Shown here: positions 1 to 37,582 of the stretch, one piece after another | Layout: the number at the start of each line of letters is the position of its first letter | Position numbering within the stretch: position 1 is the first letter of the stretch | Assembly (NCBI GenBank): GCA_023474975.1 | Contig: JAMCXE010000037.1 | Location: forward strand, 1-37,582 | Length of the DNA: 37,582 nt | DNA from: Patescibacteria group bacterium | Lineage (GTDB): Bacteria > Patescibacteriota > Minisyncoccia > UBA6257 > 02-FULL-45-10c | Reading direction: 5' to 3' | Notes under the pieces: model-generated | Seen by the model: the letters and a program-made list of their open reading frames with translations, nothing else | Told to the model about the DNA's origin: nothing | Databases searched by the model: none | Position numbers and translations under genes: made by a program

Positions 1-3000
1 AAAATAATATGTAAGAATTTTTCAAAAATATGACGCTGATTCTGAAGCGGTATTCCTATGCCATTATCTTTAACAGAGAGAATAAACTCTCCATTTTCCG
101 CTTTGGCGACTATCTCGGTTTCACCGCCTTTATCCTTGGAATATTTAATGGAATTGCTTATCAGATTGGCGATCGTTTGATAAATTTTATCTTCGTCGAT
201 GACAAGCGTATATTTGTCCGGCAAAAAATTCTTACATATTATTTTTACCCCTCTTTGATCGGCAAAAGAAGACAAGTTCTTAACGGCACGATCAATGATC
301 GGGGTTATTTCCGCTCTTGCTAAATTCAGATCGGAATAATGCCCGGAATCTATTCTGGAAATACTAAGCAAGTCATTTATCAAAGCTATCATCCTCTCGT
401 TGCTTTGATAGATCTCTTTCATTTTTACAAGTTGGTCTTCGCTTAGATTTTTCAATTTGTTCTCAAAGAGTGATTCCATCAGCCATTTTATTCCCGTAAC
501 CGGAGTTTTGAGCTGATGCGAAGCCACGGAAACAAATTCGCTCTTTGCCCTGTCCAATTCTTTAGCCACGGTAATATCCCGAAAAGTGCTTACAAAAAAC
601 TTAATTTCGTTTTTATCATCTAAAATGGGGGCAACCTTAATTTCAGCAATATAAGAATCTCCATTTTTTCTTTTATTTGTCATTTCTCCTAAATAAGACT
701 TCTTGTTCAATTTAATGGTCTTCCAAAAATCTTCATAAAACTCCTTAGACATTTGTCTTCCCCAGATCGCAGGGGTTTTACCGATAATTTCATTCAACGC
801 ATAGCCGCTCGTTTTTTCTACGGCGGAATTAGCATATAAAATTACTCCATCGGGGTCTGTAATGATGATATTATCAGCCGCATTGTCTACGGCTAATTTA
901 AATTTATTCAAATCGATATTTTTCATCTCCAACTCTTCGTCCTTTTTAACTATTTCGGTAATATCGGAAAGTATTATTAAAGAAGCCGCGCTACCTCCGT
1001 ATGTTATATTCGATCCTCTGACCAAGACCGTTAATCTTTTTCCCGATTTATTGACAACCACAATTTCATAATCTTTAACTTTTTTTCCGGCCAATCTTCC
1101 CCTCATCTCTTCTGTGGCTAAAGATATATATTTGGGATCAATATAGTCGAAAATAAACGATCCTATTATTTTTTTATGCGGATATCCCAAAAAATTTTCG
1201 GCGGTTTGACTCAACCATAAAATCTTGCCATTTTCATCATAAACCAGGACGTATTCCGTAGGGGGTAAATTAGAGATCAAATTCCTATACCTTTCTTCGC
1301 TTTCTTTTAATTTATATTCTGCTATTTTTTCTTTAAAGATGTTCCTGAATATTCCCTGCAGGTAAGGTTTGCCGTTTATGCGGATAACCGAAGCATTTAT
1401 TGAAACGGGGACTCTTTTACCGCCCCTTACCAAAACCTCAGACGATAAATTCTCTCTCTTACCGGACAGCTGCTCCCTAAAAACCTTCATCGCCTCATCC
1501 AGCAGATCTTTCGGATGAATGTCGCCCACCCTCATAGCGCGGATCTCTTCTCGAGGCCGACCCAAAAGTTTTTCTGCGGATCTATTGCAATCAACTATGC
1601 TTTTAGTAACCGGATCGGCGATAAAAATAGCATCGGCCGATCCTTCAAATAATTCACGATAATTGCGTTCGCTTTGTTTTAATGCTGCCTGATCCCTTAA
1701 TTTTTCTTCTCTTATTCTTATAGACCTTATGCCGTAAGAAAGATCATCGGCAAGCTGCTTCAATAATTTTATTTCAGTACCTTCAAATGTATACGGCTCC
1801 GTCGCATAGATATTAATAGCGCCGATAAGGCCGTTCACGTATAACGGCAAGCTTATGCTTGAAGCGTAGCCGCGTTTAATAGCAGCCGCTCTCCACGGTT
1901 TGAATTTTGGATCATGCAAAATATCGCTGCAAACAACTGCCTTGCCGGTTCTGATCGCCGTTCCGGTTGGTCCCCTGCCATGACTATTATCAGCCCAGCT
2001 GATCTTCAAATTTTTAAGATAGCCCTTTTCAAATCCCGCCCCCGCCACCACCTCAACGCTTTTATTTTTATCGTTTCTGGCATAACCGATCCAGGCCATT
2101 TTATATCCGAAATCAACGATATTTTTACAGATATTTTCCAAAAGTTTTTTTTCATCGGTGATATAGACCAATGCCTCATTGCATTTGCCGATCACTTCGA
2201 TCGTACGAAGAGTTCTTTGTAGTTTTAATTGAATTAGTTTGATATCCGATATATCCGAAGATATTACCATTACCAAGTCCGATCCATCACTATGGATCGG
2301 AGTTAAAACTATTTTATAATAGCTCTGTTTTTTACCTATACGCACCTCCCCCTCAAGCAATTTTTCTTTTTTATTTCTAAGCACATCCTTCAAATCTCTG
2401 ATCGTAAAAGCGCTATCCTCCACTGGAATAAAATCCCAAACAGACTTACCCATCAGTCTTTCGACCGGTAAGCTAAATCTGGCAGCGCTTTTTTTATTTA
2501 AAAATACGAAATTTCCACCAGCGTCTAATATAGTGATCGATTCCGGCGATTCCTCGACCAAGGATCTATATTTCGCTTCGCTGACAGCTAATTCCGTCTC
2601 AAGTTTTCTTTTTTTTGTCACATCCCTGAAAATCAAAACAACACCGACTACTTTTCCTTGACTATTTTTTATGGGAGCGGCGCTATCTTCTATAGATAAT
2701 TTTTTACCATCCCTGCCCATCAACACCGTATGATTTCCCAACCCAACGATCTTTCCGCTTCGCATAACCTTCATTGCCGGATCAATAACTTTTTTACCGG
2801 TCTTTTCATTAAAAATATTAAAAACACGGCAAAGCGGCTGGCCGATCGCTTTCTCTTCCGGCCATTTGGTAAGATCTTGGGCTACATAATTTAAAAAGGT
2901 TATCCGTCCTTTAACATCGGTAACCATAACCGCATCGCCGATACTTTTAAGCGTTATAGAAAGTTTTTCCCGATCTTGATATAAAGCTTCTCTTGCTTTA

Positions 3001-3443
3001 TTTTGTTCGGTCACATCACTGATCATCAACAATGAACCGATGATCTTACCCCGAGAATCTTTTAAAGGCACACCATCCACAGACATAAAAGATTCTTTTC
3101 CGTATATAGATGTGAACGGAAAAACTAATTTTTTTATTTTTCTGCCTTTTAATAATTTTTTAATATTGCCTGAAATTCCGGCCATAACCACATTTGGCAT
3201 TTCCTGAATTTTCATTCCCAATGCTCTAGAAACACCTCCCTTGGGTACTCCTATTATTTTTTCTGCAAAATAAGGATTTTCGAAAACAATTACGCCATTT
3301 TTATCGATCATTAATATTCCAAGCGGAGCATTTTTAACTAAAAGACTTTCTAACTGTTCTCTTTTTATACCATCCTCAATGGCAAATAAATTTTTAATAT
3401 TCAGGGGTTTTGATTTTTTATCCATTATTTTTTTATTTAACAT
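1..3443 (-). CDS. Sensor histidine kinase with about six PAS blocks, GAF, HisKA and HATPase_c. The 3' end runs off the left window edge. Absent from the supplied ORF track.
   Basis: I reverse-complemented and translated by hand. From the ATG at 3425 (an in-frame ATG also exists at 3443) the frame stays open to position 1: MDKKSKPLNIKNLFAIEDGIKREQLESLLVKNAPLGILMIDKNG... PAS-like blocks include KFKLAVDNAADNIIITDPDGVILYAN. A GAF-like block reads MAWIGYARNDKNKSVEVVAGAGFEKGYL..GRGPTGTAIRTGK. The H-box ELDRAKSEFVSVASHQLKTPVTGIKWL is encoded at about 480-570. The N/G1 boxes IANLISNSIKYS ... VKDNGIGIPLQNQRHIFEKF lie at 1-200. The track lists no minus-strand fragments at all for 1-3440, which fits a single open-ended ORF. 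Confidence 0.85.
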   Translation of the reverse strand, partial: MLNKKIMDKKSKPLNIKNLFAIEDGIKREQLESLLVKNAPLGILMIDKNGVIVFENPYFAEKIIGVPKGGVSRALGMKIQEMPNVVMAGISGNIKKLLKGRKIKKLVFPFTSIYGKESFMSVDGVPLKDSRGKIIGSLLMISDVTEQNKAREALYQDREKLSITLKSIGDAVMVTDVKGRITFLNYVAQDLTKWPEEKAIGQPLCRVFNIFNEKTGKKVIDPAMKVMRSGKIVGLGNHTVLMGRDGKKLSIEDSAAPIKNSQGKVVGVVLIFRDVTKKRKLETELAVSEAKYRSLVEESPESITILDAGGNFVFLNKKSAARFSLPVERLMGKSVWDFIPVEDSAFTIRDLKDVLRNKKEKLLEGEVRIGKKQSYYKIVLTPIHSDGSDLVMVISSDISDIKLIQLKLQRTLRTIEVIGKCNEALVYITDEKKLLENICKNIVDFGYKMAWIGYARNDKNKSVEVVAGAGFEKGYLKNLKISWADNSHGRGPTGTAIRTGKAVVCSDILHDPKFKPWRAAAIKRGYASSISLPLYVNGLIGAINIYATEPYTFEGTEIKLLKQLADDLSYGIRSIRIREEKLRDQAALKQSERNYRELFEGSADAIFIADPVTKSIVDCNRSAEKLLGRPREEIRAMRVGDIHPKDLLDEAMKVFREQLSGKRENLSSEVLVRGGKRVPVSINASVIRINGKPYLQGIFRNIFKEKIAEYKLKESEERYRNLISNLPPTEYVLVYDENGKILWLSQTAENFLGYPHKKIIGSFIFDYIDPKYISLATEEMRGRLAGKKVKDYEIVVVNKSGKRLTVLVRGSNITYGGSAASLIILSDITEIVKKDEELEMKNIDLNKFKLAVDNAADNIIITDPDGVILYANSAVEKTSGYALNEIIGKTPAIWGRQMSKEFYEDFWKTIKLNKKSYLGEMTNKRKNGDSYIAEIKVAPILDDKNEIKFFVSTFRDITVAKELDRAKSEFVSVASHQLKTPVTGIKWLMESLFENKLKNLSEDQLVKMKEIYQSNERMIALINDLLSISRIDSGHYSDLNLARAEITPIIDRAVKNLSSFADQRGVKIICKNFLPDKYTLVIDEDKIYQTIANLISNSIKYSKDKGGETEIVAKAENGEFILSVKDNGIGIPLQNQRHIFEKFLHII

Positions 3444-3448
3444 ATTAA

Positions 3449-6115
3449 TTACATGGCATTATTTTGCGGTTCGGTTTCTGCAGATTTTTTTATCGGCTCA
3501 TATTTTTCTTTTAAAGTGAAATGAAAGGTCGTCCCCTTGTTCTCTTCGGACTCGAACCAAACTCTGCCGCCGTGAGCATTGATATATTCCTTAACGATAG
3601 GCAATCCCAAACCCGTACCCTCAGTCTGCGACAATATTGCGTTATCCGCCCTGAAAAATCTTTCAAATATCCTGTGTTGGGCGCTCATCGGAATGCCAAT
3701 GCCGTCATCCTTCACCGAAAAGACGAATTCTCCGTTCTTTGACTCCGCGGTCACCAACACGACTCCGCCCTCAGGCTTTGAATATTTTATCGCGTTGCTG
3801 ATCAGATTATTTATAGACTGAATGATCTTTTCTTTATCCAGCATTATTTTATATCCGGCGGGCAGATCTATTTTAAGCTGAAGGTCTACCTTCTTTATCT
3901 TAGCTAACGGCTCAAGCGCTTTTAGCGTTGTTTTGATAAAATCAACAACGTCCACTTCCGACAAGGTAACACCCGAAGTTTTACCGCTTTCGATCCTAGA
4001 CAGAGTAAGAAGATCATTTATTATAGCCAGTGTTCTTTCGTTGCCGTCATAAACCTCACTAAGCATATCCAGCTGTTTCTTAGTCAAATTATTATCTTTG
4101 TTCCTTAGAAGGATCTCGACAAGCCACTTAACAGCGGTCAAAGGAGTCCTTAACTGATGGGACGTGACGGAAACGAATTCGCTTTTAGCCCTGTCCACTT
4201 CTTTTATCCTGGTAATATCCCTTTCCACGCCGACAAAAAAGACGACGTTGCCATTATGATCGAGTATCGGCCCAACTTTTATTTCGGCGATATATGTTTC
4301 GCCATTTTTACGTTTATTGTTTATATCTCCTATAAATGCCTTCTTATCGTCCTTTATGACCTTCCAAAAATTGACATAAAATTCCTTAGGCATCTGATTT
4401 CCCCATAAAGAAGGTCTGTTGCCGATTATTTCTTCTTGGCTATATCCCGTTATCATACTAGCCGCTTTATTGGCATACAAAACAACCCCATCCGGATCAG
4501 TGATAATAATATTATCGGACACGTTGTCGACGGCGAGCTTGAATTTGTTCAGATCTTGCACTGTTGATTCGACTTTCTTTTTCTCTTTTTCTATATCACC
4601 CAAAACGTTCATAAGAGCGACCTGGGATCTTTCCAAAGAAAAATTGGTCTCCTTAATATATTCTTCATATTTTTTCTTTTCAGAAATATTCCGGATAGTT
4701 AATAAAATAAAGGTAGTAGTAGTAGTAGTAGTAATTCGCGACATACTTATGGCCGTCCAAAATTCAGCCCCATCCATCTTCTTACACAAAAATTCAAACT
4801 CTTCCTCGCCTTTTTCTATAGCTAAACGAATGTGCTCCATAATTTTTTCGACTGAAAGCGATCCGTCGGGCTGACGTTCAGAACAATAATCAAACGGCGG
4901 GCGCGACATAAAATCTTTTTCGGAAGCATAACCAAACATTTTAACGATCGCCGAATTTACCGATATGAATTTGCCATCAAGAGACAGGATGGCCATTGCT
5001 TCTTTGGACTTATTAAAAAGCGAACTGTAATGCTCTTCGCTGTCTTTTAATTTTACCGTCATACTATCGGCTAATTCACGGGCGCGCGTATACGAATTTG
5101 CCAAAAAATACAAAATTAAAAATACCAAAAAACTTATAACGCTACCGATCGCCAAAATAAAAAGCGGCTCATATTCCTGCGAAGAAGAAATGAATCCATC
5201 GGGTTTACCGACAACCAACGAAAAATCATGTCCGCCCAAAACCAGCGGCAAAACAACGGTAAGCGAAGGATCGATAGAATAATTACGGCTCTGATCATTA
5301 AAATCATATAGCAAGGTACTGCTGGCTACGATCTTTCCATCATATATCTCAGCATCAATATCGGATGAACTTAGATCGGAAATGCTCTTGCGGAAGCTCT
5401 CAAAGAAACCATCTTTCAAAAAGATCATTCCAACAAAGCCATAAATATCAGAACGTTTTTCAAGCGGAGTGGAGGAAGCAACAATGTTTTTGTTATAAAC
5501 CGGCGCATAACCGACGAAACCGGGGACCTTGGGGTTAACAATTAGCAGCTCATCAGATAAAGAAAATTCCCCGGACTTTATGGCGTTGTTTATGACCGCA
5601 GCGCGGATAGGCTCGCTTAATACATCCAAACCAAACGCAGCGCTGCCTATAGTAGCGGGCTCATAGTAAACAATGGGCGCAATATGATCATTCTGCGTTT
5701 GCGGGAAAATTTTTAAATTTGTTCTGCCGAGATAGTTTTGAGAGTCGATCTCTTTCTCCAGATCCGCTTTTTGGCCCTGCTTCACATACCTGATAAAATT
5801 TATAGCATAAAGACCCGGCACATTTTTCTGAATTCCGCTATAAGCATAAAAAATGGAAAATTCTTTGGCGCTTACGTAATTACTCGAGTAGAACAAAGCG
5901 GCAAGCGCACTTACCTCTTCCGATTCCAATGTTTTAAAATTATCGGCAATGGCTTGTTGCACTAGCGCCGCCCTATTTTTTAGATCAGATTTACCAGCGG
6001 CTACCAAGCGATCGCTGACCACCCAGCTAATAACCGAAACGCCGATCATTAAAACAGCCAAAACTACCCAGGCTAATTTTTTCCTACCCGCTACATCTCC
6101 CTTTTGGTCGTCCAT
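3449..6115 (-). CDS. Membrane-anchored sensor histidine kinase: N-terminal TM, extracytoplasmic CHASE-like domain, second TM, two PAS, HisKA, HATPase_c.
   Basis: 888-aa ORF. TM segments are LAWVVLAVLMIGVSVISWVV and LFILAIGSVISFLVFLILYFL. The H-box is DRAKSEFVSVTSHQLRTPLTAVKWL. ATP-binding boxes are NLISNAIKYS, KDDGIGIP and GTGLGLPIVK. The CHASE assignment rests on architecture only. Confidence 0.9.
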   Translation of the reverse strand: MDDQKGDVAGRKKLAWVVLAVLMIGVSVISWVVSDRLVAAGKSDLKNRAALVQQAIADNFKTLESEEVSALAALFYSSNYVSAKEFSIFYAYSGIQKNVPGLYAINFIRYVKQGQKADLEKEIDSQNYLGRTNLKIFPQTQNDHIAPIVYYEPATIGSAAFGLDVLSEPIRAAVINNAIKSGEFSLSDELLIVNPKVPGFVGYAPVYNKNIVASSTPLEKRSDIYGFVGMIFLKDGFFESFRKSISDLSSSDIDAEIYDGKIVASSTLLYDFNDQSRNYSIDPSLTVVLPLVLGGHDFSLVVGKPDGFISSSQEYEPLFILAIGSVISFLVFLILYFLANSYTRARELADSMTVKLKDSEEHYSSLFNKSKEAMAILSLDGKFISVNSAIVKMFGYASEKDFMSRPPFDYCSERQPDGSLSVEKIMEHIRLAIEKGEEEFEFLCKKMDGAEFWTAISMSRITTTTTTTFILLTIRNISEKKKYEEYIKETNFSLERSQVALMNVLGDIEKEKKKVESTVQDLNKFKLAVDNVSDNIIITDPDGVVLYANKAASMITGYSQEEIIGNRPSLWGNQMPKEFYVNFWKVIKDDKKAFIGDINNKRKNGETYIAEIKVGPILDHNGNVVFFVGVERDITRIKEVDRAKSEFVSVTSHQLRTPLTAVKWLVEILLRNKDNNLTKKQLDMLSEVYDGNERTLAIINDLLTLSRIESGKTSGVTLSEVDVVDFIKTTLKALEPLAKIKKVDLQLKIDLPAGYKIMLDKEKIIQSINNLISNAIKYSKPEGGVVLVTAESKNGEFVFSVKDDGIGIPMSAQHRIFERFFRADNAILSQTEGTGLGLPIVKEYINAHGGRVWFESEENKGTTFHFTLKEKYEPIKKSAETEPQNNAM
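4713..4733. repeat. Perfect trinucleotide microsatellite, (GTA)7 on the plus strand, read as (ACT)6ACC on the coding strand. It encodes a Thr7 run inside the kinase.
   Basis: The sequence aggtagtagtagtagtagtagtaatt is read directly. The protein shows SRITTTTTTTFILLTIRNISEKKK. Confidence 0.95.
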
Positions 6116-6133
6116 AGATTAATTATAGCAAAA

Positions 6134-7444
6134 TTAAACAGACACTATAATTCCACCGCCGAGCATTTCCGGTCTATTATTTTTTTTAGCCGGAAGATAT
6201 ATAACCGCGGACTGGCCTATCGCCACAAATCTTTGCGGATCATCGAATACCAACTGATATTCATTTTTTTTATGCTTATTTAAAAATAACTTGGCTTTAA
6301 AAAGAGGCTGACGATATCTTACGCGCGCAAGAACAGAAAGACCGGCCGCCAGATCCTTATTTTTTATTTCCGGATCTATTATGTTGACATCCGCAAGCTT
6401 AATTTCTTTTTTGAACAGTGCGGGATTGTTTTCTCCTTGAGCCACTATAATGATATTTGTTTTTAAAATTTTGTCTGCCACATAATATGGCTCGCTGTCG
6501 GGAGTTTTTGCCGCTTTGTCCAAATGCAAGCCATGCCGCTGACCTATGGTGTAATAAAAAACGCCTTCGTGCCTTCCCAAAACATTTCCATCCATATCGA
6601 CGATATTCCCCTTTTTGGGTTTTATATATTTTTTTAAAAAATCTTCCAGCCCCACTTTTCCCAAAAAACAGATTCCCTGCGAATCTTTTTTGGCGGCATT
6701 TAGTAATCCAAATTTTTGAGCCAACTTTCTAACCTCTGGCTTTTCCAGATCCCCAAGCGGAAAAAGACAATGTTTTAACTGCGCCTGAGTTAATGTCCAG
6801 AGAAAATAAGATTGATCCTTGTTTTTGTCTTTTGCAACTAATAAAGAAAAAGATGGTGCGAGTTTTTCGGTATGTTTCGTGCGGCAATTTCGGAGCCCCG
6901 AAATGCTCGGTTTTCGCGAAGCGAAAATTTCGGGGCGAGACTTAGGAGCCGTTTGCCGCTGGAGCAAACGGACTCCGGTGCCGTCAGAAATATACCGAGA
7001 AACGAGCCCAACATAATGGCCCGTCGCCACATAGTCCGTACCCATCTCCAAAGCTTTTTCTAAAAATAAACCGAATTTTATTTCCTGATTACACATCACG
7101 TCGGGATTGGGAGTAATTCCCTTTTTGTAGCCGTCTATCATATATTGCATTACGCGCTTTTTATATTCTTTTTCAAAATCAAAAACATAAAAAGGAATAC
7201 CCAAAACCTCCGCTGCTCTCCGGGCATCTTCCAGGTCCCTATCTGCGCAACCATCCAAATTAAAACATTTTAAATGAACACCCACGACCTCATAGCCCCT
7301 AAACCCCTTCGGGGTCGGGCGACCAAATAATTTTTTAAAATTATTTGGTTTAGCCTGTTTCAATAGACCGGCGGCAACGGAAGAATCTACGCCTCCGGAC
7401 ATACCGACAAAAACTTTCTTTTTCATAAAAGTAAAATACAACAA
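6134..7444 (-). CDS. mnmA: tRNA 2-thiouridine(34) synthase MnmA, carrying two in-frame insertions. The probable true start is MKKKVFVGMSGGVDSS at 7426.
   Basis: PP-loop motif VGMSGGVDSSV, plus TPNPDVMCNQEIKF, ATGHY, KDQSYFLW and GQRHGL. At 436 aa it is longer than typical MnmA (about 360 aa). Confidence 0.9.
   Translation of the reverse strand: MLYFTFMKKKVFVGMSGGVDSSVAAGLLKQAKPNNFKKLFGRPTPKGFRGYEVVGVHLKCFNLDGCADRDLEDARRAAEVLGIPFYVFDFEKEYKKRVMQYMIDGYKKGITPNPDVMCNQEIKFGLFLEKALEMGTDYVATGHYVGLVSRYISDGTGVRLLQRQTAPKSRPEIFASRKPSISGLRNCRTKHTEKLAPSFSLLVAKDKNKDQSYFLWTLTQAQLKHCLFPLGDLEKPEVRKLAQKFGLLNAAKKDSQGICFLGKVGLEDFLKKYIKPKKGNIVDMDGNVLGRHEGVFYYTIGQRHGLHLDKAAKTPDSEPYYVADKILKTNIIIVAQGENNPALFKKEIKLADVNIIDPEIKNKDLAAGLSVLARVRYRQPLFKAKLFLNKHKKNEYQLVFDDPQRFVAIGQSAVIYLPAKKNNRPEMLGGGIIVSV
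6867..6998. mobile_element. 132-nt GC-rich palindromic insertion with imperfect 20-nt terminal inverted repeats, translated in frame within mnmA. It is a candidate miniature inverted-repeat (MITE) or RPE-like element.
   Basis: The left TIR tcggtatgtttcgtgcggca (6867-6886) matches the reverse complement of the right TIR tgccgtcagaaatataccga (6979-6998) at 16/20 positions. Internal hairpins are gccccgaaa..tttcggggc, ttttcgc-gaa-gcgaaaa and ggagccgtttgc-cgctgga-gcaaacggactcc. The length is exactly 44 codons, and the segment is open in several frames on both strands. Confidence 0.45.
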
Positions 7445-7467
7445 ATAATTAAAATTAACAAATAAAA

Positions 7468-7499
7468 AGCCCTCCTTTACAAAAGAGGGCTGTTTTTTT
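7468..7499 (-). terminator. Intrinsic terminator after the Cys-rich ORF. T-runs on both sides make it potentially bidirectional.
   Basis: agccctc-ctttacaaaa-gagggct, flanked by aaaaa on the left and gttttttt on the right. Confidence 0.7.
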
Positions 7500-7833
7500 A
7501 ACCATTAGGAAATAGTTCGAGGCCTATATGCTTTAAATATACTTCTTTATTTCTGCTGATAAGCAATTCCAAACCTAAATATTTCAGGTTTAAAATAACT
7601 TTTTCCATTTCTTTCTCGATAGCATCGAGCATCACAGATATCTTAGCAGAATCCTTACGGCACCGATCCTTTAAGATACATTCATCGCAGCTAACGCCGG
7701 CCAAACGCAGCTCGCATCCTTCGACGTTATCGCATTGCTTTATAAGCAAAAGATCGTATTTTGCCTTAAGCATCCTAAGCTCTTCCTTTCTTGTTAAAAT
7801 AATATCTTCAAGCCTGCCAAATCTCAGGTGCAT
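7498..7833 (-). CDS. Small Cys-rich coiled-coil protein of unknown function.
   Basis: ORF 7498..7851. I prefer the start at MHLRFG (7833) because GGAGG lies 5 nt upstream (cttggaggaaaatATG). The Cys cluster is CDNVEGCELRLAGVSCDECILKDRC. I recognise no family. Confidence 0.5.
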   Translation of the reverse strand: MHLRFGRLEDIILTRKEELRMLKAKYDLLLIKQCDNVEGCELRLAGVSCDECILKDRCRKDSAKISVMLDAIEKEMEKVILNLKYLGLELLISRNKEVYLKHIGLELFPNG

Positions 7834-7966
7834 ATTTTCCTCCAAGATCAATTTTTTAATGAACCGATTTTTAGTAAAGCAGAAACAGACCCATAAATCA
7901 ATCCCGCCTTGAAAAAATATTTTTTTTGGAATAAAATCAAAAGACTATAAACTAATAAATAAAAAA

Positions 7967-8539
7967 ATGCTTAGCTACAATGAACTAAAAATAGGAACGC
8001 TTTTTTCTTTTGAAGGAACTCCTTATGAGGTTTTGGATTATGAATTTTTAAGAATGCAGCAAAGAAAACCGGTTGCCAAAACCAGGATAAAAAATCTTTT
8101 AACCGGACAGGTGATCGAAAGAAACTTTCACCAAAACGAAGCGCTAAAAGAAATCGAAATAGACAAAGTACCCATAATCTATCTATACAGCCATCGCGAT
8201 GAATACTGGTTCTGCGAAAAAGGAAATCCGAAAAACAGATTCCAACTTCCCAAAACAAAAATCGACGGAGGCATCCAATTCATAAAACCCAACACCGAAG
8301 TACTGGCTATGAAACTTGGGGAGCAGATCCTAACGGTTAAACTACCGGTAAAAGTTGAAATAAAGATAAAAGAAACTCCTCCCGGTGAACGCGGAAATAC
8401 CGCGCAGGGCGGAACAAAAACAGCCGTTCTGGAAACCGGAGCCGAAGTTGCGGTTCCACTATTCATCAATAACGACGACATTATCCGCGTCAACACAGAA
8501 ACCGGAGATTACGTGGAAAGAATTGAAAAAGCCAAATAA
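7967..8539 (+). CDS. efp: Translation elongation factor P.
   Basis: 190 aa. N-terminus YNELKIGTLFSFEGTPYEVLDYEF. C-terminal OB-domain motifs PPGERGNTAQGGTKTAVLETGAEVAVPLFI. Confidence 0.95.
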   Translation: MLSYNELKIGTLFSFEGTPYEVLDYEFLRMQQRKPVAKTRIKNLLTGQVIERNFHQNEALKEIEIDKVPIIYLYSHRDEYWFCEKGNPKNRFQLPKTKIDGGIQFIKPNTEVLAMKLGEQILTVKLPVKVEIKIKETPPGERGNTAQGGTKTAVLETGAEVAVPLFINNDDIIRVNTETGDYVERIEKAK

Positions 8540-8570
8540 CCGCCGACCGTCCATAAAAAAACAACTAAAA

Positions 8571-8615
8571 ACATCCCCGTTTTTGCAGAATAGCGAAAAC
8601 GGGGATGTTTTATTT
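8571..8615. terminator. Bidirectional intrinsic terminator between the convergent efp and ATPase genes.
   Basis: acatccccgtttt-(loop)-aaaacggggatgt, followed by tttatttc. Confidence 0.8.
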
Positions 8616-10162
8616 CAGATCGAATCTTTATCTTTTCCGGAACGATCATTTTCCGGAACTACCTCTTGATCTCCGAAATCCTTACCCAAACTTTGTTCTA
8701 AAACCTTTCTCAGATCAGCTATATCAACCTTCTTTTTTTCTGATCTATCAAAATGCTTTGGTTGTCTCTCTGGTCCGGACTCGATCCTTTCTTCGCTAGC
8801 CGGTTTAAGCACTTCCGACAAACGATGCTCGCCCTTTCTAAGTTCTCTTTCTTGCGCGAATTCAGCTCCGGAAGCGCTCCATTCTCCAGCTATCTTTGCT
8901 GAAACCGCAGCTATCGGCGTGCTATATGCCCTTCTACTATTCTCCACGATAACATCTTTATAATTTTCTTCGGGGGGCTTTGGCGGTGGGATCGTTTTTC
9001 CGGAAAAGGGTTTTGAAGCTACGCCATCTATCATTAGCTTTATGTAAAAATTATATTTTGGAAGATTAACCAGATCGTTAAGCATAAAGTCGGGCTGAAA
9101 TTCTTTTTCCAAGAATTCGGCATCATCAGCGCCAACTCTGAAAGTTATCATCGTACCTACGTTTCCAAAAATAGCATCACGCATTTTTGTGCTATCGCCA
9201 GAGATAAGCTGACGAATATATTGATGCGCCATAATAAGACACAGATGATATTTTCTGGCTTCCGACAAAATAGTGGCAAAAGAATCGGTGGCAAAATTCT
9301 GGAACTCGTCGACATAAAGATAAAAGTCCTTTCTCTCGTTTTCCGGTATATCCATTCTACTCATCGCAGCGAGCTGGATCTTACTTATGATCATAGCGCC
9401 AAGCAAATTAGAGTTGTCCTCGCCTATTCCTCCCTTTGAAAGATTCACGATCAATATCTTACCGTCATCCATAATTTTCCTCATATCAATGGAAGAGTGG
9501 GCCTGACCCAAAATATTCCTAATAAGCGGATTGGTAACGAACTGACCGACCTTGTTCTGAATAGCCGCGGTGGCCTCTGTTTCAAATTTCTGGCTGTATT
9601 TTGCAAATTCGTTCACCCAAAAACTTTTAACCACCGGGTCACTAAGACTGTCAACCACTCTTTTACGGTAATCCTTATCAGAAAGCATACGCATAATACC
9701 AAGAAGCGTAGAGCCGGGATATTCAAGAAGCGCCAAAAGCGTATTATTCAAAATATATTCCATCCTAGCAGACCACATATCAACCCATATTTTTTTAAAA
9801 ACCCCCATTATGCCGGATGCAACCAAATGTCTAAATTCCGAATTAACCTGTTCGAGCGGATTAAAGGCGATCGGAAAATTAACATCCTGAGGATTAAAAT
9901 AAATAACATCATTCACCCTTTCTTCCGGAATAAACTGTAAAATTTTTTCAGCGGCATCTCCGTGAGGGTCTATAAAGCAAACTCCTCTACCCGCTTTAAT
10001 ATCTTCAACAACCATCGTTTCCATAATGGTCGTCTTTGCAGAACCGGACTTTCCAACCAAATACATATGGCGGCGTCTGTCGTCCATTTTAATTCCGAAC
10101 TTCTTTTCGCTGTTCCTGAAATTCGTTATTCCGAAAATTACCGCATCTTCTTTATTGGCCAT
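8615..10162 (-). CDS. TraD/TraG/VirD4-family (type IV coupling protein-like) P-loop ATPase. It is a soluble form with no N-terminal TM helices.
   Basis: Walker A LVGKSGSAKTT. Walker B-like FYLYVDEFQNFAT. TraG/TraD C-terminal-type motif ARKYHLCLIMAHQYIRQL. It ends in a charged low-complexity tail. Confidence 0.75.
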   Translation of the reverse strand: MANKEDAVIFGITNFRNSEKKFGIKMDDRRRHMYLVGKSGSAKTTIMETMVVEDIKAGRGVCFIDPHGDAAEKILQFIPEERVNDVIYFNPQDVNFPIAFNPLEQVNSEFRHLVASGIMGVFKKIWVDMWSARMEYILNNTLLALLEYPGSTLLGIMRMLSDKDYRKRVVDSLSDPVVKSFWVNEFAKYSQKFETEATAAIQNKVGQFVTNPLIRNILGQAHSSIDMRKIMDDGKILIVNLSKGGIGEDNSNLLGAMIISKIQLAAMSRMDIPENERKDFYLYVDEFQNFATDSFATILSEARKYHLCLIMAHQYIRQLISGDSTKMRDAIFGNVGTMITFRVGADDAEFLEKEFQPDFMLNDLVNLPKYNFYIKLMIDGVASKPFSGKTIPPPKPPEENYKDVIVENSRRAYSTPIAAVSAKIAGEWSASGAEFAQERELRKGEHRLSEVLKPASEERIESGPERQPKHFDRSEKKKVDIADLRKVLEQSLGKDFGDQEVVPENDRSGKDKDSI

Positions 10163-10173
10163 AGATAATTTAA

Positions 10174-11433
10174 TTATATCGGTAAATTAGACGGGGGCTC
10201 GCCCTTTCTTGTTTCTACCCTGCGAAGCATCGGAGATCCAACCGATGTTATCGGGAAATGATAAACCGTAGCCAATTCTTCCGTGCACAGAATAGAAGTT
10301 TTGGTAGGAAACATTCTATCTTTATACGCATCGTACATAGCTCTCTTGGTATAGGTCTTACTTTTTCTAAATAAAAACTTTGCAGTGGGTTTAGGACCGG
10401 CCTTAAAAGAATTTTTATCCTGAGTTCCAAATTGCTTAAAAGCTCCAAGCAGAGCCGCAACATTAAGCTGAGTAAACTCATCTTTCCTGTCTATATATAT
10501 GTACCGAATCGCGGTTTGAAATCCGTATTTAGCTATTTTGTTCTCTATAGCTTCAACAACGTTTCTTTCTCCCGGAGATAAGGTAACGGTCTTGCCCTTG
10601 TCCTCGGAAGGCTTTGGGGCGGACCACTCCGGATGAATGACCGGCGCGCGAAAAAGATGATAGATAAATTCACCCAAACCCTTGATAACTCCCATTAAAA
10701 AGCTGGGTTTTTTATCCGGTTTTTTCCTGCCATACATCTTATCTCTTATTTCTTCTCCTTCTTTTTTCCAGCTGTCTCCAACCGGCCTGATAAGATACTG
10801 AAGCCAAAGAGCCTCACCTTCCTTCAATCTAGACATTACCTCAGTTATGGCTGAAACGGGATCAAGACGCTGCTCTTCAACATTGGCTTCAAAATACGGA
10901 TAGGTTTGTATCGGATACGGATTCGGCTTGGCTAATATATAATCGCCGGCGGCGATATCATATACATCGTTTGGCAAGATCGCGGGCATAAAATTAACAT
11001 AATCGTCGGAAACATTTATTTCCGCGTCTGAATATTCGGAATAGATCGCGTTCTCAACCAAGTGCTTGGCGCTTTCCGGAGCTCGAACAAAGAAACTGAC
11101 CCCACCGGCGTAACCAACCAATTCAAACGAATACCACGGAAGTACCTTTCCTTTAAAAAAAACCTCTTTCCACTCCGGATCAGGCTCAACAATACTATGA
11201 AGAGCGGAAAAAATATTATCCATTGCTTTTGGAGTTTTTAAAACATTGCCGGGGATCTTCAACTCCAAAAAAACCCACTTCATATTTTTAATATACAGCA
11301 TCTTCTGCCCGCGCTCCCAAAGATCAATAAAAATAAAAAATAAGCCAGCAGGCAAAATCACCCACCAGCCATATTTTATGATCATCCAAATAACATTAAA
11401 TGTTCCGGATATAATCGCCCAAAAGTCTATCAT
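10174..11433 (-). CDS. Membrane-anchored protein of unknown function: N-terminal 2-TM hairpin plus a large soluble domain. It lies directly upstream of the ATPase with an 11-nt gap.
   Basis: 419-aa ORF. The N-terminus AIISGTFNVIWMIIKYGWWVILPAGLFFIFIDLW is hydrophobic. I recognise no catalytic motif. The tight spacing implies co-transcription with 8615..10162. Confidence 0.65.
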   Translation of the reverse strand: MIDFWAIISGTFNVIWMIIKYGWWVILPAGLFFIFIDLWERGQKMLYIKNMKWVFLELKIPGNVLKTPKAMDNIFSALHSIVEPDPEWKEVFFKGKVLPWYSFELVGYAGGVSFFVRAPESAKHLVENAIYSEYSDAEINVSDDYVNFMPAILPNDVYDIAAGDYILAKPNPYPIQTYPYFEANVEEQRLDPVSAITEVMSRLKEGEALWLQYLIRPVGDSWKKEGEEIRDKMYGRKKPDKKPSFLMGVIKGLGEFIYHLFRAPVIHPEWSAPKPSEDKGKTVTLSPGERNVVEAIENKIAKYGFQTAIRYIYIDRKDEFTQLNVAALLGAFKQFGTQDKNSFKAGPKPTAKFLFRKSKTYTKRAMYDAYKDRMFPTKTSILCTEELATVYHFPITSVGSPMLRRVETRKGEPPSNLPI

Positions 11434-11513
11434 AGATATATTTTAACAAATAAATTTACAATTACCAATTTTCAATTTTCAAAAAACAAAAGAAGAGAGA
11501 GCAAAAATTTGCT

Positions 11514-12560
11514 TTATGCGAGATTAACCTGATACTTGCCATTATCAATACGAGTAAAATGCTTCTTATTTTGCAAATTGATAAATATTGTATTTTTCTT
11601 AAAAACTCTCTCCTTGAGAACGAGATCTATCAATTCTTTCGGTTTAAGAGGCCCGTGCTCTTTTAGAATCCTCATCATTACTTCTTTGGCGGTACCCGGA
11701 ACATAGCCATGCTCCTGAAGTCCATATATTCCCCTGCCAACCAAAACAAATTTGCTGTCCTTGATAAGCTCATTATGAACGGTCTGAGGATTTATGCTTT
11801 TTTCTGAATTTTTATATTTTCCTATTGCAGACGCAATCTCAACAAAGTGAAGAGGCTTCTTTTCCTTCTTCAGCACAGCATAAGCCCAATCGCGGATAGT
11901 CCGCGGATTAGTCTCCTTCCAATCAGATAATCCAAATTCTCCAAAACTATTAATGTGAAAATCCTTAGAAAGAGAAATGAAATTTATAGCAACTAAGTCT
12001 TTTAGATTGTGCGGTTTTATGGCCTCTGCAAAAACTTTATCCATACTACCATGAGAAAGAACTTTTTCTTTCTTGGTCTTCATATATTTAAGAAGCTTGG
12101 AAACGAAACTTAATATTTTTTTATTCTCGGACTCTTCCTGGTACCAGTAAGAGTAGAAACTTTCGTTCTCGGCCGAATACTTTGGATCGCCATTAAGCTC
12201 CAACAAGAACTTCACGCGATTATCAAAGACCGAAGAAGCGCTTTCGCTTAACAACAACTGAAGGTCGGCTAAAAGCAAAGCTTCGCGTCTTGCGCCGCCT
12301 AAATTTTTGATATGTTCATTTACCGTTGCTGCAAAATCTTTCAAGATGCCACTCTTGATAAATTCCCTGAGCTCTTTAAGCGCCCCAGCTTCGATCTGTC
12401 TCACCCTTTCACGGGTAATACCAAAACTAGTTCCTAGCTCGGCTAAAGTAAGGGTCTTGCCATCGCTTAAACCATAACGACGATCAATAACCTCCCTTTG
12501 ACGGGCATTCAAAACACTTAAGACCTGATCCAATAATTTTTCGATATTTACCGTATTCAT
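11514..12560 (-). CDS. Sigma-70 region-4-like HTH fused to a C-terminal HARE-HTH (RpoE-delta-like) domain.
   Basis: The N-terminus LNARQREVIDRRYGLSDGKTLTLAELGTSFGITRERVRQIEAGALKELR is classic sigma region 4.2. The C-terminus TIRDWAYAVLKKEKKPLHFVEIASAIGKY...VHNELIKDSKFVLVGRGIYGLQEHGY resembles HARE-HTH. Regions 2 and 3 of a true sigma factor are absent. Confidence 0.7.
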   Translation of the reverse strand: MNTVNIEKLLDQVLSVLNARQREVIDRRYGLSDGKTLTLAELGTSFGITRERVRQIEAGALKELREFIKSGILKDFAATVNEHIKNLGGARREALLLADLQLLLSESASSVFDNRVKFLLELNGDPKYSAENESFYSYWYQEESENKKILSFVSKLLKYMKTKKEKVLSHGSMDKVFAEAIKPHNLKDLVAINFISLSKDFHINSFGEFGLSDWKETNPRTIRDWAYAVLKKEKKPLHFVEIASAIGKYKNSEKSINPQTVHNELIKDSKFVLVGRGIYGLQEHGYVPGTAKEVMMRILKEHGPLKPKELIDLVLKERVFKKNTIFINLQNKKHFTRIDNGKYQVNLA

Positions 12561-12608
12561 ACTCTATAATTGCCTGCGTATTATTTATTGAAATTATAAT
12601 ACCATATC

Positions 12609-13505
12609 CTATTTATTTTGTAAATAGGTAAGTAGAGGGCTGGCCATAAAGATGGATGAGTATGTACCAATGATCGTTCCAACTAAGATCAAAAGAACGA
12701 AATAACTCATCGTCGGAGCCCCGAATAAGAACATAGCCGAAAGCACTATGGCTAAAGTAAGGGACGTGTTTATCGATCTGGCAAAAGTCTGGTTAACGCT
12801 GATATTTATTATATCGCCGAGACTTTTACCCTTATGCAGAATAAGATTTTCTCTTATTCTATCAAAGACAACGATCGTGTCGTGAACCGAAAAACCCATT
12901 ATCACCAAAATAGCCACAATAAAATTACTGTCTATTTCCAATCCCTTCAAATGGCCGAACCACGCATATAAACCAGCCGGAATAACAGCGTCGTGGAAAA
13001 GACAGACTAGGGTAGCAACTCCATATTTCCATGAGCTGACCGGATAAGAAACCTTTCTGAAAGCAAAAGCGATATATAAAGAAATTCCAAGAAGCACGAG
13101 AATGAAAGCCCATATAGCTTTACTGCGCAACTCGGAGCCAATGGTCGGACCGATGCTCTGAAAGCCTAACTCTTCAACGGGACCTTGAGATGAGAAATCC
13201 TGATTCATCTTCGCAAGATATTCCTGATGCTGATTCTCGGAAAGCTCATTGGTCCTTATCATCATCACATCATTTTCCGAACCGGTAGTAACGACTGCAT
13301 TATCTATCTTCAAATTATTCTGTAAATAATTTTGCAATTCTTGGACAGAAACGGTGCCGCTAGTGAATCTTATCTGCCACAAAGCACCTCCGGAAAAATC
13401 GATCCCCTCTTTAAACCCAAATGTGAAAATACTTACGAGCGCCAAAACAAGCATCAATAAAGAAAAACCGATAAATATTTTTTTGTATTTTATTAAGTCA
13501 AACAT
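12609..13505 (-). CDS. secF: Protein translocase subunit SecF.
   Basis: 298 aa. GIDFSGGALWQIRF, six TM segments, and position immediately after secD. Confidence 0.9.
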   Translation of the reverse strand: MFDLIKYKKIFIGFSLLMLVLALVSIFTFGFKEGIDFSGGALWQIRFTSGTVSVQELQNYLQNNLKIDNAVVTTGSENDVMMIRTNELSENQHQEYLAKMNQDFSSQGPVEELGFQSIGPTIGSELRSKAIWAFILVLLGISLYIAFAFRKVSYPVSSWKYGVATLVCLFHDAVIPAGLYAWFGHLKGLEIDSNFIVAILVIMGFSVHDTIVVFDRIRENLILHKGKSLGDIINISVNQTFARSINTSLTLAIVLSAMFLFGAPTMSYFVLLILVGTIIGTYSSIFMASPLLTYLQNK

Positions 13506-13530
13506 AGTAGTGATTTATATTTTTATTTGT

Positions 13531-14829
13531 CTATTTTCCTTTAGTTGTTGATTTCGACGCATTTCTTATATAAAAGATCTTCAATAAATTCTCAGTAACG
13601 GTAATGGCAGTGAACATGCTGACGACTACGCCGATCAGCAAAGTTAGGGCAAAACCCTGAACAAAACTTGAAGTGAACATATACAAAATCAACGCAGTTA
13701 AGATGGTAGTTAGGTTTGAATCCCTAATAGAAGTCCAAGCCCGCCTAAAACCTTCCGCAATAGCGGTGGTTCTTTCCAAGCCCTTCTTCATTTCTTCTCT
13801 TGTCCTTTCGAATATCAATACGTTAGCGTCAACGGCCATGCCGATGGATAAAATGAAACCAGCGATACCAGACAATGACATAGTGACCGAAAAAAGTTTA
13901 AATACGGCAAGCGAAAGAGCTATGTATATAGCTAATGCGATGACCGCAAAGAAACCCAGACCATGGTAATAAAGAACCATAAAAAGCATAACTGCCAAAG
14001 TACCCAAGATACCGGCCCATATAGTTTTCTGCAAAGAATCCTGTCCGAGAGAAGCGCTTACCGTCTGCTGATCTATCAATTTGATAGGAGCGGGCAGAGC
14101 GCCGGCATTGAACCTCTCAACTAATTGCTGAGCTTCTTTCAGATCATTGATGCCGGTTATTTCGGCCTTACCCCCAGAGATAGCTTCATTTACTCTCGGC
14201 GCACTGATTATCTCATTATCTAAAACTATGGCCAGCGGCTTGCCGACATTCCTTGAAGTCAGATCTTCGAACATTTTTGCCCCCTGATCATTGAAACTTA
14301 TATTTACTACCGGAAGACCAACTTGACTGAACGAAAGTTGCGCACCCTGCACGTATCTGCCGTTAAGATCGCTAAAAACCAACTGCTGATTCTGACCAGC
14401 GGCGGTAGAAGTGGCTGAAGTAGATGTAGCTGCCGTTTCTTTCACTTCGGCGAACTGCAAAAATGGCGTCTCGCCGATCTGCTTTATCGCCTGATTAACA
14501 TCTTTGATTCCGGCAAGTTCCACATTCAAACGATAGCTATCTCCGGATATGGAAGATGTAACCCTAGGCTCCGAAACACCGAAAAGATTCACTCTTTTTT
14601 CGATGACATCGCGCAAACCGTTCATAACCGAATTCCTATCGGCAACAGCTACTCCGGACATATCAACATCATAAACAAGATAGCTTCCCCCGACGAGATC
14701 CAATCCCAATCTCCAAGGAAGATACTGACTAAGATATCCGCCGATCGGCGCTTTCGGATAAACGAAGAACACCGAAGCGATCGTAAGAATTAATACTAAT
14801 GTGAACAAAGATACGCTTTTTGCTTTCAT
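13531..14829 (-). CDS. secD: Protein translocase subunit SecD.
   Basis: 432 aa. LGLDLVGGSYLVYDVD, a periplasmic P1 head, and the C-terminal TM bundle GIAGFILSIGMAVDANVLIFER. Confidence 0.9.
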   Translation of the reverse strand: MKAKSVSLFTLVLILTIASVFFVYPKAPIGGYLSQYLPWRLGLDLVGGSYLVYDVDMSGVAVADRNSVMNGLRDVIEKRVNLFGVSEPRVTSSISGDSYRLNVELAGIKDVNQAIKQIGETPFLQFAEVKETAATSTSATSTAAGQNQQLVFSDLNGRYVQGAQLSFSQVGLPVVNISFNDQGAKMFEDLTSRNVGKPLAIVLDNEIISAPRVNEAISGGKAEITGINDLKEAQQLVERFNAGALPAPIKLIDQQTVSASLGQDSLQKTIWAGILGTLAVMLFMVLYYHGLGFFAVIALAIYIALSLAVFKLFSVTMSLSGIAGFILSIGMAVDANVLIFERTREEMKKGLERTTAIAEGFRRAWTSIRDSNLTTILTALILYMFTSSFVQGFALTLLIGVVVSMFTAITVTENLLKIFYIRNASKSTTKGK

Positions 14830-14909
14830 TTTTTAATTAATATTTAGTTTATAAGACCAATAAATTGCTTTTTATTATACGAAATTTTTTTATAAATGGC
14901 AAATTATAT

Positions 14910-15611
14910 TTAGTAAAAAGATTCCATAAAAATATTTTCATTTGGAACCCCCAACGCCTCAAGATCTTTCCAAATAGCACCTATAAAATGCATCGATCCG
15001 CAAATATAATATTTTTTGCTCTCAACGGAACCAATATATTTTTTAATAAGCCCTTTGCCTATGCGCGAATACTCCCGAACATAGCTATTCTTTTTATTAT
15101 CCTGAGTTAAAAAATATACAACATCTACAGCTCCGCTTCCGGCTAATTCATTCAACTTGTCAAAAAAAGCAACGTCGGAATTTTTTTTATTGCTATATAA
15201 AAGAATGGGCGCCGGATCGATTCGACGAGCCAGTCTGTCTTTGACGATGCTGATAAATGGCGTCACACCTATTCCCCCAGCTATGAACACAAGATCGCCA
15301 AGATCTTCCTCTGGATAAAAATTTCCATAAGGACCATTGAAAATAAATTTATCGCCGATCGTAGAATCTATCAAAGCCGAAGAAAAAACACCCTGCTTTT
15401 TAACGGTCAGGCATACACACTTTTCTTGCGGCGAGCTGGAAATTGTGTAGCACTTTGGCGAACCGGAAAAAGAAGGGATTATCACACTTACGTATTGCCC
15501 GGCGGCAAAATCAAAGACCCGGCCGTCGATCGGCTCAAAAAACAACGAAACTATATTTTCCGCCTCATCTTTTTTTTCGATCAATGCGAATTCCCTATTT
15601 TTGTTGGACAT
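14910..15611 (-). CDS. Ferredoxin-NADP reductase-like (FNR-family) FAD/NAD(P)-binding oxidoreductase.
   Basis: 233 aa. FAD-binding beta-barrel AAGQYVSVII...KCYTISSSP (an RxYS-type variant). NAD(P) fold FIAGGIGVTPFISI and YICGSMHF. Confidence 0.75.
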   Translation of the reverse strand: MSNKNREFALIEKKDEAENIVSLFFEPIDGRVFDFAAGQYVSVIIPSFSGSPKCYTISSSPQEKCVCLTVKKQGVFSSALIDSTIGDKFIFNGPYGNFYPEEDLGDLVFIAGGIGVTPFISIVKDRLARRIDPAPILLYSNKKNSDVAFFDKLNELAGSGAVDVVYFLTQDNKKNSYVREYSRIGKGLIKKYIGSVESKKYYICGSMHFIGAIWKDLEALGVPNENIFMESFY

Positions 15612-15613
15612 AT

Positions 15614-16516
15614 TTACTTTTTAAATACCAGCACAAAGGCCGGGCACATTTTTATCGGATAATATGAAAGCTTTGCCTTCCTAAGCCCCTCGATACCCAG
15701 ATCCTCTTCTCTATTTATGTATTTATAACCTTCAGATAAAATTTTTTTTGCTGTTTCTCTGTTTATTAGCTGATACAAACCCCTATATTCTTTTTCGGCT
15801 TTTTCATAGTGAACCGCGCACATTAGTGAATTAATAGGCTCGTATATTGAAAAGGCCACCGGCTTTCCGTCTATGCGTATCAAAATACCCTCTTCTTTAA
15901 GCTTTTCGAAATTATTCAAAACGAAATCTAAGGATTCCAGTTCCTGAGAAATAGACAAGTTTCCGCCCAAATCCCGCTTGCCATATATATTATCCATCAC
16001 GGCGAAACAATCGGAAATATTCCCAGAAGATATCGACTCGCTTGTCCATTTATAATTCTTTTCAAATTGACTCAGCAAATTTCTTTTGGGCTGATACTTC
16101 CTTCCTTCGAGCAGCGCAAGACTTTCAGCCAAATAAATATAGTTATCCATATCACGGCGATCCACCCTTTCAAAATGAGAAACAAACTCGACGTATCTGC
16201 CGATAAATTCTTCTGAAACTCCATATATTTTTAACTCGTATTCTAACGAACGCGCATATTCAATGACCTCATCCTGTAATTTCTTTGGAAACTCACCTAT
16301 CGGACAAACTAATTGATCCCTTCGATCTTCTGGCTCCGTGAATTTTATAAGTAAAGTATCATTGGCGATCGCCCATTTATACCGATATATACTCCCCCAT
16401 GACATAAAAGTAGAAAAAGTGAACACCGAAAGACAAGACGAATAATATTTCGATAAATATGGGTCTATTGTTTCTTTGTCTTCTAAAGAAAAATTTTTAA
16501 AAATCATGCCCTTCAT
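15614..16516 (-). CDS. DUF2156 protein, resembling the C-terminal synthase domain of aminoacyl-phosphatidylglycerol synthase. It stands alone with no membrane domain.
   Basis: 300 aa. The N-terminal pattern FSLEDKETIDPYLSKYYSSCLSVFTFSTFMSWGSIYRYKWAIANDTLLI matches my memory of DUF2156/LPG_synthase_C. This call is from recall, not a search. Confidence 0.6.
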   Translation of the reverse strand: MKGMIFKNFSLEDKETIDPYLSKYYSSCLSVFTFSTFMSWGSIYRYKWAIANDTLLIKFTEPEDRRDQLVCPIGEFPKKLQDEVIEYARSLEYELKIYGVSEEFIGRYVEFVSHFERVDRRDMDNYIYLAESLALLEGRKYQPKRNLLSQFEKNYKWTSESISSGNISDCFAVMDNIYGKRDLGGNLSISQELESLDFVLNNFEKLKEEGILIRIDGKPVAFSIYEPINSLMCAVHYEKAEKEYRGLYQLINRETAKKILSEGYKYINREEDLGIEGLRKAKLSYYPIKMCPAFVLVFKK

Positions 16517-16525
16517 TTGAAAATT

Positions 16526-16939
16526 TTAATCTATTTTTTGAAACTGCATCGGAGTATAGCCATCCATTTTTTTAAATCCGGTTTTTTCATAAACGCTCAC
16601 GCTTCCCGGAGCAGCGATCAGCGCGATCCATTGAATGTTCTTGGAAATACAATAATTCAATAATTCTTTAACGATACCCGTAGCGATTCCCTTTTTACGA
16701 TAATTTTCATCTACAAATATATCCTGAATATAAGCATCGTTAAAAGCATCCGAAAGAGCGCGACCCATACCAACCAGATCATCCCCACTCCAAGCCGTTA
16801 CAAAACAAAAACTTCCGGATATAAGCTTAGAAATCTGTTCGAACGAACAAGACTTTTTCCACCACCCGCTCATCTTATATAGATCACAAACTTTTGAAAA
16901 CTCTTTTTCCTCGATCTTTGATTTATATTTTATCGTCAT
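16526..16939 (-). CDS. GNAT-family N-acetyltransferase.
   Basis: 137 aa. Acetyl-CoA motif A is VDENYRKKGIATGIVKELLNY. Confidence 0.85.
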   Translation of the reverse strand: MTIKYKSKIEEKEFSKVCDLYKMSGWWKKSCSFEQISKLISGSFCFVTAWSGDDLVGMGRALSDAFNDAYIQDIFVDENYRKKGIATGIVKELLNYCISKNIQWIALIAAPGSVSVYEKTGFKKMDGYTPMQFQKID

Positions 16940-17059
16940 TTAATTTATTCACGCATTGTCTTAATCATTCAATCCTAACTATAAACGAATGTCTTAAAGA
17001 TTCCAATAATTAACAAAGCGATCATTGCCCCAAACTCGCCAAAAGGTTAAAATTTCCTA

Positions 17060-18058
17060 ATGGATATAAAAAAATTACAAAAATTATTCAAAGACCAGCC
17101 AAAATACCGGCTAGAGCAAACGCAGAAAAGCCTTTTTCAGGGTCTTATTAATAATTGGCAGGAAGCTATGGGATTACCGTTAAATTTAAGAAAAGAACTG
17201 GAAGAAAAATTTCCAATAGAAATATCCGGCAGAACATTCATTTCAAAAGACAAAAACACAATAAAAGCCCTTATTGACCTAGAAGATGGATCTGCGGTCG
17301 AGGCTGTTTTAATGCGACACAAAGATACGAGAAATACCGTGTGCGTTTCTTCGCAGGTCGGCTGCCCAATGGCCTGCTCATTTTGCGCTACCGGAAGAAT
17401 GGGGTTCAAAAGAAATCTTGAAGTCTGGGAGATCCTCGAGCAGATATTATTTTTTGCCCGTTACCTGAAAAAGATCAACGAAAAAATCACCAACGTTGTT
17501 TTTATGGGCATGGGGGAACCATTTATGAACTATCAAAATGTGATGGCTGCCATAAAAATATTAAATGATAAGAACGGATTTAATCTTGGCGCCCGGCACA
17601 TTTCCGTGTCTACGGTTGGAGTAGTTGAGGGAATAGAAAGATTTGCAAATGAAGAACTGCAAATAAATTTAGCCATCTCTCTTCATGCGCCGGACAACAA
17701 AACCCGCTCGGAAATAATGCCGGCCAACAGAAACTATCCAATAGAAAAAATTTTAAAAGCAGTAGATGAATACGTCAAAAAAACCAACCGCCGCGTAATG
17801 TTCGAGTACCTGATGCTCAAGGGCGTAAATGATTCCGATGAACACGCCAAGGCGTTGATCAAGCTTATGAAAAAGCCGCTTTATTTTGTAAATTTGATCG
17901 CCTACAATCCAACCGGAATATATAATCCCTCTCCTGCTTCACGAATAAAAAAATTCAAAGAAATTTTGGAAAGTGCCGGCATAACCGTTACCCAAAGACG
18001 AGAATTCGGACAAGACATCGAAGGAGCTTGCGGACAGCTGGCGACCCTGCCCCGTTAA
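17060..18058 (+). CDS. rlmN: Radical-SAM 23S rRNA (adenine2503-C2) / tRNA methyltransferase RlmN.
   Basis: 332 aa. CPMACSFCATG radical-SAM cluster, GMGEPFMNY, and the C-terminal catalytic Cys in IEGACGQL. Confidence 0.93.
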   Translation: MDIKKLQKLFKDQPKYRLEQTQKSLFQGLINNWQEAMGLPLNLRKELEEKFPIEISGRTFISKDKNTIKALIDLEDGSAVEAVLMRHKDTRNTVCVSSQVGCPMACSFCATGRMGFKRNLEVWEILEQILFFARYLKKINEKITNVVFMGMGEPFMNYQNVMAAIKILNDKNGFNLGARHISVSTVGVVEGIERFANEELQINLAISLHAPDNKTRSEIMPANRNYPIEKILKAVDEYVKKTNRRVMFEYLMLKGVNDSDEHAKALIKLMKKPLYFVNLIAYNPTGIYNPSPASRIKKFKEILESAGITVTQRREFGQDIEGACGQLATLPR

Positions 18059-18105
18059 ATTCCGTCTTACGGAAATCCGCCTCGCATTGCGAGGCGGATT
18101 ATTTA
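18059..18105 (+). terminator. Two tandem hairpins after rlmN. The second has a weak T tract.
   Basis: attccgt-ctt-acggaat, then atccgcctcg-cattg-cgaggcggat followed by tatttaa. Confidence 0.6.
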
Positions 18106-18146
18106 ACTGGGGTAAGAATTAAATTTTGTTTGCTCCGAATTATAAA

Positions 18147-18173
18147 TTAGCAGTCTCTTGACAAGAGTGCTAA
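18147..18173. promoter_or_regulatory. CIRCE operator (HrcA binding site).
   Basis: TTAGCAGTC-N9-GAGTGCTAA compared with the consensus TTAGCACTC-N9-GAGTGCTAA gives 17/18 arm positions. It lies 25 nt upstream of hrcA. Confidence 0.9.
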
Positions 18174-18187
18174 TACTCCCTTAAAAT
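18158..18187 (+). promoter_or_regulatory. Candidate sigma-70-type promoter of the hrcA operon, overlapping CIRCE.
   Basis: -35 TTGACA (18158-18163), 18-nt spacer, -10 TAAAAT (18182-18187). Confidence 0.5.
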
Positions 18188-18197
18188 TGAGGGTATC

Positions 18198-18905
18198 ATG
18201 TTCGACGACAGATCATACAAAATATTGGAGGCCGCAATCAAAGAATTCATAAACGAAGGCGAGCCGGTCAGCTCAAAACAGATCGCCGCAAAATACGATT
18301 TCGGCGTCAAGGACGCAACTATCCGTTCCGAACTTAACGCTCTGACCGAGTCGGGCTTTTTAAGCCAACCCCACACTTCCGGCGGAAGGATCCCGACCGA
18401 TAAGGGTTATCAGTTCTTAGCAAACCGCGTAATGCAAGATATGTTCGAGTCTATGGATAGCTTTCACCGGAATTTCAATAGGATGATGGACATAATGGGA
18501 AATAAGGGGTGGTCAAATTTCGTAGACAAAGTATCGCAAGAAACGAAGCTATTGAGCGCGGGTTTCAGTAATAAAGAGCAAGAAACCTACAAAACCGGAT
18601 TGGATGAACTCTTCGAACAACTAGAAACCAACAGCCGAGAAGATTTCTGCCAGATCGCCAAAGATTTTGAAATGCTAGACGAAAAACTGGAAAAACTTCC
18701 GCAAGTGATAGAAAAGTCCGATTCCCCGCAGGTGTTCATTGGCAAGAAAAGCCCGATCACACAAAGCGAGCATTTATCTGTAATAATTGATTCGTATGAT
18801 ATAAATGGCAATAAATTCTACCTTGCGCTGATCGGACCAAAAAGAATGGATTACGCAAAAAATATCAATTATTTAAATAAAATAAAACATGGAAGAAGAA
18901 AATAA
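18198..18905 (+). CDS. hrcA: Heat-inducible transcription repressor HrcA, short form.
   Basis: The N-terminal winged helix is RSYKILEAAIKEFINEGEPVSSKQIAAKYDFGVKDATIRSELNALTESGFLSQPHTSGGRIPTDKGY. It sits next to CIRCE, grpE and dnaK. It is 235 aa against a canonical length of about 340. Confidence 0.85.
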   Translation: MFDDRSYKILEAAIKEFINEGEPVSSKQIAAKYDFGVKDATIRSELNALTESGFLSQPHTSGGRIPTDKGYQFLANRVMQDMFESMDSFHRNFNRMMDIMGNKGWSNFVDKVSQETKLLSAGFSNKEQETYKTGLDELFEQLETNSREDFCQIAKDFEMLDEKLEKLPQVIEKSDSPQVFIGKKSPITQSEHLSVIIDSYDINGNKFYLALIGPKRMDYAKNINYLNKIKHGRRK

Positions 18906-19401
18906 AAATACAATAAATAACCAAGTGAGCGAACCTGAGCCGGAAAAAGTAAGGCTTGATCCGCTAGAAGAAAAGATCGCCAAACTTGAAAAAGAAAAAG
19001 AAGAATATCTGAACGGATGGAAAAGAGCAAAAGCAGATTACCTGAATATGCAAAAAGATGAAGCAAAGAGGATGCAGGAAATGATCAAATTCGCAAACCA
19101 GGAACTTATTAAAGAACTGCTCCCCGTCTTAGATAGCTTAGAGCTTTCTCTGATGGCAACCAAAGACCCAGAAGCAAAAAAAGGAATAGAAGTAATTTAC
19201 AGCCAACTTGAAAATATTTTAAATAAACAGGGACTGCAAAAAATGAAAGCTTTTGGAGAAAAATTTGATCCCGCACGTCACGAAGCGATGATGCAAGAAG
19301 AATCGGATAAAGAAAGCGGAACAATTCTTGAAGAAATGGTCAGCGGATGGATATTGAATGGGAAAGTTATAAGACCGGCAAAAGTAAAAATATCTAAATA
19401 A
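18889..19401 (+). CDS. grpE: Nucleotide exchange factor GrpE.
   Basis: 170 aa. RAKADYLNMQKD, LLPVLDSLELSL, FDPARHEAM and VIRPAKVKISK. It overlaps the hrcA 3' end by 17 nt. Confidence 0.9.
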   Translation: MEEENKNTINNQVSEPEPEKVRLDPLEEKIAKLEKEKEEYLNGWKRAKADYLNMQKDEAKRMQEMIKFANQELIKELLPVLDSLELSLMATKDPEAKKGIEVIYSQLENILNKQGLQKMKAFGEKFDPARHEAMMQEESDKESGTILEEMVSGWILNGKVIRPAKVKISK

Positions 19402-19473
19402 AAAAATAAGTCATAATAAAATAATTAATCAAACTGTAGTCTAATCAATAAAATTACAGTTTCACTACATAAT

Positions 19474-21336
19474 ATGAGTAAAATAATCGGAATAGATCTT
19501 GGAACAACTAATTCGGCCGTAGCCGTTGTCGAGGGTGGGCAGCCAAAAATATTAGAAAACGCCGAAGGAGCGCGCACTACCCCTTCCATCGTTGCTTTAA
19601 ATAAATCTAATGAAAGATTGATCGGATTATTAGCAAAGAGACAGGCCGTCACCAATCCCAAAAATACAATTTTTTCGGTCAAAAGACTGATCGGAAGAAA
19701 GTTTTCGGACACCGAAGTGCAAAACGATAAAAAATGGTTACCTTATGATATCCGCGAATCCTCAAATGGCGGCGTTGATATAAAAATGGGAGACAAGTGG
19801 TATAAACCGGAAGAGATATCTGCAATGGTTTTAGCCAAATTAAAAGCCGATGCCGAAGCGAAACTCGGAGAACCGGTCACCGAAGCCATAATCACCGTCC
19901 CCGCTTATTTCGACGATAGCCAAAGACAAGCAACAAAAAATGCGGGAGAAATAGCCGGATTAACGGTAAAGAGGATAATAAATGAGCCAACCGCTGCCGC
20001 TTTAGCCTATGGAATGAATAAAAAAACCAATGAGCAGATAGTTGTTTACGATTTCGGCGGAGGAACTTTTGATATTTCCGTTTTGGAGGTATCGAATGAT
20101 ACGGTCGAGGTCAAAGCCACAGGCGGAGACACTCATCTCGGTGGCGATGATTTCGATAAAAGAATTCAAGAATATTTAGTTTCCGAATATAAAAAACAGG
20201 AGGGTATCGATCTATCCAAAGACGCTTTGGCGTTACAAAGATTGAAAGAAGCGGCGGAAAAAGCTAAGCACGAACTCTCCACGGCCTTTGAAACAGAAAT
20301 AAATCTTCCCTATATTACATCTGATTCATCCGGTCCAAAGCACTTCTTAATGAAATTCTCACGCGCCAAGCTTGAAGAATTAGTAAGAGATCTGATCGAC
20401 AAATCCGTAGAACTTACCAAAAAAACAGTAAAAGACGCCGGCTTTAAATTGGAAGATATGGATGAGGTGGTAATGGTTGGAGGGCAGACCAGAATGCCCG
20501 CAATAGTGGAGGCTGTCAAAAAAGCTCTCGGAAAGGATCCTCATCAAGGGATCAATCCTGACGAAGTCGTAGCGGCGGGCGCGGCAGTCCAAGGAGGTAT
20601 ACTACAAGGCGATGTTAAAGACGTTTTGCTTCTTGATGTTACTCCCCTATCTCTCGGTATCGAAACAATGGGCGGGGTATTTACCAAAATAATTGAAAAG
20701 AACACTACCGTACCAACGGCAAAATCCCAAACCTTTTCTACTGCGGCCGACAGCCAGACATCTGTTGAAATCCATGTTCTTCAAGGAGAAAGAGAAATGG
20801 CGGCCAACAATAAAACTCTAGCCAAATTCATCTTAGATGGCATTCCCCCAGCTCCAAGGGGCGTACCACAGATCGAAGTTAATTTCGATATAGACGCCAA
20901 TGGTATTTTGAGCGTGTCGGCAAAAGACAAGGCCACAAATAAGAGTCAGTCGGTAAAGATAGAAGCCAGCACCAATCTCTCAAAAGAGCAGATCGAAAAA
21001 TTAAAGAACGAGGCCGCTCAATATGCGGAAGAAGACAAAAAGAAAAAAGATCTGGCCGAAGCTCACAATCATGCAGAAACTCTAATATACACGGCCGAAA
21101 AATCGGTTAAAGAAGCCGGCGAAAAAGTTAGTCAAGAAATAAAAGATAACGTAAACAAAAAGATCGAAGCATTAAAAGAGCTAAAAACAAGTCAAGATGC
21201 CGAAGTTGTTAAAAAAGCAACCGAGGAACTATCCGAAGAATTACAGAAGATCGGACAAGCCATGTACGGAAATCAAAATAATTCCGAACAGCCCAAAAAT
21301 GATAGCAACCAGACCAATGGCGATAAGCAGCAATAA
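19474..21336 (+). CDS. dnaK: Molecular chaperone DnaK (Hsp70).
   Basis: [32 protein letters not shown] and the substrate-binding domain [15 protein letters not shown]. Confidence 0.98.
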
Positions 21337-21349
21337 TTCAGAAAATTTA

Positions 21350-21358
21350 TGATATAAT
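21350..21358 (+). promoter_or_regulatory. Extended -10 promoter element (TGnTATAAT) upstream of the membrane ORF.
   Basis: tGATATAAT lies 32 nt before the ATG at 21390. The same 11-mer tatgatataat recurs at 25801. Confidence 0.5.
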
Positions 21359-21389
21359 TCATATAACTTAAATATCGATCGTAAATTAA

Positions 21390-22406
21390 ATGGATTCCAA
21401 TCTTTTGGCAAAAAACGACGCTGCTGAAGTTGATACTTCTATCCCGAAAATCTCTGTTTTGGTTTTTTTAGAAATAGGCTTTGCTGTAAGTTTTGGATAT
21501 TTTACGAGCAAATTTGTTAAAGCTCCCGGCGCCGGCACATTCACACTAGCCGGCGCTTCGGCGCTACTGTTCATGATCCTGTTCTTCCTAAGATCGCTTT
21601 TCGTCAAAGGAAAAAGTCTCAATCTTTTTATTATCTTGGGAGATGTAATAGCCCTGTCGTTATTTTTCATAATAAACAGCTATACATTTACAATGATAGT
21701 GGCTGCGGCCATTGCTTATCTGGCGCTTTACTCGGCCCTAAAAAAAAGCAAGAACGAACTATCGAACCAGTTAAATATCAAAACCGGAAAGATAGCGAGG
21801 ATATCAATTCCAAAAATTGCGTCAGCTTTAGCCGTCCTCATCTCCGTGGTCTATGCGCAGCCATTTTATCCTGCCAACAACATAGTTATTTCCAAAAACA
21901 TTATTAGCACAATAATCACTCCGTCTGAAACGCTATTAAAAATAGCGGATAATTATTTGCATCTCGGCTTAGGAGATTTTTCGGTCAATAAAACCCTTCC
22001 GGAAATAGCAGACCAAATGGCTTCATCGAGCATTGAACAACTTGCAGTACAAAACAACATCCCCGTCTCAGCCCTAGAATCACAAAGAAAGACGCTAACC
22101 AACTCAACTCTTCAAATGCTCGAAAAACAGTCAGAAAATATCGGAATTCAAATAAAAACCAACGAAACTGTTTTAGACGGAATATACAATTTTGTAAACA
22201 CTAAACTGCAGTCTCTGGATACAACCGTAAAATGGGTAGTGTATCTATCCTTATTCCTAGTAATATTCTTAACCATAAAAAGCTTGTTCTGGCTATTTTA
22301 TTGGCTAGCATATTTGTTCATCTTCTTATTTTATGAAATATTGATGGCGCTTGGATTTTCAAAAACAACCTATCAACAGATAAGCAAAGAAATAATTATT
22401 TTATAG
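21390..22406 (+). CDS. Polytopic membrane protein of unknown function, located between dnaK and dnaJ.
   Basis: 338-aa ORF with several hydrophobic segments at both ends and a polar middle. I recognise no family. Confidence 0.6.
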   Translation: MDSNLLAKNDAAEVDTSIPKISVLVFLEIGFAVSFGYFTSKFVKAPGAGTFTLAGASALLFMILFFLRSLFVKGKSLNLFIILGDVIALSLFFIINSYTFTMIVAAAIAYLALYSALKKSKNELSNQLNIKTGKIARISIPKIASALAVLISVVYAQPFYPANNIVISKNIISTIITPSETLLKIADNYLHLGLGDFSVNKTLPEIADQMASSSIEQLAVQNNIPVSALESQRKTLTNSTLQMLEKQSENIGIQIKTNETVLDGIYNFVNTKLQSLDTTVKWVVYLSLFLVIFLTIKSLFWLFYWLAYLFIFLFYEILMALGFSKTTYQQISKEIIIL

Positions 22407-22490
22407 TGTGCGTGCGGCGCAACATAGAACATAATACAAATCTACGAATATATACGAATGCCGCAAATAAAGAACTAAAGATCGGTAATT

Positions 22491-22537
22491 CGTATCATTC
22501 GCATCCGTCTACGAATTTGTAGATCGGCATTATATAT
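22491..22537 (+). repeat. Intergenic repeat module, copy 1, ending directly at the dnaJ ATG.
   Basis: cgtatcattcgcatccgtctacgaatttgtagatcggcattatatat matches copy 2 (23511-23557) at 45/47 positions. Confidence 0.9.
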
Positions 22538-23479
22538 ATGAAAAAAGATTACTACCAAATACTAGGAGTTAATAAAACCGCGAACCAGGACGAAATAAAA
22601 ACAGCCTACAGAAAACTCGCCCATAAATATCATCCCGATAAACCTGGCGGCGATGAAAAAAAATTCAAAGAAATAAACGAGGCTTATCAGGTTTTGTCCA
22701 ACCCCGAAAAACGTAAACAATTCGATCAATTCGGAGACGCCTTTAATAATGCCGGAAACGGATATGCATATGGGGGAAACTATGGTGCCGGACAAAATCC
22801 GTTCGGCGGGTTCGGATTCGACTTCAGTGGATTCAATGGCGGAAATGCCCAAGAATTTGATTTCGGAGAGTTCGGAGACCTTGGAGATATCTTGGAAACT
22901 ATGTTCACCGGAAGAAGGACTAGACGACCGAGAAAAGGCGCTAGCTTAGAATTTGTCCAAGAAATATCTTTAGAAGAAGCTTTTGGGGGCACAAATAAAA
23001 AAATAAGTTACCATATTTCTTCTGGTAAAAAAGATATTGATATTAATATCGCCCCAGGGATAAATGATGGGCAAATGATAAAGATACCGGGCGCCGGAGA
23101 AGTTGGGGAAAAAGGTGCCGAATCGGGAGATCTATACGTAAGAATAAAGATCGCGCCCCACCCTGTTTTCCGCAGGATCGGCAATGATCTTTTAGTAAAA
23201 AAAGAGGTTTCTCTTATCGATATACTGCTAAATAAAAAAATAGAGATCCCTATTATTACCGGCGGAAAGATCAACATTGAAATACCGACGGGCTTTACCC
23301 TTCAAGAAAAACTAGTAATACCAAATGAAGGTATGCCCAAACAAGACGGTTCCGTAAGTTTGCTAAGAGGTGGAAGGGGCCGGGGAAATTTACTTGTAGA
23401 ATTCATCACCAAGACTCCAAAAAAATTCAGTTCAAGAGTAAAAAAAATATTAGAAGATCTAGAAAAAGAAATTACATAA
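22538..23479 (+). CDS. dnaJ: J-domain co-chaperone, DnaJ class B / CbpA-like, with no zinc-finger domain.
   Basis: J domain DYYQILGV...[12 protein letters not shown], a G/F-rich linker and the C-terminal beta-domains. No CxxCxGxG repeats are present. Confidence 0.9.
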
Positions 23480-23510
23480 TACGGATCTGCGAATCTATGC
23501 GAATGCTGCT

Positions 23511-23557
23511 CGTATCATTCGCATCCGTCTACGAATTTGTAGATTAGCATTATATAT
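23511..23557 (+). repeat. Intergenic repeat module, copy 2, ending 2 nt before the SGNH hydrolase ATG.
   Basis: cgtatcattcgcatccgtctacgaatttgtagattagcattatatat. Confidence 0.9.
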
Positions 23558-23559
23558 CT

Positions 23560-24174
23560 ATGAGAAAATTACATTTTTATTCAATAATCGCGATTGCCAT
23601 ATTTGCCGCGATATTGATCTGGTATCCCCGACCCAAATACGACAAGTCCAAAATCGTTGTAGCATTTGGCGACAGCATAACCAGCGGATATTGCCTAGTT
23701 CCACCCCAAAAAGATTATGTTGTATATCTTTCAGATTACACCAATATTCCAATTATTAACGCAGGAAAAAGAGGCGATAATACTGCCGATGCACTAATAA
23801 GACTTCAAAGCGACGTACTAAGCAAACAACCCAATATTGTCATAGTGTTTTTAGGAGCTAATGATTTTCTCGAGGGCTATTCAAGCGAGGTTGTAACCGA
23901 AAATTTAACGGCGATCGTAGAGGCGATACAAAAATCCGGCGCTAAAGTTATTCTGGTAGGAGGAGACTCTCAGGTCACGTCCGATTTTGAAATAGCCGAA
24001 CAAAATGTGGCAACCAAAGAAAAAGTTTTCGCTTTCATTCCAAATGTGCTCAATGGAATTCTTTTTAGAAAAGACCTCGTATGTCCCGACGGCTTACATC
24101 CCAATGAAAAAGGACATGAAATAATCGCCAAAAAAATCCTTCCGGCACTGCAAAGAGCTTTAAGCGAAAAATAA
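23560..24174 (+). CDS. SGNH/GDSL-family hydrolase (arylesterase / lysophospholipase-like) with an N-terminal signal anchor.
   Basis: Block I FGDSITSG, block III GANDF, block V DGLHPNEKGH. Confidence 0.85.
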   Translation: MRKLHFYSIIAIAIFAAILIWYPRPKYDKSKIVVAFGDSITSGYCLVPPQKDYVVYLSDYTNIPIINAGKRGDNTADALIRLQSDVLSKQPNIVIVFLGANDFLEGYSSEVVTENLTAIVEAIQKSGAKVILVGGDSQVTSDFEIAEQNVATKEKVFAFIPNVLNGILFRKDLVCPDGLHPNEKGHEIIAKKILPALQRALSEK

Positions 24175-24203
24175 AAAAACACCCGAACCGAGGTGTTTTT
24201 TTT
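24175..24203. terminator. Bidirectional intrinsic terminator between the SGNH gene and the convergent cax gene.
   Basis: aaaaacacc-cgaaccga-ggtgttttt followed by a T run. Confidence 0.75.
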
Positions 24204-24219
24204 ATTTCCATTTACATTA

Positions 24220-25269
24220 TTATGGATGAAAGAAAAAAGCTACGGCTATAATCGCATAAGCCATTAAAAGCTGCACACCCTCAAGCCAGTTACTTTCGCC
24301 GTCGCTAACAACCAAATTAACTATTAATATCGAAAGCAATATAGCCGCCAGTTCAAATACATTAAATACCAAACTCATTTGGGTTTTAAAGAATAAACTT
24401 ACCAAAACCAAAAACGGGGCCACGAACATAGCGATTTGAGTGGCAGAACCGATAGAAACCTGCAGGGACAAGTCCATTCTATTTTTCATAGCCGTAATAA
24501 TTGCCGAGGTATGTTCGGCGGCATTACCTATGATCGCTATAAAAATAACACCTATGAAAAGCTCGGTCCAGCCAAAACTAGCAACGACCGGTTCGATCGA
24601 GCTGACCAATATCTCACTCATCCACGCCACCGCCAAAGTAGAAAAAAGTAAAATAAAAATACTTTTTACCCTACTCCATTTTGCTTCGTATTTTCCGACG
24701 TCTTCCGTATATAAATGCTTGTGAGTATATAAAGTAAAAAACAGACTCGCCCCATAAACAATGAGCATAAAAATAGAAACAAAAATGCTCAACTCGTCGA
24801 TTATTTTAACGCCAATGTCCGGAGCCGTTTGTAAGAATATGGCAGGAACGACCAATGCGATTACAGCTAAAAGCAAAGTCGAACTTGCCGCCAAAGATCC
24901 CGTACGATTAAATTCTTGCTTTTTGTGACGCCAACCGCCAACGAGCATAGCGGTGCCGGTGACCAACAAAAGATTCCCGATAATAGAGCCGGTAATCGAT
25001 GCCTTAACAACATCAACCAGTCCCGCCCTAATGGCAAAAATACCGATCAAAAGCTCCGTGGCATTACCGAACGTTGCATTTAAAAAACCACCCCAAGCCG
25101 GCCCAGTATAAATAGACAACTCCTCGGTCGCTTCGCCTATATATTTAGCCAACGGAACTATTGCTAAAGCCGCCAAGAAAAAAACCATTAAAGAAGATGC
25201 GTGCAAGTATCTCAAAAAAAGAGTGACGGGAATAAAGATCAGTAGCCCTAAAAATATTTTATCCACCAT
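24220..25269 (-). CDS. cax: Ca2+/H+ exchanger (CaCA family, ChaA/CAX-like).
   Basis: 349 aa and polytopic. The paired alpha-repeat motifs are GNATELLIGIFAI and GNAAEHTSAIITA. Confidence 0.88.
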   Translation of the reverse strand: MVDKIFLGLLIFIPVTLFLRYLHASSLMVFFLAALAIVPLAKYIGEATEELSIYTGPAWGGFLNATFGNATELLIGIFAIRAGLVDVVKASITGSIIGNLLLVTGTAMLVGGWRHKKQEFNRTGSLAASSTLLLAVIALVVPAIFLQTAPDIGVKIIDELSIFVSIFMLIVYGASLFFTLYTHKHLYTEDVGKYEAKWSRVKSIFILLFSTLAVAWMSEILVSSIEPVVASFGWTELFIGVIFIAIIGNAAEHTSAIITAMKNRMDLSLQVSIGSATQIAMFVAPFLVLVSLFFKTQMSLVFNVFELAAILLSILIVNLVVSDGESNWLEGVQLLMAYAIIAVAFFFHP

Positions 25270-25501
25270 GATAGTTGACTTAATTTATTTATATTTCTAA
25301 AAGAAGCGGGTTATATTTATAAATATTGGCCAGCCATACATAATAGTCAATAAAAAAACATTCGGCTTCTTATTATCGTGCCCCCGCACGGAACCCCGGC
25401 ACTACAGCTAGGCTGAGTGCGTAGCACAGTCAGACATATGGTCAACCTGCTTACGATTGTCGTCGAACAAAAAATAAAAATGGATTTAGTTCCGCGCATT
25501 G

Positions 25502-25572
25502 TGCCCCCACATGGAATCGGACCATGGTCAACTGCTTAAAAGGCAGCTGCTTTACCATTAAGCTATGGGGGC
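25502..25572 (-). tRNA. tRNA-Lys (anticodon UUU), 71 nt, with no encoded CCA.
   Basis: Hand-folded cloverleaf: GCCCCCA TA GCTT AATGGTA AAGC A GCTGC CTTTTAA GCAGT TGAC CATGG TCCGATT CCATG TGGGGGC A. All stems pair. The T-loop reads TCCGA rather than TTCGA, which puts C at position 55. Confidence 0.85.
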
Positions 25573-25802
25573 ACAATGCGTACAACTCTTCCAATCTATT
25601 TTTATTTTTAACGAGCGAACCAACCGGTAAGCGCAGCTTACTAAAACTGCTCGCTTTAACATTAAGCTGTGCGGGCCAGACACTAACCCAAAATACCGCA
25701 CACCCACCACACAATATCTTACTTTAAACGAAAAAATAAAAAAAATCAATTTTATTCCACATTTAGCCGATCACGGACAATTCCCATTATCCGATATTTA
25801 TA

Positions 25803-25811
25803 TGATATAAT
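25803..25811 (+). promoter_or_regulatory. Extended -10 promoter element (TGaTATAAT) upstream of the CorA-like gene.
   Basis: tatGATATAAT lies 30 nt before the ATG at 25841. Confidence 0.5.
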
Positions 25812-25840
25812 TACGCTATACCAATTAATATTCGATCAAA

Positions 25841-26752
25841 ATGAAGATAATAAAAAACAAGGACATCTCATGGATAGATATTTCCAAACCAACAAGAGAA
25901 GATATAGAATTCGTAGCCAAGCAACATAAGTTCCATCCGATAATTCTCGACGAACTCCTTCACACATCGACCAGATCCCGGGTAGAAGCCCATGATCAAT
26001 ATCTTTATCTCACCTATCACCTTCCGGTATATGATCCGGTAATGAAAACCTCCCGAAAGGCAGAGATAGATTTCCTGATAACAAAAAATAAAGTGATAAC
26101 AGTGCATTACGAAGAATTGGAACCGATCAATAATTTCTTAAGAAATGCAAGCAATAATCCTCATTTTAAAGAAACTTCAATGGATAATACCGGAAAGTTG
26201 GTGTATACGCTAATTGAAGAAATAATAAACTTTTCAATGAGACAGCTGCGCCATATCGAAGAAAATGTAACAGGATTAACCAAGGAGTTGTTCAGCGGTA
26301 AAGAAGATGCGATGCTTAGAAAAATATCTTATGTTAAACGCGATATTTTAGACTATACAATGATTAGCCGCCCCCAAGAAATTCTTTTAAACTCATTGGA
26401 AGTAGCCGGAAATAAGTTCTGGGGAGAGGATATGGATGCCTATCTTTCCGATCTTATCGGCGACCAGCTTAAGGTTATACAGCACCTGGAAAGCTATCAA
26501 GAAACGGTTGAATCCCTGGAAGAAACAAACTCTCAGTTATTAAACGCAAAGACAAATTCAGTCATGCAAAAATTTAACATCTTAGCCTTTTTAACAATAC
26601 CCGCCGTCATCGTAATACAGCTCTTTGCGGTAAATTCCTTCAGCGACTTATTTGGAGAAAAATCCTTAAAAGTGTTTTTACTAAGTCTTATAATAGTATT
26701 TGTCATAACCATAATTTCATTAATCATATTCAGAAAAAAAAGATGGTTGTAA
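25841..26752 (+). CDS. CorA-superfamily (2-TM-GxN) divalent cation transporter homologue with AVN in place of GMN.
   Basis: 303 aa with a cytoplasmic N-domain and two C-terminal TM segments. The tail aligns without gaps to my recalled T. maritima CorA sequence: IPAVIVIQLFAVNSF against MPLTFIAGIYGMNF, and RKKRWL against KKKKWL. Confidence 0.7.
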   Translation: MKIIKNKDISWIDISKPTREDIEFVAKQHKFHPIILDELLHTSTRSRVEAHDQYLYLTYHLPVYDPVMKTSRKAEIDFLITKNKVITVHYEELEPINNFLRNASNNPHFKETSMDNTGKLVYTLIEEIINFSMRQLRHIEENVTGLTKELFSGKEDAMLRKISYVKRDILDYTMISRPQEILLNSLEVAGNKFWGEDMDAYLSDLIGDQLKVIQHLESYQETVESLEETNSQLLNAKTNSVMQKFNILAFLTIPAVIVIQLFAVNSFSDLFGEKSLKVFLLSLIIVFVITIISLIIFRKKRWL

Positions 26753-26756
26753 AAGA

Positions 26757-28199
26757 ATGATCAGGATATACGATTCCCTTTCGGGAGAAAAAAAAGACCT
26801 TCCAATAAGCCGTCCGTTAAAACTATTCGTTTGCGGACCGACGGTCTATGATTATCCGCACCTAGGCCATGCCAAAACCTATGTTTCTTTTGATACGCTC
26901 GTTCGCTATCTAAAGTCTCAAAATATAGACGTTTATTATCTCCAAAATATTACGGATGTTGATGATAAGATAATCAATTATGCCAAGGAGCAAAAAATAT
27001 CTCCGATCCAACTGGCTAAAAAATTCGAGAAAGAATACCACCGAGCCGAAAAAGATCTCCATATCAAAGGAATAAAATACGCCAGAGCCACCCAGCATAT
27101 CCCTCAAATAATAAAACAAATAAACACCCTCATTGAAAAAGGCAATGCCTACAAAATAGATGGCGATGGATACTACTTCGATATTTCCAGCTTCCCCGAT
27201 TACGGTAAATTATCCAAAAGAACCGCTCTTCAGGCAGAAGATGCTACTTCCAGGATCGATGAAAATATTAAAAAAAGAAACAAGGGTGATTTTGCCTTAT
27301 GGAAATTAGCAAACAACAAAAACATCCCCGAGCCAAAATTATCTTCATCTAAAACAAAAAAGATAGCCTTTAAAATAGTGGACGGGGAACCGGTTTGGTA
27401 TACCCCATTCGGCTGGGGACGTCCAGGATGGCACATTGAAGATACCGCAATTACCGAACACTATTTCGGTCCACAGTACGATATTCATGGCGGCGGCGTT
27501 GATTTAAAATTTCCACATCACGAAGCCGAAATAGCCCAGCAGGAATCAGCTTCAGGCAAGAAACCACTCGTTAAAATATGGATGCATACCGGATTTCTTT
27601 TGGTTAACGGCAAAAAAATGTCCAAATCGCTGAAAAATTTCGTGACTATAAACGACTTTATGAAAAAATACTCTCCAGAAACTCTGCGCCTTATGATAAA
27701 TTTCAATCACTACCGCTCACCATTTAATTACACAGAAGAGTCAGCCGAGCAGGCAAATAATGCCCTGAAAAGATTGCAAAAAATAATCGCCGCCCTTTCA
27801 CTTGCCAAATCAAAAGGTAATATCAGTGCAGAAATAAAAACCGCCATGGAAAAAGCGGAGAATAATTTCGAAGAAGCAATGAATGACGATTTTAACGCCC
27901 CAAAAGCCATAGCTTCCATTTTTGAGCTGATAAATTCAGTTGAAAATAAGATCTGGAAAATAAGCAAAAAAGAAGCTGCTACTATAAAAAAATTCATAAG
28001 CGAAAAAATGAAAATATTCCTCGGAATCGTACCAATGCCCGCAAAAATGCCCCAAAATATAGTAAAAATGGCCGAGGAACGCGAGTTATACAGAAAAAAT
28101 AAACAGTTTATTCAATCCGACCTATTGAGAAAAAAAATAGAAGAGTTAGGATATATTATAGAAGACACGCCAAACGGGCCGCTGATCACAAAAAAATAA
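26757..28199 (+). CDS. cysS: Cysteine--tRNA ligase.
   Basis: HIGH-type motif PHLGHAKTY, GWGRPGWHIEDTA, and KMSKS. Confidence 0.95.
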   Translation: MIRIYDSLSGEKKDLPISRPLKLFVCGPTVYDYPHLGHAKTYVSFDTLVRYLKSQNIDVYYLQNITDVDDKIINYAKEQKISPIQLAKKFEKEYHRAEKDLHIKGIKYARATQHIPQIIKQINTLIEKGNAYKIDGDGYYFDISSFPDYGKLSKRTALQAEDATSRIDENIKKRNKGDFALWKLANNKNIPEPKLSSSKTKKIAFKIVDGEPVWYTPFGWGRPGWHIEDTAITEHYFGPQYDIHGGGVDLKFPHHEAEIAQQESASGKKPLVKIWMHTGFLLVNGKKMSKSLKNFVTINDFMKKYSPETLRLMINFNHYRSPFNYTEESAEQANNALKRLQKIIAALSLAKSKGNISAEIKTAMEKAENNFEEAMNDDFNAPKAIASIFELINSVENKIWKISKKEAATIKKFISEKMKIFLGIVPMPAKMPQNIVKMAEERELYRKNKQFIQSDLLRKKIEELGYIIEDTPNGPLITKK

Positions 28200-28227
28200 C
28201 AGAGTCCAATCTCCGATATCAAAAAAA

Positions 28228-29574
28228 ATGCCTACAAAAAAATTAAAATTGCCGCCGCAGAACATCGAAGCGGAAGAATCTGTATTGGGAGCTTTAATGA
28301 TAGATAAGAATGCCATAATAAATGTGGCGGACATTTTAGCACCAGAAGATTTCTATAAACCCGCCCACGAAAAGATCTATGACGCTATTTTGGAACTATA
28401 TAGGAAAACCCAACCGATCGATATATTCACCGTCACCAATAAACTGAAAGATTCGGGAATATTAAAAGACTTAGGCGGCAGCGCTTATCTAACTAAATTG
28501 ATAGAATCGGTTCCCACCGCTGCGCATGTCAGCCACTATGCCCAAATAGTTAAAGAAAAAAAAGTTCTTCGTGACCTTATCCGCGCATCCGGAGATATAT
28601 CCGAAAAAGCTTTTGGAAGCGGAGAAGATCTGGGAGAAATGCTAGATGAGGTTGAAAAAAGGATATTTTCTATTTCTCAAAAATCTATTCCTCAAAAATT
28701 TACCAGCATCAGTGAGGGATTAAAAGGCGCCGCTGAAAGAATCGAAAGGCTTGGAAGTGAAGACGGCGGATTAAGGGGCATACCGACGGGATTTCAGGAT
28801 TTAGACAATATGCTTTCCGGATTCCAACGATCAGACTTGGTCATTTTAGGAGCCAGACCCTCACTGGGAAAAACTTCTCTGGCACTCGACATAGTAAGAC
28901 ACGTAGCGGTGAATGCTAAGCAGCCCGTCGGAATTTTCTCCTTGGAAATGTCTAAGGAGCAAGTCGTAGATAGACTTATATCGGCTCAAGCTGGCGTACC
29001 CCTATGGGGATTAAGGACTGGAAGATTGGAAGAAGGAGAAAAAGAGACGCTTTCCGGAGCGCTTGATACCCTATCAAGAACACCAATATTCATAGACGAT
29101 ACGCCCTCTCCAAATATTCTTCAAATGAGATCAATGGCTCGAAGACTACAAGCCGAATTTGGACTTAGTTTGCTGATTATCGACTATCTGCAACTTATTC
29201 AGCCGCGAACAAGCTCCGATAACGTTGTCCAGCAAATAACCGAAATATCAAGAGGCCTTAAGGGGCTAGCTAGAGAATTGAACGTGCCAGTCCTGGCGCT
29301 ATCCCAGCTCTCAAGAGCTGTAGATCAAAGAGAGAATAAAAGACCCCGTTTATCGGATCTCAGAGAAAGCGGTTCCATTGAACAAGACGCAGACGTGGTT
29401 ATGTTCATTTATAGAAAAGACCGCGACAAATCAAATCCCTCTCCGGAAGAAATAGGACATGCCGAAATAATAGTCGCCAAACACAGGAATGGACCAACCG
29501 GAACGATCAATTTGATGTTCGACCAAGAAAAAGCCAGTTTTGTGAGCATAGATAAATATCATTCAGAAAATTAA
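28228..29574 (+). CDS. dnaB: Replicative DNA helicase DnaB.
   Basis: N-terminus PPQNIEAEESVLGALM. Walker A GARPSLGKTS. Also LIIDYLQL, SQLSRAVDQR and IVAKHRNGPTG. No intein is present. Confidence 0.95.
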   Translation: MPTKKLKLPPQNIEAEESVLGALMIDKNAIINVADILAPEDFYKPAHEKIYDAILELYRKTQPIDIFTVTNKLKDSGILKDLGGSAYLTKLIESVPTAAHVSHYAQIVKEKKVLRDLIRASGDISEKAFGSGEDLGEMLDEVEKRIFSISQKSIPQKFTSISEGLKGAAERIERLGSEDGGLRGIPTGFQDLDNMLSGFQRSDLVILGARPSLGKTSLALDIVRHVAVNAKQPVGIFSLEMSKEQVVDRLISAQAGVPLWGLRTGRLEEGEKETLSGALDTLSRTPIFIDDTPSPNILQMRSMARRLQAEFGLSLLIIDYLQLIQPRTSSDNVVQQITEISRGLKGLARELNVPVLALSQLSRAVDQRENKRPRLSDLRESGSIEQDADVVMFIYRKDRDKSNPSPEEIGHAEIIVAKHRNGPTGTINLMFDQEKASFVSIDKYHSEN

Positions 29575-29580
29575 AATTTA

Positions 29581-30192
29581 ATGAATCTTCCCGACCCGAT
29601 CAAAAACTTCATTCACTATTTTTCGAAATTACCGTCCATCGGCCCACGTCAGGCAACCAGACTGTCTTTTTATCTGATAAATTCCGGCAAAAGCGAAATA
29701 GATGGGATAAAGAAGTCTCTCGAAGAATTGGAAAAAATGAGCGTATGCGAGAAGTGTTTTTTTGTTTTCCTTCCAAAAAATGGATCCGAAAAGATATGCG
29801 AAATATGCGCTAGCGATAAAAGGGATCACGGGTTGATTGCGGTCATAGAAAAAGAAACCGACCTGATTTCTTTGGAAAACACCAATAAATTCAACGGAGT
29901 GTACTTTATCATCGGCAACCTTCAAAAAAACGGAACATTGGGAATGGAACAAAAAACTAGGCTCTCGAAATTAAAAAATACAATTGAAACGGAATTGGAC
30001 GGAAAAGCAAATGAAATCATACTAGCCATCAACCCCACAACTTACGGCGATTTCAATGCGGCGGTGTTGGCAAAAGAACTGAAAAGTCATGCAAAAAAGA
30101 TCACTCGCCTCGGCAGAGGTATTCCAACCGGCGGTGAAATAGAATTTGCAGATGAAGAAACACTAGGTAATGCGATAGAGCGCAGAATATAG
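29581..30192 (+). CDS. recR: Recombination protein RecR.
   Basis: LPSIGPRQATRLSFYL helix-hairpin-helix, the Cys4 finger CEKC...CEIC, and the Toprim region. Confidence 0.93.
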   Translation: MNLPDPIKNFIHYFSKLPSIGPRQATRLSFYLINSGKSEIDGIKKSLEELEKMSVCEKCFFVFLPKNGSEKICEICASDKRDHGLIAVIEKETDLISLENTNKFNGVYFIIGNLQKNGTLGMEQKTRLSKLKNTIETELDGKANEIILAINPTTYGDFNAAVLAKELKSHAKKITRLGRGIPTGGEIEFADEETLGNAIERRI

Positions 30193-30244
30193 AGCAAAAA
30201 TCCCCAGGTCTGTGACCCAACGATTCGCTTGCTGGATGGCATAT

Positions 30245-30286
30245 AAAAATACCTCCTACTCTGTTTGGATGGTGGGAGGTATTTTT
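30245..30286. terminator. Bidirectional intrinsic terminator between the convergent recR and rplU genes.
   Basis: aaaaatacctcc-(18 nt)-ggaggtattttt, a 12-bp perfect stem with A/T runs on both sides. Confidence 0.8.
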
Positions 30287-30287
30287 A

Positions 30288-30599
30288 TTACTTAATGCCG
30301 GTAATCTCTACCTCGGTCATCTCTTGCCTATGACCTTTTTTCTTTCTGCGCCGCACCTTAGAATGATATTTGAAAACAATTTTTTTCTTATCTCTGTAAT
30401 TTTCTAATAACTTTCCGGTAACTTTAGCATCCTTCAAGTATGGATCCCCGACTTCTACCTTTTCTCCGTCAGCAACCAGAAGAATTTTATCAAAAACCAC
30501 ATCAGAACCGTTTTCTAGTCCCAATTTTTCAATATCGATCCTATCTCCAACCGCAACTTTATATTGTTTTCCGCCTGTTTCTATAACTGCAATTTTCAT
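30288..30599 (-). CDS. rplU: 50S ribosomal protein L21.
   Basis: MKIAVIETGGKQYKV...KKKIVFKYHSKVRRRKKKGHRQ. Confidence 0.95.
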   Translation of the reverse strand: MKIAVIETGGKQYKVAVGDRIDIEKLGLENGSDVVFDKILLVADGEKVEVGDPYLKDAKVTGKLLENYRDKKKIVFKYHSKVRRRKKKGHRQEMTEVEITGIK

Positions 30600-30600
30600 A

Positions 30601-30700
30601 TGAATATAATACTAATTTACAAATTTATGCGAATGCTACAAATAATTTTTCGACTTTATCTATTCGTGTGGGCGCATTCGTAGTGCGCTTTTCGCGTGCT
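30601..30700 (-). repeat. Intergenic repeat module, copy 3 (diverged), ending 1 nt before the rplU ATG.
   Basis: The minus strand reads ...ctacgaatgcgcccacacgaatag...tttgtagcattcgcataaatttgtaaattagtattatattcatATG. It shares CATTCGCAT and AATTTGTARATTAGYATTATAT with copies 1 and 2. Confidence 0.7.
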
Positions 30701-31045
30701 TTAATTTATAGAAATAATAACAAAAACCCCGATTAAAATCAATAAGGAGAAAAGAGCGCTACTAAAAGACAAAAAATAAGCCAAAAATCTTTCTTTGTAG
30801 TAAAGCTTTTTAGCTAATAAAAAATTTATAATAATAACGGCAAATGGAAATACGGTAATATTAAAAACATCGTTCTTGTCGCCTAAATAATCGATCCCTT
30901 TGTAGCTATTGAAGTGAAGTATCAGTAAATTAGTTATTTTGGATAAGCCAAACCAAGCCGATATCAGGGCAATAAAAGCCGCCGCGATTCCGACTAAAAA
31001 AGGGTACATCAAAAAATTGTCTTTTTTTAATTCGGATAATCTCAT
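30701..31045 (-). CDS. Small membrane protein of unknown function with three to four TM segments.
   Basis: 114-aa hydrophobic ORF. Its ATG overlaps the tgt stop in an ATGA overlap at 31042-31045. Confidence 0.55.
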   Translation of the reverse strand: MRLSELKKDNFLMYPFLVGIAAAFIALISAWFGLSKITNLLILHFNSYKGIDYLGDKNDVFNITVFPFAVIIINFLLAKKLYYKERFLAYFLSFSSALFSLLILIGVFVIISIN

Positions 31046-32178
31046 AATTTACCATTAAGTATATCTTTCCTTATCCCCCTCATCAAATGCTCCATAAAGT
31101 AAATATTATGAATGCTCGTTAAAATTCCGGCTAACATTTCCCCGCTCTGGAACAAATGCCGAATATAGCCGCGTGTAAAATTGGAGCAAGTATAACAGCC
31201 ACAGCCGTTTTCAATTGGTTTCTTATCTAAAACTAACTTAGCAGATCTCAAATTAATATTTCCTTTTTTGGTCAAAGCCGTTCCGTTCCTGCCCAGCCTT
31301 GTAGGGGTCACGCAATCAAATGTGTCTATTCCCCTTTTTACCGCCTCAAAAATATCCTCAACTGAACCAATCCCCAGTAAATGCTTAGGCTTATTCTCGG
31401 GTAAGCCTTCGATCGCCCAATCCAATTCGTTCTTTTTACCTTTTTTAAATTTACCGAACGCTCCACCTATGCCAAAACCGTCAAAATCCAACTTTCCTAT
31501 AAATTCAGAACTTTTTAAACGCAAGTCTTTAAATTCACCGCCCTGAACGATGCCAAAAAGCATCTGATCTTTTCTTTTATGAGCATTTAAAGACCTCTTG
31601 GCCCAACGATGAGTTCTTTCCATAGCCTCCTCTGTGTATTCATGATCGGAAAAGGGAGATGTGCATTCATCGAAAGCAAAAATAATATCCGCTCCCAGAT
31701 TTTCCTGTATCCGTATTGATTCTTCTGGACCGATAAAATGCCTTGAACCATCCAAAAACGATCTAAAATAAACGCCCTCTTCAGCAATTCTTGTAAATTT
31801 CTCAACCCCGGCATTCCTCTTCTTCCTAGCCTCGAGGTCTGGACCAACTATCTTTGAAGCTCCATGCTCCAATCCCAAGCCAAGACTAAAAACTTGAAAT
31901 CCACCACTATCAGTTATTATCGGTTTCGGCCAATTCATAAATTTATGTAATCCCCCAAACTTCTTTATTACTTGATCGCCGGGCCTAAGGAATAAGTGAT
32001 ACGTATTAGACAAAACGGCTTCTACGCCAATCTCATTGAGTTGGGCGGGAGTAATGCCTTTTACCGTAGCTTTCGTACCAACAGGAAAAAATGCGGGGGT
32101 ATGTATGGGCCCGTGCAATGTCTCGATAACTCCAGCTCGCGCCCGACTCTTCTTTGATCTTTTTAATATCTTAAACAT
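31042..32178 (-). CDS. tgt: Queuine tRNA-ribosyltransferase.
   Basis: TPAFFPVGT, DSGGFQ, LFGIVQGG and the zinc site CGCYTC...H. Confidence 0.95.
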   Translation of the reverse strand: MFKILKRSKKSRARAGVIETLHGPIHTPAFFPVGTKATVKGITPAQLNEIGVEAVLSNTYHLFLRPGDQVIKKFGGLHKFMNWPKPIITDSGGFQVFSLGLGLEHGASKIVGPDLEARKKRNAGVEKFTRIAEEGVYFRSFLDGSRHFIGPEESIRIQENLGADIIFAFDECTSPFSDHEYTEEAMERTHRWAKRSLNAHKRKDQMLFGIVQGGEFKDLRLKSSEFIGKLDFDGFGIGGAFGKFKKGKKNELDWAIEGLPENKPKHLLGIGSVEDIFEAVKRGIDTFDCVTPTRLGRNGTALTKKGNINLRSAKLVLDKKPIENGCGCYTCSNFTRGYIRHLFQSGEMLAGILTSIHNIYFMEHLMRGIRKDILNGKL

Positions 32179-32183
32179 AAAAG

Positions 32184-32254
32184 TAGTCCCAACGGGAGTC
32201 GAACCCGTGTTTTATCCGTGAGAGGGATATGTCCTGCCACTAGACGATGGGACC
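32184..32254 (-). tRNA. tRNA-Glu (anticodon CUC), 71 nt, with no encoded CCA.
   Basis: Hand-folded cloverleaf: GGTCCCA TC GTCT AGTGGCA GGAC A TATCC CTCTCAC GGATA AAAC ACGGG TTCGACT CCCGT TGGGACT A. There is a G1-U72 wobble. The D-arm GTCTAG..GGAC is typical of tRNA-Glu. Its 3' end lies 5 nt upstream of the tgt ATG. Confidence 0.88.
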
Positions 32255-32280
32255 GAATAATTAACTGACTAAAAGCTATT

Positions 32281-33546
32281 TTATACTACTTTTATCTCTT
32301 CCACAACTTTTTCAAGCTGCATTGCATGGGATCCCTTCACAAGGATTATGTCGCCCTTTTTAATTATCTCGCGAACCCTCATCCGCGCATCATTCGCTGA
32401 TTCAAAACTTAAGATGTTCTTCGCTTCCATTCCCTTTTTATACGCGGCATCGGCAATAAATTTAGATCTTGGCCCAACGGTTATTAAAATATCAAACACT
32501 TCGCTAGCCAATCTGCCAATTTCCTCATGAGCCGCAATAGTATATTTTCCAATCTCCAGCATATCACCAAGAACAGCCACCTTTCTTTTCCCGCTCAATG
32601 CAGATCCGCCCCTGGCAGACAGTTTTATTGAGCTGACTAATTCAATGGCGGATTTCATAGACATCGGAGACGCATTATATGCATCATCTATTACGAAAGA
32701 GCCTTTAATACCCGGGATTATCGTGGTTCTTTGAAGCGGCGGCTTATAAGATCGCAAAGCATCGGAAATTTTAACCAGATTCATTCCAAAGGCAAAACCA
32801 ACCGCGGCCGCTGCGGCAGCCGCATATGCCTGCGGCTTACCCAAACACCCGTCAATTTTTACAGGCACAAATGATCCGCTGTAATTTAATTTAAAAGAAA
32901 TTCCCTCCGGCCTTCCGTTCTCTATCCTATTTTCGAAATTAGTTATTTGTATCGAAGCATCCGGACCAAACCCATAACCCATAATATGCGCCTTGGTTCT
33001 ATTTTTCATTTCTGCGACATATTTATCGTCAAAATTCAAAACCGCAAAACCGGTATTTGGTAAAACTTCCAATATTTTAGATTTTTCACGAGCGACAGCC
33101 TCCGGACCGCTGTAAAACTCAACGTGTGCGGGTATATCACCGACTCCGGTCACTACGCCTATTTGAGGCCTCGCCACATCAAGTAAGTTTTTAATATCGC
33201 CCGGCTTGTCTGCGGCATATTCTAAAATTAAAATTTCTGGATATTGCAATCTAAACACTAAACCCATGATCGATCTAAAAATGACTTTTATCCAAAATAA
33301 TTTTCCGGAAATTTTATCATAATCTCCCAATATCGTAAGAGGTAAACCTAATTCATTATTAAAATTACCATAGTTTGCTCTAACAGATCTGGAATTATTC
33401 AAGATCGAAAATATGGCTTCCTTGGCAGAAGTTTTACCAACACTGCCGGTAATTGCAATCACTCCGGGTTGATATTTTTTTAAAGTTAAAACCGCTAATT
33501 TTCTTATTATTTTTTCTAACCTGGCACGTAATTGTTTTTTATTCAC
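32281..33546 (-). CDS. murF: UDP-N-acetylmuramoyl-tripeptide--D-alanyl-D-alanine ligase.
   Basis: ITGSVGKTSAKE, GNFNNELGLPLTIL and DDAYNASPMSM. Confidence 0.9.
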   Translation of the reverse strand: MNKKQLRARLEKIIRKLAVLTLKKYQPGVIAITGSVGKTSAKEAIFSILNNSRSVRANYGNFNNELGLPLTILGDYDKISGKLFWIKVIFRSIMGLVFRLQYPEILILEYAADKPGDIKNLLDVARPQIGVVTGVGDIPAHVEFYSGPEAVAREKSKILEVLPNTGFAVLNFDDKYVAEMKNRTKAHIMGYGFGPDASIQITNFENRIENGRPEGISFKLNYSGSFVPVKIDGCLGKPQAYAAAAAAAVGFAFGMNLVKISDALRSYKPPLQRTTIIPGIKGSFVIDDAYNASPMSMKSAIELVSSIKLSARGGSALSGKRKVAVLGDMLEIGKYTIAAHEEIGRLASEVFDILITVGPRSKFIADAAYKKGMEAKNILSFESANDARMRVREIIKKGDIILVKGSHAMQLEKVVEEIKVV

Positions 33547-33557
33547 GACGGTGTTTT

Positions 33558-35213
33558 TTATTTACTTATATAATCCGGCGGCACATTGTAATAGTTAAGC
33601 AAAAAATCGGCCAAATCTTTGAATGCGGGTACAACAGTGGCTCCGGCCAATAACCCTCCTGCAGCTTTATCTAACCTCAACAATATAACAAACTTGGGAT
33701 TATATGCCGGCGCAAATCCTATATATGTATCTATAAATTGGTTATATAAATATCCACCCTTGGTCGGAATCTGAGCCGTGCCGGTTTTTCCAGCAACATA
33801 ATATCCCGGTATGTGAGCAAGCACATTCACATCGACGGCGGAAACCATCATCTTGGCCGCTTGCATGGCCGCATCCTTGGAAACAACTTGTCTTATTAAT
33901 TGCGGCTTATCGTCGGCAAGAATTATTGGCCTCATTAGCCTTCCCCCGTTTGCAATAGCCGAAAAAGCATTGATCATGGCTATTGGAGTCACCGCTATAC
34001 CTTGACCGAATGAAGCGGTCGCAAAATCTACAGCAGCAGAACTTGTTTTAAGCTTACTTATATTGCTCGAAACCTCTCCGGGCAATTTAATGCCCGTTAC
34101 ATCATTAAAACCAAACTTTATCAGATAATTATAAAAAAGATCCCTGCCTATAAGTTGCTCTGCAAAAGCAGCGCCGGTGTTAAGAGAATTCTCAATGACT
34201 CCGGTCATAGTGGTAAGCCCGTGCGCCCCCCTTTCTGTAGCATCCCAATTACTTATTTTATATCCGTCTACTTTAATAAAACCTTTATCTATATATGTGG
34301 TATCGGGGGTGAGCTTGCCGGCATCTAAGCCCGCCGCCATAGTAAGAACCTTAAAAACCGAACCGGGCTCATAAAGACTCTGAACCACTGGATTAATAAA
34401 ATTCTGAATAGGAGAACTAGAAAAATTATTCGGATCGAAGTTCGGAGAACTTCCCATAGCAATTATCCTTCCGGTTTTAGGCTCTTGTACTATAACCGTT
34501 CCCCCCTCTCCCTTAAATTTAGAAATAAGGCTATTTAGGATCGCCTCCGCTCTTTCCTGAACCGTAGGATCGATAGTTAAAACGATATCCTTTCCGTCCT
34601 GAGCATTGACTATTTTATCGCCCTTCAATTCCCCATCTTTTCCAGATAGTATTTTATCAAAATAAGATTCTAGCCCATACTTCCCAGAAACTGCGTCGCT
34701 GTCCGAACTCCTAGATACAAATCCCAGAAGCTGTGAAGCTATATTATTAAAAGGATAGTATCTCAGATCCTCGCTGCCAATATATATACCAGAAATATCT
34801 TCGCTTCTTATAGCATCTGCCTGACTTTTTTCAGCTTTTTTTAAAATAGCATAATAAAGACTTGCTTTATTGGAAAAGGCCTTAACCAACTTCGCCTTAT
34901 CCAGATTAAGTATGCCGGAAACTTTATCCGCTGCTTGATCAATAGCGACTTCGCCACCTGCGGATATTTCTTTCGGCACCGCATAAATAACATAGTATTT
35001 TTTATTTATTGCGGCCGGAAAAAGATTTCCATCTTTGTCCATAAAATAGATATCACCCCTTACCGCCGACAAAAGTCCGGAAAGTTGATTCTGCGCAGCA
35101 GCCCGAGCAGAATAATAAGATCCTTTCGCTATCTGAAGATTATACACATTAGAAATAAGCGCCAAATATAAAAAAGCGAAAAATATTGAAATAAAAAAAA
35201 TTCGTTTTTTCAT
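33558..35213 (-). CDS. ftsI: Class B penicillin-binding protein (FtsI/PBP2-type transpeptidase).
   Basis: N-terminal TM. SxxK motif in PGSVFK, SxN motif in NSLNTG, and KTGTA. Confidence 0.9.
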   Translation of the reverse strand: MKKRIFFISIFFAFLYLALISNVYNLQIAKGSYYSARAAAQNQLSGLLSAVRGDIYFMDKDGNLFPAAINKKYYVIYAVPKEISAGGEVAIDQAADKVSGILNLDKAKLVKAFSNKASLYYAILKKAEKSQADAIRSEDISGIYIGSEDLRYYPFNNIASQLLGFVSRSSDSDAVSGKYGLESYFDKILSGKDGELKGDKIVNAQDGKDIVLTIDPTVQERAEAILNSLISKFKGEGGTVIVQEPKTGRIIAMGSSPNFDPNNFSSSPIQNFINPVVQSLYEPGSVFKVLTMAAGLDAGKLTPDTTYIDKGFIKVDGYKISNWDATERGAHGLTTMTGVIENSLNTGAAFAEQLIGRDLFYNYLIKFGFNDVTGIKLPGEVSSNISKLKTSSAAVDFATASFGQGIAVTPIAMINAFSAIANGGRLMRPIILADDKPQLIRQVVSKDAAMQAAKMMVSAVDVNVLAHIPGYYVAGKTGTAQIPTKGGYLYNQFIDTYIGFAPAYNPKFVILLRLDKAAGGLLAGATVVPAFKDLADFLLNYYNVPPDYISK

Positions 35214-35290
35214 ATTTGTCGATATCTCTTATTTCCAAGCTTTTAATTTACCGCTAAAATACCCGTCGTTGTTTCTATATATCCAGGCAT

Positions 35291-35554
35291 TCAATCCTTA
35301 ACCAAATTTTCACTCTTAGCGATCGCATCCAAATTACCAAGATCGGTCACTGCATAGAGCCGACTTTTCAATTCAGCGTTATTAACTTGAAGACTTTGCA
35401 ATATTTTAGAATTGGCGGATATTGAATGCCTGAGATCTACCCCTTCATTATAAAAATATATATTCAAACAAGCCAGTGCGGCTAGTGCGAATAGCATGTA
35501 TAAAACAATTGGATTATATGAATACTTTGCTTTGTGTGGTTCTATAATTGTCAT
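35291..35554 (-). CDS. ftsL: FtsL/DivIC-like single-pass cell-division protein, called from position and architecture.
   Basis: 87 aa. TM segment IVLYMLFALAALACLNIYFY followed by a coiled coil. It sits between rsmH and ftsI. Confidence 0.55.
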   Translation of the reverse strand: MTIIEPHKAKYSYNPIVLYMLFALAALACLNIYFYNEGVDLRHSISANSKILQSLQVNNAELKSRLYAVTDLGNLDAIAKSENLVKD

Positions 35555-35624
35555 ATAAGTGGTGGACTAGCCAATGATATTTGGATACTAGAGTTTTTAT
35601 GATTTTCTAGTTACTAGTCGCTAA

Positions 35625-36509
35625 TTATTTATTAATTTTAATTACTATTCCCCTGAGCTTAGCCGACCGACTTCTGGGATTGGCAACGGCCTCTTCCCGA
35701 GAAGCCATTATTACTTTTTTATTTAAAAGTTCCGCAATACCGGATCTTTTAAGTTCTCTGAAGTAGTTTTTTACTACTCTATCTTCTAATGAATGGAATG
35801 ATATTATGGCCGCTCTGCCGCCCTCCTTTAAAATAAATCCCAGATCACCAAGCACTGTTTTTAAATTTTCTAGTTCGCCGTTTACATATATCCTCAGGGC
35901 CTGAAACGTTCTGGTAGCTGGGTCTATCCTCCCTCTTTCATACCCATTCGGAACCGACTTCCTAACTATATCCGCAAGCCGAAAACTGGTTTCTATAGGG
36001 GCGATCTTTCTTTGCTCTACTATATTTCTAGCGATCCTGCCCGCGAACTTCTCCTCTCCCATATCCCTTATGATCCTTGCCAGTTTTTCCTCCGAATACG
36101 AATTGACAACTTCCCTGGCCGTTAAGCCACCTTCTCCATAAGACATCAAAAGTGGCTCATTCCTTCTAAAACTGAACCCCTTCCCGGAATCCTCAAGCTG
36201 ATCGGAAGAAAATCCAAGATCCATAAGTAAACCATCGGCCTTCGGCAAATTCTTTTTCTTTAAAATATCTTTCAATCCAGCGTAATTAGCATTCACGAAA
36301 ATTACATTTTCATTCTCCAAGAATCGACTATTCCGCTCAGCTGCTTTTTTATCCCAATCTATTGCCAAAAGCATTCCTTCTTTACCTATCGCTTCCAAGA
36401 TCTTTTCTGAATGCCCCCCTCTGCCGAAAGTGGCATCAATAAAGAATTCGCCCTTCTGCGGCTTTAATATCTCCATCACTTCATTTAAAAGAACTGGAAT
36501 GTGTGGCAT
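35625..36509 (-). CDS. rsmH: 16S rRNA (cytosine1402-N4)-methyltransferase RsmH (MraW).
   Basis: HIPVLLNEV, DATFGRGGHS, DLGFSSDQL and ISFHSLEDR. Confidence 0.95.
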   Translation of the reverse strand: MPHIPVLLNEVMEILKPQKGEFFIDATFGRGGHSEKILEAIGKEGMLLAIDWDKKAAERNSRFLENENVIFVNANYAGLKDILKKKNLPKADGLLMDLGFSSDQLEDSGKGFSFRRNEPLLMSYGEGGLTAREVVNSYSEEKLARIIRDMGEEKFAGRIARNIVEQRKIAPIETSFRLADIVRKSVPNGYERGRIDPATRTFQALRIYVNGELENLKTVLGDLGFILKEGGRAAIISFHSLEDRVVKNYFRELKRSGIAELLNKKVIMASREEAVANPRSRSAKLRGIVIKINK

Positions 36510-36586
36510 ATTTTCAAACCTTAGTTTTTAGTGTTTAGGCGGAAGTCCTACAAACCCATGTCGCTAAAACCAAGTTTGTTAATTAT

Positions 36587-37018
36587 TTAAATCCCGAGTT
36601 CACCCAACTTTTCTGCTATTTCATCTGAAGATGACTCGGTTTTTGTTTTATATTCCTGCCAATTCGTGCTGTTCCAGATTTCAATGCGATTATAAACTCC
36701 GGCTATTACCGTCTCTTTCTGAAGCCCCGCATATTCTCTTAAATAGTCGGGTATTAATATTCTCCCCTGCTTATCAAGTTCCACGTCCATAGCTCCAGCA
36801 ACCATTAAACGAACAAATGCCCTGGAATTGGCTTGAACCAAAGGAAGCGTGATTAATTTTTGCGCCAAAACTTCCCAATCTTTTGAAGTAAAAACAAAAA
36901 GACAGCGATCCAAGCCCTTTGTAATAATTGCGCCGGTTCCCACTTTTTGGCGGAATTTTACAGGAAGAGCGATCCTGCCCTTTGAATCTAAACTATGTTT
37001 GTACTCTCCAATGAACAT
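36587..37018 (-). CDS. mraZ: Transcriptional regulator MraZ.
   Basis: MFIGEYKHSLDSKGRIALPVKFR and a second DxxGR repeat, DKQGRILIP. The track ORF starts at a GTG at 37048. I prefer the ATG at 37018 because it gives the canonical MF-GEY N-terminus. Confidence 0.88.
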   Translation of the reverse strand: MFIGEYKHSLDSKGRIALPVKFRQKVGTGAIITKGLDRCLFVFTSKDWEVLAQKLITLPLVQANSRAFVRLMVAGAMDVELDKQGRILIPDYLREYAGLQKETVIAGVYNRIEIWNSTNWQEYKTKTESSSDEIAEKLGELGI

Positions 37019-37047
37019 GCGAGAAATTAATTTATTAATTTTGAGCA

Positions 37048-37103
37048 CCCTGTTAAATACTGCCCTGCAGTAATTTTGCTTTCAGCAAAATTATTTAACA
37101 GGG
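37048..37103. promoter_or_regulatory. Nested inverted repeat immediately upstream of mraZ.
   Basis: The outer arms are ccctgttaaa / tttaacaggg (10 bp). The inner hairpin is taattttgct-ttc-agcaaaatta (10 bp). A 13-nt asymmetric bulge, tactgccctgcag, can pair alternatively with the outer 5' arm. Confidence 0.5.
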
Positions 37104-37149
37104 TCCTCGATTTTACATCCAATCGTTTCACTCTTGGGTAAAATCGGGA

Positions 37150-37189
37150 GTTATCCCCAGAATCAGGCGTTATCCCCATAGTTATCCAC
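37150..37189. promoter_or_regulatory. Three direct 9-10-mer repeats, GTTATCCCCA, GTTATCCCCA and GTTATCCAC. On the mraZ strand they read TGGGGATAAC / GTGGATAAC.
   Basis: Read directly at 37150-37159, 37169-37178 and 37181-37189. A perfect TTATCCACA lies at 37299-37307. Confidence 0.6.
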
Positions 37190-37247
37190 TTCCTACCACT
37201 ATATATACATATTACCCCACCACGCCACAATATGTCAAAGCCGCAAT

Positions 37248-37289
37248 GAGCACGAAAAAAGCCCGTATTTATGGGCTTTTTTCGTGCTC
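37248..37289. terminator. Bidirectional intrinsic terminator with a 17-bp perfect stem.
   Basis: gagcacgaaaaaagccc-gtatttat-gggcttttttcgtgctc. Confidence 0.8.
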
Positions 37290-37426
37290 TGTTTCAAATT
37301 ATCCACAGCTCCCGATTCTCTATATTTTCTATAAAATAATATTCGCCTTAATTACTATTTTTATTTTCTAAATTTTATCATTTCCTCAAGCCGTTTCGAT
37401 AATATTAAAAACCGCCGATTTTTAAA

Positions 37427-37582
37427 CTATTTGACATCATCTTTAAAAACATCTTTATTTTCAAATGCTTTTACACTATTAAATTTTTTATTCCATTCTT
37501 CGGGATTACCATAATCAGCGAAATCATAATACCAATCATGATGAAATTTCGGCTTGTGGAAATGATAAAATTTAGAAAATAA
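37427..37582 (-). CDS. 3' end of an unidentified CDS whose 5' part lies beyond the right window edge.
   Basis: My minus-strand translation is open from the edge to the TAG at 37427-37429: LFSKFYHFHKPKFHHDWYYDFADYGNPEEWNKKFNSVKAFENKDVFKDDVK*. It is too short to be listed in the track. Confidence 0.35.
   Translation of the reverse strand, partial: LFSKFYHFHKPKFHHDWYYDFADYGNPEEWNKKFNSVKAFENKDVFKDDVK

Follow-up and report, generated by a model that had tools for sequence, protein, structure and literature searches.

A structured module inserted in frame in mnmA of Patescibacteria and its resemblance to Rickettsia palindromic elements

Rickettsia palindromic elements (RPEs) are hairpin-forming DNA segments that lie in frame in many unrelated genes, occur in many copies and encode a conserved family peptide (PMC10969869). 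Here we describe an element of ∼150 nt in mnmA of a Patescibacteria bacterium. Like RPEs, it is palindromic DNA in the range of 100–150 bp with a stable hairpin-like fold, it is in frame in an essential gene of a reduced genome, and the peptide is apparently tolerated because it is located at the protein surface. Unlike RPEs, it occupies one site in one gene, with rare intergenic copies outside the ORF; its peptide is unconserved and even read in different frames, and it folds into a conserved three-way junction whose closing stem can be replaced. MITEs and the ERIC, Correia, RUP, BOX, and REP repeats are likewise small and ORF-free, with TIR-like ends, a strong fold and occasional remnants (PMC10969869, PMC3733652). 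In relatives, the mnmA site is filled by other hairpin inserts. The mnmA element differs from them in its very low copy number and in that its termini are the least conserved part between subfamilies and its core the most conserved. A conserved core with varying termini is the opposite of a TIR-defined transposon, which makes the element look more like a functional structured RNA. It shares with structured non-coding RNA motifs (Rfam-type riboswitches, ribozymes, or sRNAs) a multi-helix junction, covariation, conserved unpaired bases and strand-specific G·U pairs, but it is inside an ORF and apparently translated. With inteins and group I introns it has in common a specific site in a conserved gene, a patchy occurrence among close relatives, degenerate remnants and discordant histories. 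However, it is only ∼150 nt long, carries no splicing or endonuclease domain and appears to be kept in both the mRNA and the protein. Finally, perfect stems and seemingly compensatory changes are documented to arise by template switching during DNA replication (PMC8794818). The mnmA element shows such stems and block-wise compensatory changes, but its conserved unpaired core, slow evolution and dispersed homologous copies are not explained by this process.

The window is the whole 37,582-nt stretch of contig JAMCXE010000037.1 that was analyzed. The host gene mnmA, encoding tRNA 2-thiouridine(34) synthase, is the ORF at 6134–7426 on the minus strand (with an alternative TTG start at 7444). Its product is 100% identical to NCBI MCL5017418.1 and contains the tRNA_Me_trans HUP, PRC-barrel, and C-terminal domains by Pfam (PF03054, PF20259, PF20258). 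A sequence-only reading of this DNA had pointed to an overlong gap between the ATGHY and KDQSYFL motifs (∼64 vs. ∼19 residues). This was borne out: the ATGHY–DQSYF gap is 65 aa in the window MnmA vs. 16–22 aa in 19 uninserted close relatives, and the insert adds ∼45 residues between ATGHY and KDQSYF. The AlphaFold model of MnmA has a mean pLDDT of 90.5. In this model, which had been proposed as a check, the passenger peptide (residues about 146–190, codons 6857–6991, minus strand) is a predicted disordered loop with pLDDT of 46–64, whereas the rest of the protein is above 90. The insert is flanked by β-strands 139–145 and 191–197 and is placed at the tip of a β-hairpin. Solved MnmA structures have just a 2–3 residue turn at this position and no counterpart of the passenger peptide. 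Judged from the predicted structure, the insertion site is a permissive surface loop of MnmA.

The whole structured element was delimited at 6855–7009 by a covariance model (R1), fold z score and consensus structure. It is given on the plus strand, the better-folding strand, which is antisense to mnmA. These limits cover the segment 6867–6998, originally described as an in-frame GC-rich palindromic insert, together with the outer part of the closing stem. R1 scored 170.8 bits on the plus strand vs. 27.3 bits on the minus strand. The GC content is 0.52–0.57 across 6850–7050 vs. 0.39 for the whole window. The terminal inverted repeat was somewhat longer than the 20 nt first reported, with arms of 25 nt at 6862–6886 and 6979–7003 that are 80% complementary. 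All three internal stem-loops noticed by eye were recovered, and the impression that several frames on both strands are stop-free was correct for four of the six reading frames. The predicted folding energy was −77.2 kcal/mol (z = −7.9) for the plus strand and −65.2 kcal/mol (z = −7.4) for the mRNA-sense strand, each matched by 0/200 shuffles. In a scan of the entire window the element was the top folding outlier on the plus strand.

The predicted fold consists of a long closing stem (P1, P1b, and P1c) leading to a junction that bears two arms, P2 and P3 (all coordinates on the plus strand). The 5′ arm of P1 (GTTTTTCGGTATGTTTC, 6862–6878) pairs with its 3′ arm (GAAATATACCGAGAAAC, 6987–7003). 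Double compensatory changes were found in 14/19 P1 pairs, and one G·U pair (alignment columns 20/143) is kept in 12/13 copies. In P1b, helix 2 of the consensus, GCGGCA (6881–6886) pairs with TGCCGT (6979–6984). The P2 arm (6895–6936) is made of an outer stem GCCCCGAAAT/ATTTCGGGGC and an apical hairpin TTTTCGC/GCGAAAA; 15 of the 16 pairs in its helices 4 and 5 show double changes, and the bases of its one-sided 7-nt bulge GCTYGGT (6905–6911) are invariant. The junction J2/3 (GAGACTTA, 6937–6944) contains conserved GAG(A) bases that are unpaired in the consensus. The P3 arm (6945–6976), GGAGCCGTTTGC ... GCAAACGG-A-CTCC, has a bulged A and a conserved loop CGCTGGA, with double changes in 8/11 pairs. 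A pseudoknot between the P2 bulge and J2/3 was considered and rejected, as no consistent covariation was seen on inspection. As candidate target-site duplications, CGAG flanks the in-gene copies on either side and TAG the copy in locus L025; these bases can equally be read as an extension of P1 with tandem G·A pairs.

The three-way-junction fold is common to 15 DNA copies. In the consensus built from the 13 in-gene copies there are 54 pairs, with 97.4% of the cells paired, and 39 of these pairs carry compensatory changes on both sides. The observed covariation values were reached by 0/500 shuffles, and sliding the 3′ partners gave only 35–44% pairing. The mnmA codons flanking the element showed a coding signature, with identities of 0.82/0.91/0.54 at codon positions 1/2/3. 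By contrast, the codon positions within the element were flat (e.g., 0.94/0.92/0.94), the third positions being far more conserved than those in the flanks. Even hosts with saturation at synonymous sites (about 0.43–0.45) share 84–96% identity at each codon position of the element, loops included, or about 90% over its whole length. One stretch of nucleotides, GCTCCAGCGGCAAAC, is translated as LLQRQ in one subfamily but as FAPAA in another; lineages do not all use one frame in the middle of the element. Subfamily C (locus L022) has the same fold and an unrelated peptide. Its closing stem P1 is wholly different and its core is kept, whereas within subfamilies A and A′ P1 resembles a terminal inverted repeat. 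The stems covary, whereas the unpaired bases of the junction, the P2 bulge and the P3 loop remain conserved. Comparison of these copies leads us to conclude that selection evidently preserves the fold and core sequence of the element, and not the encoded amino acids. Absence of any other copy together with amino-acid-level conservation had been named as the outcome that would speak against a selfish palindrome; instead, copies were found elsewhere and the conservation is at the nucleotide level.

In 13/13 in-gene copies two sense frames are free of stops, and this holds also for the copies that were detected by a DNA pattern without recourse to gene calls. The free-standing copy, however, has stops in 5/6 frames, all three sense frames among them. 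Sense frames that are open in the in-gene copies and closed in the free-standing one indicate that the insert is probably translated within mnmA and that the frame is kept open. The element would then be a clean natural example of DNA that is selected as nucleic acid and translated as a meaningless peptide.

To survey its distribution we used the 120 closest Patescibacteria MnmA proteins. Thirty-seven of them carry the signature of the element, 19 lack any insert, and in 64 the site is occupied by other inserts; one uninserted relative is 72% identical, and P0078 retains a one-arm remnant. At the same mnmA site, L023 carries an unrelated 66-nt AT-rich hairpin and L025 a 294-nt nested hairpin. 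MnmA lengths range from 342 to 520 aa in this set. Such inserts inflate and diversify Patescibacteria MnmA lengths and may mislead alignment, orthology calls and structure prediction.

Further copies, which the sequence-only reading had proposed to look for, were sought in the rest of the 37.6-kb window with blastn and nhmmer and with the covariance model, under default filters and with filters off, and none was found. Related genomes have such copies in mnmA and, rarely, in intergenic DNA. Across ∼200 kb of Patescibacteria sequence surrounding mnmA loci, only three pieces outside the mnmA ORF were found, in two genomes. L025:7242–7396 is a complete intergenic copy in another genome (122 bits, E = 1e-30, fold z = −6.9). 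It lies in the same orientation 6 nt past the stop codon of mnmA, and only one P1 arm is left at the in-gene site of L025. In a third genome, which has an in-gene copy as well, L004:1–79 is a partial copy ended by the contig end, and L004:10940–10987 is a 48-nt piece 100% identical to L004:41–88; these two pieces are unlinked to the mnmA transcript and in the opposite orientation. No extra copy was found in 14 other loci. With filters off, the weak matches of the covariance model were to generic hairpins, to terminators and to the unrelated L024:4044–4186. The latter, in a related genome, has arms of about 28 bp and is MITE-like in the classical sense.

The histories of host and element disagree. 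The L022 host gene is near those of L002, L020, L003, and L004, yet its P1 is entirely different; the window host is more distant from L002 and L020, yet its element shares ∼90% identity with both. A genome-wide search was made with a pattern of the P1 arms, ATGTTTCGNNCGG N{80,110} CCNNNAGRAAYRTRCCG, which is less apt than a core-based pattern for finding copies outside mnmA. In metagenomes it gave seven matches, all seven at the same mnmA site. Six matches in GTDB representative genomes (a collection that evidently lacks the source genome) were taken as chance, all being high in GC, without mnmA context and without a strong fold. Viral contigs gave 0 matches for both the P1-based and the core-based pattern, and phage and plasmid records gave no blastn match. 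The mnmA-frame peptide matched MnmA alone among 1.84 billion cluster representatives, and the peptides of the other five frames had no match among 5.8 billion proteins. One apparent match to the insert peptide, P0121, was a low-complexity repeat protein and was discarded as spurious. Dispersal in unrelated genes with a conserved family peptide, as known for RPEs, was not found in the protein and metagenome-pattern searches, which cover no complete genome. Taken together, these sequence comparisons suggest a low-copy family with free-standing intergenic copies and decayed remnants.

The best explanation, to which we give a probability of roughly one half, is an in-frame nucleic-acid module of ∼150 nt at the tip of the MnmA surface β-hairpin that behaves as an RPE-like, low-copy selfish or mobile element. 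Selection would hold its fold and core, the favored strand being antisense to mnmA, and the host would read through the module to produce a disordered loop of ∼45 residues. Since the encoded amino acids are not preserved and the host merely translates through, just the frame and the absence of stops would be maintained. The element may be non-autonomous, with an RPE-like lifestyle, and a trans-acting factor might copy or maintain it by way of its folded single-stranded form (RNA or ssDNA). It could persist in mnmA because this site is among the few harmless places in a small genome. No transposase, target-site duplication or other mobility signature was demonstrated for the element. The suggestion of an RPE- or MITE-like selfish element was therefore sustained in part: a foreign-looking palindrome in a permissive loop, conservation at the nucleotide level and copies outside the ORF (L025, L004) agree with it, whereas the lack of dispersal into unrelated genes and a closing stem that differs between subfamilies around a conserved core do not. 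In our judgment the element lives much as RPEs do but departs from them in important respects, namely the single site, the low copy number and the conserved core with a variable closing stem. If the element is selfish, it extends Rickettsia-type palindromic DNA in essential genes to the candidate phyla radiation, in a different form marked by a single fixed site, few copies and an RNA-like core that is conserved. More broadly, the results suggest a previously undescribed element that is either low-copy selfish or functional RNA-like.

The latter possibility, which we hold more tentatively than the selfish reading, is a structured RNA kept by host selection: an antisense sRNA or transcript domain opposite mnmA, or a cis-acting element of the mnmA transcript involved in stability, processing or protein binding. 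Conserved unpaired bases with covarying stems are the usual signature of functional RNA, and P1 can be replaced entirely with the core unchanged (L022). Conservation far exceeds that at the saturated synonymous sites of the host gene, and the element is usually present in one copy per locus. In L025, where the in-gene copy has decayed, the intact copy adjoins mnmA in the same orientation, so a functional link to mnmA could exist. The strand asymmetry, with its G·U bias, counts for this reading as well as for the selfish one. The antisense-to-mnmA strand is more stable in 13/13 in-gene copies and in the intergenic copy; 33 cells pair only on the antisense strand (G·U) and 8 only on the sense strand (A·C). 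This asymmetry comes mostly from P1 (25 vs. 3 cells), where the conserved G·U pair also lies, and is weaker by column (G·U in 16 pair columns, A·C in 8). For a sense-strand version, the mismatches would fall on the wrong strand. On the other hand, the element is absent in 83/120 of the closest relatives, including the 19 without any insert and the 72% identical one, and is thus dispensable; the L004 pieces lie away from the mnmA transcript in the opposite orientation. Neither a sigma-70-like promoter nor a terminator was found beside the element on the favored strand. A candidate antisense ORF, with an ATG conserved in the P1 5′ arm, was rejected because its frame has stops in three in-gene copies and four stops in the free copy; it had no protein homologue.

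Comparison with Rfam 15 (4227 families) gave no match to the element even at E up to 10. In the window only two tRNAs reach the gathering score, and the best matches in 6800–7060 have E of at least 1, far below threshold. Several candidates raised by eye were also rejected: hammerhead (on junction lengths), a TPP-like CUGAGA, tRNA-like or anticodon-like loops, and group II domain 5, whose AGC triad is not conserved in L003. For an integron attC site, the R″ (RYYYAAC) and R′ (GTTRRRY) boxes are unmatched by the ends, which read by eye as GTTTTTC...GAGAAAC (plus) and GTTTCTC...GAAAAAC (minus). An undescribed class of functional RNA in Patescibacteria, encoded opposite mnmA within the ORF or directly beside it, is possible but less likely than not. 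It would be under a double constraint, with an RNA fold and core on one strand and an open frame on the other. Such a gene for a non-coding RNA would lie within an essential protein gene, be of a kind missed by intergenic-only RNA-discovery pipelines, and represent a new motif hidden in coding sequence of a lineage whose RNA biology is almost unknown.

We consider it improbable that the element is a neutral relic, i.e., an old functionless palindrome in which template switching at replication or conversion between the arms maintains stem complementarity. Template switching can create or repair hairpins without selection (PMC8794818), unrelated simple hairpins are present at the same mnmA site in other lineages (L023, L025), and some changes are block-like, with replacement of the whole P3 helix in L003 and L004 and of P1 in L022. 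A neutral origin leaves unexplained the invariance of the unpaired junction, bulge and loop bases, the ∼90% element identity despite saturated synonymous sites in the host, the one-strand G·U bias and the free-standing homologous copies.

Patescibacteria are known for unusual insertions in their rRNA genes. Removal of the mnmA insert before or after translation (intron-like, intein-like, or by translational bypass), which includes the RNA-level excision raised in the sequence-only reading, has this precedent, and the long P1 stem would draw the two flanks together; it is nevertheless very unlikely, because the open frame is kept in 13/13 in-gene copies and lost in the free-standing copy, no group I/II intron or ribozyme family matched in Rfam, no Hint/intein domain was found in MnmA by Pfam, and the better-folding strand is not the mRNA strand. 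An ordinary lineage-specific protein loop that serves MnmA, for example in tRNA binding, with incidental nucleic-acid pairing, would suit an Arg-, Lys-, and Ser-rich peptide on the catalytic domain of a tRNA-binding enzyme, whose ends SRYISDGTG and RTKHTEKL are alike in two subfamilies, but it is effectively refuted by the missing codon-position signature, the unrelated L022 peptide on the same fold, the subfamily-dependent frame of the middle and the predicted disorder.

The same MnmA offers a contrast to the element. A second insert, of 18 aa and N-terminal (about 7298–7354 of the window), at first resembled another palindromic insert. It was rejected as a second palindromic element because its conservation, which extends to distant relatives, is at the level of amino acids, and it is modeled by AlphaFold with high confidence. 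Given this amino-acid-level conservation, the N-terminal insert is an ordinary protein loop.

The mnmA ORF (window 6134-7426, minus strand; Pfam HUP, PRC-barrel and C-terminal domains) encodes a protein identical to NCBI MCL5017418.1 of a Patescibacteria MAG. Its ATGHY and DQSYF motifs are separated by 65 residues vs. 16-22 in uninserted close relatives, and solved MnmA structures have merely a 2-3 residue turn at the insert position. The inserted DNA (window 6855-7009) has a GC content of 0.52-0.57 vs. 0.39 for the window, carries inverted repeats at its borders (6862-6886 and 6979-7003), and is open in four of six reading frames. The sequence-only reading had described the extra residues, the GC-rich segment, several stop-free frames, and terminal inverted repeats enclosing three stem-loops; all of these were confirmed, the repeats and stem-loops at 6862-7003. 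A surface loop, which it had also considered, agrees with the AlphaFold model of MnmA (mean pLDDT 90.5), in which strands 139-145 and 191-197 flank a coil of residues ~146-190 at pLDDT 46-64.

The insert is a conserved three-way-junction nucleic-acid module carried in frame in a permissive MnmA loop. Compared with dinucleotide shuffles, the mRNA (sense) strand folds at -65.2 kcal/mol (z -7.4) and the window + strand at -77.2 kcal/mol (z -7.9); the element was the top folding outlier on the + strand in a scan of the entire window. DNA of 12 further in-gene copies was gathered by exact protein look-ups and a DNA pattern scan, and every one has the same architecture: a closing stem P1 of ~17 bp, lengthened by P1b and P1c; a junction from which an arm P2 extends, bearing an apical hairpin and, on one side, a 7-nt bulge (GCUYGGU); and an arm P3 with a loop CGCUGGA and a bulged A. 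RNAalifold predicted 54 pairs on the 13-sequence alignment A2. An independent count found 97.4% of cells paired and both-side changes at 39 of the 54 pairs, these counts coming from 13-15 related sequences that are not phylogenetically independent. None of 500 shuffles matched the observed alignment on any of five measures, and sliding the 3' partners by 1-3 columns left a pairing of only 35-44%. Invariant columns include unpaired junction, bulge and loop bases. In L022, a relative's locus representing subfamily C, the P1 sequence is wholly different and the rest of the core is conserved. Judged from this comparative evidence, the structure of the element is under selection.

The antisense strand, equivalent to the window + strand, is the more stable in 13/13 in-gene copies, by ~2-24 kcal/mol. 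Cells that pair solely on the antisense strand (G.U) number 33, vs. 8 that pair solely on the mRNA strand (A.C); for P1 alone the figures are 25 and 3, and one G.U pair is kept in 12 of 13 copies. The same bias is present in a copy outside the ORF in locus L025 (-78.3 vs. -65.9 kcal/mol), so it is not accounted for by coding constraints. A count by column gives a weaker bias (16 vs. 8 columns), and assignment of the fold to the antisense strand is best taken as suggestive, not settled. Neither a sigma-70-like promoter nor an intrinsic terminator was found flanking the element on this strand.

Distribution was assessed in the 120 closest MnmA proteins, all Patescibacteria-type and labeled, where a source was given, as Wolfebacteria, Harrisonbacteria, Paceibacterota, Minisyncoccota or Berkelbacteria. 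The ATGHY-DQSYF gap spans 16-98 aa: 19 proteins lack an insert, 37 have the peptide signature of the element and 64 have other inserts at the same site. The insert is absent even from relatives as close as 72% identity, and just one arm is left in the relative P0078. Being patchy and leaving remnants, the element is dispensable. In P0122, a 217-aa MnmA fragment, the frame is lost directly after the element (...RSCRTTNKQSSIILCIIKLC); the cause is a frameshift in a pseudogene or an error of sequencing at the element. The loop of other relatives houses unrelated hairpin inserts, among them an AT-rich one of 66 nt (L023) and ~170-nt inserts with other folds (L021 and L024); for palindromic DNA, the site acts as a hot spot. 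The insert peptide of P0006 (VIPAKAGIQ...HQVRDD) resembles translations of REP-type palindromic repeats.

We searched ~200 kb of related loci with a covariance model of the element (R1) and nhmmer. All in-gene copies were recovered at 139-172 bits. A complete free-standing copy (L025:7242-7396; 122 bits, E 1e-30, fold z -6.9) lies in intergenic DNA 6 nt past the mnmA stop, oriented like the in-gene copies; within its mnmA, L025 retains one P1 arm at the insertion site, beside a 294-nt nested AT-rich hairpin (6241-6534) unrelated to the element. A partial copy broken by a contig end (L004:1-79) lies 2.7 kb upstream of mnmA in opposite orientation, gives a convincing alignment to the element's 3' half and carries a P3 stem with compensatory changes of its own. 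A 48-nt piece between ndk and an RNase T gene (L004:10940-10987) is 100% identical to L004:41-88. The family to which the element belongs is low in copy number and has intergenic members. A search for additional copies, both between genes and in frame elsewhere, had been suggested as a check; intergenic and partial ones were found in L025 and L004, and none in frame in other proteins. Among 1.84 billion representative proteins the mnmA-frame peptide matches MnmA only, apart from one spurious low-complexity protein, and peptides of the other five frames had no match in 5.8 billion proteins. Two large DNA scans used a P1-dependent pattern: 7/7 metagenome matches were at the mnmA site, and six matches in high-GC representative genomes, without mnmA context or the element fold, were taken as unrelated chance matches. 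The element was not found in viral, phage and plasmid collections.

Our preferred explanation, with a probability of about 0.5, is a selfish or mobile element that is non-autonomous and has a lifestyle like that of the Rickettsia palindromic element (RPE); recognition in trans would be directed at its folded single strand. Like RPE (features as summarized in PMC10969869), the element is an in-frame palindrome tolerated at the protein surface; unlike RPE and MITEs, it lacks, in the sequences searched, their defining dispersal into many genes, so the original RPE/MITE-like assignment stands for the former property and fails for the latter. No Rfam family matches the element, and literature searches turned up no account of anything similar in mnmA or in Patescibacteria; less probably, but with a realistic chance, it is instead a class of structured RNA that is so far undescribed and lies nested within an essential ORF. 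The main rival, less likely yet realistic, is a structured RNA that serves the host, either as an antisense RNA or by acting in cis on the mnmA transcript. It is supported by a core that is conserved while the closing stem varies, the slow evolution of the element, and the position of the sole complete free copy next to mnmA. The host genes of L002, L020, L003, L004 and L022 are mutually close (0.81-0.84/0.89-0.92 at codon positions 1/2) and nonetheless bear three variants (A1, A2 and C). The window host gene is more distant (0.71/0.81 to L002), and its element has 84-96% identity per codon position to those of L002 and L020 (91% by blastn). This mismatch implies either very slow element evolution with occasional whole-helix replacement or variant exchange between lineages. 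A neutral palindrome upheld by template switching (PMC8794818) could account for pairing but leaves the conserved unpaired bases unexplained, and we consider it improbable.

The mnmA flanks show a coding pattern between the window and L001 (0.82/0.91/0.54 at codon positions 1/2/3), position 2 exceeding position 1 and both far exceeding position 3. The element is about equally conserved at all three (0.94/0.92/0.94), its third positions far more so than in the flanks, where they are saturated. Nucleotides around the P3 loop encode LLQRQ in subfamily A and FAPAA in A', hence the frame shifts within the element and then back. Selection maintains the element as nucleic acid, and the peptide translated from it is predicted to be disordered. 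That the loop serves the protein is highly improbable, given the missing codon-position signature, the differing frames and the foreign P1 of L022 on a conserved core. Two sense frames are stop-free in 13/13 in-gene copies, including those found without gene calling, whereas the free-standing L025 copy has stops in all three, which indicates that the insert must be read through; bypass of the insert therefore seems unlikely, and its removal at the RNA level, once offered as an alternative, hardly credible.

The window MnmA has a second insert of 18 aa (KPNNFKKLFGRPTPKGFRG; residues ~25-43, window 7298-7354), encoded by DNA that folds into two hairpins (z -3.5 and -4.6). In contrast to the main element, its amino-acid sequence is conserved in ~15 distant relatives and its structure is modeled confidently, which makes it an ordinary protein loop specific to the lineage.

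Other structured DNA was noted. An hrcA homologue (18198-18905) is preceded by a strongly folding intergenic segment (window 18055-18200; z -6.3) that holds a CIRCE operator (TTAGCAGTC-N9-GAGTGCTAA, 18147-18173, one mismatch to consensus) together with a terminator-like hairpin; this is ordinary heat-shock regulation. Just downstream of the partial copy in L004, a perfect sigma-70 promoter (157-185; TTGACA, 17 nt, TATAAT) precedes ~470 nt of GC-rich DNA with no gene in the contig's gene calls, closed by a strong terminator hairpin (610-660); L004:157-660 matches no Rfam family and may be a candidate for an undescribed non-coding RNA of a Patescibacteria genome. An intergenic ~145-nt segment (L024:4044-4186) with near-perfect ~28-bp terminal inverted repeats (GGGGGTCAACCCCGCACCTTTTGTGGAG...) and fold z of -6.8 and -8.5 on its two strands looks like a classical MITE, its core unrelated to the mnmA element. 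Each end of the window contig (1-245 and 37361-37582) has an inverted repeat with one arm reaching the very end, one of 22 nt (perfect, 201 nt between arms) and the other of 33 nt (97%, 156 nt between arms); neither is related to the other or to the element, and both resemble assembly artefacts of the fold-back kind rather than biology.

Follow-up and report, generated by a model that had tools for sequence, protein, structure and literature searches.

What is an ATPase that resembles a type IV coupling protein (T4CP) doing among the housekeeping genes of a Patescibacteria chromosome? The question arises from two adjacent genes (positions 8615-11433) on a 37,582-nucleotide contig, the whole of which is referred to here as the window. 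The genes had been predicted to encode a split T4CP-like system: a soluble ATPase and a separately encoded membrane partner. The open reading frames place the ATPase gene at 8615..10162 (515 aa) and the partner gene, upstream of it, at 10174..11433 (419 aa), both on the minus strand, as are all features described below; the positions originally given, including the 11-nt gap between the genes, were right. Relaxase, VirB4, VirB6, pilin and integrase genes are absent from the 37.6-kb window, just as had been claimed, and base composition is even along its length, with no compositional anomaly. Apart from the module, the window carries housekeeping genes: efp, mnmA, secDF, hrcA-grpE-dnaK-dnaJ, cysS, dnaB, recR, tgt, murE, ftsI, mraW, mraZ and two sensor kinases.

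The genes secDF and efp, named earlier as the flanks, are both in the window, but the gene directly upstream of the pair is not secF. It encodes a 348-aa protein (11514..12560) that the two-gene description, although right about both of its genes, overlooked: the first gene of a conserved three-gene module. The protein has an N-terminal sigma-70 region 4 helix-turn-helix and a central HARE-HTH domain (Pfam Sigma70_r4, 4.4e-16; HARE-HTH, 4e-9), and its residues 8-76 match region 4 of RpoD/SigA in the PDB (E 4.7e-15). An A+T-rich spacer of 80 nt (11434..11513) separates it from the partner gene and contains two overlapping promoter-like hexamer pairs, with consensus matches at 11482..11453 and 11468..11440. 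Such sites are no more numerous in the region than expected from shuffling, and the hexamers are therefore weak evidence for a promoter.

The ATPase and its membrane partner

Three Pfam families score above their gathering scores on the ATPase: TrwB_AAD_bind (PF10412; 47.9 bits, residues 25-344), T4SS-DNA_transf (PF02534; 38.3 bits) and TraG-D_C (PF12696; 31.6 bits, residues 281-352). The motifs on which the original prediction drew are all present, and the T4CP motifs are invariant in 35 homologues: the Walker A motif GKSGSAKTT (10028..10054), the Walker B motif LYVDEFQNF (9293..9319), in which D285 and E286 are invariant in the 35 sequences, and the T4CP signature ARKYHLCLIMAHQYIRQL (9206..9259), which includes the invariant RKY…HQ residues. 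In the Walker A motif an alanine stands in place of the second glycine that is usual in homologues; since close relatives have the same variant, it is not a sequencing error. NCBIfam equivalog models all score far below cut-off, so the ATPase falls into no known named subfamily.

The protein has a nucleotide-binding domain, into which an all-alpha domain is inserted, and ends in a disordered tail. The all-alpha domain lies between the Walker A and Walker B motifs (9467..9850, approximately residues 105-232), and the AlphaFold model (pTM 0.83) has helices at residues 108-232. The best Foldseek matches of this model, with TM-scores of 0.5-0.6, are DotL (E 1e-10), Cagbeta (TM 0.60) and TrwB (TM ∼0.5); HerA and the C-terminal domain of VirB4 also match, slightly worse. 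The insertion and the fold are thus of the TrwB/DotL kind, and both profile and fold searches return a T4CP-type protein. There is no FtsK_SpoIIIE Pfam match on the ATPase, and no FtsK chain is found among the top 50 fold matches.

Canonical VirD4, TrwB and TraD share with this ATPase the P-loop domain with its all-alpha insert, the signature motifs and the predicted fold. They differ in carrying two transmembrane helices on the ATPase itself, in having no DUF8128 domain (see below) and in being encoded with relaxase or T4SS genes. The absence of an N-terminal hairpin from the ATPase had been correctly noted: it contains no hydrophobic segment (the best 19-residue Kyte-Doolittle window scores 1.24), and the anchor sits on the separately encoded partner. 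The charged, disordered C-terminal tail (8618..8872, residues 431-515) has counterparts of varying length in homologues, up to ∼380 residues. A conserved short motif within it, KKVDIADLRKVLEQSL (8687..8734), is found in 24 of 34 homologues, 23-48 residues before the C-terminus, and could be a helix at which a partner protein docks. The charged tail with its motif recalls the C-terminal tail of F TraD, which binds TraM.

The partner is hydrophobic solely at residues 1-40 (11314..11433), where the sequence SWWxxLPxxLFF is conserved. It had been described as possessing exactly a two-helix transmembrane hairpin. The N-terminal anchor stands, but two helices are insecure: in homologues residues 3-19 are amphipathic, with ∼2 charged residues on average, and only residues 22-39 are uniformly hydrophobic, while the AlphaFold model (pLDDT 80, pTM 0.74) shows a single continuous helix at residues 4-50. 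For these reasons we describe the anchor as one or two helices. The remainder, a large domain previously left unassigned, is Pfam DUF8128 (PF26449), an assignment precomputed on all 120 partner homologues among the matches listed; comparison by hhalign to members from Pontibacillus, Bacillus and the fused protein P0264 gives probabilities of 97.6-99.7%. This cytoplasmic alpha/beta domain (10249..11286, residues 50-395) carries an invariant TPKAM motif and an EELATxxHFP motif. The partner therefore supplies more than the hairpin missing from the ATPase: it brings the anchor, but also a 350-residue domain that is absent from canonical TrwB/VirD4. Its proline-rich C-terminal peptide (…RKGEPPSNLPI, 10177..10248) includes the invariant residues G411, P414 and P418, and residues 398-408 have low pLDDT.

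Foldseek searches with the partner model returned TrwK/VirB4 chains as best matches (E 3.4e-5 to 2e-3 over three entries, with probability 0.98-1.0), which raises the possibility that the pair works in the manner of a split VirB3/VirB4 assembly ATPase: the partner would play the part of a VirB3 hairpin joined to the N-terminal domain of VirB4, and the pair would power assembly of a pilus or channel and take no part in substrate selection. The layout resembles that of VirB3-VirB4 (TrwM-TrwK), with a short anchor, then an alpha/beta domain, then a motor paralogous to VirB4, T4CP and VirB4 motors being paralogues; separate TrsD (VirB4-N-terminal-like) genes also occur in Patescibacteria (PMC12102498). 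However, the likeness is confined to the level of fold, and even there TM-scores are just 0.31-0.37 (0.35 for the TrwK match with the lowest E-value) at an rmsd of 9-13 Å, and BBE/VAO-type oxidoreductases score almost equally. Profile comparisons of the partner with VirB4, TrsD and TrsE found no similarity, the ATPase matches T4CP profiles with no CagE_TrbE_VirB or AAA_10 match, and conjugative elements possess a separate VirB4-like gene beside their own fused DUF8128-T4CP. We consider such an assembly role improbable.

A coupling protein divided between two genes

Of particular relevance are single-chain proteins that contain both DUF8128 and the ATPase. These occur on a plasmid of B. subtilis and one of Embleya, on a conjugative element from a metagenome, and in the chromosomes of Saccharibacteria, and Pfam itself assigns PF26449 to fused proteins. 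In the fused protein P0264, DUF8128 is recognised at 99.7% probability (E 4e-27) and the ATPase part has 38% identity to the ATPase of the window (E 1e-95); the ATPase part of the fused Saccharibacteria protein P0311 is 55% identical (E 1e-166); and hhalign aligns the 885-aa B. subtilis plasmid protein with DUF8128 (probability 97.6%, E 3.6e-12). In three fused homologues (P0264, P0266 and P0291) the proline-rich peptide of the partner forms the linker into the ATPase, and the 11-nt spacer of the window (TTAAATTATCT, 10163..10173; the median of 79 split loci is 26 nt) lies at the corresponding fission point. Because the order of the two halves is kept in single polypeptides, the sequences support the view that the 8615-11433 pair is a single coupling protein divided between two genes. 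The idea of a split T4CP-like system is thereby borne out.

The context of the fused proteins is informative as to ancestry. Those of the Embleya plasmid and the metagenomic element each adjoin Replic_Relax relaxase and VirB4-like genes; at three loci (L009, L007 and L097) the fused gene directly precedes the relaxase gene and lies near VirB4-like genes; and in Pontibacillus a stand-alone DUF8128 ORF is found near conjugation genes. Gram-positive conjugative coupling proteins are clearly the stock from which the DUF8128-T4CP family arose. Its closest known members, among them the 885-aa protein encoded by B. subtilis plasmid NZ_CP154917, the 'DUF87/HerA domain-containing' proteins of ∼825 aa in the B. 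cereus group and the 812-aa Embleya plasmid protein, have homologous domains in the same order, an ATPase of the same subclade and a shared EELAxxxHxP…PPxxxP junction motif. They differ in being one polypeptide, encoded on mobile elements beside Replic_Relax relaxase and VirB4-like/T4SS genes, and those of Bacillus are without an N-terminal membrane anchor. The pair described here, in contrast, is split, chromosomal, without a relaxase and linked to the sigma-region-4/HARE-HTH gene.

The subclade also bears on whether the ATPase might serve in anti-phage defence, as a component of a MADS/HerA-type system. Its best single profile score is with PADLOC mad8 (E 3.6e-17, 60.8 bits), and DndH and HerA models match weakly. 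However, conjugative DUF8128-type T4CPs match mad8 equally (60.7, 51.7 and 59.4 bits), so the match reflects the ATPase subclade and not a defence role. The HerA-family model DUF87 stays under its cut-off (21.5 against 23.2 bits), no NurA, mad or other defence genes were found nearby, and near-universal, syntenic, vertical inheritance (see below) is the opposite of patchy defence islands. A defence function is very unlikely.

A comparable division of labour has been described for TraJ/TraI of pIP501 and TrsK/TrsJ of pSK41, in which a 'T4CP lacking TMD' has a separate membrane anchor (PMC7434980, PMC13037476). As there, the ATPase here is soluble and a membrane protein is encoded immediately upstream, and the CD1115/TraJ NCBIfam model matches the ATPase weakly (E 1.8e-10, far below cut-off). 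TraI (∼143 aa) is nonetheless unlike DUF8128 (hhalign with the pRE25 equivalent of TraI: 0.3% probability), TraJ-type ATPases give no mad8 match, and TraJ/TraI genes lie within a tra operon of which there is no sign here. The resemblance is one of analogy, not orthology.

Conservation across Patescibacteria

The partner is carried by at least 576 species genomes, and synteny was analysed in a sample of 80 Patescibacteria species loci. DUF8128 and ATPase are split in all 79 assessable loci, the ATPase gene comes after the DUF8128 gene in 72 of 75, and the Sigma70_r4/HARE-HTH gene directly precedes the pair, on the same strand, in 73 of 76. Median identity across loci is higher for the ATPase (62.8%) than for SecD (52.6%) or EF-P (50.3%), and its divergence correlates with that of SecD (Spearman 0.70-0.75). 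Within the limited sensitivity of tblastn, no VirB4 or relaxase gene was found around 83 related loci; such genes do accompany the Gram-positive homologues. Viral and phage collections contain essentially no matches.

In Saccharibacteria the module is fused, whereas in Parcubacteria-type lineages it is split. The fused orthologue (857 aa, GCA_020639315.1) shares the DUF8128 N-domain, an ATPase 55% identical, a housekeeping context and, upstream, a full-length homologue of the 348-aa protein (35% identity, E 2e-51); it differs in being one gene rather than two and in its flanks, dprA-topA / ftsW-mraY.

The numbers of genomes, the fixed gene order, the SecD-like divergence and the lack of VirB4 and relaxase genes support the module as a vertically inherited core chromosomal feature of Patescibacteria; that the pair is chromosomal and probably core had been the original prediction. 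They also bear on a possible origin as the remnant of an integrated conjugative element (ICE) in decay, in whose favour is the fact that conjugative plasmids and ICEs use homologues as genuine coupling proteins. Both ORFs, however, are intact and strongly conserved, gene order is constant in 72-73 of ∼75 species loci, divergence follows SecD, integrase, relaxase and VirB genes are absent from the window and, within the limited sensitivity of tblastn, were not found around the 83 loci, and the window has no compositional anomaly. A decaying ICE is effectively refuted. Neither finding that might have overturned the earlier interpretation was made in Patescibacteria: the ATPase does not belong to a non-T4CP clade, and the pair is not a sporadic companion of relaxase and VirB genes.

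Relation to type IV secretion

The wide occurrence of orphan T4CP homologues in Patescibacteria is already known. A survey published in 2025 (PMC12102498) reported VirD4-type T4CPs in 2,918 of 3,035 genomes (96%), VirB4 in 2,417 and a T4SS in ∼80%, with the VirB4 clade nested inside the Gram-positive MPF-FATA class; it noted the orphan T4CPs but took their analysis no further. The Patescibacteria T4SS has also been described as being without a coupling protein (Wang 2023). We found no paper on the DUF8128 partner, the gene split or the sigma-like third gene. One earlier statement is affected: that the pair has no tie to conjugation machinery is true of the locus but not necessarily of the function, given the conjugative ancestry of the family and the T4SS elsewhere in most genomes.

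The explanation that we favour, with confidence somewhat above an even chance, is that the module is a split DUF8128-T4CP: a membrane-tethered hexameric motor that acts as receptor for a T4SS encoded elsewhere. The upstream product would supply the short membrane anchor and the cytoplasmic DUF8128 domain; the downstream product would supply a motor of the FtsK/HerA superfamily, with nucleotide-binding domain, all-alpha domain and charged tail bearing the conserved docking motif. The two may assemble into a membrane-tethered hexameric ring of heterodimers, which would bind substrate and spend ATP in passing it on or threading it through. For the third gene product, binding to DNA or to RNA polymerase is predicted, and the whole would serve as substrate receptor and motor of a chromosomal Gram-positive-type T4SS at another locus. 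Several observations count against such cooperation: just 148 of 5,713 T4CP homologues lie near virB4 (PMC12102498); subtraction of the figures above leaves at least 501 genomes in which a T4CP but no VirB4 was detected, a number to which MAG incompleteness contributes; in Southlakia, Tn-seq shows t4cp to be dispensable while T4SS genes are essential (PMC12102498, PMC10633639); and relaxases are nearly absent from Patescibacteria. Judged by class, the 857-aa Saccharibacteria protein is probably the counterpart of this non-essential t4cp.

Some of these observations lend weight to a T4SS-independent housekeeping machine, a coupling protein exapted as a membrane-anchored translocase of DNA or nucleoprotein, which we regard as possible but clearly less probable. 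Tentatively, the sigma-region-4/HARE-HTH protein would target the translocase, which would take DNA up or export it, or act in the handling of the chromosome. It is consistent with this that ATPase conservation exceeds that of SecD and EF-P, that the link to a predicted DNA- or RNA-polymerase-binding protein is kept in two classes with unrelated flanks, that T4CP is commoner than VirB4 and almost never adjoins it, that it could be dispensed with where the T4SS is essential, and that exaptation is left possible by the authors of PMC12102498. The neighbours dprA-topA in Saccharibacteria, and comEC downstream in close relatives, point the same way; however, the comEC linkage is not general, extending to 7 of 39 loci, and dprA-topA is a common gene pair by itself. 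FtsK is reported in Saccharibacteria TM7x, so simple replacement of FtsK is unneeded; we found no precedent in the literature for an experimentally established VirB4-independent T4CP function; and no physical link joins the sigma-like protein to the ATPase. On this account, which we hold doubtful, a conjugation coupling protein captured early in the evolution of Patescibacteria became a core T4SS-independent membrane motor working with the sigma-region-4/HARE-HTH protein, possibly carrying DNA, or nucleoprotein associated with transcription, across the membrane of these ultra-small epibionts or along it. This would be a cellular function without counterpart in other bacteria, and would show clearly how the motor of a mobile element can become core cell biology.

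A large part of bacterial diversity belongs to Patescibacteria, which rely on host cells, and secretion machines are thought central to their lifestyle. Their orphan T4CPs can now be defined as a distinct DUF8128-bearing class that Gram-positive conjugative elements also have, encoded by two genes in the largest lineages, tied to a sigma-like gene and conserved beyond the EF-P and SecD of the same loci; DUF8128, a Pfam domain of unknown function, gains a probable role. For the genetically tractable Saccharibacteria, the three genes, the junction motif and the tail motif are testable units. Two properties of the ATPase were counted against the favoured receptor for a T4SS: the Walker A alanine, and a degree of conservation stronger than is usual among conjugative coupling proteins.

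The ATPase and its neighbourhood

The ATPase ORF (window 8615..10162, minus strand, 515 aa) and that of its partner (10174..11433, minus strand, 419 aa) are separated by a spacer of 11 nt, and the Walker A motif GKSGSAKTT (10028-10054), the Walker B motif LYVDEFQNF (9293-9319) and a third motif, ARKYHLCLIMAHQYIRQL (9206-9259), lie within the ATPase gene: the ORFs are placed as in the original prediction, and the motifs it quoted are present. That prediction saw in the pair a split system resembling a type IV coupling protein (T4CP). That the ATPase has no membrane anchor is borne out by hydropathy, which revealed no hydrophobic stretch. The flanks then named, secDF and efp, are both present in the window, but secF is not the immediate upstream neighbour: directly upstream of the pair is a gene for a 348-aa sigma-like protein (Sigma70_r4 and HARE-HTH; 11514..12560).

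As also predicted, conjugation genes are missing near the pair: relaxase, VirB4, VirB6, pilin and integrase are all absent from the 37.6-kb window. The rest of the window holds housekeeping genes (efp, mnmA, secD/secF, GNAT, lysyl-PG-synthase-like, radical SAM, hrcA-grpE-dnaK-dnaJ, cysS, dnaB, recR, tgt, murE, ftsI, mraW, mraZ, CorA, a Na/Ca exchanger and two large sensor kinases) and two tRNAs, with base composition even throughout. Promoter-like sites in a promoter and terminator scan were not above shuffled expectation. The tandem PAS/histidine-kinase-type sensor proteins (1-3457 and 3449-6115, both minus strand; one of 888 aa, the other of more than 1,152 aa and extending past the left contig end) are a notable outlay for a reduced genome. 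A 117-aa Cys-containing ORF (7498-7851, minus strand) lies between mnmA and efp, its sole match being an unconvincing one to DUF7653 (E 0.03). Between dnaK and dnaJ is a 338-aa ORF (21390-22406, plus strand) with no Pfam match; a Harrisonbacteria locus (L001, 3345-4325) encodes a 326-aa protein of no family directly upstream of dnaJ, and this neighbour of dnaJ may be a conserved, uncharacterised component of the chaperone operon.

Profile and structure searches agree in assigning the ATPase to the T4CP type. Its scores exceed Pfam's gathering thresholds for TrwB_AAD_bind, T4SS-DNA_transf and TraG-D_C, all three of them families of coupling proteins, and reach the cut-off of no NCBIfam model; it is therefore a T4CP of no named subfamily. 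In the AlphaFold model (residues 1-440, pTM 0.83) a helical segment (residues 108-232) is inserted into the P-loop core, and the model's best fold matches are DotL, Cagbeta and TrwB, with HerA, DndH-C and the VirB4 C-terminal domain ranking behind. The ATPase also matches PADLOC mad8, as a component of a defence system might; however, this match is common to conjugative members of the same clade, and we regard a defensive role as very improbable. The catalytic motifs are invariant across 35 homologues; the Walker A of the window has an Ala, a lineage variant common to close relatives. The protein ends in a charged, disordered tail (residues 431-515) whose length varies among homologues, and a short motif within the tail, KKVDIxDLRxALExSL, is conserved in 24 of 34 homologues. 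The long homologues (705-812 aa) were considered as possible fusions and dismissed, their extra length consisting of disordered tails only; the 708-aa Bradyrhizobium homologue likewise has an N-terminus that is not DUF8128-like.

The partner and its fused relatives

Searched as a single sequence and as a profile, the partner matched nothing in local Pfam (a copy without PF26449), NCBIfam, PADLOC or PDB sequences. Every partner homologue carries a precomputed PF26449 (DUF8128) tag, and a literature search for PF26449 or DUF8128 returned no paper mentioning the domain. The AlphaFold model (pLDDT 80, pTM 0.74) shows an N-terminal helix followed by an alpha/beta domain. The predicted N-terminal membrane segment holds, hydrophobicity being confined to the first 40 residues, but its description as exactly a two-TM hairpin is uncertain. 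The modelled helix is single (residues 4-50), and in 36 homologues the stretch 3-19 is amphipathic and as a rule charged, residues 22-39 being the sole consistently hydrophobic segment. The partner is, moreover, more than a hairpin: it comprises an anchor plus the DUF8128 domain.

A structure search with the partner model gave TrwK/VirB4 chains of the R388 T4SS as best matches (E 3.4e-5, probability 1.0), although TM-scores were only ~0.35 and BBE-type oxidoreductases were nearly as good; the resemblance of the model to the VirB4 N-domain is a lead only. The pair might, on this basis, be a split VirB4-like assembly ATPase. We consider this improbable: profile comparison with the VirB4 of a B. 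subtilis plasmid and with TrsD and TrsE of pSK41 gave no signal, and so no support for a relationship to any of them.

Plasmid relatives of the ATPase core were found by tblastn in Firmicutes, Actinomycetota, haloarchaea and others, and in several of these the ATPase core corresponds to the C-terminal half of a far longer protein. An 885-aa protein of B. subtilis plasmid NZ_CP154917 carries DUF8128 at residues 54-307 (hhalign 97.6%, E 3.6e-12) and the ATPase match at ~322-735 (tblastn, 26.9% identity); downstream of its gene are a Replic_Relax relaxase, conjugal transfer genes and a VirB4-sized ATPase. The 812-aa protein of an Embleya plasmid combines a membrane anchor, a collinear DUF8128-like half and a C-terminal ATPase half; the DUF8128-like half is statistically weak (E 0.0034), yet has the same junction motif, and the neighbours are PrgI, ATPase, relaxase and NlpC/P60 genes. 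Two further proteins are fused: the metagenomic P0265 (858 aa) has the PF26449 tag and the T4CP families, with TraC-like, VirB4-like and SSB genes on one side and Replic_Relax relaxase, ParA and FtsK-like genes on the other, and P0264 (835 aa), from a 3.1-kb contig that offers no gene context, joins DUF8128 (99.7%, E 4.4e-27) to an ATPase part 38% identical to that of the window (E 1e-95). Fused proteins are tagged by Pfam's own PF26449 model, and almost every full-length representative of the Bacillus-type clade has 750-990 aa, DUF8128 being at its N-terminus.

At the level of sequence these relatives show that ATPase and partner are the halves of one ancestral polypeptide, with the fission point between the Pro-rich C-terminal peptide of the partner and the N-terminal strands of the ATPase. 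The existence of fused homologues is classical fusion/fission evidence, by which the two window products would act as one unit. The DUF8128-T4CP family is clearly of conjugative ancestry, and a probable role is now available for a domain of unknown function.

The split form also occurs beyond Patescibacteria: in Pontibacillus a stand-alone 423-aa DUF8128 ORF (98.3%, E 1.9e-14) adjoins the ATPase, close to conjugation genes. A sigma-like gene there proved on comparison not to be a homologue of that in the window. In a Pontibacillus megaplasmid (L093, 10410-12867) and in Priestia (L011, 7001-9379) the ATPase match falls into three tblastn pieces over ~2.4 kb, which suggests an intein-type insertion or gene decay. 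The closest ATPase relative outside Patescibacteria (L006, 7986-9173; 38.5% identity, E 3e-93) is encoded on a Sulfitobacter plasmid by a stand-alone gene for 395 aa, with a recombinase and transposases on its flanks and no DUF8128 partner; as an orphan between transposases it was set aside as uninformative.

Distribution and inheritance of the module

DUF8128 relatives turned up in at least 576 genomes when one genome per species was scanned. Synteny was counted in the best 80 of these at least 576 loci, the named ones being from Parcubacteria-type and related lineages. The ATPase gene is immediately downstream of the DUF8128 gene, on the same strand, in 72 of 75 assessable loci, and the Sigma70_r4/HARE-HTH gene immediately upstream in 73 of 76; among the 80 loci, L030, L090 and L091 have no adjoining ATPase and L052, L060 and L090 no adjoining sigma-like gene. 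The arrangement is split in all 79 assessable loci (median spacer 26 nt). Farther upstream, secF is found in 34 of 51 loci; efp, mnmA and comEC are downstream in closer relatives only. The linkage to comEC that the first three genomes showed was rejected as a general feature (7 of 39 loci). In L001, L004 and L005, loci of the closest relatives, comEC (Competence +/- Lactamase_B) follows the module at a distance of 3-5 kb (16791-19106, 14319-16567 and 14324-15841, respectively); the window has its sensor kinases where its closest relatives have comEC.

Median identity to the window is 62.8% for the ATPase, above SecD (52.6%), EF-P (50.3%), MnmA (43.4%), SecF (42.9%), the sigma-like protein (37.2%) and DUF8128 (35.9%), showing a motor under strong purifying selection. 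Divergence of both halves follows that of SecD (Spearman 0.70 and 0.75). In Saccharibacteria, on a 371-kb contig, the form is fused (857 aa; ATPase part 55% identical to the window's, E 1e-166), and directly upstream is a full-length sigma-like homologue (35% identity, E 2e-51). The flanks differ from those of the window, with dprA-topA on one side and ftsW-mraY-L10/L12 on the other; since the sigma-like gene is kept beside the fused gene despite unrelated flanks, the conserved unit is a three-gene module (two-gene when fused). The module has been inherited vertically over at least two very divergent classes. The view that the pair is chromosomal and core is supported by its presence in at least 576 species genomes, its conserved gene order and its SecD-like divergence.

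Mobility was also assessed. Using Gram-positive protein queries, tblastn found no VirB4-, VirB6- or relaxase-like sequences in 1.1 Mb around 83 loci and the window. Viral and phage collections yielded one partial fragment of the module: the sole match in 2.9 million viral contigs (IMGVR_UViG_3300009537_000513, 63-194) covers just the C-terminal 44 residues of DUF8128 and lies at the edge of its contig, which is probably a misclassified cellular one. Decay of an integrative conjugative element, to which the family's ancestry might point, is hardly credible given these absences, vertical inheritance and uniform composition, as the original prediction had held.

Possible roles of the module

Orphan T4CPs of the phylum are already published. 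Quiñonero-Coronel et al. 2025 (PMC12102498) counted 5,713 VirD4-type T4CP homologues in 2,918 of 3,035 Patescibacteria genomes, only 148 of them near virB4, together with VirB4 in 2,417 genomes (a clade nested inside the Gram-positive MPF-FATA class) and only 109 relaxases; the Southlakia t4cp was non-essential, and exaptation, in the authors' words, "cannot be ruled out". According to Wang et al. 2023 (PMC10633639), the essential T4SS cluster of Southlakia lacks recognisable coupling and relaxase proteins. Our literature search found no description of DUF8128 in coupling proteins, of the gene split or of the sigma-like partner. Reviews describe a "T4CP lacking TMD" subfamily with a small separate membrane protein, TraJ/TraI of pIP501 (PMC7434980, PMC13037476). 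Compared directly, TraI of this family proved not to be homologous to the partner: its 143-aa equivalent in pRE25 shows no relationship to DUF8128, and TraJ/TrsK-type ATPases form a different subclade. TraJ/TraI is therefore an analogue, not a homologue. Overall the original reading is supported, qualified by the larger partner, the conjugative ancestry, the published orphans and the third gene; what emerges is a three-part module that can be tested, in a phylum only recently opened to genetics.

We lean, by a modest degree, towards the module being the coupling protein of a chromosomal T4SS encoded elsewhere. Both the T4SS and the DUF8128-type T4CP class trace to Gram-positive conjugation systems, and ~80% of genomes have both T4SS and T4CP. 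The main rival, a T4SS-independent role, is less probable. In its favour, the module is extremely conserved, the T4CP is not linked to virB4 and is commoner than VirB4 (at least 501 genomes have T4CP without VirB4 by subtraction, partly through MAG incompleteness), and it is dispensable where the T4SS is essential. That last point does not refute coupling, because some T4SS functions, such as pilus biogenesis, are independent of the T4CP in model systems. The version in which the module replaces FtsK is weakened by reports of FtsK in TM7x papers.

We infer that the two halves would assemble one-to-one, the partner's anchor tethering a hexameric ring to the cytoplasmic membrane, where ATP hydrolysis could power substrate hand-off or threading. 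The tail motif may dock a partner protein, by analogy with TraD-TraM. The sigma-like protein, whose region 4 HTH matches that of RpoD/SigA (E 4.7e-15) and which also has the HARE-HTH domain, might provide a nucleic-acid or RNA-polymerase contact.

At the edge of one related locus (L061, 1-498), ~8 kb upstream of the module, is a second T4CP-like copy that shares 54% identity with the ATPase of the window, which fits the approximately two T4CP homologues per genome in PMC12102498.
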